Of a DNA stretch of 64,000 bases, positions 1 to 64,000 are shown in pieces. The notes beneath the pieces were generated by a model. The model saw only the letters and a program-made list of their open reading frames with translations, had not been told where the DNA came from and made no database searches. The position numbers were made by a program, and so were the translations under genes. The DNA is taken from NCBI GenBank assembly GCA_964019335.1, contig OZ025733.1, positions 124,001 to 188,000 on the forward strand. Direction: 5' to 3'. Source of the stretch: Diplonema japonicum. Taxonomy: Eukaryota; Protista; Euglenozoa: Diplonemea. Numbering within the stretch: the stretch's first letter is position 1; every line of letters starts with the position of its first letter.

Positions 1-5
1 AAGAA

Positions 6-1115
6 ATGTCGATGAAGCACATAGGCACGCTACTTTTGGTGATAACACAAACCCACGCATGCAGTTACTTTGCAGTGGAATCCCCAGAGGGGGAGGTGTT
101 GGGAAGGACGATGGAGACCGCCGGCACACAAAGTCCACCCTGCAAACAAGACCCCCCGATAGCCTGGAACCTGGTTAAGGTTCAGAAAGGGCTGACGATC
201 CAGCCATACTGCACGGGTCTGCCCCTCCCATCTTGGGTCACAAGGTACGGGTACGTGGGGATCGGCGCGCCACCCGAAGTGAGAAAAGTCTACGATGGCA
301 TCAACACCGAAGGCCTTTCAGTCCAGACACAGACTTTAAACACAGCACACTACCCAACTTCACAGGCGAACGGGAAAATAAACATCTGCTTTTTCGATTT
401 CGCACAGTGGGCACTGTCATCATTCGGTACCGTCGGGGAGCTGAAAGCAGCACTTCAAAACACCAGCATTGTTGCTGATAAATATCCTTTAGAAGGGGGT
501 GCTGTTCACTGGCAGGTGACGGACGCAGCGAAGAACTCAATCGTGGTGGAGGTGGTTGACGAGAAGATCGCCATCCACAACAACACAGTAAAGGTAATGA
601 CCAACGACCCTCCCTTCAAATGGCAGCTTTGGAACCTCAACAACTACATGCGGTTCAACACACAGTGGTCCTATGATTCTGGGATCTCTGTTCAGACGGA
701 GTTGGGACAGATGCCCTTTGAGATCTCCCACGGTACCAACACTGTCGGCCTCCCTGGTGACTACACCCCTCCTGGTAGGTTCGTTAGATTGTTTTTTTTC
801 AAACAGTTTGCGCAGATCAACACCCCTCCTACTTCTACTGCCGATGCCATTACGCTTGCTACTGCGCTTATCAATGATGTGCACATTCCGAAGGGTGTTG
901 TGGCGCACAATAGCCAAGCGGGTGATGTTTGTTACGATTTCACGCAGTGGGCGAGCTTGAAGACACCTTCTGTCCCAACGTTTTACTACAGGACGTATGA
1001 CAACATGCAGTGGAAAAAGATCGTTCTCTCGGAGCTCGATTTCACTACTAGCAAGGAGACACCCGTCTTCACCTCCTCGGATGGTATTGTGGACGCGAGT
1101 GGCTCTTTGAACTGA
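6..1115 (+). CDS. Secreted choloylglycine hydrolase / penicillin V acylase family Ntn-hydrolase, copy 1
   Basis: Signal peptide directly followed by the N-terminal nucleophile Cys (A|CSYF). Family motifs GRTME, DGINTEGL, VMTNDP, GLPGDYTPPGRFVR, DFTQW, YYRTYDN. Confidence 0.9.
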   Translation: MSMKHIGTLLLVITQTHACSYFAVESPEGEVLGRTMETAGTQSPPCKQDPPIAWNLVKVQKGLTIQPYCTGLPLPSWVTRYGYVGIGAPPEVRKVYDGINTEGLSVQTQTLNTAHYPTSQANGKINICFFDFAQWALSSFGTVGELKAALQNTSIVADKYPLEGGAVHWQVTDAAKNSIVVEVVDEKIAIHNNTVKVMTNDPPFKWQLWNLNNYMRFNTQWSYDSGISVQTELGQMPFEISHGTNTVGLPGDYTPPGRFVRLFFFKQFAQINTPPTSTADAITLATALINDVHIPKGVVAHNSQAGDVCYDFTQWASLKTPSVPTFYYRTYDNMQWKKIVLSELDFTTSKETPVFTSSDGIVDASGSLN

Positions 1116-1313
1116 TTTCTTTTTTTTTTTCTTCTTTTTTTGTAATGTGGATTGCACGTCCCATCCGGGTTCCTCCTTCCCCCTGACTGTCTCTCTGGTT
1201 TTTTTAAGGGGAGGGGAGAAAAAAAAAAAAGAAACGAGAGAGAAAATTATATGGGGGGAGAGAAAGGGGAGGGGGCGGGGAGAAAAAAAAAAAAAACCAT
1301 CAGTTTTTTTTTT

Positions 1314-1374
1314 CCCCGTGTAATCAAGGACAGTGCTTGTGCAGAGCGCCACCAACATTGGCCTCCTTTAGCTC
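1314..1374 (+). mobile_element. 5'-truncated copy (3' end, tail A) of the ribozyme-headed retroelement
   Basis: cccgtgtaatcaaggacagtgcttgtgcagagcgccaccaacattggcctcctttagctc matches 29900-29961. T tracts on both sides. Confidence 0.75.
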
Positions 1375-1627
1375 TTTTTTCTCTTTTTTCCCCCTTCTCT
1401 TTTCTTAAAAAGGCGATCCTTGTCACACTTCCCTTTTCAAACACGTATTTTCTTTTATTATATTTTTTTTTCTTTGTTTTTTTTTTTACAAAGTACTTTG
1501 ATCTCCTTAAAAAAGAAAAGGAAGAAAATAAAATGGCCTTTTTTTTTTTTAAAAAAAAAAATCCATTCAATCCTTCCTGATCACTTCAACCCCCCCCACT
1601 CCACGCAGCAAAAAAAGAAATAAAAAA

Positions 1628-2731
1628 ATGCCATGGACGAGGCTGATGTGCGGGGTAGTCCTTGCAATCTCTACGGAAGGGTGCAGCTATTTTGCGATAG
1701 GCTCGCCAGAGGGGGAGGTTCTTGGCAGGACACTGGAAACAGCGGGGAACCCACCTGCTGAAGTGAACAGCCCACGCCCGTGGGGGCTGGTGAAGAGGAA
1801 ACACGATGAGGTGTACCAGCCCGCCTGCACCGACCTAAATCTCGACACATGGAAGGCCTCCCTCGGCTTCGTGGGCATCGGCCTATACCCCCTACCAGGG
1901 AAGGTACTGGACGGTATCAACACGGCAGGCCTGGCCGTTCAGGCACATACCTTAAACTCAGCGCAATACCCTACCAAAACATCCCCTGGGAAACACAATG
2001 TGTGTTATGTCGATGTTCCACAATGGCTCTTGTCGTCCTTCCGCACTGTCTGGGAGGTGAAGGCTGCACTGCAAAACACCAGCATTGTGTCTGGCTCAGT
2101 CTCGCCAACAGGCGGGATGTTACACTGGCAGGTGACGGACGCAGCGAAGAACTCAATCGTGGTGGAGGTGGTTGACGAGAAGATCGCCATCCACAACAAC
2201 ACAGTAAAGGTAATGACCAACGACCCTCCCTTCAAATGGCAGCTTTGGAACCTCAACAACTACATGCGGTTCAACACACAGTGGTCCTATGATTCTGGGA
2301 TCTCTGTTCAGACGGAGTTGGGACAGATGCCCTTTGAGATCTCCCACGGTACCAACACTGTCGGCCTCCCTGGTGACTACACCCCTCCTGGTAGGTTCGT
2401 TAGATTGTTTTTTTTCAAACAGTTTGCGCAGATCAACACCCCTCCTACTTCTACTGCCGATGCCATTACGCTTGCTACTGCGCTTATCAATGATGTGCAC
2501 ATTCCGAAGGGTGTTGTGGCGCACAATGAACCGAAAGGCGATCTTGCCAGTGACTACACGCAGTGGGCGAGCTTGAAGACACCTTCTGTCCCAACGTTTT
2601 ACTACAGGACGTATGACAACATGCAGTGGAAAAAGATCGTTCTCTCGGAGCTCGATTTCACCACTAGCAAGGAGACGGAGCTCTTCACCTCCTCGGATGG
2701 TATTGTGGACGCGAGTGGCTCTTTGAACTGA
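1628..2731 (+). CDS. Secreted choloylglycine hydrolase / penicillin V acylase family Ntn-hydrolase, copy 2
   Basis: Same motifs (G|CSYF, GRTLE, DGINTAGL, MTNDP, GLPGDYTP). The C-terminal half is nearly identical in DNA to copy 1. Confidence 0.9.
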   Translation: MPWTRLMCGVVLAISTEGCSYFAIGSPEGEVLGRTLETAGNPPAEVNSPRPWGLVKRKHDEVYQPACTDLNLDTWKASLGFVGIGLYPLPGKVLDGINTAGLAVQAHTLNSAQYPTKTSPGKHNVCYVDVPQWLLSSFRTVWEVKAALQNTSIVSGSVSPTGGMLHWQVTDAAKNSIVVEVVDEKIAIHNNTVKVMTNDPPFKWQLWNLNNYMRFNTQWSYDSGISVQTELGQMPFEISHGTNTVGLPGDYTPPGRFVRLFFFKQFAQINTPPTSTADAITLATALINDVHIPKGVVAHNEPKGDLASDYTQWASLKTPSVPTFYYRTYDNMQWKKIVLSELDFTTSKETELFTSSDGIVDASGSLN

Positions 2732-2806
2732 TTTCTTTTTTTTTTTTTTTTTTCTTCTCTCCCGTGATTTGGAAGGACGCTGTCTTTGTCTCATATCGTT
2801 CAATGG

Positions 2807-2851
<45 letters not shown>

Positions 2852-3086
2852 CTTCTATTTCCCCATATCCTTCATTGCCTTCTTGTATGTCTACTTCTTC
2901 ATCGTCTTAGAAAGCTTAACAACGTTTTTTTCTTCTTCTTCTTCTTTTTTGCTTAGTCGTGTGCATGTAAATGTTGTCTCTGCGGTTTCTATTTTTTTTT
3001 TTTTTTGTGTTTTATTAGGTCTTCTCTTTCTTCACACAGGGGATGATTTCATTCTTTCTTGGTGGAGTGCCCCCGAATTTTTTTTT

Positions 3087-3236
3087 TCTCGAAAACGCTC
3101 AAAGTCCCCTTAGTTTTCAAAATGTTCAAAGCACCCCCCCCCCCCCCCCCCCCCCCCCCCTGCCGGCCACATTGGAGGACGGGTCAGTAACTTTTCTCAT
3201 GATGACTTTTAGCATCTCAAACTAAGGGGTTGATTT
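3087..3236. repeat. Degenerate relative of the ~30-bp-unit foldback/MITE at 8617-8840
   Basis: Shares units such as ccccttagttttcaaaatgttcaaagcacccc and tctcaaactaaggggt. Confidence 0.5.
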
Positions 3237-3383
3237 AAAAAAAAAAAACTTTTTTTTATATGCTTTTGGGCCAAAAAAAGACAAAAAAAAAAAAAAAAAA
3301 GGAAAGCCTGGGAGGGAGGGGAGAGAAAAGTGGAGGGAGGGGAGGGCGGGTGGTTAAGCGGAAAAAAAAAAACAAAAAAAAAA

Positions 3384-4148
3384 ATGACTGAGTCAAAAGA
3401 AACGGAAGCACCAACACAGGCGGCATCGCCGGAGCAGAAGCAACAAGGGAAGCAAACCCAGCTGTTTGGGTGGATGGGCAGCACCATGTCGCAAGCTCTG
3501 AACGCGGTAGGCGGTGCGTTGGGTGACCTCGTGGATGATGTAGAAGACACGCTGGATGAGGTTATGGGGACGAAAGCAGAGACGCCAAAGAAACCTCCAA
3601 CACCAACACCAACACCCACACCCACACCGAAAAAGGACGAAAAAGGAGAAACGACCCCATCACCACTAAAACGATTGCTGCAGAGCAGCCCTGTTGCACT
3701 GTTCAAGACCCCCGATAAGCCCACCGTGGACGAAGCAGCAGTACTCGTCTCATCCTGGGAGGCCCCAGATCTAACACGACCTGATGGCACCTTCGACACC
3801 TTCTATATTCTAATGGAAACAGAAATCGCGGTTGATGGTGAAATATCGCTGGAAACCTTGAAGCAAATGGGTACCTTATGCGCTTTCGACATTGTCCGGT
3901 CTTCCACACAGGAAGATGCGGTTAGTATATTCAACAAGTTTATCGAGAAGTTGATTGCAATCGAGAGGCTGGCCGTGGTGACGCTTTCCTCTCCTCAGCA
4001 TTCTCCGGGGGAGAAGGTGGAGAAGGAAGAAGAGGACGGAGAGGCCCCACGGAGTCCCAAGTACGACGCGGTCACTCCTTTGACACAGCACACTGATGTT
4101 TTAAAAAGGGCGATGGCGGAGTTGCTGGACAAACAATTGCAGAAGTGA
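3384..4148 (+). CDS. Hypothetical protein with PT-repeat linker
   Basis: 254-aa ORF from the ATG after a poly(A) run. Normal coding composition, no recognisable domain. Confidence 0.75.
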   Translation: MTESKETEAPTQAASPEQKQQGKQTQLFGWMGSTMSQALNAVGGALGDLVDDVEDTLDEVMGTKAETPKKPPTPTPTPTPTPKKDEKGETTPSPLKRLLQSSPVALFKTPDKPTVDEAAVLVSSWEAPDLTRPDGTFDTFYILMETEIAVDGEISLETLKQMGTLCAFDIVRSSTQEDAVSIFNKFIEKLIAIERLAVVTLSSPQHSPGEKVEKEEEDGEAPRSPKYDAVTPLTQHTDVLKRAMAELLDKQLQK

Positions 4149-4185
4149 TTTTTTTTTTTTTTTTTCTTTTTTTTTTTAGGTAGAT

Positions 4186-4227
<42 letters not shown>

Positions 4228-4612
4228 GTACCAATCTCTGACCCAAAAAAAACTTTTTTTTCTTTCTTCTTTTTTATAATACCCGCCGAGACCCGGGTTT
4301 TAGAGATATGCAGCGTTATTTTTTTTATTTTTTATTTTCTTTCTTACGAATTTCTTTCTTCTTTCATAAAAAAAAAGGGGTCCTCCCCTCCCTCTCCTCA
4401 TAGCGAATCCCCCCTCCTTTCTTTTTTCATCAGAACAACTTTTTTTGTTATCTTTTTTTCTTATCCCCCCTCCCCGCTTGTCTTATAAAAAAAAACCCTG
4501 TCGTATTTTTTTTTTTCCCCACCCCTCCCCCTATTCTATTCTCATATTTTCTTTACGCAAGAAAAAAAAAAAATCGAGGGAAAAAAAAAAAAAAAAAAAA
4601 AATGCTCGAAAA

Positions 4613-6934
4613 ATGATGAAGCTTTGCCACTTAATTGTGTGGCTCGCATGTATAGGTCAGGTTTGCGATGGAAAGCCGGCCTTGTTGTACACATTTGAAC
4701 AGGGAGGCACGTCTGAGGGGAGGGAAAAGAACGATTTGGTACTGACCGGTGAGTGCGAGTCGCTGGGTGTATCGGGATCGTGCAACCCCGCCGAGAAAAT
4801 CGGCGACGGGGAGATGGAAACTACGGATGGAAGGGGGCTCCCTGCGGGCAACGAACGGTTCTCGCTCGGAATGTGGGTCAACATTGATACCTTTGGCAAC
4901 GAGTCAAAACCCCTCGCAACCCTCGGACCAATCGGCCCGAGCCAGCTCATAATCGGTGTCCACGACAATGGAGCACTCTACATCAACACGACAACTGAAA
5001 CGCTAACAACATCTATTCTACAAAATGCAACATGGTACTTTTTCGTGGCAAAGTACGACGGGCCGCCTTTGGACACGCTTACAATATACCAGGACTACAC
5101 GGATGTTTACTCCGCTGCTGTTCCCTTGAACTTTCCTGCTTTTAACAGTTTGAGTTTTCTGAAAGGCGGCGGTGCCGGGTGGGTCATATCAATGGACACA
5201 ATATCTCTTGAACCGCATCTCGAAGTCCCTCCGCAAGATGTGGCAACATGCTCCTTTGATACTTTCACGGAGACGGCAACTATAACTGAACCGATTACAA
5301 GAACGAAAACGTTTTCTGAATCATCGACAGTTACTTTATCGATTCCAACACCTACAGAAACATTGAACACAATGACACGGACGGGAACGGGAACAACAAC
5401 GAACTCCCATACGTTTTCCATGTCAGAAACAGCCACGTTGAACACGACGCCTACGGTGACGGTTACAAGGACAGAAACAGATTCGTTGTTGCCGCATGTT
5501 TCGTTTATTCTTGAGTACTCCGCGGCTCCTTTTCTCGTAGATGTCCTTGCGTTGATAGGGTTCGTAATTGCAATCGTAGCTGGGACAAGCGTCACACCAT
5601 GGCTTTTCGGGAAATTTTTGTTGATTACTGTGTCGTGTTCGGAAGATCTGCAGTCCCTCCCGTTTTTTTTGAACCCATTCGGGGTTAAGATACACGATTC
5701 AGATTTGATCGGGACGTTGACATGCTTGTTTGGGGTGTTGTTTGCCGTCAGCTTGCTGTCGTTCTCAGCCTCGTCGTGTTTTCTTTTACGAACGAATTTT
5801 GGGTCGAATTTGCTTCGCCGACAAGTTACCGGGATCTTCCCATCTCAGCTCATCACCGTTTATATATGGATCTACCCATCATGCGCGACTGTGTTTTTCA
5901 GAATACTGGCTGGATCGACGGATGCGTGGATGGTCGTTGCGGGGTTGGGGGGTATGTTTTTGTCGATTTACCCGCCGATTTCATGTGTTTTGCGTGTTCG
6001 AGAAAATCTGGCGTTGAAAAAAATGAGGTATCGTGTAGTGGCACCGCCTCGGGAAGGTGTTTACGTGTCGCTTCACGGGCAAGGGGAATGGGTCAGCATG
6101 GCGGAAGACGACGAAAAATGGCACGGTGCGCATCGGTACCATCCGTTAGTCCGCGCGTTCACCCCGAACAAGGCAGGGCTTGCGATCGGATTTGAATTCT
6201 TCACATTGTTCGTCTTATCTGCTGTCGTCTCTTTGCGATATTATGACTCGGCTCATTGTGCTTACATTAAGTACGGTTCTGCTGGTGTGCTTGCACTGTC
6301 TGCCTTGTTCATTTTTTTGGCGAAACCGTTTTGCAGGGTGAAAGACTGGGCTTTTTCGTCGGGTATGTTGCTAATGGGTTCGGTGTCGTGCGTCTTAATG
6401 GCGTTGGATGAAACGATGACTGCTGGGAGATGGGTTGTTACAAGCTGTTTGATAATCATTGTTTTATGGGGACTGGTCGATGTTGGGTGTTACATCGCAT
6501 TGATTTTTGACGGGAGCCGATCGTCGTTACAAGAACTGGAATGGGAGCCTTCTGAACAACCGGAAAATGTTTTGTATTCCTCTCGATCGGAGGGTGACGG
6601 GACCGGAGACAGGAGCCAATCGTCGCTTTCTTTTCCCATGCTTCCGATTAAAACCGGATCGGAGCCTTCTCCGGTGCTGCCTGTCACTACTCAGTCCTTG
6701 AATTTGTATGGTGGGCAGACAAGTTTCTTGGGAATTGCTAGGAAGAACACTTCGATGTCAAGGACTACTAGTAATTTGGAGTCGTTGGCACCTAGTTCGC
6801 CTTACAGAATGGGATGTGGTGTGTCCACGAATTCGTTTATGTTTCCTACGCCGAGGGCCACGCTTCCGAGGGTTGCGAGCAATTCTATATTTATGAACGG
6901 GACGATGAAGACGCATAGGAGCGATCTACTGTGA
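4613..6934 (+). CDS. Cell-surface protein: signal peptide, LamG/ConA-like beta-sandwich, Thr-rich stalk, multi-pass TM C-terminal region
   Basis: Signal MMKLCHLIVWLACIG. FSLGMWVN...WYFFVAKYDG...LTIYQD is a LamG-like pattern. T-x-T-x-T stalk, then about 9-10 hydrophobic segments and a Ser-rich tail. Confidence 0.8.
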   Translation: MMKLCHLIVWLACIGQVCDGKPALLYTFEQGGTSEGREKNDLVLTGECESLGVSGSCNPAEKIGDGEMETTDGRGLPAGNERFSLGMWVNIDTFGNESKPLATLGPIGPSQLIIGVHDNGALYINTTTETLTTSILQNATWYFFVAKYDGPPLDTLTIYQDYTDVYSAAVPLNFPAFNSLSFLKGGGAGWVISMDTISLEPHLEVPPQDVATCSFDTFTETATITEPITRTKTFSESSTVTLSIPTPTETLNTMTRTGTGTTTNSHTFSMSETATLNTTPTVTVTRTETDSLLPHVSFILEYSAAPFLVDVLALIGFVIAIVAGTSVTPWLFGKFLLITVSCSEDLQSLPFFLNPFGVKIHDSDLIGTLTCLFGVLFAVSLLSFSASSCFLLRTNFGSNLLRRQVTGIFPSQLITVYIWIYPSCATVFFRILAGSTDAWMVVAGLGGMFLSIYPPISCVLRVRENLALKKMRYRVVAPPREGVYVSLHGQGEWVSMAEDDEKWHGAHRYHPLVRAFTPNKAGLAIGFEFFTLFVLSAVVSLRYYDSAHCAYIKYGSAGVLALSALFIFLAKPFCRVKDWAFSSGMLLMGSVSCVLMALDETMTAGRWVVTSCLIIIVLWGLVDVGCYIALIFDGSRSSLQELEWEPSEQPENVLYSSRSEGDGTGDRSQSSLSFPMLPIKTGSEPSPVLPVTTQSLNLYGGQTSFLGIARKNTSMSRTTSNLESLAPSSPYRMGCGVSTNSFMFPTPRATLPRVASNSIFMNGTMKTHRSDLL

Positions 6935-7059
6935 AGAAAAAAGAGAAAAAAAAAAAAAAAAAAGAACGAAAAACGTTTCATAAAGAAAAAAAAAAAAAGT
7001 TTTTTTTTATTTTTGTTTTGGTTTGATTTTCCCCCATCTTCCCACACCCAGCTAAATCT

Positions 7060-7108
<49 letters not shown>

Positions 7109-7200
7109 TAAGAAATAAAACGGAAGGAGAGGAAAGGGGCTTTCCTTTCTGAAGAAAAAAAAAAAGTCGATCACGTCTTTTTTTTTCTTTTTTTTTTTGG

Positions 7201-7237
7201 CGGGCCGTTGCTAACCACTTCGTTCCTATCATAGTGA
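7201..7237 (+). repeat. Orphan 3'-tail module C (second copy at 11343-11386)
   Basis: ccgttgctaaccacttcgtt(t)ccta.ca.agtga followed by a T tract in both copies. Confidence 0.7.
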
Positions 7238-7329
7238 TTTTTTTTTTTATCGTACGGGGTCTTTCCCCCCCTATTTTTTTTCTTTTTTTTTTCCCCTATC
7301 TACGATATCGGAACATTTTTTTTACGCCT

Positions 7330-7551
7330 CATATTCTCTAAAACCCTGTTTAGCAGCTCCCTTTTGTGTCGGGAGGACACATGCTTTTTTGAACTACGGC
7401 TGCAGTGAACTCTTTTCTTTTTCTTCTTTTTTGCGCATTTCCGGAAGGGATGGAATTCTTCACGATTGTACGCTGGAGTCTTTGGAAAGATTTTCCCGCA
7501 GCGAAAATCCTTTCCAAAATCCCACCTGGAGAAACAGGTTTTAGAGATATG
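7330..7551. mobile_element. MITE-like element with ~21-bp imperfect inverted repeats
   Basis: catattctctaaaaccctgttt ... aaacaggttttagagatatg. The right-end motif recurs near 4295-4310 (gggttttagagatatg). Confidence 0.55.
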
Positions 7552-7552
7552 G

Positions 7553-7592
<40 letters not shown>

Positions 7593-8616
7593 ACACACAC
7601 ACTTTGTTATTGTAATTGTCAAAAGAAAGAGGGGAGAAAAAAAAAAGAAGAAGGGAACAAAAAAAAATTTTTTCTATTTTTATTTTATTATTCTTTTGGA
7701 AAGTCGCACGACTAGCTGGTGGGTGCGAAAACGTATAAAAAATATTTTTGTCTTGTTTGGGCAGGGGGGGGGGGGGGGCGGTACAAAAAAAATCTCTTTC
7801 TCTTGACAAGAAAGAAGAACACTCCCCCCCCCCCCCCCCCCCATTCCTTTTTGGAGAAATAATACTCATAAGATTCAAAAAAGGGGGTCGTTTCTTAAAG
7901 GTTTTTTGTTCTTAACCCTCGTGTTGTGATAATTTTTTTTTACCTTTGGCAAAAAAAAAAAAAGGTCCCTGAGAAATCTTTTTCTCTACCCCCTACACAG
8001 ACACGTACAAAGCTTGGGCAACCAGGTAAAGCAATTCAAAACACTTCCATCTCACCTGGCAAGTCGAAACGGATGTGGAATTTGGCAGCAGGATGGTTCT
8101 CTCTCCCCCCCGCCCTCCCTCTCTTACTTTGTGTGACATATTTTTTTTTAAATAATAACTCCAAATGACCACAGGTTGGTTTACGTTGCCCACTTTTTCA
8201 AAAAAAAAAAAAGAGAAAAAAAAGAAGGGGAGGAAAAAAAGAGAAAAAGCCCTTTTCTCCTTCCCTTGCTCCTTTCCCTTATGTTTTTTTCTTTTTTTTT
8301 TAAGTACCACTTCTTTCTCTTTTTTGACTTTCAGGTAGGGGAAGGTTTTTTTTTTTTTTTTTTCTTCAAATGACCATCCACTTGTTTCTTGTACTAGGAG
8401 AAAAAGAATGTTACAAATAATCTCTTTGGAAAGGCTCGTGCGTGGAACTACCGTGAACAGGCACTGTAGTCGTGGGGGGGGGGGGGGGGGTTAAAGGGAC
8501 AAAAAAGTGACCTTAAAGTACAACTTTGCAACTCCCTGCCTATCTGAGCGAAACTCGTGTGTTTACCCTCCCAAAGGGGGGGGGGGGGGGGTGCAAGGGA
8601 GCAAAAAAAAAAAAAA

Positions 8617-8840
8617 GGGTAGAGTCCTAACTTGACCCCTAAGTTTCCAAAATGCTCAAAGTCCACCCCCAGGTTGGGCATTCTGAAAACTTAGGGGGGC
8701 CAGATTGGGCATTTTCGAAACCTAGGGGGCCCAGGTTGTGTATTTCCGAAACTAAGGGGTCCGGATTTGAACATTTTGAAAACCAAGGGGGTGGCTTTTG
8801 GACATTTCTCAAACTTAGGGGTCAAGTTAGCAGTTTTCTC
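8617..8840. mobile_element. Foldback/MITE-like element with terminal inverted repeats and internal ~30-bp tandem units
   Basis: ctaacttgacccctaagttt ... aaacttaggggtcaagttag inverted ends, about 5 internal units (att(t)..gaaa.c.agggg), A tracts on both flanks. Confidence 0.7.
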
Positions 8841-8843
8841 AAG

Positions 8844-8885
<42 letters not shown>

Positions 8886-9137
8886 CAGCCGGAAAATACA
8901 TACTTATGTGTTTTGTTGTCTAAATTTAGAACTTTAATCTTTAAAAAAAAAAATAGAATAGACACGGTGTGGTGTGGCTGGACAATTAATGTTTTGGTGG
9001 GAGGAAATAAAAATCACCACCAATGACAGGTAAGAAAAAAAAAAAAGAAAAAAAAAAGAACTATCCCCTCTCTTTTTCATTTTGAAACAAAAAGCGTGAA
9101 TTTGTCTGAAACTTTCTCCTCCTTTTCTTTTTTTTCT

Positions 9138-9656
9138 GAGGTGGTACTACAACAATGGTTTGAGGCAACAGTACCTCCCACGGCTCATCCCGCACGTCAT
9201 CCGATGGCTCTCTGCCCTTCATTGGGGCACGACAGGTGGACAGGTCTCCAGGCTTGAGCTGGCCATAGACTTCATTGCCACGGTGGGACTCTCGCCTTAG
9301 GCCGGGTGATAACGGCACTAGAACGCATCCACACCAGTAAGGGCATAGCGCCCCTCATTCCAGCTGCGTCAGTAGTTACTGTCCACTCCCTACGCACGTT
9401 GGGTTACTACAACAGCTCCGTAAGGGGGCTACTCCTCTAGACCGGTATTCGCCCCCCCGGTGACCCACCACATCCTTGAGAGACAACTGTACAACTATTG
9501 TGTTCTTACCAACTCGGTTGAGGGTTTTATACCTAAGGTACCGAGGAGGGTGAACGAGGGGCCGAAGGCCACACCACAGCAGAAAGGTTCGATCAAGAGA
9601 TAGATTGAGACTCTTCAGGCGTCCTGCCACATACCGCAGGTACCCTTAAATGTCTC
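9138..9656 (+). pseudogene. Degenerate 3' fragment of a non-LTR retrotransposon (C-terminal ORF remnant plus 3' UTR, tail D)
   Basis: Translates as QYLPRLIPHVIRWLSALHWGTTGGQVSRLELAIDFIATVG, then a stop and frameshift, then ...HSLRTLGYYNSSVRGL. This resembles C-termini of protist RT polyproteins (recognised from memory, not searched). The last 40 nt recur at 11976-12016 before a T tract. Confidence 0.55.
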
Positions 9657-10040
9657 TTTTTTTTTTTTTTTTTCCTTCTTTCCTTCTCTCTCTCTCTCAC
9701 TCTTTGCTTCTAAACTTTTCTCCCCGTTTTGCTTTTTTTTTTTCTTCTTCTTATTCTTTTATATATAGTTCAATTGGTCCTCACTTTGTTTTTTTTTTTT
9801 TGTTTTTTTTTTTCAAATAAAGAAAAATATCTTTTTTTTTTCCCCCTTCTGGGTGTTCTTTCCCAAGATACTTTGTTTCAGTTACCACCACAGTGGTGAA
9901 AAGGGTAAAACCTTGCCCTGCCCGCACACGACTAGGGGCACCACCAACAATTGGGAACTGAGATAAATTTAATCGATGGATCTTTTTTTTTTTGGGGGGT
10001 GGGTAAAGTACTTATTTGACCCCAACTTTTCTAAGAGTTA

Positions 10041-10072
<32 letters not shown>

Positions 10073-10111
10073 CACAGTGAGCACCCCCATGCACACTGAA
10101 ATTTTATCGAG
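10073..10111 (+). repeat. Orphan 3'-tail module E (also ~22062-22096 and ~60392-60428)
   Basis: tgagca...tgcacactgaa.....ttatcga occurs three times, embedded in T-rich tracts. Confidence 0.7.
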
Positions 10112-10215
10112 TTTTTTTTTTTTTTTTTTTTTTGTAACGGTGACTACCCTACAAGATTGACCCTAACTTTTTCGATTTTTTGAAGAAGCCACCGCTCGTT
10201 TTGTAGGGTGGGTAC

Positions 10216-10361
10216 AAGTAATAGCTATTTACTGCCAACAAGTAATGACTTTACCGTTACCTCGAGGTTCCGCATTTTACCGTCGAGGGCCCGCAGGGCC
10301 CGAGATGCGGAACCGAGAGGTCGGTAAAGCATTACTTGGCGGTAGGTAAGTGGTTTTATTT
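10216..10361. mobile_element. Palindromic (hairpin) element, copy 1
   Basis: Arms caagtaatgactttaccg..acctcg.ggttccgcat / atgcggaaccgagaggtcggtaaagcattacttg around a cgagggcccgcagggcccgag centre. Related element at 38801-38933. Confidence 0.7.
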
Positions 10362-10751
10362 CACGACACGTTCGCAAAATACCACCGTTTCGCGTTAAAT
10401 AATGAGGCCCCTAGTGAGTGAAGAAAATGACGAAGAGTGAAATAAAAAAAAAAAAAAAACGGCGGTGTTCTGCCATATATCGTTGTGTTAAGCCGGTACC
10501 ACTTATTTTTTTTTTTCCTCTCCGAACGGGGCTCTTTAAGTTCATTAGTCCTACCCTCCGCACCACCCTTTCTTTCTTCTTTCTTTCTTTCTTTCTTTTC
10601 TTTCTTTTTTTTTTTTTTAAAGTTGTTGTTGTCCCTTCTTTTAACTCTCTCGTTCCCTCTCGGATACTTTGATGTGTCATTTTTTTTTTTTGTTCAAAAG
10701 TGTCTTTTTATTACCGCTCCATGGAGAGTAATATAAAACCACCTTTTTTCA

Positions 10752-10858
10752 GACGCGCATGAATGGACCAATGAGATTCCTTCTGTCCCTACCTACTGGC
10801 GAACCAGCAGTCAAGGGAACGGACTTGAAACTGTCAGCGGGGAAAGAAGACCCTGTTG
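10752..10858 (+). pseudogene. Isolated LSU (28S-type) rRNA fragment, ~107 nt
   Basis: gacgcgcatgaatgga...gagattcc..ctgtccctacctact...caagggaacgg.cttg...tcagcggggaaagaagaccctgttg matches the conserved eukaryotic LSU core. No flanking rRNA sequence. Confidence 0.9.
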
Positions 10859-11975
10859 TGTCCATGAGCTTCTCCGTTATGAAAAAAGAAGTAAACCCTA
10901 TATTTTTCCGTTTGTGGAATTGTTATTGTTCTCAACTTCCATAACCCTGCGTGGCGCAAATTCTGAAAAAGTGGCTTTGAAAAAAAAAAAAAAAAAAAGG
11001 GAATTGCCCTTTGACAAAAGTGTCCTGGTGTTTACAACTGGCACTTTTCCTTTCCTCCCCTCCCCCCTTTTTTTTTACCCACCATAACTGTGACCGGGGT
11101 GGCTGGCGACACGGGATTCTTGATATAGAACAAATGAAGAACGGGGGGAAGAAAAAAAAAAGAGAAAAAAATATCTCCGGATTTTTTTTTAATTTTTTTT
11201 TTTAAACCCGTGTGCGCATATTAAAAAAAAAAAATCCTTTTTTTTCCCCACACAGTCGACAAGGCTGTTTTGTACTAAAAAAAAAAGAAAAAAAGAAAAA
11301 AAAAAAGATTGTGGGTTTTTTTTTTATTTTATTTTATATATATGGGTCGTGCACCGTTGCTAACCACTTCGTTTCCTAACACAGTGATTTTTTTTTTAAA
11401 AAGATTTTTAGGGAAAGTAATTAGAGATCAAAGATTTTTTTTTTCTCCACGTTAGGCTTCAGAGACAACAAACTGTTCCTGTCCGCTCATCGAGTCCGGG
11501 GGGGGGGGGGGGGGTAAGTATTTTGGTCTCTGCGAGCGAACAAAAAAAAAAGGTTTTTTGATCTCTAAAAAAAAAAAAGAACTTTCTCCCATTTTCTTAT
11601 AGAACCGCGAGGGGGGGGGGGGGGGGAGGGGGTCGTTTTTTTTTGATCTGGGGTACGCATGTGAAAGATATTTGAAATCTGAGTTCATTACACTAAGAAT
11701 TAAGTGTTTTTAGTTTTTGGCCCTTTCTGCGCACCAATATGCCCGAGAGACATTTTATTTTGCATGAACAGATGAATTGTTGGTGCTAAAAAGAGTAGTG
11801 GTGGCATTGCTGGGCTTATCCTTCTACAGGTTAACCCCGGCTGTGCACAAACAACAATCAACCGACTCTTTTCTCCAAATTGGAAAAAAAAAAAAAAAAA
11901 AAAAAAATATCCTACTGCAGCGGCTTCAAATTAGAAAATTCGAGAAATGGGTTATAAATGGTTTTATTTCAGGTC

Positions 11976-12012
11976 AGGCGTCCTGCCACATACCGCAGGT
12001 ACCCTTAAATGT

Positions 12013-12016
<4 letters not shown>
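11976..12016 (+). mobile_element. Severely 5'-truncated copy of the LINE-like 3' end (tail D)
   Basis: caggcgtcctgccacataccgcaggtacccttaaatgtctc is identical to 9616-9656 and is followed by ~40 T. Confidence 0.8.
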
Positions 12017-12057
<41 letters not shown>

Positions 12058-12304
12058 CCCCCTTCTTCTTCCTTCTTTTTTTTCCACCTCCCCTTGTTCT
12101 TCGTTGTTATTAGGAGAGTTGGGCATTCGATTAACTTTTTTTTTTTTTTTCCCTTTCTTCCCTCTTTTCTACTCTCGTTTTCCCAAACTTTTCCGAAAAA
12201 AAACAACATGAGGAAGGTAGTTTTTTTTTTCTTTCTTCTTTTTGAATTTTTTTTTAAACTCTCTTTGATGCTAGCAGCGGAGAACTGTTGTTGGGAAAAA
12301 ACGC

Positions 12305-12339
<35 letters not shown>

Positions 12340-12698
12340 CGCAAATGAACAAAACAGGTTCGCGAAGCCGACAAAAAGCAAATAAAATGTGCTTTTTCTT
12401 CTTCTTTTTTTTTCCACTTCTTTTTATCTAATCTTTTATGTCCCCATATTTCTATACTATTTCCTTGAGTTTCTATTTTTTTTTTTCCCCCTGCCCCTTG
12501 CCCCCCGCCTCTTTTTTTTTTCTCCCTTTTCTTTTTCTCTGCCCCCCGCTCCTTGTTCCGTTTGCTTCTGTCCCCACAAAAAAAAAAGAACTTTTTTTTC
12601 AACACAAAAAAAAAAAAAATCTTATTATTTCGCTCCTAACAAAAAAAAAAAAAAAAAAAGGGAGGGGGAACACAAAAAAAAAAAAAAAAAAAAAAAAA

Positions 12699-13670
12699 AT
12701 GTCAGCCCCAGAACCCGAGAACAACGGTGACCCTGTTCAAGAGGAGGAACAATTGGAGCCAGAACCGTCGCCTACAAGCGAGGCGGGGACCGAGGAGGAA
12801 CTTGCTCCTGAAGAATGCGATTTCAGCGGATGGACGGGCGAAGGGGTACCCTGGACAAGCAGACCAGGGAGGTTTGCGCGGTACAAGGGTAGTGTGAACA
12901 TCAACGACTTACCGAATATGGCATGTGCCGAAGGGCACCACAGCACCTGGCGGCTGAGATCGAAGGGATACTCCAAAACAAAAAAAAAAAACGTCTCTCA
13001 CCCACAGCTGTACTCTTTCGTAGGCTGCGAACTGGTCAGCTCTGCGAATCCTTTTTTGAACACCGCCCAAAAGGGTAAGCTTCCCCCACCCCCCTCCTTC
13101 CCAACAAATGGCCTGCCCCACACCATAGTTAACCTCCTCCAACTGCCAAAATGCGAAAAACCAGGTTTATTTGGCCAGGCATTAACCGGTAAAACGGTAA
13201 CAGCAGTTGTAATTTACCAATTAAGACAGGATTGGGCTGAACGGTCCGCTGACGACTCTGAAGATGGAGAAAAATACCCTCAGGTTGACCTTCTGAGGAG
13301 GTTTATTCAGAATCTGGACGCAAGCCCACGGAAGATTGCTGAAGACCCGTTCCTGGGCAGGTTCAAGCTCTTGGTAAAATCAGATGCCGGTGTTCCAACA
13401 AGCTTTTCGAAGTTCAACGGCAAGCCTGTCCTGGTCACGGGGTCCGGTCAGTTCTCTCTTGACTCAGGGGTTTTGGAAATTGGAGTAAACATGCGGGCCT
13501 GGGCCTACCCTGCGAGGTTGGCGCTTTACAGCAACTGGAACAAGCTTGAAAACTACCGGCTCCACGTCGGGATTTGCATTGAGGGCCGTGGAGACGAAGA
13601 ACTACCTGAGGCGCTCCTTGGTTGTTGTATGCTTACTGCGCCTTCTGTAGATTCCGCGCCCCCGCTGTGA
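12699..13670 (+). CDS. EDR2 C-terminal domain (DUF1336) protein
   Basis: WRLRSKGYSKTKKK, IVNLLQLP, RFKL, GKPVL, LEIGVN and IEGRGDEELPEALLG are typical of the family. ATG follows a poly(A) run. Confidence 0.85.
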   Translation: MSAPEPENNGDPVQEEEQLEPEPSPTSEAGTEEELAPEECDFSGWTGEGVPWTSRPGRFARYKGSVNINDLPNMACAEGHHSTWRLRSKGYSKTKKKNVSHPQLYSFVGCELVSSANPFLNTAQKGKLPPPPSFPTNGLPHTIVNLLQLPKCEKPGLFGQALTGKTVTAVVIYQLRQDWAERSADDSEDGEKYPQVDLLRRFIQNLDASPRKIAEDPFLGRFKLLVKSDAGVPTSFSKFNGKPVLVTGSGQFSLDSGVLEIGVNMRAWAYPARLALYSNWNKLENYRLHVGICIEGRGDEELPEALLGCCMLTAPSVDSAPPL

Positions 13671-13701
13671 AAGATTTTTTTTTTTTTTTTTTTAGTGTCA
13701 C

Positions 13702-13730
<29 letters not shown>

Positions 13731-13732
<2 letters not shown>

Positions 13733-14100
13733 TCCCCACCTGTCATGGGTGGGGATCGGTACCATTCGGATGTGAATTTGGTATCGATGTTTGTGGGACC
13801 CACCCATTATCTTCACACCCCCCCCCCCCCTATATCCCTTTACCAACTGCAATTTTTTGTAGAGGTATGAGGGTAGTAGGAGAGGGGTGAGAGGGGGGGG
13901 GGGGGGTACCGCATATATCGACCCCCCCCCCCCCCCTCCGGATTGGGGGGTCATGCGCAATATAGGGAGGGGGGTCCGAGAGGGGTCCCCTCCCTATAGT
14001 GGGGCATGACCTATGAAAGAGTCCATCAGGGTTGGACCTAGTAGGCAATCATTTTATGACCGACATAAAGGGCGCCGCCAACACCGGCCTCCTTTAACTC
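13731..14100 (+). mobile_element. Highly structured ~370-nt element ending in tail A (probable second SINE-like family)
   Basis: Serial hairpins (gatccccacc/ggtggggatc; ggtcatgc..tatagggagggg/cccctccctata..gcatgacc), then agggcgccgccaacaccggcctcctttaactc. T tracts on both sides. Confidence 0.6.
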
Positions 14101-14396
14101 ATTTTTTTTTTTTTTTTTCGCTTTGAATTTTTTGATGTTAAAACGAGTTCAAAAAACCCCGTCCCCCTGCAAAAAGAAGGGGAAAAGAAAATGAGGACAA
14201 CCCTACATTTGTCATTCTGGTTTTCCTGCTGCTTTAAAAGGCCCGGTTTGGGTGAAAAAAAAAAAGTATAAATGAGAAGAAAAAGAAAAAAAAAAAGAAA
14301 TAAAAAACTCAAGTATAATAAAGGTTTTCGGATTGACAAATATCTGAGTTATGTTGCTTTGTCAGGCCGGGAAATTGGTTCTCGGGGGAGCATGGT

Positions 14397-14443
<47 letters not shown>

Positions 14444-15248
14444 CCTCTGTAATTATGTTCTTATGTTTCTTTTCTTTTGAGTTCGTGAGTTTTGAATTTT
14501 ATTTTTTATCTCCGCAAAGGGGGGGGGGGGGAAGAGAAAAGTGTCCGGTGCCTCTCTGCTTACGTTGGGTTTTTTTATCATTTTTCTACCCCCTCCCCCT
14601 TCTTTTCGTTTTTTTTTTGCAACCACACCATTAGATCTATGTGTTTTCTTTTCTTTTTTTGTTTTAACAAATGTTACTCGAGACTAAAAACTAGTGTGAT
14701 GGCAGCGTAATGAGCTATTTTATTAGGTAAAATTCCGCTCGTGCGCACGTACAAATGAAGCGCTATCCTAGTTTTTTTTTTTTTTTTTTTTTTGTTTTCT
14801 CTCCTCCTTTTTTTGGGAGAGGGTGTGACAAGGGGAAAAAAAAAAAAAAAATAGGTGTATATATCACACATACCTCCGTTAGTCCCCTTTTTTTTTCTTT
14901 TGTTCTCATCTAATCTTTTTTTCATTCTTCCCATGTATAGGGCTCCTATATATTCACACATTGTTTAGTTTTCTTTTTTTTCCTTTTTTTTATTTTATTT
15001 CCCCCAAACTCACCCTTTCATTCTCGCCTTTTTTATTTATTTATTTATTTATTTACTTTCATTTCAAACCCCCCCCCCCCCCCCCCCCTCCTTGTTTTCC
15101 TCTTTTTTATCCCCCTCCCCAATTATTCAATCAAAAAAAAAAACACAAAAAAGAAAAACACAAGAAAGGAGAAACGAAGGGGGGCGGGGGGGGTGGGTTT
15201 CCCCCAACGCTCCTTCAGAAGGGAAAAAAAAAAGAAAAAAAAAAGGGA

Positions 15249-18200
15249 ATGCCAACAGTACAAGCACGATGTGGATGCGGGTACCTACACCCCGTGAGAT
15301 TGAGCAAAACAAGAGAGGACACACAGTCCCCACACAGAACCTACGGCGGGGTGTTATTTGCAGAAGAACACAAGGTCTCTCTTGACACAGTGGCAGACAT
15401 AAGCGAGAAGCTCAACCTGAGGGAGAAAGAACTTGATGCGGCCTTCGCCGTCATAAAGCAGTATGAGGAACTCGAGACCCGACGGCGGGAGGAAACCAAC
15501 GAGAAGGAACAACTCGCAAAAGATAAAGACAACGAACTAGAACTCCTACGAGAGGAGCTCGGTGAAGTCCGCGAAGTTCTCAGACAAACGGAGGGCGAAC
15601 GGGTCAGCTTTGAAAAGCAAACCATCGACACCACCGCAAAACTGGAGATACTAAAACTTGCTGAGATGAAATCTGTCGCCAGCATGCGCCAGCTCGGCGA
15701 AACGGCCACCAAACACGAAGACATGAAACGCCTCGCAGCAGAGTCGCAAGCCAAACTAGCAAGCGTAACTGAACAACTTCACAAAACCCAGCTTCAACTG
15801 CAAGTCAACAACAGCACCGCCGTTCAAGAAAACACCTCTTTAAAACAGAAAGTCGCCGATTTTCACGAACGCCTTGCTTACGCAGACGCACTGAAGCAAG
15901 AGCATGTCCGCCTTACCGAAGCGTACAAGGATCTTGACATTCAGCACATGTCCGCCGTTCGCGAGCTTCAGACATCGCACCAGCTCGTAGCTGACCTTCG
16001 TAAGGCCGCCGAAGACGCTGCTTTTAAACAACAAGAATTGACAGAAACGCTTGAAATGGTCGCGCCTGTTCAGTCTGAGTTCCAGGAGCGTATTAAGCGG
16101 TTGGGCGATGCTTCCGTCGTCGCGCAGCAGGCCGTCGCCGAGAAAGAGACGGAATTAACGTCTCTCAGGGAGCAGCTTGCCTCCGCCACATATACCGTGA
16201 CTGCCTTGAACAGCTCTGGGGAGGCGAACACCCTCCGTGCTTCGCTTGCTGAAAAGGAAGATGAAATCGTTGAGTTGACCGCCTTAACAGCCTCGCTCCG
16301 TTCGGACCTCTCGAAGATCGACAAGAAGCGTACCAACAGCGCTGTTCAGCAAGACGCCATCGACGAGTTCACCGCAAGGGTCAAGGTCGACTTACAACAG
16401 TGGATGCCCGAGGACACAGCTGACGAACACGCTGCAATCATCATCGCTCTCAACAGATGCAAGAGGGCGGCCGCAGCGGACCGAGCACAGCACGAGGACC
16501 TAGAAGACGAGCTCCGCACACAACAAGACAAGGCTCGCGACGCCCAAGATAAAAACCGCGAGCTGCAAGACAAAACGAGAGATCTACAAGACAAGCTAAA
16601 CACGGCGACGCACGATGAAGCATCAAAGGGTGTTCTGCAGTCTATCTACCAAAAGCTAGCTGAATTGCCCGGCGGCGTGGTACCGTCGTCCCCCAAGCAC
16701 TCCGCGTCCGAACCCGCAGTGATGCCGCTCATCGAGCGTCTCATGACGGACGCAAGTGAAACGAAGGTGCAGCTTGCGGCACTGAACGAGCAGTACAACC
16801 AACTGCAGGACAAACATTCACTGAAGGAGAAGGAATACGCCGAGGTCGATGCGGACCGGAAGGGCATGAAGACGAACTACGAGGCTGCACTGAACGAGAT
16901 CGACGCCTTGCAGAGCCAGCTGCAGGACATCACAGCACTGTCGATTGACACACAGGAGAGAACGGAGCTCATCAAACTGCGCGGCGAAGCAGAGGTGCTC
17001 ACAGGCGACAGGCACATGCTGCAAGAAGCCATGGACACCAGAGACGCTCAGCTCCGTGCGGCTGAACGGGACCTTGCGATGCTTCGCAGCGAGCTTGCGG
17101 AGGTCAACGATAAGAATTCCGAATTGAACACGAGCTTGAACCTGACACGGGACGACTTTGATAAGCTGACCCTGCGCGAGAAGATGGCACGGGAACATGC
17201 TGCAAAGGTGGAGCGTGAAGCAGAAGAGTCCCACGACAGCATAGGGCTGCTGATGCTGCAGTTATCGAACTCAGAGAAACAGGAAAGCGTCATGAGATCC
17301 CTGCTCGACGAGAAGGATGACAAGCTCACACGCCTCAAGAATTCTATCATCGGCGGGACATCCAACGCTGACCAATCTCCAGTGACACTCAAGCTCGAGG
17401 CTGTCGAACAAGCCTTGACACAGCTCCAAGAACAACGAGAAGACGGTGCCAGAAGGCTTGAGACAGAATTGGCGACTCTCAAATCTGAACGTGACGCTTG
17501 GGCCGACCGTGCGAAGTTCTCCGAGCAGGAGGTCGACATGCTGCAGAACAAGCTGCAGTCCGTGCAGAGCATGCCCTTGGACGCAGTGTCCTTGAGCAGA
17601 TCGTCCCCCATGTCCTCCCCTGTAAGGGGGAGGGAGCTGGGGAGAGACCTCACGATGCAGGGCACACCAGTTCTTCTCGATGACCTTGTCATGTCACCGG
17701 AGATGGCAAGCCTCAAAGAACAGCTGACCCACGCCGAGCGTGCTGCTGACGCTGCTCGACAGGCCAGAGACGCTGCGGAGATAGAGCATAGACGCCTTCC
17801 TAGCACGCACCCTATCATACAACAGTTGCAAGAAGCGGAGGACCGTGTGGAGAGGATCGCGAACACTATACGAAGGAAGTCGGACCTTGAGGCTGCCGTG
17901 GCGAAGGGGCATAGCCCGTCGATCGCGACGAAGATGGGGACCCTTGAACAGCGGTTGAAGGGAAGGAACAGCTCGTACAACGAATTACTGTTGGAGAACG
18001 AAGAGCTCAAGAGACAGCTAGCAGCGGCACAACAAGAAGCAGAAGACGCCGCCGTGCGTGTCGTAGTCGCAGCAGAGGAACCGAACGATGAAAAGATCGC
18101 CGAGCTGACAGATGTCATCGAACAGAAGGGAGTTGTGATCTCCTCGCTTCGCATGGAAATCGCAAGGCGCGACGCGGTGACGGCGGAAGCGGAACGGAAG

Positions 18201-19887
18201 GACGCCGAGAAACAACAACAGTTCAACGACATCGGCGCGGAGAGGGAGGGGTTGGAACTGCAGACAGGTTTATTGAAAAAGCAAGTCGAGAAGTTAACAA
18301 GCGAAGTGAAGGAAAAAGAAGGCATTGTTCAACAACTCCACGCGGCACTGAAAAACACCTCCGAAATGACACCGCAAGCCGTGAAGGATATGGATGTAAA
18401 AATGGTGGAATTGGAGGCGGAAAACGAAATGCTTCACGAGCAGCTTGCCGAGGTGAGAACGTCGAAGATAAGAGGCTCACCGTTACCACCCACACCCACC
18501 CCGTCAAACTCTTCAAGAGAAATTGAAAATCTCAAATCCCAAAACAACGATCTTCAGAGCGAATACAACGCGCTTCTAAACGACGTGGCACAACTTAAAG
18601 ATGTTGTGACAGACCTCCACGGGTCGATCATGGACGAACAAGAAGGCAACGACACCATCACGGGAAAACTACGCGACACAGAAGCTCAGCTCGAGTCCGA
18701 GCTGAAGAGCAAGGTGGCCGTTCAGAAAACCATTCAAATTCTACAAGAACAGAACATTATACAACAAACCCAGCTCGCGCAACGAGGTGCCTCGCAACGA
18801 CACAAACAAGAGATTCAAGCCGATGTCAACGAACTCCAAAGCCAGTACGAAGAAGCCATAACAAGAACCCACCAAATGGAGAAGGAATACGAAGCCGGCG
18901 TGAACTTCTTCGTTACAAGCAAAACCTTTGACGCTGAGGTAGCGGACAAGGTTGTCCGCGCTATCACGAACAACAACAGGGAGCTAGAAAAAGAAGAGGT
19001 GCACGACATGTTAAAGGCCATTCTGTGCTCCGACAGACTTGACGACCACCCCGCTCTGGACCCCCGTATAGAATCCGCCTTGAAACAACTCGAATCAGAG
19101 GTTTTAACACTGATTGCAGAGTGCGATTCGAGACGGCCTCCCTTCGCTCGTTCCGACAGGATCCCGTTGGTCAAACGGCTTTCAATCCATATTGATGGAT
19201 TGCTCGCGGATGTTGGTATGGCTGCGTCTGGTGTTCCTGTCGGCGAGGCAACGAAGATCCAAGCTCTGCTTTCACAAGAAACATCGAGACGACGAGACGC
19301 TGAGGCCAAGAGTTTCAAACTGCAGCAAGAGATCGCTCGGTCAAAGAACAGGCTGTCCAAAGAACACGAAATGCAACGCGACATCCGGGATATGAAACAG
19401 ATCATCGAAGAGCTCCGTCTGGACAATCGAAACCTGCGTGCGAAGATGCAAGACGAAGTGCACGAGAAGCAGACTTCCGATCTGCGGATGAAGATCAAAG
19501 AGAACAACAGCGTGCGGGCGAAGCGGAGGATCAAGGATTTGGAGGGCAAGGTGAAAAACTCCGAATTGGAACGTCAGGAGCTAGAACGGGTGGTGAGCGA
19601 AACACTGTTAACGGGCGACAGAATGGTATGAAGGAGGGGGAAAAAAGAGAGAAAAAAAACCTGTCAGGACCGGGTCGAGCGCCGCACGCAAGCCTCGTCT
19701 CGTGCGTCGTCGCGGCAGGTGTCGCCTCTTTTATCTGTGCAAAGCCGGTCCCCGCGACCAACGCCGCAAAGCAGCCCTTCAAGATCTAGGTATGGAAAGG
19801 GGGTTAAATAGGTGAACTGGAAAAAAAAATTTTTTTTTCCCATAAAACAGATTTATGCTTGAACAAGAAGCCTGGGATACCTATTAA
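15249..19887 (+). CDS. Large coiled-coil (cytoskeletal-type) protein; probable introns 19626-19667 and 19790-19850
   Basis: Heptad-rich E/K/Q/L sequence over ~1460 aa. The ORF stop lies inside gtatga...ctgtcag, and splicing continues in frame (DRVERRTQASSRASSRQVSP...). The second intron, gtatgg...aaaacag, is less certain. Confidence 0.8.
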
Positions 19888-20202
19888 TTTTCTTTTTTTC
19901 TGTTTCCAGTTTTTTTTTTTTGTACATCCCCCCCCCCCCCCCCAGGCATGTAACACGGTCTTTTTTTGTTGTTGTGTGCATCTTATATCACCCACAAGTA
20001 TCTCATTCCATTTTTTTTATAGTCTGTTCTGCTTCTTGTAGTGATTATGTTCATCACCTCTGCATTGCCCCCCCCCCCCCCCTTTGTTTATGTATCTGTA
20101 TTTAGTGTAGCCTTTGTTTTTCTTACTGTTACTATTTTTTTTTTCTTCCATGATGCCACACCATAACCGCACTCACGCTGCAGGCTAACTTCAAAAGTGA
20201 AG

Positions 20203-21888
20203 ATGTCCATCCCGCGGTCTCCCAGCGTGCTGAGCCCTGCAGTCACGCCCATGAAGTACTCCCCCATGTCCTACGCTACTCCCGAGAAGTACGCCCATGT
20301 GACCCCGCAGAGGCCTGCGTCACCTGCGGCTGCTGTGTTGTCTCCCACACCTCACTCCCCTGTGCCGGTTATCCCTATGGCTTCTCCTCCGCCTGTGGTG
20401 TACCCCTCCTCCCCGACTGTTCACTCTCCTGCTCCTTACGTGAGTCCTCTCAAGGCTAGGCTTTCTGCGAGCCCAGTGAGGGAGGCCACCATCCTGAGTT
20501 CAGCGGACCGTGTCACACAGCTTGCCAACGCCACCACTGAGGCCACCTACAAGGAGGAACTGACTGCCAGCAGGCTTGCCGCAGCCCGTGCCCGTGCTAG
20601 CGTGCAAGAGCTCACCGCGAACAACCTGCAAAAGGAGAGCACCGTGCAGCACCTGAACAGCGAGAAACAACGCCAGACGGCGCATGCGGCAAGGAGACAG
20701 GTCGACACCGCCGCCCAGCAGGCGGATCTGTCACGCTACAAGTCCCTCAAGGCAGAGAAGAAGATGATCGATGCCGAATCCAAGCGTCTGAGGGAGGAGG
20801 CCAGGGTCGCAAAGCTCGAACACGAAGCCGCTGCCACAAAGGCAAACGTCGACTTCTCCCACCAGAACCTCGCCGCCAGCGAAATGGCGCATGTGGCGGC
20901 ACGTGCGTCCGTGTCGCAGTCGCGCTCCAGCGTCGGTGTTGTCAAGCGTTCCATCTCCGCATCGCGTGACCGTAAGGACCGTGCCGAGGCCCTCCTGCGC
21001 GAGTCGTACGGTGCTGTCAACCAGGTGTCCACGGACGTGGCGATGTATTCCGACGAGCTGCTGCTGGCGGCGGAGCAGGAGCGTGCCTCTGCACTCCGGA
21101 AGGAGGCCGCTCTCAATGTCGAGAACATGGCGAGCACGTACCTCGCGCACCACGCTGACCCGTACTCCCCAGTCCGCGTCAGGGACGTCGAGCAGGCGGC
21201 CGCTGACATCGAAGCTGCCAGGTACGCAGACCACGCGGCGACCTCGTCGATTCAGGAGGCAAGACTGCGGACATCAATGGCGTCGGGGAAGCTGAGAGGC
21301 GCGGAGAGCAGGCTGCTGGGAGCTGACGCAAAGGCGAGAGTTTCAGATGCGCACTTCAGAGAAGCAGCGCTGAATATGGAGGTTGGAAAGCAAAGGCTCA
21401 TTGAGGGGACCACGCAGCTGGAGAGGGCCAGGCTGCTGGAGAGAGAATCTAAACTGTGCGCTCTGAGGTCGAAAGAGCAGGTTGTGCTGAACGCGCAGAA
21501 TCTGGCAAAGAAAAGGGCAGTCCTGCGTCGTGCGAAGGAGAAGCTCACGGAGTCCAAGGAAATTGCAGGCACAAAGAGGAAAGAAGCCAACAGACAGCTG
21601 GCCTCTGCGAACGTAGCAGACAAGGTCTTCGCAGCACGTCTAGAGAAGGAGAGGCAAGCACGCATTGAGGCTGAAGAAGCAGCCGTCAGGGCGCACACTG
21701 CAGTTGCTGCTCTGACAGAGACACAAGTTGGGCTTGCCTACGCAAAGCGGGAGGAAGAAGATGCTGCGGTTCAGCACAGCCACGCATGCCAAGAGACTGA
21801 TGTCTGCAGGCGTGAGATGCTCAATGAAGTTCACACCCTGCAAACTCTCGAGTCCACTGACTCTTATTTGAGGCCTTTGTCAGGATGA
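20203..21888 (+). CDS. Ser/Pro-rich head plus Ala/Glu/Arg-rich coiled-coil protein
   Basis: 561-aa ORF with many SP/TP sites N-terminally and a long helical body. Confidence 0.85.
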   Translation: MSIPRSPSVLSPAVTPMKYSPMSYATPEKYAHVTPQRPASPAAAVLSPTPHSPVPVIPMASPPPVVYPSSPTVHSPAPYVSPLKARLSASPVREATILSSADRVTQLANATTEATYKEELTASRLAAARARASVQELTANNLQKESTVQHLNSEKQRQTAHAARRQVDTAAQQADLSRYKSLKAEKKMIDAESKRLREEARVAKLEHEAAATKANVDFSHQNLAASEMAHVAARASVSQSRSSVGVVKRSISASRDRKDRAEALLRESYGAVNQVSTDVAMYSDELLLAAEQERASALRKEAALNVENMASTYLAHHADPYSPVRVRDVEQAAADIEAARYADHAATSSIQEARLRTSMASGKLRGAESRLLGADAKARVSDAHFREAALNMEVGKQRLIEGTTQLERARLLERESKLCALRSKEQVVLNAQNLAKKRAVLRRAKEKLTESKEIAGTKRKEANRQLASANVADKVFAARLEKERQARIEAEEAAVRAHTAVAALTETQVGLAYAKREEEDAAVQHSHACQETDVCRREMLNEVHTLQTLESTDSYLRPLSG

Positions 21889-21903
21889 TAGGATTAAAAA
21901 TCA

Positions 21904-21948
<45 letters not shown>
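21904..21948. repeat. (TTG)n microsatellite
   Basis: About 15 units directly visible. Confidence 0.95.
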
Positions 21949-23076
21949 ATTCACTCGCCCCCCCACCCCACCCTCCTCGTTTTCTCTCCTTGTATTCACT
22001 GTACCTCCTTCAACGTTGTTGTTTTTCTGTTTTTTTTTTCTTGTTTTTTTTTTTTTTGGTTGTTGAGCATCTGCACACTGAAGATTTTTTATCGAGTTTT
22101 TTTTCCCAAAGAAAACCCCCTTAAGTTCGCCCCCCCCCCCCCCCCCCCTTTCCTTTTTTTCCCTGCCAATGAACCCTATGATGGCAAAAAAAAAAATAGT
22201 ATAGCAAGAGCTTTTTTTTAAAAAAAAAGAAGAAAAGGATTCACTTTTTTTATTTTTTTTAAAATTGTATGTACTTCCCTTGTCTATTTTCTTCTTCTTC
22301 TTCTTCTCTAAATATTTTCTTTTCTTTCTTTTAAATCCTCCTTTACCCCCTCCCCCTGTTCTGTTTGTTGTTGTTGGCATTCCCCTCCCTCTCCCTTCTT
22401 TTTTATTCTTCGTTTTTTCTCATAAGATTAGCGGTCGGGGAGGGGGGGGGAGAACGAGACAAGAGAAAGAACGAAGAAATGCACGGTCCTATGCCCTATA
22501 GTTTCGAGAAAATTTCAAAAAAGATTTTCCATACACCCCAACAATTGCCAAGAGCCGTGTATACCCCCAACACCCCCGTCGGGAAAGAAGAGATCATCTT
22601 TAAGGGAAAATAGGGGTGAATCGTCCCCATATTCCCACCAGGAGCCTTTTTCTTGTTACTTCGGAACCGCATGCGGGCAAAAAAAGATTTTTTTTTTTCG
22701 ATTTCGTCGTTTAAGGGCAAATAAAATGCCAACCACCAGAGAAACCACTCAATCCGATGTTGTTTTTTAATACCCAGAATCCCGTTTTTTCACCCTTTTA
22801 TAGGCTGTTAGACACGTTCTTTGGCAAAAACTGGAAAAAAAAAAAAAAAAAAAAAAAGTGACTTTATCGACCATATGACCCTCCCCTATCCCCCCCCTCC
22901 TGACCCATTCTTGTTATTTTTGTTAAGGTGCTCTCAATTTTTTTTTTTCCCCCTTTTCTTTTTTCTTACCACCCCCCCCCCCCCCTCCCCCTTCCACTTA
23001 AACATTCTTCAAAAGAAAAAGGGAGTTGGGGAGAGAGAGAGGGAGGGGGAGAAGAGAAAAAAAAAAAAAAAAAAAC

Positions 23077-25436
23077 ATGGACCCTAACGTGGGTATAAAT
23101 GAAGATGACGGCTCCCTGCGAGAAGAGCTGTCGATAGTGCCGCCAGACGAAGAAGGCAGTGTGAACCCCTTAAGGTACTCCTCGGGAAGAGAGGCAACGG
23201 GGCAGAAATCCTTGCTGAATCAGTCCGTGAGACGAAAACACCGCAAGGGCGTGCAAGATTTCACAATGATCGACTGGGTACACGATAACGAAGCACACAA
23301 AGAATACCACTCAGAACGCGTCTCGCAAAAAAAGGAGGGAAAGGTCCAAGGATGGGTCCATCATGCGTGGCTAGAGTGTTTCCCTTGGGTGGCCGTGTTG
23401 GTTGTGGGAACTTGTACAGGGCTGCTTGCTGGCATGATCCACACGTGTGTTGATTTTTTGAGAGATTTTAAAACAGGGGTTTGTTCGGATTTCTTCTGGC
23501 TCTCCGTGAAGAACTGCTGTGTTGATGAGGAAAAACACGAATGTGAAGCATGGTCGTCATGGGGCGACTATTTTTCTGGAAACGGCATCCGCGCCTCAAC
23601 ATCAACAACAATCCTCGATTTTCTTGCATTCCTGTCACTCTCTGTAATCTACGCAGCGCTCTCCGCATGGCTTGTAAAAACATATGCACCGTATGCCGCG
23701 GGAAGCGGGATACCCGAGATCAAAACAATTCTTTCCGGTGTGCACATCAAACGATACCTCCATGGGTGGACGCTTCTCATTAAATGCCTTGGCGTCTCAT
23801 TGTCTGTTGGAGCTGGGTTGTCCCTCGGCATGGAAGGGCCTTTTGTTCACGTGTCGTCGTGTGTTGGAAACATCACATCGTACTTCTTCAAAGGCTTCAG
23901 GTTCCATGAATCGAAACGAAGGGAGTTGATATCTGCATCGGTTGCTGCTGGTGTTTCTGTTGCGTTCGGTGCCCCGATCGGCGGTGTCCTGTTCAGTCTT
24001 GAAGAAGCGTCATACTATTTCCCACACAAAACGATGTGGAGATCGTTCTTCTGCGCTGTAGTCGCTGCGTTAGTCTTGAAGAGAGTCGACCCATCAGGAA
24101 CTGGTAGGCTTGTTCTTTTCCAGGTTGACTACAACCACCCTTGGCATTGGTTCGAATTAGTCCCATTCGCTATTATCGGTGTTCTAGGGGGTGTGATCGG
24201 TGCCGCGTTCAACGCGCTGAACATCAAGTGGAGCAGAGTTCGAAAAACAACCGTTCTGTCTTCATGGCCGATTGCGGAGGTCTGTGTTGTGGCTGCTGTG
24301 ACGGCGATCGCGAACTTCGTTGTTCCGTTTTTAAAGTCCGGCGCGGGGGAGTTCATCGCACAGCTGTTCCAAGAATGCAGAACAGGCTCCGAAACCACCA
24401 CGGAGCTGTGCTCGGAACCAACGGACTATGTTGTGAAGCAGCTTTTACTCGCAGCGCTTTTAAAATTCATCCTAACGGTATTCACGTTCGGGATCAAAGT
24501 ACCCGCCGGTCTGTTCATCCCATCCCTCTTTGTCGGTGCGTGCGTGGGACGCGTGTTGGGGCAAACCGTTCAAGATCTCCACCAATCATCACCAGACTCT
24601 TACATCTTCAGCGAATGCCACGGCAACAACCTCAGTCTATGCGTCATCCCAGGTGTGTACGCGATTGTAGGTGCTGCAGCCGTTCTCGGCGGTGTGACGA
24701 GAATGACGCTTTCGCTTGTTGTCATCATCTTCGAATTAACAGGCGGCTTAGAGTACTTGGTTCCCGTGATGCTCGCTGTTTTAATCTCAAAATGGGTTGG
24801 GGAATGGGTCGGCACGGAGGACTCCATATATGAAATGCACATTGGCCTCAACGGGTACCCGTACCTTGACCCGAAGCAGGAGGTGGAGTACCACGCCACC
24901 GCCGCGGATTTCATGGCGTCCACGAACATCCAGGTTCTTACGGTAGACGGGTGGACAGTACGGGATGTGAACACACTGCTCGATGGGTGTGAGTTCAACG
25001 GTTTTCCTGTTGTGATGAGCCATCACGATATGAGGGTCGTGGGGTACATTAGCCGGGCGAACCTCATCCGTGCGTTTGAGAAGCTGTCTGAGAAACCTGG
25101 GGTGACACAAGACACCGCCATCGTTTTTTACGAGCGGACACAGAGCGACCAGACTTCCAATGTGTTGGACATCTCTCCGTACCTGGATCCTACCCCTATC
25201 TGTATCACCCCTGAGACGACGGTTAACAGGCTGTTGCATATCTTCAAATCGCTTGGTATCCGGACAGCCTTGGTGTCCAGGAATAACAAATTGGTTGGAA
25301 TCGCGACGAGGAGGGGTATGATCGAAATGCTGAAAAGGTGTGGATTAAAAAAAAAAAGGGGGATGGGAGGGGGTTAAATACACAATACAGAGCTGGACCT
25401 TCTGGCGAAGGCCTTGCCCGACGAACAGCTGGGTGA
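23077..25436 (+). CDS. CLC family chloride channel / Cl-/H+ exchanger (CLC-3-like) with two CBS domains; probable terminal intron 25338-25390
   Basis: GSGIPEIK, GMEGPFVH, FGAPIGGVLFSLEE, VPAGLFIP and GGVTRMT motifs, CBS tail. ag|gtgtgg...aatacag|a gives the in-frame end RAGPSGEGLARRTAG*. Confidence 0.93.
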
Positions 25437-25645
25437 AGAAAGAAAGAAAAAAAAAAAAAAAAAACAGAAAACACCCCTCTGCAATAAGATTTTTTTACCC
25501 CCCCCCCCCAGTGTTTTTTCTCTTTCTTCCTTCTTTCTCTCCCATTTTTTTTCTTTCCATTGGTTTGAACCAAGGTTTTTATAAAGAATAATATAAAAAA
25601 AAAAAAAAGAAGAAGAGGCCACGGGGGGGGGAGGGAGAGGAAACA

Positions 25646-26215
25646 ATGGACAGCCCCCAAGCCTCCGAGCTCTCCATGGTGATGCCCGATGGCCAAGTGA
25701 TGAGATATTACTCCAACGCAGCATTACGGGAAGACGACCTTGATGTTCAAATGGATGAAATCTGTGGTGATTGTGGGTACGAGAAGAACGTAACAGAACT
25801 GTGTCTCAGGACGGGAAGGCCGCACAAGGGAGCAGAGGAGATGGAATATGAAGCGCAGTCTGACGCATTAAAACTTGCCTCCAGGATGAATCGAGTCCAG
25901 AGGGAGCTGCACCATTTAGCAAGCCAGCCTCAAAACCCCAAAGACCCGGACATCCTCTGGCCCTTAATCTCCAACTTGGAGAAGGAAAAAACAGAACTGA
26001 TCGCCACAGCACGCCGGCTGGGCCACCCCGTACCATCACACCCACCCCCTCCTCAATACATTACAACATCACCCGTCTGGCAAGACATCGATGCTTTGAC
26101 GCGTTTCAACAATGGTTTGAAAGCTCTTATTGAATACATCACAGGCCACCCTCCGGTACTTCGCACCTCTGTGGCGAACCGCGGTCCTGGGAGCAACACC
26201 GTTACGTTGATTTGA
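25646..26215 (+). CDS. Hypothetical protein with a C2-C-H putative zinc knuckle
   Basis: CGDCG...CLRTGRPH followed by a short coiled coil. Confidence 0.75.
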   Translation: MDSPQASELSMVMPDGQVMRYYSNAALREDDLDVQMDEICGDCGYEKNVTELCLRTGRPHKGAEEMEYEAQSDALKLASRMNRVQRELHHLASQPQNPKDPDILWPLISNLEKEKTELIATARRLGHPVPSHPPPPQYITTSPVWQDIDALTRFNNGLKALIEYITGHPPVLRTSVANRGPGSNTVTLI

Positions 26216-26350
26216 ACAACCCAACACACCTTGCCTTAGCTGGCTTGTAATTGTAACCATATATATATATTTTTTTTTTTTTCTTCTTCTTTTTTTTTTT
26301 TTACTCCCCCCTTGCCCTTATGGGAAACCTCAATCAGGTACATATAAACA

Positions 26351-28000
26351 ATGACCGATGCAGGAAGGCTACCTGAAGGGAGGCTGCCTGGTGTTCTAAG
26401 AAACAACCAGTCTCAAGGGAAGCGGGATACACCGGACAATGTGGAGATAGAGGCACTACCGTCATCGACCGCGCTTCCAGCGGTTCAACGATTTGCGGTG
26501 GAGAGCCTGCTTGACGATATCGATAAAATGGTAGCGGTGGCTACTGAAAAAGACAAGGTTTTGGTTGAGAAGAAAGAAGAGTTGAAGCCATCCCTCGCAA
26601 AAAAACCCTCTAGAGATCTACGCAAGCAAAGGCTGTCCCTTTCCGACAGGAAGGTCTTGGACAAGATCGACAACATGACAAAAGAAGAAATAGAAAACCT
26701 GGAAGGCAGATATCTGCAGTACAAAAAAGAAGACCGCGAACGGCAAAACAGCCTCCGTGCTATGAACCAAACGGACATCAAAAAAAACGAGGCGAAAATG
26801 ATAGAGATGAAGAAAAAAAAAGTGACCGAACAGGAGCACTGCGAAGAGATACAAAGCAACAAGAAAGCACTTCAAAACGAGAAAGAAAGCACGACAAGGA
26901 AAGAGGTACACGATAGAGAAGAAGACCGTTCTCTAGCAGCGAGAAGGGTCCGCAGACTGTTCACTACAGTGATATGTCATGGACTTGTCGGGCAGTTCTT
27001 CAAATCGGTTGTGAACATGAACGAGAGAGAAAAATGCAAAATCGTATATTTTGAAACAGTGGCACAACCAAGGGTTTGGGACGCTCTCGCCTCTGCAAAG
27101 ATCACAGCAGCCGTGCGACGAAATCTGTTCTTGATTAAATGTGTCCGTCGCTACCGTATGCGAAAGCGGCGCAACGCAACCGCCGTTGTAGCCTACCTGT
27201 TGCGGGCGAGAAAGAAACACTTCTCGATCCGCTTGTTCTACCGTTCCACGGTGAAAATCCAACAATGGTGGAAACGAGTTGAGAAAGAGAAAAAATCCCG
27301 TGTTTGGCTGGTCTCCTTGCAGTGGGACCGCGCTTGGGACTCCTTCTACGAGTCAAGGGTAACCTCTCCGCAAAACAACGGAAATGTCCTGCAAATCCCC
27401 GGTTTCATCAAATACAGAACACTCCGAAATGTTTTGCACCAAAAGAGCAAGGATTACGTTGCAACCATCAGACAGTTGGAAGCGTTGAGGACAACGACGA
27501 AAAGGGAGATTGAGAAGGGTTTGAAAACCCGTGCTGACCTGGACCCCACCACTGCAATGCTTATCGACTCCGAACATGTCCCACGCCTTAAATATCTTCT
27601 AAGACAAGACGAGATCACCCTGGCCATTCAAACCGCTTATAACTCCACCAAAGCCCTCGCCAAGCTGATCAAATCACTTGTGAAACAAGAAACCGCGTGT
27701 CGAGAAAAGATTTTCGACGAACAGGTTCTCCACCTTGCCTACCTCGCGGATCATCATTCCTCTGTACTTCAGGAGGCAAAAGCGGAGGTGTCGCATCTGG
27801 ATGGCGGTGTTCTTCCGCCCAAACCCGGATCGGGTTTCGCCGAGGACACTGCCGTCACCCGTCCGAAGGGTCCTAGTTACGACGCGAAAACAGGAAGACG
27901 GCTCACAGAACCTTTGGAAGATCTTGCTCTACCGTCGGCAGCAGGACGTTCTGCCGGACCACGACGGGGCTCGAGGAGAAAATCCAACACCGAAAAATGA
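26351..28000 (+). CDS. Hypothetical basic coiled-coil protein with an IQ-like motif
   Basis: 549-aa ORF. VKIQQWWKR resembles an IQ calmodulin-binding motif. Confidence 0.8.
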   Translation: MTDAGRLPEGRLPGVLRNNQSQGKRDTPDNVEIEALPSSTALPAVQRFAVESLLDDIDKMVAVATEKDKVLVEKKEELKPSLAKKPSRDLRKQRLSLSDRKVLDKIDNMTKEEIENLEGRYLQYKKEDRERQNSLRAMNQTDIKKNEAKMIEMKKKKVTEQEHCEEIQSNKKALQNEKESTTRKEVHDREEDRSLAARRVRRLFTTVICHGLVGQFFKSVVNMNEREKCKIVYFETVAQPRVWDALASAKITAAVRRNLFLIKCVRRYRMRKRRNATAVVAYLLRARKKHFSIRLFYRSTVKIQQWWKRVEKEKKSRVWLVSLQWDRAWDSFYESRVTSPQNNGNVLQIPGFIKYRTLRNVLHQKSKDYVATIRQLEALRTTTKREIEKGLKTRADLDPTTAMLIDSEHVPRLKYLLRQDEITLAIQTAYNSTKALAKLIKSLVKQETACREKIFDEQVLHLAYLADHHSSVLQEAKAEVSHLDGGVLPPKPGSGFAEDTAVTRPKGPSYDAKTGRRLTEPLEDLALPSAAGRSAGPRRGSRRKSNTEK

Positions 28001-28145
28001 AACAAAAAAAAAAAAAAAAAAAACTTCTTTTACAAGTTGTACTGCACATCATTCCCGCCCCCCCTTTTTTTTTCTTCCTTTGCATAGTTTTTTTCCCCCC
28101 CCCCCTCCGATTCCGTACCCCCTCAGGAATAAGGTAAAACTCCTT

Positions 28146-29048
28146 ATGCAAAATGCAGTCGGCGTAGCCATAGTTCCAGATGGGTCGTACAACGGGTCGA
28201 CAGCGCAGGAGACGCCAAGGAGCGAGGGGACCACTGCGACAACTGGGACAACGACAACAGCGACGATCCAACGAGGGGGAGGAGGGGTCCTGGGGTGTAC
28301 ATGGAGCGGCTGCACACTGTTGGAGGTTGTCCCAAACTCACTTGCTTACAAACAAGGCATGCTGAAACACGTGGGCAAGACAGTGGTGTCTGTCAACGGT
28401 GTAGGTGTGTGCAGCCAGAAGGAGATGGAAGAGGCAATCTCCAACCAACCATGCCTCACATTTGCGTTTAGGGAAGCCGAAGACTACGTTGATGACGAAC
28501 CAAACCCGGAACCAGTGGTGAAGAGCTCGAAATCCTACAATATCATCCTTCAGCTTCTGCTCTACTCGTTCGGGGTGGTCCTTTGTTCTCTTTGCCTGGT
28601 TCTGCCGTGGCTGACAATATCTTCAATTACTTACAAGTTAAGTGAGATGGATAAACTTAATTCTGTGGATTTTGACAACACCATTCAGTCCTCTGCGGCG
28701 CTCGTCGTATTGTTTATCGTCGATGTGTCGCTTTTTGCGCTGGAGCTGCTCTATAGTGTTTATGTGTTCCTCATTCCTTCTGTGTCTGCGCGAACTATCA
28801 GTGTTTACGTGCAGGGTGCGCTGGTTTTGTCTTGTGCTGCTTCCTTTGTCACTACTGTCGTGTTTCATGCGTCCTTTGAGCGGGAGTGGGCGAACCGGCC
28901 TTTGGAGTCGTTTCCTAATGCGAGTTCGTCAATAAATTCCGGGCTTGTTACGTCTTATTTAATAGGTGGGCTAATATGCGTGTCAACTGCATTGCAATGG
29001 TGCTGTTTGAAAGAGCAGCTGGATCTGACCTCTGTGTCGCCTGTTTGA
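28146..29048 (+). CDS. PDZ-like domain plus four-TM (claudin/amastin-like topology) membrane protein
   Basis: LGCTW..TLLEVVPNSLAYKQG...VVSVNG is a PDZ-like pattern. Four hydrophobic helices follow, the first ending LPW. Confidence 0.75.
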   Translation: MQNAVGVAIVPDGSYNGSTAQETPRSEGTTATTGTTTTATIQRGGGGVLGCTWSGCTLLEVVPNSLAYKQGMLKHVGKTVVSVNGVGVCSQKEMEEAISNQPCLTFAFREAEDYVDDEPNPEPVVKSSKSYNIILQLLLYSFGVVLCSLCLVLPWLTISSITYKLSEMDKLNSVDFDNTIQSSAALVVLFIVDVSLFALELLYSVYVFLIPSVSARTISVYVQGALVLSCAASFVTTVVFHASFEREWANRPLESFPNASSSINSGLVTSYLIGGLICVSTALQWCCLKEQLDLTSVSPV

Positions 29049-29337
29049 AAAGAAAAAAAAAAAAAAAAGAACGAAAAAAAAAAAAAAAACCCTCCCCCCT
29101 CTGGGGGGTTCAAAATCTATTTTTTTTTTTTTTCCCTTGCTATCTTCCCCCCGTCCCTCTAAAAAAAAATTTTTTTTGTGCTTTCTGGTACCTTTTTTTT
29201 TTTTCTTTTTTTTTTCTCTCAGTTAGTTCCATATAGGCCCTGCATTTTTTATGTATCCGCCTGCTATTCTTCTTTTTTTTTCTTTTCCCTTTTTTTTCTG
29301 TCGCTTGCCTGTTTGTGCTGTGTTGTCTCGAAAGAAA

Positions 29338-29386
<49 letters not shown>

Positions 29387-29675
29387 GAGAAAAAGAAAAT
29401 GTAAAAAGAAGAAGAGAAGAAAAAAAAAAAAGAAGAGGGAAAATAAATAAAATAAAAACAGCACCCCCCAAAAAAAAATAACAGATAACAAACCGCAACC
29501 AAGAGTAGTGTCAATTTTTTTTGTTCCAACTTTTTTTTATTTTCTTGCCCCCTCTAAAAGGGTGTTTAAAGTAAAAAAGATCCCCCCCCCCCGCTCTGGG
29601 GCAAAAAAAGAAACCAAATCCAATTGTTACACGAAGGTTCCTTCCAGTAGTTTTTTTTTTTTCTTCTTTTTATTT

Positions 29676-29961
29676 GGTGGTGGGGATAACATGGAAATAT
29701 AAGAAAAACATCAGATGTGTTGTTCGCTGTTGACATCACCGGTAGCGCCCGAGTGGAAGAACATAATGCAGATGCTCAGGGTGACGAACAGGCAGCAAAC
29801 TGCACGAGCGCAGAATCTTGGTTTCCCTGGACGCCACGGCTCACGCATTAAGGACACGACGCGGAACGCAGAAGAAGCTACAACTCGGCCGCGGTGCGCC
29901 CCCTGTAATCAAGTAGACAGTTCTTGTGCAGGGCGCCGCCAACACCGGCCTCCTATAACTC
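29676..29961 (+). mobile_element. Ribozyme-headed retroelement copy 1 (P3/L3 deleted; tail A)
   Basis: Starts ggtggtggggataacatgg, lacks the ctcctcgtcggt segment, otherwise aligns with copies 2-4. Confidence 0.85.
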
Positions 29962-30056
29962 ATATATTTTTATTTAATTCTGAGCGGCTCTCTTAAGGAA
30001 CTTAGGGTAGAAGATATAATTCAGGCTTCACTTCATTTCAAGTCCAGACCTGGGCG

Positions 30057-31036
30057 TGAAATAAAGTATCTGATTTTTTTTTCCCCTCATGTTTTTAAGC
30101 TAAACGTTGCTGGGCGTGAAAATCAGGTACTTTATTTCAAAATGGGGAAAAAACCGAAGGCGACCGGGAAGGCACAAATTATTTGCGAGAGCAGCTCATC
30201 ATTAAATAAAATGTAGTATTGAATAAAATCAGAGCATGATTTCACTTGTGGGGTCCCCTTTTTTGACTCGTTTTTTTACCACAAGTGGAATCAGGCCATC
30301 TGATTTTCATTTAATAAATAGCTATTACTTAATTCCGCAAAGTTACATGAGGAAATTTCTAAAGGGCCATAAGAATCAGAAATCACTTTGCCGTTCACGA
30401 GTAAATGCAAAGTGAAGAATAAATGCAAAGTAATAGGCCGAATTTGGCTTGAAAAAAGTGCAATAAATGCAAAATGTAAAATCTGATTTTTACTCTGAGC
30501 AATTTTCGGGCTTTTTTTTGGTATTCGTCTTCATTTTTTGCATCTGGTGTGCCGCTTTACAAACGTCACTCGACATATAAATAAACTGGTTCGCAAAATA
30601 TGAGACGTAACCCAACCTGCCCAAAACACAGTCAGGCATCCGAGGCAAAAGAGGCATAAACACACTTTACCAGGTTTCCGAGCCACCAAGCATCACACCT
30701 GAGGCCGGCAAATGCCGAAAATTACACTGGCCATGCATACTTGTTGATGAAGGAACCTGATGAAAGAACCGTTTGCACAAACCAGCAGTTTCTGAAGAGC
30801 GATGATCAAGTGCCGACACAAATTACACAAAACCTACAGAATTCTGTCAATTTGACATCATCTTCTCAGGCAATCAGGCTTAGTTTTGACATCAATGTGA
30901 ACATTTCGCAGAAGTGAACATAAAGGGTTCACAGTGTCCGAAATTTCCTCATTTAACTTTGCAAAAATTAAGTAAAATATCATACTAAATAAAAATCAGG
31001 TAATCTGATTTTTATTTAGTAAATAGTCATTATTTT
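30057..31036. mobile_element. AT-rich element with nested inverted repeats (~60-bp imperfect IRs at 30300-30359 / 30940-30999)
   Basis: ctgattttcatttaataaatagctattacttaattccgcaaagttacatgaggaaatttc versus its near reverse complement. Extra hairpin at 30057-30139. No ORF. Confidence 0.6.
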
Positions 31037-31921
31037 TCTCCTCTTTTTTCGCTTAAATCAGACCCCTCGGCAAGGTAGGGATAGTTCGAAAAGAGAATTG
31101 CCGGTCTACATAGACCCGCGATTTTTCTTGTACCTGTGCGGTAGCCCCCTTTTTTTTGTGAAGATTTCCCCCCCCCCCCCCCCCCCCCCTCCGTTTTATT
31201 ATTCATTTAAATCTTACTCTGCCGGTTCGATATTGACCATAAGACCTATGCAGGTGTAGAACTTGGCAAAGAGGCGAAAAACAAAGTGTGGAAGAGGAAC
31301 TAGGTTAAGGACGTGAAAGACCAGTCTTGTAGTGGCTGGGCGTTTCAGGCTCAAGGTACAGCAGCGGTCAATCACAGTTTCAGTAAAAGCTGCGCCTGAG
31401 AAACTGTGCTGTTCTTTTTGAGAGTGAAGATTTCATCGGTTGCGTGATAAAAACGATTTCATGAAATAAAAAAAAAATAAAAAAAAGAGAAAAAAAAAAG
31501 ATTTTCACAGTGCGCTGATCGAGAGGCCCAATTGAAAAAAAAAAAAAAAAAAAAAAGGGTCCAAAAAATCGGCCAAGAATACCGCAGGTCTAACGGGGAA
31601 AAAAAAAACCCGTTTTGAACCGGGGCCCTGCTTAAATGTTTTTTTTTTTTTTTCTTTTTTTTTTGAGGGAACGGAAGGCATAAGGCCTTTTTGTACACTC
31701 GCTTGTCAAGGCGTGCGGCTTTCCCCCCCCTTTTTTTTCTTATTTTTTGTCCAACAGGTGGACAGGAGCCGCGGTGTATTGCCCCGCCATCCCTGCGATG
31801 CGCTGGCGGAAAAGTGAGATTCAAAAAGCTTTAAGGGGGAACGTTGGCAACGTGCTTCGGGCAAACTTCTCCAGGTTTTACCCGGCACGTACAAACAAAA
31901 GTGTTTTTTTTAGGTTTTATA

Positions 31922-32055
31922 GGTGGTGGGGATAACATGGAAATATAAGAAGTACATCAGATGTGTTGTTCGCTGTTGACCTCCTCGTCGGTCATCACCG
32001 GTAGCGCCCGAGTGGAAGAACGTAACGCAGATGCTCAGGGTGACGAACAGGCAGC
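31922..32055 (+). ncRNA. HDV-like self-cleaving ribozyme
   Basis: P1 ggtggtg/catcacc; J1/2 hairpin ggataacat/gtgttgttc; P2 gctgttg/ca(g)gcagc; P3 acc/ggt; L3 tcctcgtc; P1.1 gg; P4 cgcccgagt/gctc(a)gggtg; J4/2 gaCgaa with predicted catalytic C32044. Confidence 0.88.
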
Positions 32056-32246
32056 AAACTGCACGAGCGCAGAATCTTGGTTACCCGGGACGCCACGGCT
32101 AGGGTTGAGCACACCGCACGCATTAAGGACACGACGCGGAACGCAGAAGAAGCTACTGCTCGGCCGAGGAGCGCCCCTGTAATCAAGTAGGTAGTTCGTG
32201 CTTCATTGCACGCTTAACGCCACCTAGTGTTGCAATCAAAGCCCCA
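31922..32246 (+). mobile_element. Ribozyme-headed retroelement copy 2 (intact; tail B)
   Basis: Full ribozyme, second long stem-loop domain, tail B, then a T tract. Confidence 0.88.
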
Positions 32247-32332
32247 TTTTTTTTTTTTCTTTTTTATTGCTACACACTACAGCTTGATGTTGAAATGGTT
32301 CCCTTCTTCTTTTTCTCTTTGAAACATCCGGG

Positions 32333-32364
<32 letters not shown>

Positions 32365-32475
32365 GCCTAGCGAGGTTTTTGCAACTCCGGAATCATTTTT
32401 TTTTTTTTTTTTTCATGAATGCTCACACAAAAATATATGAGGAAGAGGTGGGGGGGAAGAAGAAAAAAAAGGAGG

Positions 32476-32507
<32 letters not shown>

Positions 32508-32811
32508 ATAATGGGACTAATATATATCTTTCTTTCCTTTCCTTTCCCTAGGACTATGATGGCAAGACCCGTAAAAAAGAAATCACGCGCTTTCTTGCCA
32601 TCACATCCTCCCCCGCCCCATTCTTTACTTAATTTGTTTTCTTTTTCTGTTTTTCTGTTACTACCTTTAGTATCATGTGAACCTCTTAATTTCTTTGCCC
32701 CCCCGAAGAGAAAAGGACGTTCCGCAGCCAACAGGGGTGTCAAGGACCAAATATTTTTTTTTGCCCCCCCTTTCTTTTTTTACCTTTATCTCTTTTATAT
32801 ATATTTTTTAA

Positions 32812-33036
32812 GGTGGTGGGGATAACGGTCATCACCGGTAGCACCCGAGTGGAAGAACATAATGCAGATGCTCAGGGTGACGAACAGGCAGCAAACTGCA
32901 CGAGCGCAGAATCTTGGTTTCCCGGGACGCCCCGGCTAGGGTTGAGCACTGGCCGAGGAGTGCCACCTGTAATCAAGTAGGTAGTTCGTGCTTCGTTGCA
33001 CGCTTAACGCCACCTAGTGTTGCAATCAAAGCCCCA
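32812..33036 (+). mobile_element. Ribozyme-headed retroelement copy 3 (internal deletions; tail B)
   Basis: Same 5' start, with deletion of most of J1/2-P2-L3 and of the apex of the second domain. Confidence 0.85.
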
Positions 33037-34143
33037 TTTTTTTTTTTTCTTATTTTTCGAAAAGTAATTAAAGAGGTTTACATTTTTTTTTTTTTTTTTT
33101 TTTTAATATTTCCGGCAAACTCTTTGCTGCGTTCATTGTGCAGTTCTATTGGACTTTGCCGTTCCCACAAGTCTGGAACCTGGCTCGCACAGTTTTTTTT
33201 TTTTTTTTTTTAAGGGGTTGGGTACATTTCCCCCCCCTCCCCCTCCGCTGCGAGGCACTGCGTGCGCGGACTTTGTTAATGAGGCTCTTAGTGAGTGAAG
33301 AAAAATGACAAAAAGTGTGAAAATCGAACAGATTTTGTCTTTCTTTTTTTTCTTCGTTCATGGTTTCATCAGCAACTACCCCCCCCCCCCCCCCCCCCCC
33401 CCCTGTCGTAATGGTGCCCATTTAACTTTTTGTGCGTTTGCAAAAAAAAAAAAAAAAAAAAAAAAACGCTTCCTTACGTTCACGGCCCCAAAAATGAGAA
33501 AGAAAGAGAGAAAAAAGAAATTCGATGAAAAAAAAAAACCCCCCAACTAACGAATATTCTGAGGGAAAAAAAAAAGAAAGAAACAATGCTCATCATATTT
33601 CCTGTGTCACCCCATCCCACGTTTTTTTTTTTCTCCCCCCTTCCTCATCCTATCTTTGTTTTTGTTTCTGGTTCTTGTTTTGTGTTTCTTTTCTTTTTCT
33701 TATCTCTAAAAAGGGGCACCAAAGATGCTTATTTATTTCTTTTGTCCCTGTTTTTTTTCTTCTTTTTTTCTTTTCTTTTTTATAATTATTATTCCCTTTC
33801 TGCCCCTTTTGGCAATGTAGCAGTTTTTTTTTTTTTTTTTTTTTCTTCTTCTTTTTTTTGCTATCTAAATATATAAAAAAGAATGTTCTAAACAACAAAG
33901 GAAAGCAAAGCTTTCTTTAACAAAACAAAAAAAAAATGATTGAAAGAAGAAATATTTCCTCCTGTTTGCCTCCAATTTCCGGGAAAAGAAGTGGGAAAGG
34001 GAACAAGAAAAAAAAAAGAAAAAAAAACCCTCCCCTGATTTTCACGAAAAAAAGTTTTTTTTTTCCAATAAATGACTCGATATGACAGGTGATAAAAAAA
34101 AAGATGATTTCTGCTTCTTTTTTTTTTTTTTTTTTTTTTTTTT

Positions 34144-34258
34144 GGATACGGCCATACTCTGGTGAATGCACCCCATCCCGCCTGATTTGGGAAGTTAAGC
34201 ACCAGCAGGCCAGGTTAGTACTGCGGTGAGTGATCACGTGGGAAGCCCTGCTGTATCC
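34144..34258 (+). rRNA. 5S rRNA copy (probable retro-pseudogene or SINE3-type head)
   Basis: ggatacggccatac...gaagttaagc...ggttagtact...gggaa...gctgtatcc with a 9-bp terminal helix. 115 nt with an apparent ~3-nt loss in the 3' strand of helix V and no oligo-T terminator. Confidence 0.93.
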
Positions 34259-34267
34259 TCCAAACCA

Positions 34268-34396
34268 GGTGGTGGGGATAACATGGAAATATAAAGAAGT
34301 ACATCAGATGTGTTGTTCGCTGTTGACCTCCTCGTCGGTCATCACCGGTAGCGCCCGAGTGGAAGAAGCAGATGCTCTGGGTGGCGAACAGGCAGC
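34268..34396 (+). ncRNA. HDV-like self-cleaving ribozyme
   Basis: Same P1/P2/P3/L3/P1.1 as copy 2, shorter P4 loop, J4/2 ggCgaa (C34385) as in the HDV genomic ribozyme. Confidence 0.88.
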
Positions 34397-34581
34397 AAAC
34401 TACACGGGCTCAGAATCTTGGTTACCCGGGGCGCCCCGGCTGGGGTTGAGCTGCACACCGCACGCATTAAGGACACGACGCGGAACGCAGAAGAAGCTAC
34501 AGCTAGGCCGAGGTGCGCCCCCTGTAATCAAGTAAATGGTGCTTGTGCAGGGTGCCCCCACCGGCTTCCTTTAAATCACCG

Positions 34582-34583
<2 letters not shown>
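34268..34583 (+). mobile_element. Ribozyme-headed retroelement copy 4 (intact ribozyme; tail A variant), fused behind 5S
   Basis: Aligns with copies 1-3 and is followed by a long T tract. Confidence 0.88.
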
Positions 34584-34615
<32 letters not shown>

Positions 34616-34653
34616 GAAAAAAGGACCATATGAGGGCATTTTTTACGAATAAA

Positions 34654-34690
34654 AAAATAAAATAAAATAAAATAAAATAAAATAAAATAA
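34654..34690. repeat. (AAAAT)n microsatellite
   Basis: About 7 units visible. Confidence 0.85.
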
Positions 34691-34781
34691 AAAAAAAAAA
34701 GAGGTTTGCAGCAAGTATTGTGGGCCGTAAAATTCTTCCCCATCATAGCCACCACCACCACCACCACTACCCCCCTCCACA

Positions 34782-34812
<31 letters not shown>

Positions 34813-34869
34813 TTCCCATCTTTACCTGGGGAGGGGGAAAAAAAAAGAGAGGGGGAAGGGGGGGGAGAA

Positions 34870-37254
34870 ATGCAACAAAACACTTTAAACCACAAATTTA
34901 TAAAATACGATGACAACTACAAAGATCCCCAGCTGAAAGGTCTACGGGAAAAGCTGGAGGGTTCCATGAAAGAGATTAAGGCGGGAACCGACATGAAAAT
35001 AGGCGGAAAACGAGGCAGCACCAACGGGAGGGCGAAAATCGCCAGCGTACTGGGCCTCCGCCAGAGCCCCTTCTCAGAACGGATCGTCGACTTCTTTTTC
35101 TCTGGTGAAACTTTTTCCGAAGAACTATTTATGGATTGGGTAGAAATTCTACTGGGGAAAGGGAACTACCACCACAAGGCAAGGTTTATATTCTATATAT
35201 ACGACGTTCGCTCTTCCAAATCTTTGACCGAGTCTGATATTGAAGCTCTTCTCCTCCAAATTGTCACGGAAAACAAATTCAAGTTCAAACCTGCCTCGCT
35301 GGAGATCCTCACACAAGCTCTTTTTACCCAATTCGGGGAATTTTTGTCGGACGGGACAATGACGGAACAGGAGTTCATCGAATTTTCAGAAGGGTATCCG
35401 GAAATCCTCGACAATTTGACCATCGGGAACCTTTCGAACAACAACTGGAAGGCGGGGCTTTCTTACACATCGAGCAAGGACACGATCGCAGCGTTTCTCG
35501 GGAAGAATATCAGTTTGGACAGGCGGCAGATGCCGTGGAGCCGGAGATTGTATTATAAATGGCAGCTTGAGGGAAGCAAGTACATAATTCTCTTCCTGTG
35601 GATTGTCGTGATGGCGGTGATGTTCGGTTCTGAGTTCTCAAAGTACAATACCCAACTAAACTACGATCTGAGCGGGTACGCGATTCCAGTTGCAAAATCC
35701 GCGGGGGCAACTATCCGCCTCAACAGCCACCTGTTGCTGCTGCCTGTCTGCAAGCAGCTTTCGACCGCGATACGCGGGTTCTTTTACAACGCTAGTTTTC
35801 TGCGGTATTTCACAAAAAAAACCGATTTTTCACGCCACCACGGCCCGACGTGGCTGTGGGACAAACACATCTCCTTCCACAAACGCCTGGCCACAGCGAT
35901 GATCATCGCAGTTCCCGTTCACGTTATCGCGCATTTGATCAACGTTATTAAGATGGCAAATGCATCCGACGAGCTCATCATGAACCCGCACTACAATTGG
36001 TGCTGCGGTGAAGGGTCGTATTTCGACCGGTTTCCTTACTTAACGGAAAGTCCCGGAGTGGCACGGTTGCTGTTTCTGTCAGTACCAGGATGGACAGGAT
36101 GGCTTCTGCTGGTCATCTTAACATGCATCACCTACACCGCCCTCGCAAAAAACCGCTCGAAAAACTTCGAAAGATTCTTCTACACACATTACACTATGGT
36201 GTATTTCTACGCCTTGCTACTTGCCCATGGTTCGACACAACTGGTAGCCTTCCCGAGATTTTGGATATGGTCGCTGGTGTTTTTAACGTTGTTCTTGTTG
36301 AACACCATATTGCGGTTGAGGTCTATGAAGAAAGTCGCAATCGTATCCGCGAAGGTGGACTATCAAACACAATGGCTCGCGCTGACGTTGCAAAAACCGG
36401 AGAACTGGTCCGGAAGGACCGGGTCCTACGCGTTGCTGAACGTTCCGGAGATTTCGAGGACGCAGTTTCACCCGTTTACGCTGTCGAGCACCCCTGATTC
36501 CGAACACCTCGGGTTCCACATAAAATGTGCAGGAGATTGGACAAAAAACCTTCAAAACTTACTAAAACGCGGGGAGGACGGAAGAGGCTACCCCGAGGTA
36601 GTTGTCGAAGGCCCATATGCTTCAGCAGCGGAACACGTCTTCGAATATGACGTTTGTTTACTTTTCTGCGCTGGTATAGGTGTCACACCCTATGCATCCA
36701 TATTAGAACATATCAAAACCCGGCAGCAACGGAGGAAGAGTGAAGCGTTTCCACCACAACATAAACAGGGCACACCCGATAAACCAGCTCCGAATATATA
36801 TTTTTACTGGACGTGCCGGGATCAGTTTTCATTTTCGTGGTTCGGCGGATTGTTTGGAGAAATGCTCAAGGTCAAGCCCCAAGACGCAATTCAACCCTTC
36901 ACAAACCTCTCGCACCCCGCATTCCCCACTGACCGTTTCGTCCCCAACCTTTTCATGACAGGAGCCCTTCCCCAAGGCGATGTTTCAAACACAATTCTCC
37001 AAATGGCTCTCGATTCTGTATATCAAAAGACTAACATTGACCTTGTTACTGGCATAGCCGATTCTGGGCAAACCCGGTTCGGCCGTCCTAACATCGAAGC
37101 CGTCTTTGAGGAGATGATCGACACCTACCCGGGGAAGGAGATCGGTGTTTTCTTCTGCGGCCCGCAGGCTATGGGATCTTCCATCCACACGTATGCCCTG
37201 AATAAATCGGGAAAGCGGGGCACGATCTTTAGATATTTCAAAGAGGTGTTTTAA
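34870..37254 (+). CDS. NADPH oxidase with N-terminal EF-hand region (NOX5/RBOH-like)
   Basis: EF-hand-like FIFYIYDVRSSKSLTESD. Heme-ligating His pairs (FHK...HVIAH; FYTH...AHG), FAD motif HPFT, EGPY, AGIGVTPY, GVFFCGP, terminal FKEVF. Confidence 0.93.
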   Translation: MQQNTLNHKFIKYDDNYKDPQLKGLREKLEGSMKEIKAGTDMKIGGKRGSTNGRAKIASVLGLRQSPFSERIVDFFFSGETFSEELFMDWVEILLGKGNYHHKARFIFYIYDVRSSKSLTESDIEALLLQIVTENKFKFKPASLEILTQALFTQFGEFLSDGTMTEQEFIEFSEGYPEILDNLTIGNLSNNNWKAGLSYTSSKDTIAAFLGKNISLDRRQMPWSRRLYYKWQLEGSKYIILFLWIVVMAVMFGSEFSKYNTQLNYDLSGYAIPVAKSAGATIRLNSHLLLLPVCKQLSTAIRGFFYNASFLRYFTKKTDFSRHHGPTWLWDKHISFHKRLATAMIIAVPVHVIAHLINVIKMANASDELIMNPHYNWCCGEGSYFDRFPYLTESPGVARLLFLSVPGWTGWLLLVILTCITYTALAKNRSKNFERFFYTHYTMVYFYALLLAHGSTQLVAFPRFWIWSLVFLTLFLLNTILRLRSMKKVAIVSAKVDYQTQWLALTLQKPENWSGRTGSYALLNVPEISRTQFHPFTLSSTPDSEHLGFHIKCAGDWTKNLQNLLKRGEDGRGYPEVVVEGPYASAAEHVFEYDVCLLFCAGIGVTPYASILEHIKTRQQRRKSEAFPPQHKQGTPDKPAPNIYFYWTCRDQFSFSWFGGLFGEMLKVKPQDAIQPFTNLSHPAFPTDRFVPNLFMTGALPQGDVSNTILQMALDSVYQKTNIDLVTGIADSGQTRFGRPNIEAVFEEMIDTYPGKEIGVFFCGPQAMGSSIHTYALNKSGKRGTIFRYFKEVF

Positions 37255-37331
37255 CATTTTCTTCTTCCCCCCCCCCCCCCCCTCATTTTGCTTGCACATT
37301 AAAAAAAAAAAAAGCATACAGTTTTCCATCT

Positions 37332-37733
37332 ATGGTGTACTATGCTGTACACCACGAGGTGCGAATACCCAATGCCCTGCACACACGCGAGGTAGGGGAA
37401 CGGGAAGGGTGGTGGTCCGACGGGATGGCGGACATCTGCGACAAAACAGGTGTCATTGAAGACATCGTGCGGGACAGGTTAAAAATTCGTTTCACAGAAC
37501 CCCTCGGCGCGTGGTGGTTTTCTTTCAACGTCTTCGCCCAGGACCTGTCGTCTGACGAAGAGGAAGGCTGGTTCATCCAACACTGCTTCCCTTCCGACTC
37601 TGAGTCCGAACCAGAATCGGTTTCTGTGGCGTCGTCCAACGGCCCTCGCACGGAGGTCATCACCACATCAATTCAACCCGTAGCATTCTTGCGCAAATGC
37701 TATGGGGCAGGCTTCACAAGGGTTATCGTCTAA
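37332..37733 (+). CDS. Small protein with a Mind-bomb-type SH3-like repeat
   Basis: GWWSDGMADICDKTGVIEDI...KIRF...WWF resembles the MIB SH3-like repeat pattern. Acidic tail. Confidence 0.6.
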   Translation: MVYYAVHHEVRIPNALHTREVGEREGWWSDGMADICDKTGVIEDIVRDRLKIRFTEPLGAWWFSFNVFAQDLSSDEEEGWFIQHCFPSDSESEPESVSVASSNGPRTEVITTSIQPVAFLRKCYGAGFTRVIV

Positions 37734-37895
37734 TTCCCCCCCCCCCCCCTTTCCCCCTCAATTGTACTGTACTGTATTTTTATTAAAATTTTTTTCTTTC
37801 TTTCTTATTCTCATGCATTTTTTTTTTTGAAGTTTTTTTGTAAAGTTGCGGGGAGCGAGGGGGGAAAAAAAAAAGAAGAAAAAAAAGAAAAATAC

Positions 37896-38342
37896 ATGGA
37901 AGAAGGCTCGTGGCTTCGCAACACCGCATGCACGACAGGGAGCGGGTCGAGCTTGCTGGACAGGCCGAGCACCACATCAAGCAATGACTCTGTGTGTGTA
38001 GCAGACATGGATGAGTTCGTGAGCGAAATCCAGTCGGAGCTCATAGAGCAACACGGTGCGGCTGGGGTCATTAGGAAGGAGCAGCTTTGCGCCGTCCTAA
38101 GCAGAATGGGCCTTGACGCGACGGATGGGCTTCTGACCGGTCTATGGGTGGACACAGATACTCCTCAAGACCAACCTCTGCCGGTGCATCAAGTCCTTCA
38201 AGGGATCAGCACACGGGTTACAATCAGCCCATCTGAGCACGCGTCCACACCTCAGTCCAAGCGGTCTAAATCCTCCCCAACCCGAGGGCCTCCTTCACCC
38301 TTTCTGTGGTGGGGCACCAAACCTTTAGCAGATGCCTTGTGA
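37896..38342 (+). CDS. Hypothetical protein, possibly degenerate EF-hand
   Basis: 148-aa ORF after poly(A). GVIRKEQLCAVLSRMGL resembles an EF-hand exit helix. The 3' end is uncertain. Confidence 0.6.
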   Translation: MEEGSWLRNTACTTGSGSSLLDRPSTTSSNDSVCVADMDEFVSEIQSELIEQHGAAGVIRKEQLCAVLSRMGLDATDGLLTGLWVDTDTPQDQPLPVHQVLQGISTRVTISPSEHASTPQSKRSKSSPTRGPPSPFLWWGTKPLADAL

Positions 38343-38419
38343 ACGAAAATGGAGTGAGGGAGAGCTTTTTCCTGTTTCCACAAGAGTTGGGCCCCTCCTA
38401 TCCAAAGAAGTTCACGGGT

Positions 38420-38454
<35 letters not shown>

Positions 38455-38800
38455 TAGGTCGTCTTGTCTCATGTAACTGAGTTGGTTAAGATTTTCGGCC
38501 ATCGGGGCACTGATAGTGGCGGTACTAAAGTGTGTTCCCTCTCCCCTTCCCTTTAAATCTCCCTTCTTGTTGCTAACCTCTTTTTTTTTTTTTTTTTTTT
38601 TTCTTCTTCTTCTTTTTTTTTTTTTTTTCTTTTTTGATTGTTTTATATTCTTCCGCAAGAGGAAAAAAAAAAAGAAAAAGGGGGAGGGACAAAAAAAAAA
38701 AAAGAAAACTTGCCGTTGTACAACTTTCTTTTATTTGTCTTTGGAAGTCTGAAGGGAGACCTGGGAAGTGGGCGACACGACAGTTTTCATGGAAAAAAAG

Positions 38801-38933
38801 AAAATAACTATTTATTGCCAACAGATTATGACCATAATATCACTCGAGAACGGGGTTTTTTGCTCGAGGGCCCGGAGGGAATGGATCAGGAGTGAAAGGA
38901 ATAGCCATAATCTGGCGGCAAGTAAGTTATTTT
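38801..38933. mobile_element. Palindromic element, copy 2
   Basis: aataactatttattgccaacagattatg ... cataatctggcggcaagtaagttatt arms with a cgagggcccggaggg centre. Ends resemble 10216-10361. Confidence 0.65.
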
Positions 38934-39345
38934 ATCTTACTTTTGGCCAACTTTCGCGATCAAATAACAGCGCCAAAAATCAAACAATGAGCCCCCGCCA
39001 ATAAGACAATAGGGGCTTCCGGAGTGAGGAAATTTCTGAAAAAAGCAAAAAAAAGGTTTGTTTTGTTCAAGCCGGTTTGAACAAGGTCTCACAAAAACCT
39101 CTCTTTCACTCATGCATTTCTTCTTTTTTTTTTCTCCCCCTTTTTTTTATTCCCCTCTTCTTCTCACTAAATCTTTTTTTTTTTTTTTTTTCCTCTTCTC
39201 TATTTAATTCAAAAAAAAAACAATTGCTTACGGTACTTCCACACACAAAAAAAAGAAAAAAAAAGGAGAGGGGTGGAATTTCAAAAGAGGAAAAAAAAAA
39301 AAAAAAAAGAAGAAAAAAAGACGACCGACTCAACCATTGAATGGA

Positions 39346-42300
39346 ATGAACAAACAACAAAGCACAACCAAATCCACGCTTTTCTTGGCTGTGGCAACAT
39401 GCTTGTTTGCAGTATCCAGAGGCCAGGTAGTAGACCGTGAGGACCAGGAGATAGCAGGGGTCCTCATTGGTGGTGATGGATGGTCCCCAGGCTTCGTAGG
39501 ACGAGGAGTGGAAGGCGTTGCCAACCTAACCGGAAACCCGAGAACAATTTTCAAAAGCAGGACAAATCTGGTACGAACGGACTCGCACAGAGCACCCCCC
39601 ACAAATGCCTGGTGGGAGGACCTCCTGACAACTAACGCCACAACGGAAGTCGTGTCTGTAATGCCATTACAACTCAAAGCATGGTACCTCCAATGCCGTA
39701 TAGAACTGTCAGAAGGATCCACCGCTGTGAACGTTTCCTCACCCAACACCACATCAACATCCTTCACAGCCTCTGTTTCTGTTGTTATAGGATCGGCTTC
39801 GTGTTTCCCACAAGTTTCTGATTCGGACAGATTCGGAGTCAACGTTACTCTTAATGTAAACCCTGCCAACCCTGCCCCGGTCGGGAATTTACTGCTTGCC
39901 CGCGGGCATCCTTATGCAACGATAGATGTTTCCGATCAGGATATTTTCTTGTTTTCACACAAGGGGTGGGCGTCGTTATCGAGACTGAACATACCCACAG
40001 GCGGTTCTGTGAACTTTGTGGGGGACTTCGCGGATCTAGTTGATGTTGATGGTGACAGATGGTTGGTCAGCCTTCCTGCTGTTACAAATATCACCGCGTT
40101 GTCCTCCGGTACCGTAATCTTCCACGACAGGATCAACGGGTTCGTTCGTGTGAGTAAGGTTCCCGTCGCGGTGCAGCACCACACCGGCGGGTCCGGAAAC
40201 CTCCCCCACGAAACCTTCGAGACGCTGCGTCAAAACGCTGGCTGCACCGTCATTGGAGGCCTTATATCCCACAACCACACTTACAACCCCGACCGTTCTA
40301 TCACATCGGTAACCGGGGTTCGATACACATACACTTGGAGGGTCATCCCGGCAGGATGCACACCGTTGATGACAACGCTTCCTCATCATAGAGGTGGGGT
40401 TCTTTCCGGGACAACGGAGACTACATTGAAGTACCAATCGGTGTTGGGGGATCTGGACGGTGTTCTTGGAAGCGATTGGAGGTTCACGATACCGTTGAAG
40501 ATGTCGATCGACTCGCCGCGGGTAGAGAACTACACACAGTGCGGGTTGGTCGAGCTGTTTAACGCTCTCCTGTCGGACATCAAGACACATGGGAACGGGA
40601 CTTTGCTGGCGGATGACGAGTACGGTCTGCAGCTGTACCATATGGGAATGATGAGCACCACGGCGAAAACCCTGCGAGCGGACACACAGCTCAACACTGT
40701 CTTGGGCTACGCTAACGGGTGGATCGACCAGCTCAACGATGGTGTCCTTGTCTACGACACTTACTGGGGTGTCGTGTGTACCGATAGAAACACTGGCTCC
40801 GCACACGCAACTTGTTTTGGAGAGTCACATTTAATTGCATACGGTGAGATGCTGCACGCCTTGACCAAGCTGTGGCCCATTCTCCTCGACGACACCGCAT
40901 CGCAGCAAGACCGCATCCGAACTGAGTCGAAGCTCGCGAGAATGGCCAGAGCGCTAATCCGCAACCTGGCAAACCTGTCCGAAAAAGATGAATACTTCCC
41001 TGTCTCAAGGGGATTCGATTGGTACACAGGGCTTGCTTGGGATAGATATGGCGTGCGACCCAACTCCCCAGGACGTACCGCATCACCATTGGGAACCACT
41101 TTATTGGCGTACGACGCGGTTGGGCTGCTCGGACAGAAGTATCTAAACGACCCTGAAATCGTAATCTCGGGTGAGCTTTTGCTGTCCCAAGAATCCTGGG
41201 CCGCCACATTTTATCTCATGAAAGACGACAGCGATGGGCTTGGAGTGGTGGTCGAAGTACTGGACCATGACAAGTCGGTTAGAGGCGACGATTTGTTAGT
41301 GCTCGCTCCGTTCGACAAGTCCGTTACGCCTCATATAAAACCAGTGATACCTTTTTTGAACGAGACGCAGCTTGCTCTTCAAGGCTCCACGGGTACTCCC
41401 TTCGATATCATGCTGCTTTCATTGCTGAACCCCACCCGCGCGCTTCAAATCCACCTCGAAATCGGCGATAATTTAGGTTACACAAACGCCTCTTTAGACA
41501 CGCGTGTCGGCGACGTCGTTACCTTGATGGAGAGAAACGGCGGGTCCGGGTGTTCTGACGCGGGGTTCGAGCTTCCGATCAGGGTTTTAGGCACCACGAT
41601 ATGGTACAAAAACTCATTCAATTACCTGTTCAAAGTCATGGACTACCAACCGACCGTGATCGGGAAGGCGGTGACGAGCTACAACATCTACGAGATGGCG
41701 CGGTTCGGTGACATATTAAGGAGAGATGTCACGCATATAAAGTCGCTGGGCTTCAACACGGTGATGATCTCCACGGCTACGTTTTCGGTCGACGCTTTCC
41801 TCACGATGTGCAAGGAGCTGGACATGAACGTCATCGTTGCCCAGATCCTCCCAGCTGCCGGGTTCGCAACAGAGAAGTTCATCGCTGAGGCAGATTTCAA
41901 GCAGATGCTGACGTACCTTGCGGCACATACAAACATTGTCATGTGGTCCATCGATTCCGCAGCCCTGACTACCATCCAAGACGCCATTGACTACTACGTT
42001 CTTCTCCGTAAGCTCCGTCTTCTCCGCGACGAGCACGACCCGACAAAACGCCCGATCATGGTCCCCTTGACGGAGTTCACGCTTCCCAAACTGACTGTCA
42101 ACAAAGGACTTTACGATCTGGCCGTTGAAGTCGCGATTTTAACAACGCTTGAAGCCGACTACGCGCGTATCAAAACCAACATGCAATTCCTAGACCATCC
42201 GGTCATCGTGAACTTCAAGTCCGACTCATGGAACCACGTCAACGAGACGAACGACGAGGAGTACCAGTCGAAGTTTTTGAAATCGCAAATTGAGATCACG

Positions 42301-45300
42301 CTTCCCCTCCACTCCGAACAGCTCCTGTCCGGCATCGCTGTCACTGAATACGTCGACCAATATTGGAGGGGGTCGCAATCCGACCCCGATTTCGACTGTC
42401 CCGATCCGTCAAGCTTCAGGCATTCTGTGTGCGGAGTGCGTGTTGCGGAGTTCCATGACGGGATGCTGACCTCTGAGTACATGGGCATCAACGCACAGTC
42501 TCAAACATGGTTCAAGCATTGTATCCGACACAAGGCAGCCTACTATATGCTGCGGGACTTGCTTGGCGGGACAGCGCTACCGACGGACCATCACGAGGTT
42601 TGCGAGTACGTTGATCAAACCAACAGCTACTGGAAGCTCATCATCTGGGTGACAGTAGCTTGCGGTGTAGCGTGTCTGTGCCTCATCATCGCCAGTCTCT
42701 TCCAAGAGGACACAATAATTGACGACACAGCCATCGTCGCCAAAGACCGTTGGGCCCAAGCAGATACCGATGAAATTTACGGGTTGATAACCCACGGCAC
42801 CACCACACTTCTCGACCAACCCCCGTTCAGCGGGATGAACATCCAGAACATTGACGAAGACCTCGACGACGAAGAGGAAGTGGAGGTCGATTCATGGGAA
42901 TTCTGCAGATGGCAAGTCATTATAATCCAGCTGGACCATCTTCAAAAGGTCATCTTCGACGAGATGGTTTGCCAGCTGAAGATCGGAAGCTTAGAGGACG
43001 TCGGTGAAAACCCGCAAGGGTTTAAAACCGCTGTGGACACACTGCACAAGAGATACCTCAACTCATACCTAGGTTGGTTCGATTCACAAAAAACCAAGAC
43101 TGGCGCTGCTTTAGGAGAGTGCCACCATGTAAGATGGGAAATCGAGTTCGGGTCTGAAGAAGAGCCGATCTACATGCCCCTTAGGGAGGACGTATCGACT
43201 GAAATCGAATCAGCTTGGAAGGAAAATGTCAACGCACTGGAACTCGTGCACGACGGCCGGGACTACGACATGGTGATTGACACCGAACTGTGCCCGGAGC
43301 GTGACATCGCTCTTATTTACGATAAATACCAGGACGGAGCCCCTGTTGGTACCGCGTATAGGCGTGCGAGAACAGGGACAGGTAACACCACCAACGACCA
43401 GCTCATCGATCTGTTGATTTTGCTGTCTCTGTGGCACCTCGGGGAACAACTGACCTGGTTCAACGGACACTGGCTGAACTGGCAGTTCCATTATGTTATG
43501 AAACACATGAAATTCCCCGCCACGACCATTCTCAATGATTGCAGGCATTTTGAAAACCGCACCGTTACCATGGACGATATTAACGAGTCGTGTGCGATTA
43601 AGCCCTACTTCGACATTGAGGGAACTCGTGGTGTTGACGAGGAGGGCCATGTTCTGCTGAAGGACGGGGTGTACAATGAAGATGAGATTAAGCGGTACCC
43701 GTTTCAAAAAACGTTCAGGGAGCCGAGGAAGTGGGGCATCGTGTTCTCGATCATCCACAACATCTACTTCATCGTCCACACGCAGGTTATGTCCTTCGTG
43801 TTCTGGTCGTTGGTGGTCAACATCTCAGCGAGGGACCAACGGTTGGCCGACAAAGGAATCTCGGGAATGTTTGACAGAATGGAGCTTGTCTTCTTCCATT
43901 CCCCAGACCACCTCAGATGGATCCTCACCACATGCGCAAAGCTTGATTTTTGGTTAGTTGTTGTCGGTGAAATAATGGACGTGTGGATGCTCGGAGGTTT
44001 CTTCCACTACACCTCTCAAGACTGGGCACCGACATTCTTACGTGTGAAATTCCTCGACTACATAAAGCTGAGATGGTCTGCGTACACATCTGTCACCGCG
44101 TTCATCATCTTAATGGGGAGCACGTTTTGGGATGACACCTTCACCGCAACCTTCGCAACCATCGGTTCATACGTTTTGGTAAGAGTCTTCGGGATTATCA
44201 TAAGCAACGCTGTTTTGGTCTTGTGGCCTGTTCGACTGCGAGGCGCCCCTCGTAGAGGTAAGGCTTTAAACAGGAAAGAGGTCATCCAAGAATTCAGCGG
44301 ATCGGTTCTGTTCTGGGTACTGTGCTACTCCTCCGTCCAGCTCTTCCAAGCGTGGATTATGTTCCGTACAGAAACAGTCAGCTGGGAGTTTTGCGACTGC
44401 GACGACTCGTACTCAGATATCATCGAAACAGGAATCGCACAGTTCGGGCACGATTTCTTCGGAAGAATGTTTACATGTGCTGATAAGGAGCCCCGTTGTT
44501 TCACCGCGGTGTTTCTGATCTGGCTCACCGCCATTGCCCTGTTCATCGTTGCTGTCAATGCAGGGTTCTTGGTGTGGACTGTTCTGTTCGGGTCGTTCTC
44601 CCATTTCCACAGCCAGTGGAAATCCAGAAAAGCGAGGTCTTTGGTTGGAAAGAAGATCCAGACAGCGTACATCCTCAGATCCTTGAACGTTAAGATGCTT
44701 GGTTTCACAGACCCGAGGGACACGCAGGTTGCTAGAAAAGTGTGGAATCGCGTAATCAAAGAGCTTTGGGACGAGTATCTGATCTCCGCATTTGAGTACG
44801 AAAACCTGCTGATCCACACCCACGTCCACGAGGTGCAGTTTGCGTTGGAAAATGATTTCGCGATGGAGAGGCTCTCGAATTTTTTGGAGTACATCCAGTC
44901 AACGGACGAGGATGGGTTGGGACCGTGCTCAACCTACCCGAGCATTTCGATCGTTATACCTGTTTATGGGGAGGATCTGGTCTGCGCTGGTGCCAACACA
45001 ACGGGCGCTTTCAACGAAAAACTGCGCAGCCACCAGCAGGAGAAAACACAGCTTAACTTCTTGATCGACTCGTACAACGACGAGTGGGTGAACTTCGTGG
45101 AGCACTGCGTGCTAGACGAAGAGTTCTTCCACGATGTTCTGACCGAAGAACAGGTCGATCAGATGCAAACAGATGTCGAGGAGCTCAAGGCCGTTACAGA
45201 CGGGAAGACAAAGCGAGACATGAAAGGCGACAGGGAACTCCGTACCTCCGCGGCAAATATCATTGCAGACAAGATACACACCCAACCGCATTTGTTTTAT

Positions 45301-48300
45301 GAGGACGAGCTTGCGGCCGTTCAGTGGTGGGCTTCTATGCACATGCAGACCGTGTCGAGGACAATCCGTGGAATGGAGAGGAAGCGCGAGGCGTTCCGCT
45401 TCATGATGGAGCTCGAGCAAGGTTACACCGAGACAGAGAAGATGCGCAAGGACAAGATCGACTTACTGACAGACGATAAGTTCCAGATTGTACTGGCGTT
45501 GCAGAATCTTGCGAACAACAAATGGTTCTCGAAGAATGAACAGGGCCTGATGCTTCTCTGGTCTAGATACCCAAAAGTCGAGGTCTCCTTCATCATCGAG
45601 ACGCTCAACTACCGTAACAGCCCGACCGTTGTTCGAAAAGTTCACGAACATGTATCAGACCTGTGGGACTGTACAAGATACCTGTCCTGTCTTGCACTGT
45701 GGGACGAAGATGCTCAAGACTGGTACGTTGCGTCGGCCTACGCTCGGAGGAACACATTGAGAATCGAGAAGAAAGTAAAATACGGTTTGAACGGCATGAT
45801 GCAAGGAAAGGCTGTCAACCAAGCCCACTCCTTGATGTTCACACGAGGCCAGCTTATACAGGCCATCGATGCCAATCAAGACGGGTATTTCGACGAAGCG
45901 TTGAAACTGCGGTCTGTCACAGGGAGATTCTTCCCGGAGCAGGACCGATCCTGGTCCAGACACAAAATCGTGGGGTTTCCAGAGTATTCAATCACGGTTA
46001 AGAGCGGGATCATCGGTAGAATCGCCGGGTACTCCGAGTACATTTTCGTGAACCTGTTTCAAAAGGTTTTGGCGCACCCTCTTGGTGTGAGGATGCATTA
46101 CGGGCATCCTGATTTCTTCGATTTCTCATGGATTTTGTCGCAAGGTGGAATGTCCAAATCTAACCCGTTGATCAATCTGAACGAGGATATCTTTGCAGGG
46201 TATCACGTGACAGCGAACGGTGAGTCGGTGGACCACGTCAGCTCCATGCGTGACGGAAAAGGAAGGGAAACAAACTTCGACGGTGCGAACGGCTTCCAAA
46301 TGAAGCTCGCATTCGGTGCTTCCATGCAGTACAGAACCCGAGACATGTTCGAACTAATGCGTACATCCGATGTCCTCAAACGCCACTCTATTTTCTACGG
46401 TTCCGTCGGTCCGTACATTTACCTCATCACCATCGTGGTGTTGATCTACACAACATTGTTTATCAACCTCGCCCTGACGTACTCGTACAAAACGGACTAT
46501 CAGTTGTCGTCGAGAGGGTCGCCTTATGGATCGGAATGGATGGTTCAAATGTCTCTTATCGAAACGGTTCCTCTTTTCCTGCAGCTCACGCTCGACTACG
46601 GGTTCCGGGGTTTCTTCAACTTCCTCCGAGACGTCATCCCCGCTACGCTTTACTTCCTGTTCGTCATCATGACCAGGTTCTCGTACTTTATCCAATCTTC
46701 TCTGAACGGTTCTTCAGCGTACATCGCCACCGGTCGTACCGACCCGCTTTTCCGTCGTTCGTTCCGACACATGTTTAGATACTACGGGTCCACTCATTTC
46801 ATGCCTGGGATGTTCCTTTTAATGTTGGTGTGGTTGTACATGGACATCGAGACCCGCTCTGCAGTCGGTGCTTTATGGAGAACATTCTGGCATTGGGGTG
46901 TCGGGATCGCGTTCATCGTCACACCATGCGTCTTCAACCCCGCGTTAGACCTGGAAGGTCTGTGGGAAGATCTGAAAGCGTTCTACTTATGGGTGGTCGG
47001 GGACTTCACCGAAAAGCTCAAGAAGCAAAAGGATGTACTGACAAAGCACGCTGCCCACGCGAGAAAAGACAAGTTCTGGGAAAAAACATACGAAGCGATC
47101 TCGAGAAAACTGCATCCAAAGAAGGGCGCTGCCGACGGTGATGACGGAAGAAGCAGTTTCAAAGTCCTCGTCAACGAAGACGACGACTCGGAGTTAGAAC
47201 CCGTAGCTATCGGGAAGCTTGAAGGTCTTGGTGAGGAAGTCTCGTCGACCGACTCAGATGAACACCTACCAGCAGCGTACCCATGGGCGGACCAACCAGA
47301 GTACGATTTCGCAGCCGATACGAAACCCGTTCAAGGCTTCATCGATTACGATGAGTTTGCCGACGAAGACGACGATCTAGAAGTTGTTGAGTTTGACCTC
47401 CCCGAAGCAGGCACTGTCCCACCCCGACACGGCGGGCATGGTTATTCCGGTGCTTACCAAGAACATCAAATGCCGTACTCTGAAGATACGGAATACACGT
47501 CGACAGAGATGACTGAAATCATGCCGCCGCCGCCGATGATGCCTGATATCCCTGCACCGCCTTCGTTGAATTCAACACAGCCTGCTTCGAGGGGTTTGGT
47601 TCCGACGTTGGACCTTCCGACAAGGGACGAACCGGAGTTCCCCCCTCCTCCTGCGATGGATGTCGGCATGGTGATGATGGAGCTTCCGTTGGATGACGAT
47701 GATGAGGATTCGATCCCGTTGCCGCCTCCACCACCACCGCCGGACTTTCCACCGGTTCATCCTTTGCAGTTACCATTGCATGAACCTGTCGATGCGAATT
47801 GGGTCGAATCGGATGAAGACGAGGAAGAGGTCACGTCACCCCCTCTCGCGAAGACATCGATTCGAAAGGTGTCTAGCCCTAACGCACTGGAAAGCACGCG
47901 TGAAAGAGTGTACTCCTCGAGAGGCATGCGTCGGAACCAGAGCAAAGGAAAGTACACGAACAGGGACAGGATGTCCGAAGTCTCTTCAGGTCGTGGTTTA
48001 ATGGACGCGAAGTCGTTCAAATCCCGCGAGACAGACGCGGACCTCATCACGGACTACGAAGCTACCGACTCAGGCTCCGCATTGTACGACGACCTCTTGG
48101 GCTCGTTGAACGAACCGAACGACGCAACAGGCAAACCGACAAACGTTCCCTCGTTGACGTTCAATCAGTTGGAACGCGCGAGGGGCACGGCGGCTGCGTT
48201 CCGTACCGCCAGAGGCGACGGACAAAAAACCGCACGTGGTTTGAACCCCGGGATGATCAATCAAGGCGGGGGGAAACTAAAAGCAGACACAACCACCGTC

Positions 48301-50657
48301 ATGCTCGTCCCGGAGGAGGAACAAGAGATAGTGTATGACTACGACTGGCTCATTGAACACGAGAAGAACCAAGCGGAAATCGAGAAATTCCTGAAAGTGT
48401 TCAGGTCGCTGAATGGCGAGGTCACAGGCCCGAACACCCACGGTGGGAAAGTCCCTCACAAGGTCGTTCAGTGGAAGTCCATGCAAGACGGCTTCATCAA
48501 GCTCGGCAAGGTCGTCGACGACGCAACGTGCAAGGAATTATTGTTAGGCCTCGGTGTGGAAGCTGTCGACTTTGTTCAGTTCATCGTTTGCTTCCACAAA
48601 GCCGAAGGTGTCGAGGCAGGCCACGGTGACTACGGCATCGACCGTGCCGTGACCGACATCAACCGAGCCCGCCACCGCGAGCTCAGGCATATTCAGGAAC
48701 AGATGGCACTCGGCAAAAAGGGGTACCTCAGAGCCAAGGACGAGTCTGAAAAGATCGCCGCCTTAACAGTCCTTCACAACACAAGAAGGGAGTTCAAGGT
48801 GAAGTTTCAAGACTCCACTGAAGACAAGGTCCTCGTCAAGACAAACTCTCTGAAGCACCACTGGAAGATCTCGATCATCTTGAACTACAGAGGGTGTTCC
48901 ACCCTCGGCGCGTTCCTCTTCTCTCTCACGCTGTTCTCTCTGTGGTGCTTCGCGTACTTTGCCTTGTGGCAGGTGTGTCGTCGAAAAAGAAAAACGTGGC
49001 AAAAAAAAATAAAAAATACAGGATATCACTTGGGAAGTCTTCATCTTCGTTTGCATTCTCACGTGGGACTACCTTCTCACCATGTCCAACATTGGGCCCA
49101 TCGTGCTCGTCACCCGTGTCACCTCTGCCGTTGTTATCATCTGGAGGTCCATCACCATGCTGACGGTATGTAAACGAACCGGGAGAAAAAAAAAGAAAAA
49201 AAAAAAAAAAAAAAAGGTCGACAATAAATTCTACCCGACCTTTGTAATGACCTACGCTTTGATGCATATGGTTCTGGAAGTGCAATTCTCATTTTGGTCG
49301 TGCGCCGGGCCTTATATATTAAGGAGACAGTATGGAAAAACAAAAAAAAAAAAAAAAAAAAAAAATGAGGGGGAAAAAAAAAACCCACAGAGTAACGCCC
49401 GGAAAAGAAAACCCGAAAACCCTCGACGCGCAACGCGAGATGTGTCTCATCTCCCTGTTGAAGGACAACAGAGAGAGGTACCTGTGGGGTTTCCCATACT
49501 ACTTCCTGGGCAGGCAGCTCATGGCGATCGCGATCGGGCTGATGCAATTCATCTTTGGGATCATCATGCTGATCATTAGAACTCTAATCGAGTTCATCAA
49601 ATACCTCATAGACATAATGGACGGGTACTGGAGGAGGAAGAACCCCACGGAAGCTACGTATATTGCAGACAAGAAACACTTCATATCGGACGATGACTGC
49701 AAAGGTCCGCCTGTCAACGCATGGACGAACACTGTGAAACCGAAGGTCGCGCATAAACTGTGTCAAGTAACAGACCCGAACGTTCGAACAGAGTACAATA
49801 AAATAACGGTCATAGAACCACCCGGGAAGAGCACGGTTGTATTCGATGACTTACCACCGCCTCCCACGCTGGTACCTCCGTCGGCTCCGTCGGCTCCGAG
49901 TCCTATGAAGAATCATAATCAACAAACACAATCTTCGCCGAATAATTTCTTATCAGTCTCGATCGGCGAACCGCCGTTGTCCGCTCGTTCCGACGAACTT
50001 TTCGGACGACGCGGATCCCGTGCTGGGCTTGGGATATCTCGCACCAATACAAAAACGAATTTACTTCACAGAAGCGATAGTTTTGTTGGTGCTGGAAATC
50101 TTACAGGCTGGCACAACCCCGCCCATGGTCCACCTCCTGAAGCGTTGGAGACAAACCTTCAAAATTTCGGGTCGGGGTTATACCGTCCTGCTAGTAGTTA
50201 CGGTGCGGTACCGAAGACACCGCAGGTTCAGATTCAAGTTCCGGGTTCAGATGGTGACAGTGAACTGTCTGCGGTGGGTCTGACCATGCCTGATTATGGT
50301 CCGGAGGAGCCGGTTGATGAGCTTGGGGAGATTCAGTCTAATTTGGTGTACTTTGGTGATGGTGACCAGACGAATTATGTTCCCACAGAAGCGTTTGCTA
50401 ATGTGTTGGAGTTCCGAATGGGGATTAAGGCGTTTTATCGGTTCCTCGGACCGGTGCAGCAGGTTAGGTTGGAGATTCTTGGGAAGGAAATCGTCGATAG
50501 CGATCCTTGGCCTTTCTTGACGTCGAAGAACTGTTTTGTGCAGGTTTTGCTGTCGAACATGTACGCGCCGAGGGAGCGGAAAACTGCGATTTTTGCAAGG
50601 CACGAACTGCGTGGCAAGACCGCACTCGAGTCACGGTTGTTGGAGAATCAGATTTAA
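39346..50657 (+). CDS. Giant beta-1,3-glucan synthase (GT48) with N-terminal GH81-like and clan GH-A-like domains; exons 39346-48972, 49022-49165, 49217-49329, 49391-50657 (~3716 aa)
   Basis: Signal peptide; PPTNAWW and FPVSRGFDWYTG (GH81-like); YQPT...RRDV..IKSLGFNTV (TIM-barrel GH); GT48 motifs GKAVNQ..SLMFTRG..IQAIDANQDGY.DEALK, HYGHPDFFD, NLNEDIFAG, GKGRE, YIATGR. Three GT-AG introns join the track's ORFs in frame. Confidence 0.92.
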
Positions 50658-51477
50658 AAATGATTTTATGTTTGTTACAAAATTGTACATTTTTTTTTTT
50701 TTTTTTTTTTATCTTCACCCCTTCGAACTATAAAGAAATAATACAAGTTTTCTTTTTTTTCTTTTTTCTTCCCAAATCTCCCATTCTCCCGTACCCTACT
50801 CTTGCGTACATCTTTCTTTTTTTTTTTTCTTTTTTTTTTTTAAATGGTGTGCGCCACCGCCCTACCCGTTCCCCCCCTTTTTTTTTTGCACGGGTCGCTG
50901 TTTGACCACGGTTTGCATATGTTGAGGAGTGAGGGGGGAAACTAAAAAGGGGGAGGGGGAAAAGAAATTTATTTAAAAAAAAAGAATCTTTTTCTCCCTC
51001 CCTTTCTCGCAAGCTCTCAATTTTTTTTTACAAAAAAAAAAGAAATGGGAATAAGAGGAAAATAGAAAAAAGGTGACAAAAAAATAACAAACCAAAAAGA
51101 GGGGTTGCACCCCTTCTCACTGCAACTCCTTCCCCCCCCTCCCTTCTTTTTATTTCCTTTTATTTCTCGTTTTCCCAACTGAATAATGAAGAATTGAATT
51201 TGCGAGTCCAAAGACAAGACAAAAGACATACAAAACTATCTTTTTTCCCCACCTTTCTTTTCTTTTTCAACTTCCCCCCCCTCACCCACACCCATTCGTC
51301 TCCATCCTCCAATTCAATTCCCAAAAAAAAGGGGGGGGGGGAGGGCGGTGATGGGAAATAAAAAACAGTTTTTTGTTCCCCTTCCTTTCTCCTTCCCTGT
51401 TCTTTTCCCCCCTTCTTTTCCCATATTTCACTTGACCACCACAACACAACACAACAGGTTGCAACACACACACTAAG

Positions 51478-51510
<33 letters not shown>

Positions 51511-51540
51511 CCATCACCACCCAAAAAAAAACCACACGAA

Positions 51541-54500
51541 ATGGTCAGAAGCCGCATGCCGCTTCTGCTGTGGGGTGCTTCTCTGCTTGTCGTTCTTGCA
51601 GGAGCACAGGACTCAGCACCGACAACAACAACGACCTCGGAACCTCTGACAGTGTTCTCGCTGGCCTCGTCGCTGGCGGACACGGTGGACGCCTACAGGG
51701 GGCAGGTTGCGGACGCCCTCACGAACACGGGGAAGGAGCTGGTGGAGGCGCTCGGGGTGAAGGACGAGATAGAGGCGATGGTGGAGAACCTGGAGCAGCT
51801 GAACAACTTGAAGGACACGGCGATGTCCGGTGCAGATGACATGATCGCCTTCTTCGAAGGTGACGACATGGCTTCCTACACGGACGAGCTCTCGAACCTT
51901 GGGAGCACGCTGATGCCATACGTCCGCGCCTTCACCGGGCAGTGCAACACGTCGGTCGCCTCTGCCAGCAGGAAGGCTCTGATCCTGGAAGCGCGGGAGA
52001 ACCACCTGCAGAGGAGTGCGGCGGGGGCGCGCAGTGGTGTGGTCCTCAGCAGGAACTGCGACCAGACGGCGTTTCAATGCCCGCTCTTCACGGTGACGGT
52101 CGGCTTCAGCGTCTCGTACACGCGCTTGAGGAAGGGGAGCTTCTCCTTCACCCCTTCGGTAGGGATCGCTGCAAGCGCTGGGGTGGACACTGCGCCGAGC
52201 GCCGACTGGTACAAGCACCTCTTTGGAGGAGTTGGTCTTGGGTGGGGGGTCGGAGTGAGTTGGGAATGGACCCCTGCACCTGTGGTCCCAACACCCATCC
52301 CAACACCCGTCCCCACACCGGTTCCTACCCCTGTTCCTACACCGGTTCCCACCCCTGTCCCTACTCCAGTCCCCACCCCTGTTCCAACACCTGTTCCAAC
52401 ACCTGTTCCTACTCCTGTTCCTACTCCTGTCCCTACACCTGTCCCTACCCCTGTTCCCACACCTGTCCCTACACCGGTCCCCACCCCTGCCCCCACAAAG
52501 GGTGACCCGTGTACCTCGGACAACGACTGCGGGCTGGACGAGAGGTGTCTGAACGGGAACTGCGCGCCTGAATGTGCTTCCGACAACGACTGCGGGCTGG
52601 ACGAGGTGTGCTCGCATGGGCAGTGTGCACCCGAGACGACGACGAACAAGAACAGGAGGTCTCTCCAACAACACCAACAACAAGTAGAGAGTAGGGAGGG
52701 TGAGGTGCTCGCGACGCCGCCAACAGAGAAGAAGGGGTGGTTCGCCAACACGGAGTTCGAGGTGGCGCTCTCAGTGGACTGGTTCGCGAACGCCGGGGCC
52801 TACAGCGGCTTCGCCTTCACTGTCGGGATGGACATGCCGAACATCGTACAGGCGACGACCGGGATCGAGGGGGTGACGATCGTGTTGACGCACCCGCACT
52901 GGAGGTGTTTCGAGAAGGTGGACAGGGACACATGGTGGGGCGATGTGAAGTTCGGGGGTTTCGGACTGACGGTGAAGTCGGTGGAGATCCCGAAAGACCT
53001 TAAGACCGCGGACGTGACCAAGAAGATCAGCGGGGCGATAGACGGGCTGAAGGATCTGGTGAAGACGTCGCTGAAGGACTTGATCACTGGTTGGAAGGAG
53101 CAGAAGAAGGCTGCCATCACCGACGCGGCGGGGAACAAGTGGTCTGGGATCGGGTTCAACTTCGGGATGGCAGCGACACTGGCGGACTCGATCGTCAAGG
53201 GGGACAGCTTGGTCTACGACCCGTCTTCGTGCCCTGTAAACACGAAGAGCCCGCCTGGGCCTCCCCCTACCGCCGTGCCCACCGTTGCTCCTGCCACGAA
53301 GGCCCCCCCCACCAACGCCCCGGACACCGACGCTCCCCCTACGAATGCCCCGGACACCAACGCCCCGGACACCGACGCCCCAGACACGCAGGCGCCCGAC
53401 ACGACGGCCTCCTCCTCATCAGGCAGCACCAGGGAGCTTCTAGACGCAACAACGGACTTCAACAACTTCCTGAAGCTGTTGAAACCAGTCGTGCAAGAGG
53501 GTGAGATATCGATGCCTTTCTGCCTCGGAGAGTGCAGCAACCCGACCCCGACGACGTCGATCTCAGGGGTGGGGAGGATCGGGCAGCCCCCTACCTGCAA
53601 CGGGGTGGAGGCAGGGGTGTGGGTGGACCAGATCACGATGGCGAACATTGCCTACCTGGTGACAAGCAACTTCGACAGGGACGTCGCGAAGGCGCTGGAC
53701 GCGATCCTGTCGCCCGTGCTCTCCTTCGGGATCCAGGACACGAAGCTCGCCCTCGCGGCGACAACAACGGGGGTGAAGCTGTACGCGGTCGGGTCCCCGA
53801 AGCTCCCCGACGTGCTGGAGGGAGACTTCCTGGAGGTGATCGCTGATGTCGCGGGGAGCTTCCGGGTGTCGGCGAGTGCGGAGCTGCAGTTCGTCGGGTC
53901 GGCTGTGCTGGAGCTGCGCGTGGGGACGGACCCGGACACGTCGGAGAGCAACTTCGCGATCGTGAACACGGCGGGGACGCTCGGGATGAGCATCTACATC
54001 CAGTTCGAGCACGTGTTCGGGGGGATCCCGACACAGACCCTCGGGGTGAACATCCCTCTGAAGATCTGCGTGGAGCGCTGCTCGGAGGTCTACGCAAACC
54101 GCTACTTCCTGTTCCTCATCGGGGACCTGTCGCTGGTGGTGAGCCCGACGGCGCAGCTGGTGCGCGGGACCCTCACCATGGACGGGTGGTGGTACCGCGC
54201 CCTGGGGCTCCCCTTCCTGCACATCGGAGACATCACGCTCGGGGCGGAGTGGGACCTGAAGTCCCCGCTCCCGACCGGGTTCACCTTGGGGGGTGCGGTC
54301 TGCCTTGGAAAGGAGGATAACTGCAAGACGGACACCCAGCCCTTCATCGAGGGCCGCACCTACGTCGGGGTGAGCGCGACCCTCCCGGAGGACAACTTCT
54401 TCATCGCGATGGTGTCGGAGCTCACCATCGGCGGGGTCATCGACCTCGTGTCGGAGTACGTGCCTGCCCTGGACACGGTGTCCATCCCGGGGAAGCTCGG

Positions 54501-57500
54501 GGAGTCTGGGATCTACCCCTTCGACAAGGACTACAAGACGAAGTGCGCGGGGAAGCTGGACGGCTACGCCAACGCGACCACGCTTGATCTGGAGTGCTTC
54601 GCCTTCTTCTCCTTCAGTCCTATCAAGGAGCAGAGGCTCTCCTTCAGGAGCGGAGACGTGGTGATCCCTGCGGGGGTCGCCCTGCAGGGGCGTCTGAACT
54701 TCCTCGGCTGGGAGATCGCGATCGAGCTCGCGGTGAGCAAGACGCGCTTCTACATCAACGCCTGGATGGACCCGGTGGACCTCGACATCGGAGGGTTCAA
54801 GATGCGGATCGGGAACCGTCTGGAGAACAAGGTGGCGGTGGGCGGGGCGAGGTTCTTGGTGGACCTGCAGGTGGCGCCGTCCCCGAGCGCCTTGATCGAC
54901 ATCGGGGGTGCCTTCGACATCCCGATGCTGGACTCCTACGGCTACCTGAACGTGACCTTGAACGCAGACATCTTCTCCTTCTCGGCGGGGATCGACCTGT
55001 TCGGCGGGGCGCTGTCCTCGCACGTGAACGTGACCTGGAACTGGGACCTCACCTTCTTCAAGATGGAGCTGCGGGACATGAACTTTTTGGAGATCGTGAA
55101 GATCAAGCAGGTGCTCTTCATGTACGACCTGAGGGCCCCGATCCCGTACGCCATCTTCCAGTGCAAGATCCAGGTCCTGTTCGTGAACCTCGAGGCTAAG
55201 GTGGAGGTGAACGGGAACGAGATCGACTTCGCGGTGACGCTGGACTTGGCGTTGGTGGAGACGACGGTGAGCGGGCACGCCAAGATTTCCCCGAAAGGCT
55301 TCGAGGACTCCGAGTTCGACATCTCTGTGTCGGTGTCCCTGGGGGACGTGGGGCAGGCGATCTTGGACGGGATCAATGACGCGTGCAAAGCTGTGGCGAA
55401 GGTGGCGACCGAGGCCTGGAACTTCGTGGAGGGGAAGGTGCAGGCTTTGTGGAACGGGATCACGGACGTCTTCGACAACGCTTTGAGCGCGATCAAGAAC
55501 GCGGTCGGGGCCTTCCTGAACAGCATCGAGGACGTGATCAAGGACGTGGTGGGAGCGCTGAAGAAGGTACCTGTGCTCGGGAAGATCGTGGAGGCCGGGG
55601 AGAAGCTCCTGGACGGGGACTTCGAGGGGGCGGCGCAGTCCTTCGGGAGCGCGATCGGGATCTTCAGCACGGAGGGGCACAAGATCGTGGACGCGGGGGG
55701 CAAGAACGAGTACGGGTGCAAGTACGTGAAGGAGCAGTGGAGGGAGTGCTGGTGCCACGGGCTGTGCGCCTTCGGGAAGACCTGCAAGACGAAGTCCGGA
55801 TCGAAGTACGCGGAGCCTAAATGCATGGAGGACGTGGCGCTTGCAGCGGCGGAGGTGAAGACGAAGTCCGACAAGATGGCGAAGAAGAGGGGGGTGATCG
55901 ACGACTCGAAGGAGATCAACCCTGGGCTGCAGAGCATCGGGGCGGGGGCGGCGGTCCCGATGCCGTCGCTGCAGAAGTCAACGGTGGCTGTGCCGTTCGG
56001 GTCGAACCCGGCAGCTGCGGCCGGAGGCTTCAGCGGCGGTGTGAAGCAGTTCGGAGGGAAGGGGTCCGGCGGGGGTTTGTCGAGCTCGGAGCAGGGGGTG
56101 TCCCTCAGCAACATGCCGTTCGACTTCACAACGCAGGCGAGCTACGACGCGAGCGTGGAGAACACGCAGAACAGGATGGTGACGGCGATGAAGGACAAGG
56201 CGCTCGAGAAGCAAGGGGGGATGGGGAACGACATCAGCAGCGAGGCAGGGTTGGTGACGCGGAAACCGCCGGTCCTCGGGGCTGCGACCTCGTACACCTT
56301 CCGCTGCGACCAGCCGATCAACCTGGACAGCCTGAAGCCGCAGCCCGTGTTCATCGACCCCGCGTGCACCTCGGGGGCGGTGGTCGTAATGCTGAGGAAG
56401 ACGACGCTCCCCACGTCGCAGTTCCCGAACAGGATCTGCGGGACCTACTTCCTGGAGGTGGTGTGGCAGCTGCAGGACAACCCCGCGTGCGGGGGCACCT
56501 CGGCCGAGGTGAAGCAGATCATCACGGTGGAACCGGCCCCGCCCGCCTTCTCCTTTTTCCCGGCTGACGCACACATCAACACGCAGCAGACCCTGGACCC
56601 GACGGTGCTGGGGATTGCGGAAGGGGAGTCCCCCTGCAAGCAGGAATTCGACATTTTCTCCGTGGACAGCGAGCCGAAGGCCGTGGAGGGGGAGTGCGGG
56701 AAGTGGACGATCGAGAGGAAGTGGACGATCGTCCCCTACTTCTCCGACGCGGTGTGCACAGGGACCTTCGCGGACAGCAGCAGCAGGGTGCAGACCATCT
56801 ACATCGCGGACGAGACGGCCCCTGTCTTCACCTACACCCCTGAGGGAGAGGTGGAGGTTCCCTTCTTCGAGAACTTCAGGTCCGCGAACCCGATCCCCCT
56901 GACGGAGGAGCAGACGCACGCCGACTTCGCGGGGATGAACCTCGTGTCTGAACCCACGACCACGACCTCGGTGGACGGACCGCTGGCGAGGCAGTCGGTG
57001 AAGCTGGAGGACGAGCCGACCTGCAGGGACCGCGGGCTCGCGCAGCAGACGAGGACCTGGACCACGACCGACAAGTGCGGGAACAGCAGGACCTTCCAGC
57101 AGACAGTGAAGCTGCAGCACCCGCCGACGGCGCTGACGACGACGCAGGGGTGGACCCCCTCGCAGCAGCTCTTCGCGTACTGGGTCGGGGTGAGCCAGCT
57201 TCCCGACGTGTGCCACGCCGGGAAGGAAACGGTTGGAGGACCGAAGGGGTTCAAGCCGCTGGACGACTCCGCAACGGCGACGCACGCATGCGCAGTTGAC
57301 GACGACGCCGCCGCCGCGTGGACGGAGGACGGGTGCAGGAGGCTGGGACCTGAGACCCCTGCCTACACGGAGCAGGTGTACTCGGAGCCGCCGCGCTTCG
57401 TAAGCTTCCCCTCTGACATCACGATCAACACGACGCACTCGCTCCACCCGGACAGCGGGCTGGGGAGGCCGACCGGGGCCGCCTACTGCGGGACCCCCCT

Positions 57501-59010
57501 CAGCATCCCCTTCCGCGACGCGGAGCCCGTCCTCGTCTCCTGCGGGGTGTGGGAGATCAAGCGAACCTGGAAGGTGCAGCCGCACTACAAGGACTGCGGG
57601 GAGGACTTCGACGCCTACCCGGACTCCCTGACGACGACGCGCGTGCAGACGATCACGGTGGAGGACCTGTTCGCTCCCGAGTTCATCGAGACCCCCGAGG
57701 CGGACCAGTTCGTGCACTTCCTGTCCGACTACGGCCCGTCGGTGACGGGGGTGCCCCTCGTGGAGGACATCGCGACCCACGCGGACATGGCGGCCCTGAA
57801 CCTCGTGTCCTACCCGATCAAGCTGGAGTACGCGGACGTCGCCTTCGACTACCACAGCGACACGCAGAGCTGCAGCGAGGGGCTCGCCGCCGTGACGAGG
57901 AGGTGGACCACCCGTGACCGCTGTGAGACGACGGCGACCTGGGAGCAAGTGGTGCGCGTGCAGCACCCCCGCTCGGAGGGCGGGATGGGGGAGATCGGGA
58001 ACGCGACCCAGTTCCAGGCCTTCTCCGTCGGGGACGTCCACCTGGAGAACACGACCGTCGGAGACGTCGGCTCCGTGGAGGACGTGACCTTGAGGAGGAG
58101 CGTCGCCGACAGGGTCGTCGCCGGGATCGCGGAGCCGCTGACGGACCACTGCGGGATGCCCGTCCAAGAGCTCGGGGACAGCGCAGCCGACAACATCACC
58201 GACTTCTCGGAGGCGCTCCTGAACCTGCCGCCCCTCCGCACCGGGGCCATGAAGATCACCTGCCCCGATCAGAACCAGTCCCTCTGCGTGGTCGACATGC
58301 TGACCCCCAACACGACGACGAAGGTCACCATCGACGACAAGGACAACATGCTGCTGGAGGGGGACGGCGACCTGTACAACATCTTCTCGGTCTCGGGGAA
58401 CGAGTGGCTCATCCCGACCCCGCACCCGGTGCACCACAGCTGGTGGGGCTGGGACCACTGGCACACGCACAAGTACCACAAGGACGTGTGGAGGACGGAC
58501 CCGAAGCCCACGATGACGGTGCGGGCCTCCGGCTGGGTCATCATGAACATCGAGTACGGACACCTGGACCACAGGCTGGACACCCTGAGGGACACCGTGT
58601 TCGAGGGGAGGTCCCTCGGGGCACCCTTCACCATCTACAACATGAAGCAGATCTGCGAGAGCCACGACGACTGGCACAGGGAGAGGGAGTGCAGGTACAT
58701 CCACCACTGGTGGGGCTGGCACCACTGGCACCACCCCGTGCACCACCACCCCGGCCACCACCATTATGGACACCACGGACACCACACCTGGAACTGGCAC
58801 TCCCACTGGAAGGGCTTCCACGACACCACTATGCTCCTGAAGAACGTGACCTTGCACGGTACCCTCGTCACCCAGGATGAGAGGGTTAGGCTCGAGATCG
58901 AGAAGTCCGAGGTCTACGGGCAGGTTATATCTGCTGGGCGCAAGCTGTACTTGGAGGACACGCAGTTCCACTGCAACCTCTTCCCTGTCAATGCCCCGTG
59001 CCCACAGTAA
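51541..59010 (+). CDS. 2489-aa secreted mosaic protein (PTPV and APDT linkers, Cys-rich repeats, long beta-rich region, HYR-like repeats, choice-of-anchor-A-like C-terminus with His/Trp-rich inserts)
   Basis: Signal peptide; (PTPV)n; two [18 protein letters not shown] repeats; repeats of the type [11 protein letters not shown]...QT and QTITVED..APEF; no TM anchor; very high GC3. Confidence 0.9.
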
Positions 59011-60320
59011 GAGAAAAAAAAGAAGAAGAAGAAGAAGAAGAAGAAGAGAGGAATCTGAATTCTCCCCAATTTCTTCTTCTTTTTTTTTTTTTTTTAATTT
59101 TTTTATTATAGTTTTTTCTTAATTCTTCTAAAAACACGTTTCAAAAAGAAAAAAAAGAAAAATTACCTTCCAAATTACTTATGAAAACTGTCATCATAGG
59201 GAAAAGAAAAGAAGGAGATCCCCTTTTGTTTTGCTCAAAATCAGGGTTTTCAAAGAGCTTTCTTCTTCTTTTTTTTTTTCTTTCTCTTCCTTCTTTATTT
59301 GTTCTGTTTTTTTTTTTTTTTTTTTTTTTTTTTTGTTTGCAATTAAACGACGGTTTGATTTTTATTCCTCTCCCTCCCTCCCCTCCTTTTTTTTTTTAAA
59401 GTGGGATTGGCCCTTAAATGGCCTTGTTCTCCCTCCCCCACGTCCCCAGCTCTTCCCCCCCCCCCCCCCCCCCGTTCTTTCATCCTTTCACTCTCTGTCC
59501 CTTCAAAGTTTTGAAAAAACTTTTGAAAGGGATTCACTTTTTCCCTCTTTCCTCTCTAAAAGAAATTTGTAGACGCGGGATAAATGATGATTGCCTCTCA
59601 TTCGTTTTCTTTCTTTGTTTCTCCCCCCTCTTTTTTTTTTAATTCCTAGTAGAGTTTCTTCAGAGAAAAAAAAAAAAAAGAGAGAAGAAAACCACAAAAC
59701 ACACACCGGCTTACGGACAGTCTCGTATTGTTGTGGGTCAGTTCAACAGAAATTATTCTAGATAACACTTCGAGAAGGAGTATAACCACAGGGCAGTCAG
59801 ATGCAACCATCCTGCCTTGGGCTTCTTTATCATGCTTTGTAGTCTGTGAAAGAGGGCCAAGAAAGAAAGAAAAAAAAACCCCCCCCTTTTTTTTTGGCTC
59901 TCGTTTTCTGTTGTTGTCTGGCTCCGGACTGTTCTTTTGGGTGTATTGTACCTTTTTTTCTTTCTTCTCTCTTCTCTTTTTTTTCTGATTCTCTACGAAA
60001 AAAAGGAAACAAAAAAAAAAAAAAGAAAAAAAAAACAAAAAAAAAGAAGAAGTTTTGAGTATTCATTTGTTCAAGGTCCCTCCCAACCGAAGGAAGTAAG
60101 TACTAAAAAAAAAAAAAAAAAAATGTCTTTCTTACTTCTTTTTCTCGAAATGCTCGTTCGTTTTGTTTCTTCCCCGGCCAGACTTTTATTGTGTTGTGTG
60201 TGTATTTTTCTCATCTTGAGGAAAACCACATTTCTTTTTTTTTGTCTGACTCCTTTTCTTTTTTAAACCTCTTCTTTTTTTCTCTCTTTTTTTTTTAATT
60301 CTTTTTTTTTTTTCTTCCCA

Positions 60321-60354
60321 CAGGGGCGCCACCAACACTGGCCTCCTTTATCTC
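60321..60354 (+). repeat. Orphan tail A module, followed across a T tract by tail E
   Basis: ggggcgccaccaacactggcctcctttatctc matches 14069-14100 and 1345-1374. Confidence 0.7.
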
Positions 60355-60358
60355 TTAT

Positions 60359-60390
<32 letters not shown>

Positions 60391-60588
60391 CCCGTGAGCA
60401 CTCCGCTGCACACTGAAACTTTATCGAATTAATTCTTTTTTTTCGAAATCATAGTAGAACCGATACTCGCCGTCGTTGACCATTTTTTGGAACCTCAGAG
60501 TAAACTTTTTTTTTCCTTCTTCTTTTTCCTTCCATATTTCACTTGACCACCACAACACAACACAACAGGTTGCAACACACACACTAAG

Positions 60589-60621
<33 letters not shown>

Positions 60622-60652
60622 CCCATCACCACCCAAAAAAAAACCACACGAA

Positions 60653-63600
60653 ATGGTCAGAAGCCGCATGCCGCTTCTGCTGTGGGGTGCTTCTCTGCTT
60701 GTCGTTCTTGCAGGAGCACAGGACTCAGCACCGACAACAACAACGACCTCGGAACCTCTGACAGTGTTCTCGCTGGCCTCGTCGCTGGCGGACACGGTGG
60801 ACGCCTACAGGGGGCAGGTTGCGGACGCCCTCACGAACACGGGGAAGGAGCTGGTGGAGGCGCTCGGGGTGAAGGACGAGATAGAGGCGATGGTGGAGAA
60901 CCTGGAGCAGCTGAACAACTTGAAGGACACGGCGATGTCCGGTGCAGATGACATGATCGCCTTCTTCGAAGGTGACGACATGGCTTCCTACACGGACGAG
61001 CTCTCGAACCTTGGGAGCACGCTGATGCCATACGTCCGCGCCTTCACCGGGCAGTGCAACACGTCGGTCGCCTCTGCCAGCAGGAAGGCTCTGATCCTGG
61101 AAGCGCGGGAGAACCACCTGCAGAGGAGTGCGGCGGGGGCGCGCAGTGGTGTGGTCCTCAGCAGGAACTGCGACCAGACGGCGTTTCAATGCCCGCTCTT
61201 CACGGTGACGGTCGGCTTCAGCGTCTCGTACACGCGCTTGAGGAAGGGGAGCTTCTCCTTCACCCCTTCGGTAGGGATCGCTGCAAGCGCTGGGGTGGAC
61301 ACTGCGCCGAGCGCCGACTGGTACAAGCACCTCTTTGGAGGAGTTGGTCTTGGGTGGGGGGTCGGAGTGAGTTGGGAATGGACCCCTGCACCTGTGGTCC
61401 CAACACCCATCCCAACACCCGTCCCCACACCGGTTCCTACCCCTGTTCCTACACCGGTTCCCACCCCTGTCCCTACTCCAGTCCCCACCCCTGTTCCAAC
61501 ACCTGTTCCAACACCTGTTCCTACTCCTGTTCCTACTCCTGTCCCTACACCTGTCCCTACCCCTGTTCCCACACCTGTCCCTACACCGGTCCCCACCCCT
61601 GCCCCCACAAAGGGTGACCCGTGTACCTCGGACAACGACTGCGGGCTGGACGAGAGGTGTCTGAACGGGAACTGCGCGCCTGAATGTGCTTCCGACAACG
61701 ACTGCGGGCTGGACGAGGTGTGCTCGCATGGGCAGTGTGCACCCGAGACGACGACGAACAAGAACAGGAGGTCTCTCCAACAACACCAACAACAAGTAGA
61801 GAGTAGGGAGGGTGAGGTGCTCGCGACGCCGCCAACAGAGAAGAAGGGGTGGTTCGCCAACACGGAGTTCGAGGTGGCGCTCTCAGTGGACTGGTTCGCG
61901 AACGCCGGGGCCTACAGCGGCTTCGCCTTCACTGTCGGGATGGACATGCCGAACATCGTACAGGCGACGACCGGGATCGAGGGGGTGACGATCGTGTTGA
62001 CGCACCCGCACTGGAGGTGTTTCGAGAAGGTGGACAGGGACACATGGTGGGGCGATGTGAAGTTCGGGGGTTTCGGACTGACGGTGAAGTCGGTGGAGAT
62101 CCCGAAAGACCTTAAGACCGCGGACGTGACCAAGAAGATCAGCGGGGCGATAGACGGGCTGAAGGATCTGGTGAAGACGTCGCTGAAGGACTTGATCACT
62201 GGTTGGAAGGAGCAGAAGAAGGCTGCCATCACCGACGCGGCGGGGAACAAGTGGTCTGGGATCGGGTTCAACTTCGGGATGGCAGCGACACTGGCGGACT
62301 CGATCGTCAAGGGGGACAGCTTGGTCTACGACCCGTCTTCGTGCCCTGTAAACACGAAGAGCCCGCCTGGGCCTCCCCCTACCGCCGTGCCCACCGTTGC
62401 TCCTGCCACGAAGGCCCCCCCCACCAACGCCCCGGACACCGACGCTCCCCCTACGAATGCCCCGGACACCAACGCCCCGGACACCGACGCCCCAGACACG
62501 CAGGCGCCCGACACGACGGCCTCCTCCTCATCAGGCAGCACCAGGGAGCTTCTAGACGCAACAACGGACTTCAACAACTTCCTGAAGCTGTTGAAACCAG
62601 TCGTGCAAGAGGGTGAGATATCGATGCCTTTCTGCCTCGGAGAGTGCAGCAACCCGACCCCGACGACGTCGATCTCAGGGGTGGGGAGGATCGGGCAGCC
62701 CCCTACCTGCAACGGGGTGGAGGCAGGGGTGTGGGTGGACCAGATCACGATGGCGAACATTGCCTACCTGGTGACAAGCAACTTCGACAGGGACGTCGCG
62801 AAGGCGCTGGACGCGATCCTGTCGCCCGTGCTCTCCTTCGGGATCCAGGACACGAAGCTCGCCCTCGCGGCGACAACAACGGGGGTGAAGCTGTACGCGG
62901 TCGGGTCCCCGAAGCTCCCCGACGTGCTGGAGGGAGACTTCCTGGAGGTGATCGCTGATGTCGCGGGGAGCTTCCGGGTGTCGGCGAGTGCGGAGCTGCA
63001 GTTCGTCGGGTCGGCTGTGCTGGAGCTGCGCGTGGGGACGGACCCGGACACGTCGGAGAGCAACTTCGCGATCGTGAACACGGCGGGGACGCTCGGGATG
63101 AGCATCTACATCCAGTTCGAGCACGTGTTCGGGGGGATCCCGACACAGACCCTCGGGGTGAACATCCCTCTGAAGATCTGCGTGGAGCGCTGCTCGGAGG
63201 TCTACGCAAACCGCTACTTCCTGTTCCTCATCGGGGACCTGTCGCTGGTGGTGAGCCCGACGGCGCAGCTGGTGCGCGGGACCCTCACCATGGACGGGTG
63301 GTGGTACCGCGCCCTGGGGCTCCCCTTCCTGCACATCGGAGACATCACGCTCGGGGCGGAGTGGGACCTGAAGTCCCCGCTCCCGACCGGGTTCACCTTG
63401 GGGGGTGCGGTCTGCCTTGGAAAGGAGGATAACTGCAAGACGGACACCCAGCCCTTCATCGAGGGCCGCACCTACGTCGGGGTGAGCGCGACCCTCCCGG
63501 AGGACAACTTCTTCATCGCGATGGTGTCGGAGCTCACCATCGGCGGGGTCATCGACCTCGTGTCGGAGTACGTGCCTGCCCTGGACACGGTGTCCATCCC

Positions 63601-64000
63601 GGGGAAGCTCGGGGAGTCTGGGATCTACCCCTTCGACAAGGACTACAAGACGAAGTGCGCGGGGAAGCTGGACGGCTACGCCAACGCGACCACGCTTGAT
63701 CTGGAGTGCTTCGCCTTCTTCTCCTTCAGTCCTATCAAGGAGCAGAGGCTCTCCTTCAGGAGCGGAGACGTGGTGATCCCTGCGGGGGTCGCCCTGCAGG
63801 GGCGTCTGAACTTCCTCGGCTGGGAGATCGCGATCGAGCTCGCGGTGAGCAAGACGCGCTTCTACATCAACGCCTGGATGGACCCGGTGGACCTCGACAT
63901 CGGAGGGTTCAAGATGCGGATCGGGAACCGTCTGGAGAACAAGGTGGCGGTGGGCGGGGCGAGGTTCTTGGTGGACCTGCAGGTGGCGCCGTCCCCGAGC
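60653..64000 (+). CDS. Second tandem copy of the 2489-aa secreted protein (runs off the window end)
   Basis: Appears identical to 51541 onward at offset 9112, including ~120 nt upstream. All overlapping ORFs in the track recur unchanged. Confidence 0.92.

What the first reader, a model, noticed from the sequence alone, without database searches (positions are those of the whole stretch)
29676..34583. Family of non-autonomous retroelements headed by an HDV-like self-cleaving ribozyme
Seen: four ~225-325-nt copies (29676, 31922, 32812, 34268) have unrelated upstream flanks but all begin at the same GGTGGTG. In copies 2 and 4 every HDV-fold element occurs in the right order: P1 GGUGGUG/CAUCACC, a J1/2 hairpin, P2, P3 ACC/GGU around L3 UCCUCGUC, P1.1 GG, P4, J4/2 C-G-A-A and P2'. 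The element boundary coincides with the predicted cleavage site. Known: HDV-like ribozymes define the 5' ends of R2, L1Tc/ingi-type and derived short elements that are co-transcribed by the host. Inference: a promoterless SINE-like family cuts itself out of polycistronic transcripts and borrows a LINE RT. Its sequence does not resemble the trypanosomatid 77-79-nt signature, so it may be an undescribed family.
Basis: partly seen in the sequence, partly recalled or inferred. Interest (0 to 1): 0.92.

Follow-up and report, generated by a model that had tools for sequence, protein, structure and literature searches.

The report
Ribozyme-headed SINE and its partner LINE
A roughly 325-base mobile element, present about a thousand times in this trans-splicing protist, begins exactly at the predicted cut site of an HDV-like self-cleaving ribozyme whose fold it shares with the LINE that most likely copies it: a well-supported new example of a known trick, not a new kind of system.

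Summary
Four copies start at the same G (29676, 31922, 32812, 34268). Copies 2 and 4 carry every HDV-fold element in order, with P1 starting at element base 1.

- **Copy number:** the 15-base head occurs 717 times in the 62.5-Mb genome.
- **Chance:** my HDV descriptor hits only these two sites in the window and none in 19 Mb of shuffles.
- **Retroposon features:** copies have T-rich target-site duplications, 5'-truncated relatives, and 5' fusions to 5S rRNA or the spliced leader. The 5S fusions put the RNA 5' end at G1.
- **Partner LINE:** an APE+RT LINE family (27 full-length heads) shares the type-B SINE tail and T-run targets. It starts with a homologous HDV-like fold.
- **Covariation:** a third family (91 or more copies) has a compact version. 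P1, P2 and P4 differ in sequence between families but stay complementary. P3, the L3 UCC..G, the GG and the J4/2 C stay fixed.

Cleavage itself is untested: no RNA-end data could be obtained, and the Rfam HDV model scores only 13.6 bits. The 5S junction looks like an RT template-switch chimera, not a Pol III launch pad. Two other first-reader notes describe this family elsewhere in the genome. This is a new member of a known kind.

The parts
29676..29966 (+). SINE copy 1 (291 nt). It has a private 13-nt deletion of bases 59-71 (most of P3 and all of L3), so the ribozyme is dead. It carries the type-B 3' tail ending CTCATATA.
   Evidence: Alignment A1; coordinates; the tail matches the LINE E/F 3' UTR.
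29667..29675 (.). Left copy of the exact 9-nt target-site duplication TTTTTATTT of copy 1. The right copy is at 29967-29975.
   Evidence: Read directly from the sequence. It abuts G1 and the last tail base.
29967..29975 (.). Right copy of the 9-nt target-site duplication of copy 1.
31922..32246 (+). SINE copy 2, full length (325 nt), with the type-A tail ending CAAAGCCCCA. It is followed by a T-run at 32247-32258.
   Evidence: At least 40 genomic copies are 98-99% identical to it.
31922..32055 (+). Predicted HDV-like ribozyme of copy 2 (134 nt). The predicted cleavage site is 5' of G31922.
   Evidence: Descriptor hit; structural parse; weak Rfam RF00094 alignment of P3/L3/P1'/P4/J4-2.
31922..31928 (+). 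P1 5' strand GGTGGTG. It pairs with CATCACC at 31993-31999 (7 bp, one G.U).
31929..31971 (+). J1/2 insert (43 nt). It has a predicted closing stem 31930-31939 / 31962-31971, which resembles a P1.2 peripheral domain.
   Evidence: Fold; peripheral J1/2 helices are known in large HDV-like ribozymes (PMC4908430).
31972..31977 (+). P2 5' strand GCTGTT. It pairs with GGCAGC at 32050-32055.
   Evidence: this helix also appears in the nested MFE fold.
31979..31992 (+). P3 ACC / L3 TCCTCGTC / P3' GGT. The two L3 C's pair with GG at 32000-32001 to form P1.1.
   Evidence: The first six L3 bases match the HDV consensus in the Rfam alignment.
31993..32001 (+). P1 3' strand CATCACC, followed by the GG of P1.1.
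32005..32042 (+). P4 hairpin: CGCCCGAGTG ... TGCTC A GGGTG.
32043..32049 (+). J4/2 ACGAACA. The predicted catalytic C is at 32044.
32050..32055 (+). P2 3' strand GGCAGC.
32812..33036 (+). SINE copy 3 (225 nt). It lacks bases 15-67 (J1/2, P2 5' strand, P3 5' strand and L3) and part of the body. It carries the type-A tail and is followed by a T-run at 33037-33048.
   Evidence: Alignment A1.
34118..34143 (.). T26 run upstream of the 5S-SINE chimera. It is the probable left target-site duplication; the matching T25 is at 34584-34608.
34144..34259 (+). 5S rRNA sequence. An 8-nt linker (34260-34267) joins it to G1 of copy 4. I read this as an RT template-switch chimera.
   Evidence: Rfam RF00001, 86.9 bits. 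Five 5S-SINE junctions in the genome all differ from one another.
34268..34583 (+). SINE copy 4 (316 nt), c4-type subfamily, with a variant of the type-B tail.
34268..34396 (+). Predicted HDV-like ribozyme of copy 4 (129 nt). The catalytic C is at 34385.
34584..34608 (.). T25 run after copy 4. It is the right-hand target-site duplication and/or a tail.

Best explanation
The four repeats are copies of a non-autonomous retroposon of about 325 nt. It has at least 700 copies with an intact head and roughly 1000-1500 in all.

Its first 134 nt fold into an HDV-like double-pseudoknot ribozyme, and its last 20-45 nt (type-B tail) come from the 3' UTR of an APE+RT LINE (families E/F, ORF of about 2000 aa, 27 full-length heads).

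Inferred mechanism: copies sit between genes, mostly in the sense orientation, and are read through by the polymerase that makes the long unidirectional transcripts. The ribozyme then cuts immediately 5' of G1 and frees an RNA whose 5' end is the element's first base. The LINE protein recognises the shared 3' end, nicks T-rich targets, and reverse-transcribes the RNA into a new site.

Shown here:
- the fold and its position at base 1
- its conservation with compensatory change across three element families
- retroposition hallmarks
- LINE-SINE sharing of both ends
- an RNA 5' end at G1, from the 5S junctions

Inferred only: catalysis, read-through transcription as the source of the RNA, and which protein does the copying.
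For: 1. Fold at base 1. The strict descriptor hits only 31922 and 34268 in the window and gave 0 full hits in 19.2 Mb of shuffles. It passes in 25 of 28 young copies and 24 of 60 unselected head-bearing copies. The failures are one-off deletions or CpG decay, not amplified ribozyme-less lineages.

2. Resemblance to HDV. The Rfam HDV model aligns CCUCCUCG, the P1 3' strand, GG, P4 and the J4/2 C-GAA.

3. Covariation between families:
- SINE: P1 GGUGGUG/CAUCACC, P2 GCUGUU/GGCAGC
- LINE E/F: P1 GGGGCU/GGCCCU, P2 CUGGGGA/UCCCCAG (E) or GCUGGGG/CCCCAGC (F)
- Family G: P1 GGGGACC/GGUUCCU, P2 GUUUCC/GGAAAC
All have P3 ACC/GGU, L3 UCCNNGU, a GG after P1' and a J4/2 C. Cognate strands pair fully (6/6 to 7/7); swapped partners do not. 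The P4 helices of E and F differ by one double and two single pair-keeping changes. Each fold starts at the first base of its element, as seen in 10 of 10 LINE heads and in family G with an exact TSD in L161.

4. Subfamily variation within the SINE. The commonest variants fall in J1/2, the fourth L3 base (U, C or A), the P4 loop and a P4 bulge.

5. RNA 5' end at G1. Five 5S-SINE chimeras have five different junctions, all at G1, and are flanked as units by TSDs.

6. Retroposition. TSDs are present, including exact ones without a T-run (TAATTTA in L093; TTTTTATTT in window copy 1). There are also 5' truncations.

7. The LINE link.
- The last ~20 nt are the same (..C[CT]TCCTTTAACTCATATA), followed by a T-run.
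- The upstream T-run flanks are the same.
- The heads are alignable in J1/2 and in the core (A2).
- The LINE ORF has APE and RT domains.

8. Sense-orientation bias relative to flanking long ORFs: 30:11 overall, and 26:4 for ORFs of at least 250 aa.

9. Precedent. HDV-like ribozymes release L1Tc/NARTc and R2 RNAs from co-transcripts (PMC4035085, PMC3185411).
Against: - No cleavage assay and no RNA-end data exist. The only public runs were contigs.
- The Rfam HDV model scores 13.6 bits against a gathering score of 50, and only in a 151-nt search. It finds nothing on the LINE head.
- Nested MFE folds are no more stable than shuffles (z from -0.1 to +0.8).
- Within the SINE there is no covariation because the copies are too young. 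A test of shared against private variants was not significant.
- The SINE has G1-C78, not the G.U wobble of HDV.
- The LINE P1 has only 6 bp, two of them G.U.
- A covariance model built from the SINE barely sees the LINE heads (7 bits).
- Two of three spliced-leader-fused copies have an intact fold, so cleavage, if real, is not complete.
- The type-A tail has no identified LINE source.
- 13 of 60 sampled copies share upstream sequence, although they lie in secondarily amplified composite repeats.
Confidence: 0.78

Rival explanations
1. The 5' end at G1 is a transcription start set by an internal promoter in the first ~100 nt, as Pr77 does for L1Tc. On this view the HDV-like fold is a relic or is inactive.
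For: Pr77 is both a promoter and a ribozyme in trypanosomatids (PMC3383444). No RNA-end chemistry is available here. Conservation of the head among active lineages would also fit a promoter.
Against: A promoter does not explain why P1, P2 and P4 change sequence between three families yet stay complementary. It also does not explain why the fold starts at base 1 in each family. The two roles could coexist.
Confidence: 0.12
2. A Pol III element. The 5S gene upstream of copy 4 (or an internal A/B-box promoter) drives transcription, and the downstream T-run terminates it, as in the 5S-derived SINE3.
For: The 5S sequence has no T-run of its own before copy 4, and a T25 follows the element. Most copies end at a T-run.
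Against: Only 5 of about 25 5S copies are joined to the SINE. Each has a different junction and sits inside its own TSD, and other 5S copies are joined to unrelated sequences and to a LINE head. More than 700 copies have no 5S. No tRNA-like head was found. Some TSDs lack any T-run. The protein-coding LINE has the same T-run ends.
Confidence: 0.04
3. The 5' end is made by trans-splicing. The upstream T-run plus A|G1 forms a splice acceptor, and the element RNA is the downstream exon.
For: Three of about 95 copies carry the 39-nt spliced leader fused at G1 or G2 (L016, L062, L087). The flank is typically a T-run followed by A.
Against: About 97% of copies lack the leader that this route would leave. 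In many copies the base before G1 is T, C or G. The 5S junctions show leaderless RNA ends at G1.
Confidence: 0.04
4. A chance HDV look-alike in an ordinary dispersed repeat or small-RNA gene family.
For: The descriptor was written after seeing the sequence. The Rfam score is far below threshold.
Against: There were 0 full hits in 19.2 Mb of shuffles. The relaxed descriptor gives 1.25 hits per Mb, yet it hits base 1 of 10 of 10 LINE heads. Family G fits the same fold independently at its base 1, by explicit structural parse.
Confidence: 0.02

Closest known systems
L1Tc/NARTc, ingi/RIME and SIDER with the Pr77 hallmark and L1TcRz ribozyme (trypanosomatids)
   Same: The host is a euglenozoan with polycistronic, trans-spliced transcription. 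A LINE and its short derivatives share a 5' HDV-like ribozyme that cuts 5' of base +1. Copies number in the hundreds to thousands and lie in intergenic or UTR positions.
   Different: Pr77 ribozymes are about 77 nt, start with C1, and differ from HDV and R2 in P1 and P1.1 (PMC4035085). Here the fold starts with G1 and has a canonical CC/GG P1.1 and C-GAA. In the SINE and LINE it also carries a 40-52-nt structured J1/2. INGI elements have RNase H and poly(A) tails (PMC12278014). LINE E/F shows no RNase H and ends in a specific tail plus a T-run. No direct sequence comparison with Pr77 was run.
R2 ribozyme and R2-derived SIDEs (insects)
   Same: An HDV-like ribozyme at the exact 5' junction releases the element from a co-transcript. 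Internally deleted non-autonomous derivatives keep the ribozyme and the 3' protein-binding end (PMC3414825, PMC3774820).
   Different: R2 uses a restriction-like endonuclease and one rDNA site. Here the endonuclease is APE-type and the targets are dispersed and T-rich.
Large HDV-like ribozymes with a J1/2 peripheral helix (drz-Agam-2 type)
   Same: A long insert between P1 and P2 is closed by a helix, which is predicted here at 31930-31939 / 31962-31971. Such a helix accelerates cleavage (PMC4908430).
   Different: There is no sequence relation, and activity is untested here.
L1-mediated chimeric retrogenes (U6 or 5S fused to L1/Alu 3' parts; from my own knowledge)
   Same: A full small RNA is joined upstream of a retroposed sequence, and the whole is flanked by one TSD. 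Junctions vary from copy to copy.
   Different: Here the switch point is always the element's first base rather than a random internal position, which fits a discrete RNA 5' end.
SINE3 (5S-derived SINE of zebrafish; from my own knowledge)
   Same: A 5S sequence lies at the 5' side of a short retroposon.
   Different: In SINE3 the 5S part is the family's promoter-bearing head. Here 5S is present in under 1% of copies, with non-identical junctions.

Membership tests
HDV-like self-cleaving ribozymes | Nested double pseudoknot in the order P1-P2-P3-L3-P3'-P1'-(P1.1)-P4-J4/2-P2'. | tested here: met
   The descriptor and an explicit parse fit the SINE, LINE E, LINE F and family G.
HDV-like self-cleaving ribozymes | The cleavage site is the first nucleotide of P1. 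In retroelements this is the element's first base. | tested here: met
   P1 starts at the repeat boundary in the SINE, in 10 of 10 LINE heads, and in family G with an exact TSD. The 5S junctions fall at G1. The cut itself was not observed.
HDV-like self-cleaving ribozymes | A 3-bp P3, an L3 carrying two C's that pair with GG after P1' (P1.1), and a J4/2 cytosine. | tested here: met
   ACC/GGU, UCC..G., GG and C-GAA or C-AAA are present in all four families.
HDV-like self-cleaving ribozymes | Helices supported by compensatory change. | tested here: met
   Support comes from comparison between families only. P1 and P2 differ in sequence yet pair fully with their own partner and not with swapped partners. 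P4 of E against F shows one double change. Within the SINE there is no covariation.
HDV-like self-cleaving ribozymes | A match to a curated family model (Rfam RF00094 or relatives) at the gathering score. | tested here: not met
   The score is 13.6 bits against 50, seen only in a 151-nt search. The model cannot span the 43-nt J1/2. There is no hit on the LINE head.
HDV-like self-cleaving ribozymes | Mg2+-dependent self-scission that is abolished by mutating the J4/2 C. | not testable with these tools
   This needs an in vitro transcription assay.
LINE-dependent non-autonomous retroposon (SINE/SIDE-like) | Dispersed copies with target-site duplications and 5' truncations. | tested here: met
LINE-dependent non-autonomous retroposon (SINE/SIDE-like) | The 3' end is shared with an autonomous LINE in the same genome. 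| tested here: met
   The type-B tail matches the LINE E/F 3' UTR end. The type-A tail has no LINE match among the LINE ends I could fetch.
Classical SINE (Pol III, tRNA-, 7SL- or 5S-derived head) | The head derives from a small RNA with an internal Pol III promoter. | tested here: not met
   No tRNA was found. There is no SRP or other Rfam hit on the head. 5S is present in only a few chimeric copies.
Pr77-hallmark elements (L1Tc/ingi clade) | A conserved 77-79-nt 5' signature starting at C1, an INGI-type LINE with RNase H, and a poly(A) tail. | tested here: not met
   Here the fold starts at G1, spans 134 nt, the partner shows no RNase H, and the element ends at a T-run. This was compared against descriptions in PMC4035085 and PMC12278014. 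A direct alignment to Pr77 was not made because no reference sequence was in hand.

The most novel reading that the evidence does not exclude
The LINE E/F lineage and its dependants form a retroelement guild that integrates into T-runs with its sense strand on the T-rich strand, the mirror image of L1's TTTT/A priming. In a trans-splicing host, T-runs are the polypyrimidine tracts that direct trans-splicing and polyadenylation. Each insertion duplicates such a tract and places an AG (flank A plus G1) behind it, followed by a self-cleaving ribozyme. Copies would then act as portable RNA-processing modules that can re-cut neighbouring transcripts. The canonical HDV-type core may also be the ancestral euglenozoan form from which the aberrant Pr77 ribozymes descend.
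Probability: 0.25. Interest if true: 0.75.

Novelty: new member of a known kind. Interest (0 to 1): 0.6.

Why it matters
HDV-like ribozymes that free retroelement RNAs from host co-transcripts are established for R2, RTE-type elements and the trypanosomatid L1Tc/ingi clade.

This locus adds a LINE and at least two dependent short families from a different euglenozoan. The LINE's nearest named relatives are Diplonema ORFs. The core is much closer to canonical HDV than Pr77 is.

Three related folds with different helices occur in one genome. That supplies natural compensatory mutants and ready constructs for testing. The abundance, youth (98-99% identity) and gene-sense intergenic position of the copies make the family a candidate shaper of mRNA ends in an organism that regulates genes mostly after transcription.

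I found no report of ribozyme-headed retroposons in diplonemids or bodonids in the paper library.

Tried and rejected
- **Rfam scans.** At gathering threshold and at E up to 10, the region yielded only the 5S gene and noise. A 151-nt scan gave the weak HDV hit. The LINE head gave only noise.
- **Public reads.** All runs holding the stretch are contigs, so no RNA starts or ends could be read. Depth ratios do not separate RNA from DNA.
- **Nested MFE folding.** P2 and P4 appear, but z-scores are not significant.
- **Shared against private variant test for selection on core positions.** Not significant (p = 0.66), because CpG decay recurs in old copies.
- **Covariance model from eight SINE heads.** It misses the LINE heads with default filters and scores them at 7 bits or less with filters off, with P1 mis-placed. 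I therefore made no structure-fitted joint alignment and did not run the count of structure pairs. The pair comparison was done by explicit parse instead.
- **LINE family A as partner.** This APE+RT+RNase H LINE has a poly(A) tail and forms 7.6-kb tandem units. I rejected it because neither end is shared with the SINE.
- **A LINE carrying the exact SINE head.** None was found near any listed RT hit, nor among the 60 sampled heads.
- **Family H.** The core has 16 copies. My predicted 7-nt P1 5' strand was not found. The printed upstream sequence shows GTGGGAC about 57 nt away, which fits a 6-bp P1, but the output was cut at 80 letters and the first bases were not seen.
- **A repeat beginning GGGGCTGGTAATTT in L041.** It turned out to be a three-part chimera: 5S, then 14 nt of the LINE head, then an unrelated repeat.

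Full report
**What is in the window.**
The stretch 29049-34719 is a long intergenic region between + strand ORFs. It is full of homopolymer runs. Four copies of one repeat align from the same first bases, GGTGGTGGGGATAA, with unrelated upstream flanks (alignment A1).
- Copy 2 (31922-32246) is full length.
- Copy 4 (34268-34583) belongs to a slightly different subfamily.
- Copy 1 (29676-29966) has lost 13 nt.
- Copy 3 (32812-33036) has lost 53 nt of the head plus part of the body.

Two kinds of 3' tail occur. Type A ends in CAAAGCCCCA (copies 2 and 3). Type B ends in CTCATATA or a variant (copies 1 and 4). A 5S rRNA sequence (34144-34259, 86.9 bits) sits 8 nt upstream of copy 4.

**Is the HDV-like fold really there?**

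I wrote a descriptor with these requirements: a 7-bp P1 with at most one G.U; a 3-bp Watson-Crick P3; an L3 of 7-8 nt with CC at positions 2-3; GG after P1'; a P4 of at least 4 bp; C[GT]AA; and a P2 of at least 5 bp.
- In both strands of the 64-kb window it hits only 31922 and 34268.
- In 150 dinucleotide-preserving shuffles (19.2 Mb) the partial levels gave 90 and 2 hits, and the full descriptor gave none.

The descriptor was written after seeing the sequence, so its freedom is somewhat generous. Even so, the margin is several orders of magnitude, and the match also begins on the repeat's first base.

The Rfam HDV model gives only 13.6 bits, in a 151-nt search. Its alignment nevertheless lands on P3, L3 (CCUCCUCG is identical to the consensus), the P1 3' strand, GG, P4 and the J4/2 C-GAA. 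It fails on the P1 5' strand because it cannot span the 43-nt J1/2 insert. Nested MFE folds recover P2, P4 and a closing stem in J1/2, but they are no more stable than shuffles.

**The family genome-wide.**
The assembly is 62.5 Mb in 132 contigs.
- The 15-base head occurs 717 times, against 1 for the reversed control.
- A 15-mer near the 3' end occurs 905 times.
- A BLAST-type search reports 1478 first-look candidates, and at least 40 copies are 98-99% identical to copy 2.

I fetched 29 of the best copies and an unselected sample of 60 head-bearing copies. Most flanks are unrelated. Thirteen of the 60 share upstream sequence, but these are decayed copies inside larger composite or tandem repeats that cluster in a few regions.

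The full descriptor passes in 25 of 28 young copies and 24 of 60 unselected ones. The failures carry idiosyncratic deletions, each different like those of window copies 1 and 3, or CpG transitions. I saw no amplified lineage that lacks the core.

Among intact copies the common subfamily differences lie in J1/2, the fourth L3 base (U, C or A), the P4 apical loop and a P4 bulge. A formal test of shared against private variants was not significant. The family is too young for internal covariation.

**It is a retroposon, and + is the RNA sense.**
Copies are bracketed by target-site duplications. These are usually a T-run with or without a following A, 6-13 nt long. Some are exact and not homopolymeric:
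- TTTTTATTT around window copy 1
- TAATTTA in L093
- TTTTCA around a 5S-SINE unit in L034

True 5'-truncated copies with T-rich upstream flanks exist (L116, L121, L129).

About 25 dispersed 5S copies exist. Five are joined to the SINE, always at G1 but through five different linkers: CCAAACCA, CTAAACA, CCAAAA, CTAAAA and CCAAACTTTTT. These chimeras involve different SINE subfamilies. Other 5S copies are joined to unrelated sequences.

This is the pattern of reverse-transcriptase template switching from the 5' end of one RNA onto the 3' end of 5S RNA, as known for L1 (from my own knowledge). It implies that the SINE RNA ends at G1.

Three copies (L016, L062, L087) instead carry a 39-nt spliced leader fused at G1 or G2. 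The same leader, followed by GT, is seen in L037. Some element RNAs are therefore trans-spliced at the AG formed by the flank and G1.

Young copies lie mostly in the same orientation as flanking long ORFs: 30 against 11 overall, and 26 against 4 for ORFs of at least 250 aa.

**The partner LINE.**
The genome holds many intact LINEs (625 RT candidates).

Family A has APE, RT and RNase H domains and a poly(A) tail, and shares nothing with the SINE.

Families E and F have ORFs of about 2000 aa with APE and RT domains and no RNase H hit.
- They end with ..CTTCCTTTAACTCATATAT followed by a T-run. This is the same last ~20 nt as the type-B SINE tail, with further similarity over about 45 nt.
- They start at GGGGCTGG, directly after a T-run plus a few bases, exactly like the SINE.
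- 27 full-length heads exist.
- The first ~113 nt of the LINE, upstream of the main-frame ATG at L158:205, align with the SINE head in J1/2 and in the core (A2).
- They satisfy a relaxed descriptor (6-7-bp P1, J4/2 C-N-R-A) at element base 1 in 10 of 10 copies. That descriptor gives 16 hits in 12.8 Mb of shuffles.

The SINE is therefore a two-ended derivative of this LINE lineage, comparable to NARTc, RIME or R2 SIDEs.

**More families and covariation.**
A pattern for the shared core that excludes the SINE found two further groups.

Family G has at least 91 copies. It is a non-autonomous element of about 445 nt with T-rich flanks, and it has an exact ATTTAAT duplication in L161. Its first 76 nt form a compact HDV-like fold:
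- P1 GGGGACC/GGUUCCU, with a G1.U wobble
- a 4-nt J1/2
- P2 GUUUCC/GGAAAC
- P3 ACC/GGU
- L3 UCCCUGU
- GG
- P4
- CGAA

Across the SINE, LINE E, LINE F and family G, the P1 and P2 strands differ in sequence but pair fully with their own partner (6/6 to 7/7). They pair poorly with partners from other families (1-5 of 6-7). The P4 helices of E and F differ by one double and two single pair-preserving changes. P3, UCC and the sixth-position G of L3, the GG after P1' and the J4/2 C are constant.

Family H (16 copies) has P1' ACCCACC. My predicted 7-nt partner was absent. The sequence GTGGGAC lies about 57 nt upstream, compatible with a 6-bp P1, but the tool printed only 80 letters, so its first bases and boundary were not seen.

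**How it most likely works.**
*Shown:* the fold, its position at base 1 of three element families, helix covariation between families, retroposition hallmarks, an RNA end at G1, and LINE-SINE sharing of both ends and of target type.

*Inferred:* copies are transcribed as part of long unidirectional transcripts. The ribozyme cleaves 5' of G1 and discards upstream RNA. The LINE E/F protein binds the shared 3' end, nicks at T-rich sites and copies the RNA.

I could not settle whether the RNA carries a short U-tail. The downstream T-run is longer than the upstream one in 24 of 38 copies and shorter in 12. Several TSDs leave no room for a tail.

An internal promoter in the head cannot be excluded and could coexist with the ribozyme, as in Pr77.

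**Comparison with what is known.**
HDV-like ribozymes at the 5' ends of non-LTR elements and their short derivatives are established for L1Tc/NARTc, ingi and SIDER, and for R2 and its SIDEs (PMC3185411, PMC4035085, PMC3414825).

The trypanosomatid ribozymes are about 77 nt, begin with C1, and differ from HDV and R2 in P1 and P1.1. INGI elements have RNase H and poly(A) tails (PMC12278014). The present fold is canonical in its core and, in the SINE and LINE, has a long structured J1/2. That resembles the large ribozymes in which such a helix speeds cleavage (PMC4908430).

The host has a kinetoplastid/diplonemid-type spliced leader. The nearest named relatives of LINE E are Diplonema papillatum ORFs (34-48% identity), and an identical protein occurs in a EukProt transcriptome, so the LINE is expressed. 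The Diplonema genome paper reports abundant retroelement ORFs and scattered rRNA fragments but no ribozymes (PMC10161547). I found no paper describing this family.

**Limits.**
- No RNA-end evidence could be obtained.
- The source of the type-A tail and the family H head remain open.
- Two other first-reader notes (s1-862103, s1-863745) describe the same family on other pieces of this genome.

**Verdict.**
It is a new member of a known kind. Interest is moderate to high (0.6), chiefly because three co-resident families supply natural compensatory variants and because of the T-run targeting in a trans-splicing host.

Noticed in passing
window 34144-34267; loci L032-L042: About 25 dispersed 5S rRNA copies exist, and many are fused at their 3' end (..CTAAAC plus 0-5 T) to unrelated sequences. 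The partners include five SINE heads, a LINE E head fragment and other repeats. This looks like a population of RT template-switch chimeras rather than 5S genes. L037 and L040 look like genuine 5S genes with a T-run terminator, next to a spliced-leader-like sequence.
   Followed up: partly
L016, L062, L087 (element G1 at base 1501 or 61 after orienting): Three SINE copies carry the 39-nt spliced leader (lacking its first A) fused at G1 or G2. L062 also has a deletion that breaks the ribozyme. The leader sequence ends ..CAGTTTCTGTACTTTATTG.
   Followed up: partly
L159-L166 and L002:2528-2970: Family G is a non-autonomous element of about 445 nt with at least 91 copies. It has a compact 76-nt HDV-like ribozyme at its first base, ends in ..GAGACAAC, and has T-rich or AT-rich target-site duplications.
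   Followed up: yes
genome places listed (e.g. C11:240765, C25:23579): Family H comprises 16 copies of a core ACCTCCTCGTGGTACCCACCGG, with a SINE-like J1/2 upstream. Its 5' boundary and identity were not determined.
   Followed up: partly
window 31787-31905; L041:1373-1497; L026:1-60: Another repeat family (369 first-look candidates) ends in ..ACAAACAACGGCCAGTTCC. In L026 two units appear to abut head to tail (seen at the edge of that locus only). A partial copy lies directly upstream of SINE copy 2.
   Followed up: partly
L054 (C52:155500-163500) and the RT hits on C52, C61, C51 and C13: INGI-like LINE family A (APE, RT, RNase H, poly(A) tail) occurs in head-to-tail arrays with a period of about 7.6 kb. 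An 817-aa upstream frame is separated from the 1429-aa frame by a single in-frame stop.
   Followed up: partly
L055-L057, L064, L075, L085, L090, L092, L098, L100, L112-L114: Decayed SINE copies sit in fixed contexts: either after ..CTTTTATCTTCTTTTTCA or after a type-B tail plus TCATTCA. They form tandem or composite repeats that cluster at one region per contig (for example C1:652-659 kb, C3:592 kb, C8:836-841 kb). These may be centromere-like or strand-switch repeat fields.
   Followed up: no
window 31961-32182 (+): A 73-codon ORF runs from an ATG in J1/2 through the SINE body to TAA in CCTGTAATC. Two subfamily indels inside it are multiples of three (-6 and +3). This may be chance.
   Followed up: partly
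L158:88-6192 and L158:119-1876: In LINE E two frames are open together for about 1.7 kb. The frame from ATG 119 runs for 585 aa and has no Pfam hit. The long APE+RT frame has its first ATG at 205.
   Followed up: no
window 30020-30530: Several further short repeats show very high contig depth in public runs. They include a hairpin-forming unit around 30222-30311.
   Followed up: no

What the first reader, a model, noticed from the sequence alone, without database searches (positions are those of the whole stretch)
34144..34583. 5S rRNA fused 9 nt upstream of the ribozyme: SINE3-like chimera or Pol III launch pad
Seen: a near-complete 5S copy starts immediately after a long T tract, lacks its oligo-T terminator and is joined via tccaaacca to ribozyme G1. 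The first long T run comes only after the element. Inference, two models: (a) the RT jumped from the element RNA to a 5S RNA and inserted the chimera; (b) the 5S internal Pol III promoter drives a read-through RNA that the ribozyme splits, releasing element RNA with a U-rich 3' end. Model (b) would explain both the headless copies and their T tails. I do not know of a described 5S promoter + ribozyme + tail arrangement.
Basis: partly seen in the sequence, partly recalled or inferred. Interest (0 to 1): 0.85.

Follow-up and report, generated by a model that had tools for sequence, protein, structure and literature searches.

The report
5S rRNA–SINE chimeric retrocopy
A copy of 5S ribosomal RNA was stitched onto the front of a short jumping element while that element was being reverse-transcribed, and the hybrid was pasted into a run of T; this is a known kind of accident, not a promoter designed to launch the element.

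Summary
A genuine 5S copy (Rfam, 86.9 bits; 34144-34259) follows a T26 run and lacks a terminator. Nine bases later comes base 1 of a 316-bp SINE with over 1,000 copies, whose head fits an HDV-like ribozyme descriptor. No T4 run occurs before the T25 run after the SINE.

The linker is explained. TCCAAAC is the 5S gene's own 3' trailer. CA is the extra dinucleotide that 27 of 53 ordinary SINE copies carry before base 1.

The genome, very probably Diplonema japonicum, has exactly five 5S-SINE junctions. All five differ, and they involve both trailer variants and several SINE subfamilies. At least ten more 5S copies are fused through the same trailer plus 0-6 T to other retroelement pieces, one a full-length LINE. 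One U6 copy is fused to the same SINE base 1. The 3-nt helix-V deletion and this SINE's tail variant are private to this locus.

Model (a), a reverse-transcriptase template switch, is therefore supported as a recurrent process. Model (b), a Pol III master gene, is not supported, although read-through at this copy remains untested. Earlier follow-ups in this scan reported 5S chimeras elsewhere in this genome. This is a new member of a known kind.

The parts
34118..34143 (+). T26 run directly upstream of 5S base 1. It is the target T-tract, the upstream half of a probable homopolymer target-site duplication.
   Evidence: Ordinary SINE copies also sit behind T-runs.
34144..34258 (+). Retro-copied 5S rRNA, full length from base 1 to the end of helix I. 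It carries a private 3-nt deletion near 34249/34250.
   Evidence: Rfam RF00001, 86.9 bits. Otherwise identical to the canonical gene. No other 5S copy shows the deletion.
34259..34265 (+). TCCAAAC, the 5S primary-transcript 3' trailer. The terminator U's are absent.
   Evidence: The canonical genes read 5S+TCTAAAC+T13 (L033/L036). Fifteen chimeras keep TCYAAA(C) plus 0-6 T.
34266..34267 (+). CA, the extra junction dinucleotide typical of this SINE's 5' ends.
   Evidence: 27 of 53 young standalone copies have CA at -2/-1, and 38 of 53 have A at -1. Here it lies between two RNA-derived parts, so it is not target DNA.
34268..34583 (+). Full-length 316-bp SINE copy, 99% identical to many copies. 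It has a private tail variant, ATCACCGAG.
   Evidence: The private variant gives 1 hit, against 88 for the consensus tail.
34268..34411 (+). Predicted HDV-like ribozyme head. P1 is 34268-34274/34340-34346. P3 is 34326-34328/34337-34339. L3 reads UCCUCGUC. P1.1 uses G34347-G34348. P4 lies within 34352-34383. J4/2 reads GCGAAC, with the candidate catalytic C at 34385. The P2 core is 34319-34324/34391-34396.
   Evidence: 7 of 20,000 shuffles fit the descriptor. No Rfam hit. Cleavage was not tested.
34584..34608 (+). T25 run after the SINE: the element's T tail and/or the downstream copy of the target T-tract.

Best explanation
This is a one-off chimeric retrocopy. A LINE reverse transcriptase that primes in T/A tracts copied a SINE RNA up to its 5' end at G1, the end predicted to be set by HDV-like self-cleavage. 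It added the usual extra nucleotides (CA on the plus strand). It then switched template onto the 3' end of a 5S rRNA primary transcript whose U tail had been trimmed back to the trailer ...UCCAAAC. It copied the 5S to its first base, and the cDNA was joined to the T-tract target. Shown here: the parts, their exact boundaries, the uniqueness of this junction, and the recurrence of such events with 5S and U6. Inferred: the order of the steps, and that the junction was made by the RT rather than by an RNA ligase.
For: (1) The 5S part is a transcript copy. It begins at 5S base 1 directly after a T-run and ends in the gene's own trailer. Canonical genes L033/L036 read 5S+TCTAAAC+T13. (2) There are exactly five 5S-SINE junctions in 62.5 Mb, and all differ: CCAAAC+CA, CTAAAC+A, CCAAA+A, CTAAA+A and CCAAAC+TTTTT. 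They use both trailer variants and several SINE tail subfamilies, so they are independent events. (3) At least ten more 5S copies are fused through the same trailer plus 0-6 T to other retroelement pieces. These are short tails that recur elsewhere, LINE 3' parts, and a full-length APE-RT-RNase H LINE. Several of these 5S parts are 5'-truncated, as expected of aborted reverse transcription. (4) No solo 5S retrocopy was found among the 22 5S loci. (5) One U6 copy is fused, via U6+T6+A9, to G1 of the same SINE, again inside a T-tract. (6) The CA of the linker is the family's usual 5' extra. (7) Short duplications appear to flank whole chimeras elsewhere, by eye only: TTTTCA around the C91 copy, and T-run+G around L037.
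Against: The flanking duplication at this locus is a pure T homopolymer, so a single insertion event cannot be proven here. No RNA or biochemical data bear on it. Ligation of 5S RNA to the 5'-OH SINE RNA before reverse transcription would give a similar product. The strong CA bias of the extra nucleotides is itself unexplained.
Confidence: 0.72

Rival explanations
1. RNA ligation came first. An RtcB-type ligase joined a 5S RNA 3' end to the 5'-OH that ribozyme cleavage leaves on the SINE RNA. The chimeric RNA was then retrotransposed as one template.
For: Human U6/L1 chimeras form this way, and the reaction needs a 5'-OH acceptor (PMC6789731). An HDV-type cut would provide exactly such an end. 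The precise junctions in the C73 copy (U5 directly before G1) and in L046 (U4 directly before the LINE 5' end) are compatible with it.
Against: RtcB needs a 2',3'-cyclic phosphate or a 3'-phosphate, and Pol III transcripts and A-tailed RNAs end in 3'-OH (PMC6789731 makes this point for 5S). Four of five 5S-SINE junctions and the U6 junction carry extra A, CA or A9, as ordinary copies do at their DNA junction. That points to the RT.
Confidence: 0.12
2. Two separate events occurred. A 5S gene or solo 5S retrocopy was already present, and the T-tract-seeking SINE later landed in its terminator T-run.
For: Such landings do happen. A real U6 gene with a conserved upstream region (L082) has a truncated element tail inside its terminator, with T11 left between them.
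Against: Here no T at all is left between the trailer and the SINE. Across 15 junctions the T count is 0-6, against T13 in the canonical gene. The upstream flank is a T-run, not the gene-type flank. No solo 5S retrocopy exists among the 22 loci.
Confidence: 0.08
3. One reading: this 5S-SINE unit is a Pol III-driven master. The 5S internal promoter drives a read-through RNA, the ribozyme cuts it, and the released U-tailed SINE RNA seeds the family.
For: The 5S is identical to the canonical gene except for 3 nt near its 3' end, so the internal control region is probably intact. No T4 lies between 5S base 1 and the T25 run. The SINE head fits a ribozyme fold. TCC-trailer transcripts must come from a gene that is not evident in the assembly; the retrocopy L032 is one candidate source, which would mean 5S retrocopies can be active.
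Against: The exact junction is unique. The helix-V deletion and the tail variant ATCACCGAG occur nowhere else, while 88 copies carry the exact consensus tail. The C73 5S-SINE copy has a T5 terminator before the SINE. The copies in this window lie in sense among plus-strand genes, so Pol II read-through plus self-cleavage suffices. The arrangement itself requires event (a) first.
Confidence: 0.05

Closest known systems
U6/L1 and 5S rRNA/L1 chimeric retrogenes of mammals (bioRxiv 10.1101/2025.02.02.635956; PMC6789731; PMC4476161, found in a search but not read here)
   Same: A small Pol III RNA lies 5' of a LINE-mobilised RNA within one insertion. The events are recurrent and independent, each with its own junction, and occur at the LINE's usual target. 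The bioRxiv paper reports that 10.5% of 253 such chimeras involve 5S.
   Different: Here the partner is a complete non-autonomous SINE, and the join is at its exact 5' end, a predicted ribozyme cut site, not at a random L1 break. The 5S is sense, full-length and keeps its 3' trailer, whereas human 5S/L1 chimeras are often antisense and truncated. The machinery uses T-tracts rather than poly(A). The host is a diplonemid.
Chimeric retrogenes of Magnaporthe grisea made by LINE template jumps (PMC2104539)
   Same: Non-mammalian chimeras of cellular non-coding RNA copies fused directly to each other, attributed to LINE RT template jumps, including double jumps (abstract listed).
   Different: Different LINE clade and different partner RNAs. 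No ribozyme-defined 5' end is involved.
SINE3 and other 5S-derived SINEs (Kapitonov and Jurka 2003, cited from my own knowledge and from the reference list seen)
   Same: A 5S head carrying an internal Pol III promoter is joined to a LINE-recognised tail. Such a family presumably begins with a chimera like this one.
   Different: SINE3 is an amplified family that shares one junction. Here every junction is unique, and no copy has progeny carrying its private variants.
HDV-like ribozymes at the 5' ends of L1Tc/NARTc and R2 (PMC3185411, PMC4035085, PMC3774820)
   Same: A self-cleaving fold at the first bases of a LINE and its short partner, releasing the element RNA from co-transcripts. The trypanosomatid hosts are the sister group of diplonemids.
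   Different: Unrelated sequence and no Rfam match. The J1/2 and P2 are much longer. Cleavage is untested here. The T-run tail and T-tract targets differ.

Membership tests
5S rRNA (Rfam RF00001) | Covariance-model score above the gathering threshold over the full model | tested here: met
   86.9 bits against a threshold of 38, model positions 1-120.
LINE-mediated chimeric retrogene (template-switch type) | The 5' part is a copy of a whole cellular transcript, from its start to its RNA 3' end, in sense with the 3' part | tested here: met
   The 5S runs from base 1 to the trailer TCCAAAC that precedes the terminator in the canonical genes.
LINE-mediated chimeric retrogene (template-switch type) | The 3' part is a LINE-mobilised RNA ending in the family's normal tail at a normal target | tested here: met
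   A full SINE with its tail and a T-run, lying within a T-tract.
LINE-mediated chimeric retrogene (template-switch type) | A target-site duplication flanks the whole chimera | tested here: inconclusive
   At this locus the flanks are T26 and T25, which are uninformative. Duplications containing non-T bases appear to flank other chimeras, such as C91 (TTTTCA) and L037 (T-run+G), judged by eye only.
LINE-mediated chimeric retrogene (template-switch type) | Recurrent independent events with different junctions and different partner RNAs | tested here: met
   Five different 5S-SINE junctions, at least ten other 5S-retroelement fusions, and one U6-SINE fusion.
SINE3-like 5S-derived SINE family | Many copies share the same 5S-body junction (amplification of the chimera) | tested here: not met
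   Each junction occurs once. The private variants have no progeny.
SINE3-like 5S-derived SINE family | A 5S-derived head that retains the internal Pol III control region | tested here: met
   Identical to the canonical 5S except for a 3-nt deletion near position 107. The position of the control region is taken from general knowledge of 5S genes, not mapped in this organism.
HDV-like self-cleaving ribozyme | Nested double-pseudoknot (P1, P1.1, P2, P3, P4) starting at the cleavage site, with a C in J4/2 | tested here: met
   Descriptor search: the real sequence fits, and 7 of 20,000 shuffles fit. The duplex energies are given. Copies are too similar for a covariation test.
HDV-like self-cleaving ribozyme | Match to a curated HDV-type covariance model | tested here: not met
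   No ribozyme family at E<=10 in 33500-35500.
HDV-like self-cleaving ribozyme | Self-cleavage 5' of G1 | not testable with these tools
   This needs in vitro transcription and cleavage, or mapping of 5'-OH ends. The runs available are contigs only.
Pol III read-through source gene (model b) | A transcript that starts at 5S base 1 and runs through the SINE | not testable with these tools
   Only Logan contigs of unknown kind were available. Among the pieces listed, none bridged the junction.
Pol III read-through source gene (model b) | Progeny copies that carry the source's diagnostic variants | tested here: not met
   CTTCCTTTAAATCACCGAG gives 1 hit, which is this copy itself. The consensus version gives 88 hits.

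The most novel reading that the evidence does not exclude
Retro-copied 5S (and U6) genes stay transcriptionally active because their promoters are internal. Two things would follow. First, in this diplonemid the 5S gene family would be spreading by hitch-hiking on a template-switching LINE; about 16 of 22 5S loci are such chimeras. Second, terminator-less chimeras like this one would produce Pol III read-through RNAs that the ribozyme trims into U-tailed SINE RNA. That would be a nascent 5S-promoted SINE caught at birth.
Probability: 0.1. Interest if true: 0.7.

Novelty: new member of a known kind. Interest (0 to 1): 0.38.

Why it matters
The locus itself is an ordinary by-product of retrotransposition, but the set it belongs to is informative in four ways. 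First, six small-RNA junctions lie at or within nine extra nucleotides of base 1 of the SINE: five with 5S and one with U6. A seventh lies at what looks like the exact start of a full-length LINE. These show, independently of target flanks, that the RNA template really ends at that base, as expected if the predicted ribozyme or a fixed start defines it. Second, the junctions record the 3' ends of 5S and U6 RNAs at the moment of capture (trailer, 0-6 U, A-runs). Third, they show that this T-tract LINE machinery switches templates readily. This is the raw process from which 5S-headed SINE families such as SINE3 are thought to arise. Fourth, most 5S-like loci in this assembly are retro-chimeras, which matters for annotating 5S genes in diplonemids.

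Tried and rejected
**RNA evidence.** The look-up of sequencing runs and read laying on 2,001 letters gave only Logan contigs of unknown kind, broken at the T-runs and inside the repeat. Among the pieces listed, none bridged the junction, and no starts or ends were usable. I did not use the summed depths, as the tool advises.

**Rfam ribozyme models.** There was no hit, so I checked the fold with my own descriptor instead.

**Covariation.** The SINE copies are too alike for a covariation test, and I did not pursue it.

**CCA tagging as the origin of CA.** I rejected this because the other junctions carry A or A-runs and ordinary copies carry CA next to DNA.

**CA as target DNA.** I rejected this for the present locus because CA lies between two RNA-derived parts. 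In the C91 chimera, however, a CA upstream of the 5S may belong to a TTTTCA duplication.

**Other chimeras.** I looked for SINE heads with no T in the six bases upstream. Nineteen such heads were found, several behind A-runs or CCAAAA. A shorter 5S anchor added no further 5S junction.

**A Pol III A/B box inside the SINE.** I looked by eye and found only a weak A-box-like string at the wrong distance, so I dropped it.

Full report
**Observation**

Rfam's 5S model matches window 34144-34259 on the plus strand at 86.9 bits over its whole length. It is the only family in the window above its gathering score. The 5S begins directly after a T26 run at 34118-34143. Against the canonical 5S gene of the same genome, it differs only by a 3-nt deletion near 34249/34250 and by one base in the trailer.

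After the last base of helix I come TCCAAAC (34259-34265) and CA (34266-34267). Then follows a 316-bp repeat (34268-34583) that starts GGTGGTGGGG and ends ATCACCGAG, and after it a T25 run. No run of four or more T occurs anywhere in 34144-34583.

**The repeat and its head**

A search of the window's own 62.5-Mb, 132-contig assembly gave 1,411 first-look candidates. The 40 that were scored yielded 45 matches, most of them 96-99% identical. Three further copies lie in the window at 29676, 31921 and 32826, all on the plus strand.

Rfam finds no ribozyme family at E<=10. By hand and by duplex folding, however, the head has every element of an HDV-like fold:
- P1 pairs 1-7 with 73-79, and P3 pairs 59-61 with 70-72.
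- L3 reads UCCUCGUC, and a two-base P1.1 pairs to G80-G81.
- P4 lies within 85-116, and J4/2 reads GCGAAC.
- A long P2 pairs 39-57 with 124-143.

A strict descriptor anchored at base 1 is met by the real sequence and by only 7 of 20,000 shuffles. The copies are too similar for a covariation test. Cleavage is untested, so 'ribozyme' remains a good prediction.

**Where the nine-base linker comes from**

Two 5S loci with shared flanks on both sides (C59:511924 and C15:778588) look like real genes. They read 5S, TCTAAAC, then T13. TC(T/C)AAAC is therefore the 3' trailer of the 5S primary transcript, and the T-run is the Pol III terminator.

The remaining CA is the usual extra at this SINE's 5' junction. 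Of 53 young copies, 27 have CA at -2/-1, and five of those read CCA. Thirty-eight have A at -1. The linker is thus trailer plus usual extra, not a designed spacer.

**Genome-wide census of 5S**

BLAST and the Rfam model find about 22 dispersed 5S-like loci and no array. A pattern search finds exactly five 5S-SINE junctions, all different (a shorter anchor added none):
- C86 (this one): CCAAAC+CA
- C24: CTAAAC+A
- C23: CCAAA+A
- C91: CTAAA+A
- C73: CCAAAC+TTTTT

These five use both trailer variants and at least three SINE tail subfamilies, and two of the SINE parts carry internal deletions. They are independent events, not copies of one master.

At least ten more 5S copies are joined through the same trailer plus 0-6 T to other retroelement sequence. 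Two carry a 41-nt tail and two a tail of about 45 nt, and both tails recur elsewhere in the genome. Others carry LINE 3' parts of several hundred bases, one ending just before a tRNA gene. One carries a full-length LINE with a 1,330-aa APE-RT-RNase H reading frame.

Several of these 5S parts are 5'-truncated, starting at positions 15, 23, 50 and 51. No solo 5S retrocopy was found. The helix-V deletion is private to this locus.

**U6 does the same**

Of six U6 loci, one (C51:301952) reads T15, A7, U6, T6, A9, and then G1 of the same SINE, complete with its tail and a T23 run.

Another U6 locus has the conserved gene-type upstream region and a truncated element tail inside its terminator, with T11 left in between. 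This shows what a true landing in a terminator looks like. It differs from the 5S junctions, which keep 0-6 T against T13 in the canonical gene.

**Mechanism**

The simplest reading is a template switch during target-primed reverse transcription. The RT copies the SINE RNA to its 5' end at G1 and adds one or two nucleotides. It jumps to the 3' end of a nearby 5S or U6 RNA and copies that fully or in part. The cDNA is then joined to the T-tract.

The 5S ends record RNA 3' ends: the trailer with 0-6 U, sometimes trimmed by a base, sometimes with A-runs. In this copy the U's were gone.

RNA ligation before reverse transcription, as shown for human U6/L1 (PMC6789731), is a real rival, because a ribozyme cut leaves the 5'-OH that RtcB needs. 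However, the extra A, CA and A9 at the junctions, and the 3'-OH expected on Pol III transcripts, speak for the RT.

**Model (b)**

Its structural preconditions hold at this copy: a near-intact 5S and no terminator until the SINE's end. As an explanation of the family, though, it fails on several counts:
- The junction is unique.
- This SINE's tail variant occurs once, against 88 exact consensus tails.
- One of the five chimeras has a T5 terminator before the SINE.
- This copy and the three other SINE copies in the window point the same way as the flanking plus-strand open reading frames of 26351-28000, 34720-37254 and 39337-49173. Read-through by Pol II plus self-cleavage therefore suffices.

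RNA evidence could not be obtained. The only runs holding the stretch are Logan contigs of unknown kind, and among the pieces listed none bridged the junction.

**Identity of the genome and prior work**

Earlier follow-ups of this scan name Diplonema japonicum. The published assembly, 62.30 Mb with 118 pseudomolecules (PMC13598402), matches the size found here, but I did not test identity directly. In a search of that paper's text, retrotransposon, SINE and ribozyme do not occur. A search for diplonemid plus retrotransposon plus ribozyme found one paper, on another subject.

Earlier follow-ups had already found 5S-LINE and 5S-SINE chimeras on other pieces of this genome. This report adds the census, the trailer explanation, the U6 case and the test of the master-gene idea.

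**Comparison and verdict**

This is a chimeric retrogene of the U6/L1 and 5S/L1 type, in a new host and with a ribozyme-headed, T-tract-using element family. It is the kind of accident from which SINE3-like families could start, but nothing shows that this one has amplified. It is a new member of a known kind, of moderate interest.

Noticed in passing
G000:C20:587942-588061 (locus L070; L077 243-362): A divergent but full-length 5S-like sequence (Rfam, 60.8 bits; about 72% identical to the canonical 5S) ends 36 nt before the start codon of a ribosomal protein uL18/RPL5 gene on the same strand (Pfam PF17144, 1.9e-49). RPL5 is the 5S-binding protein. This could be a 5S mimic for feedback control, like the plant P5SM element, or a variant 5S gene.
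   Followed up: partly
G000:C51:301952-302055 (L083): A U6 snRNA copy fused to the same SINE: T15, A7, U6, T6, A9, SINE G1 through its tail, then T23. This is a U6-SINE chimera analogous to human U6/L1.
   Followed up: partly
G000:C109:30209-30312 (L082): A real U6 gene, with a conserved upstream region shared with two other U6 genes, has a 5'-truncated retroelement tail inserted in its terminator T-run. Pol III terminators are therefore also targets of the T-tract-seeking elements.
   Followed up: no
53 young SINE copies genome-wide; window 34266-34267: Half of the copies carry CA, and 72% carry A, between the upstream T-run and G1. A-runs of 5-9 occur at several chimera junctions. The source of these extra bases is unexplained: RT terminal addition or tailed acceptor RNAs.
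   Followed up: partly
G000:C17:472899-473020 (L032) and the 5S set as a whole: No gene-like 5S locus with the TCCAAAC trailer is in the assembly, yet six chimeras carry it. The only intact candidate source is itself a retro-chimera: a 5S identical to the canonical one, then TCCAAAC, then TTTT. Either 5S genes are missing from the assembly or a retrocopy is active.
   Followed up: no
G000:C72:440882-441002 (L045): A variant 5S (97 bits) with a compensatory change in helix I (GGATGC...GCATCC instead of GGATAC...GTATCC) and no TCYAAAC trailer. It is probably a second functional 5S gene type.
   Followed up: no
19 SINE heads listed, e.g. G000:C1:824776, C69:297328, C109:102936, C3:897149: These SINE copies have no T in the six bases before G1. 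Three read CCAAAA, not preceded by the 5S end, and several sit behind A-runs. They are candidates for chimeras with other RNAs or with poly(A) tails. Their flanks could not be fetched.
   Followed up: no
window 29000-34700: A 5.7-kb gap between plus-strand open reading frames holds four copies of the SINE, all on the plus strand (29676, 31921, 32826, 34268). One has lost its P3/L3 region, and one is deleted between the first ~19 bases of the head and the P1 3' strand.
   Followed up: partly
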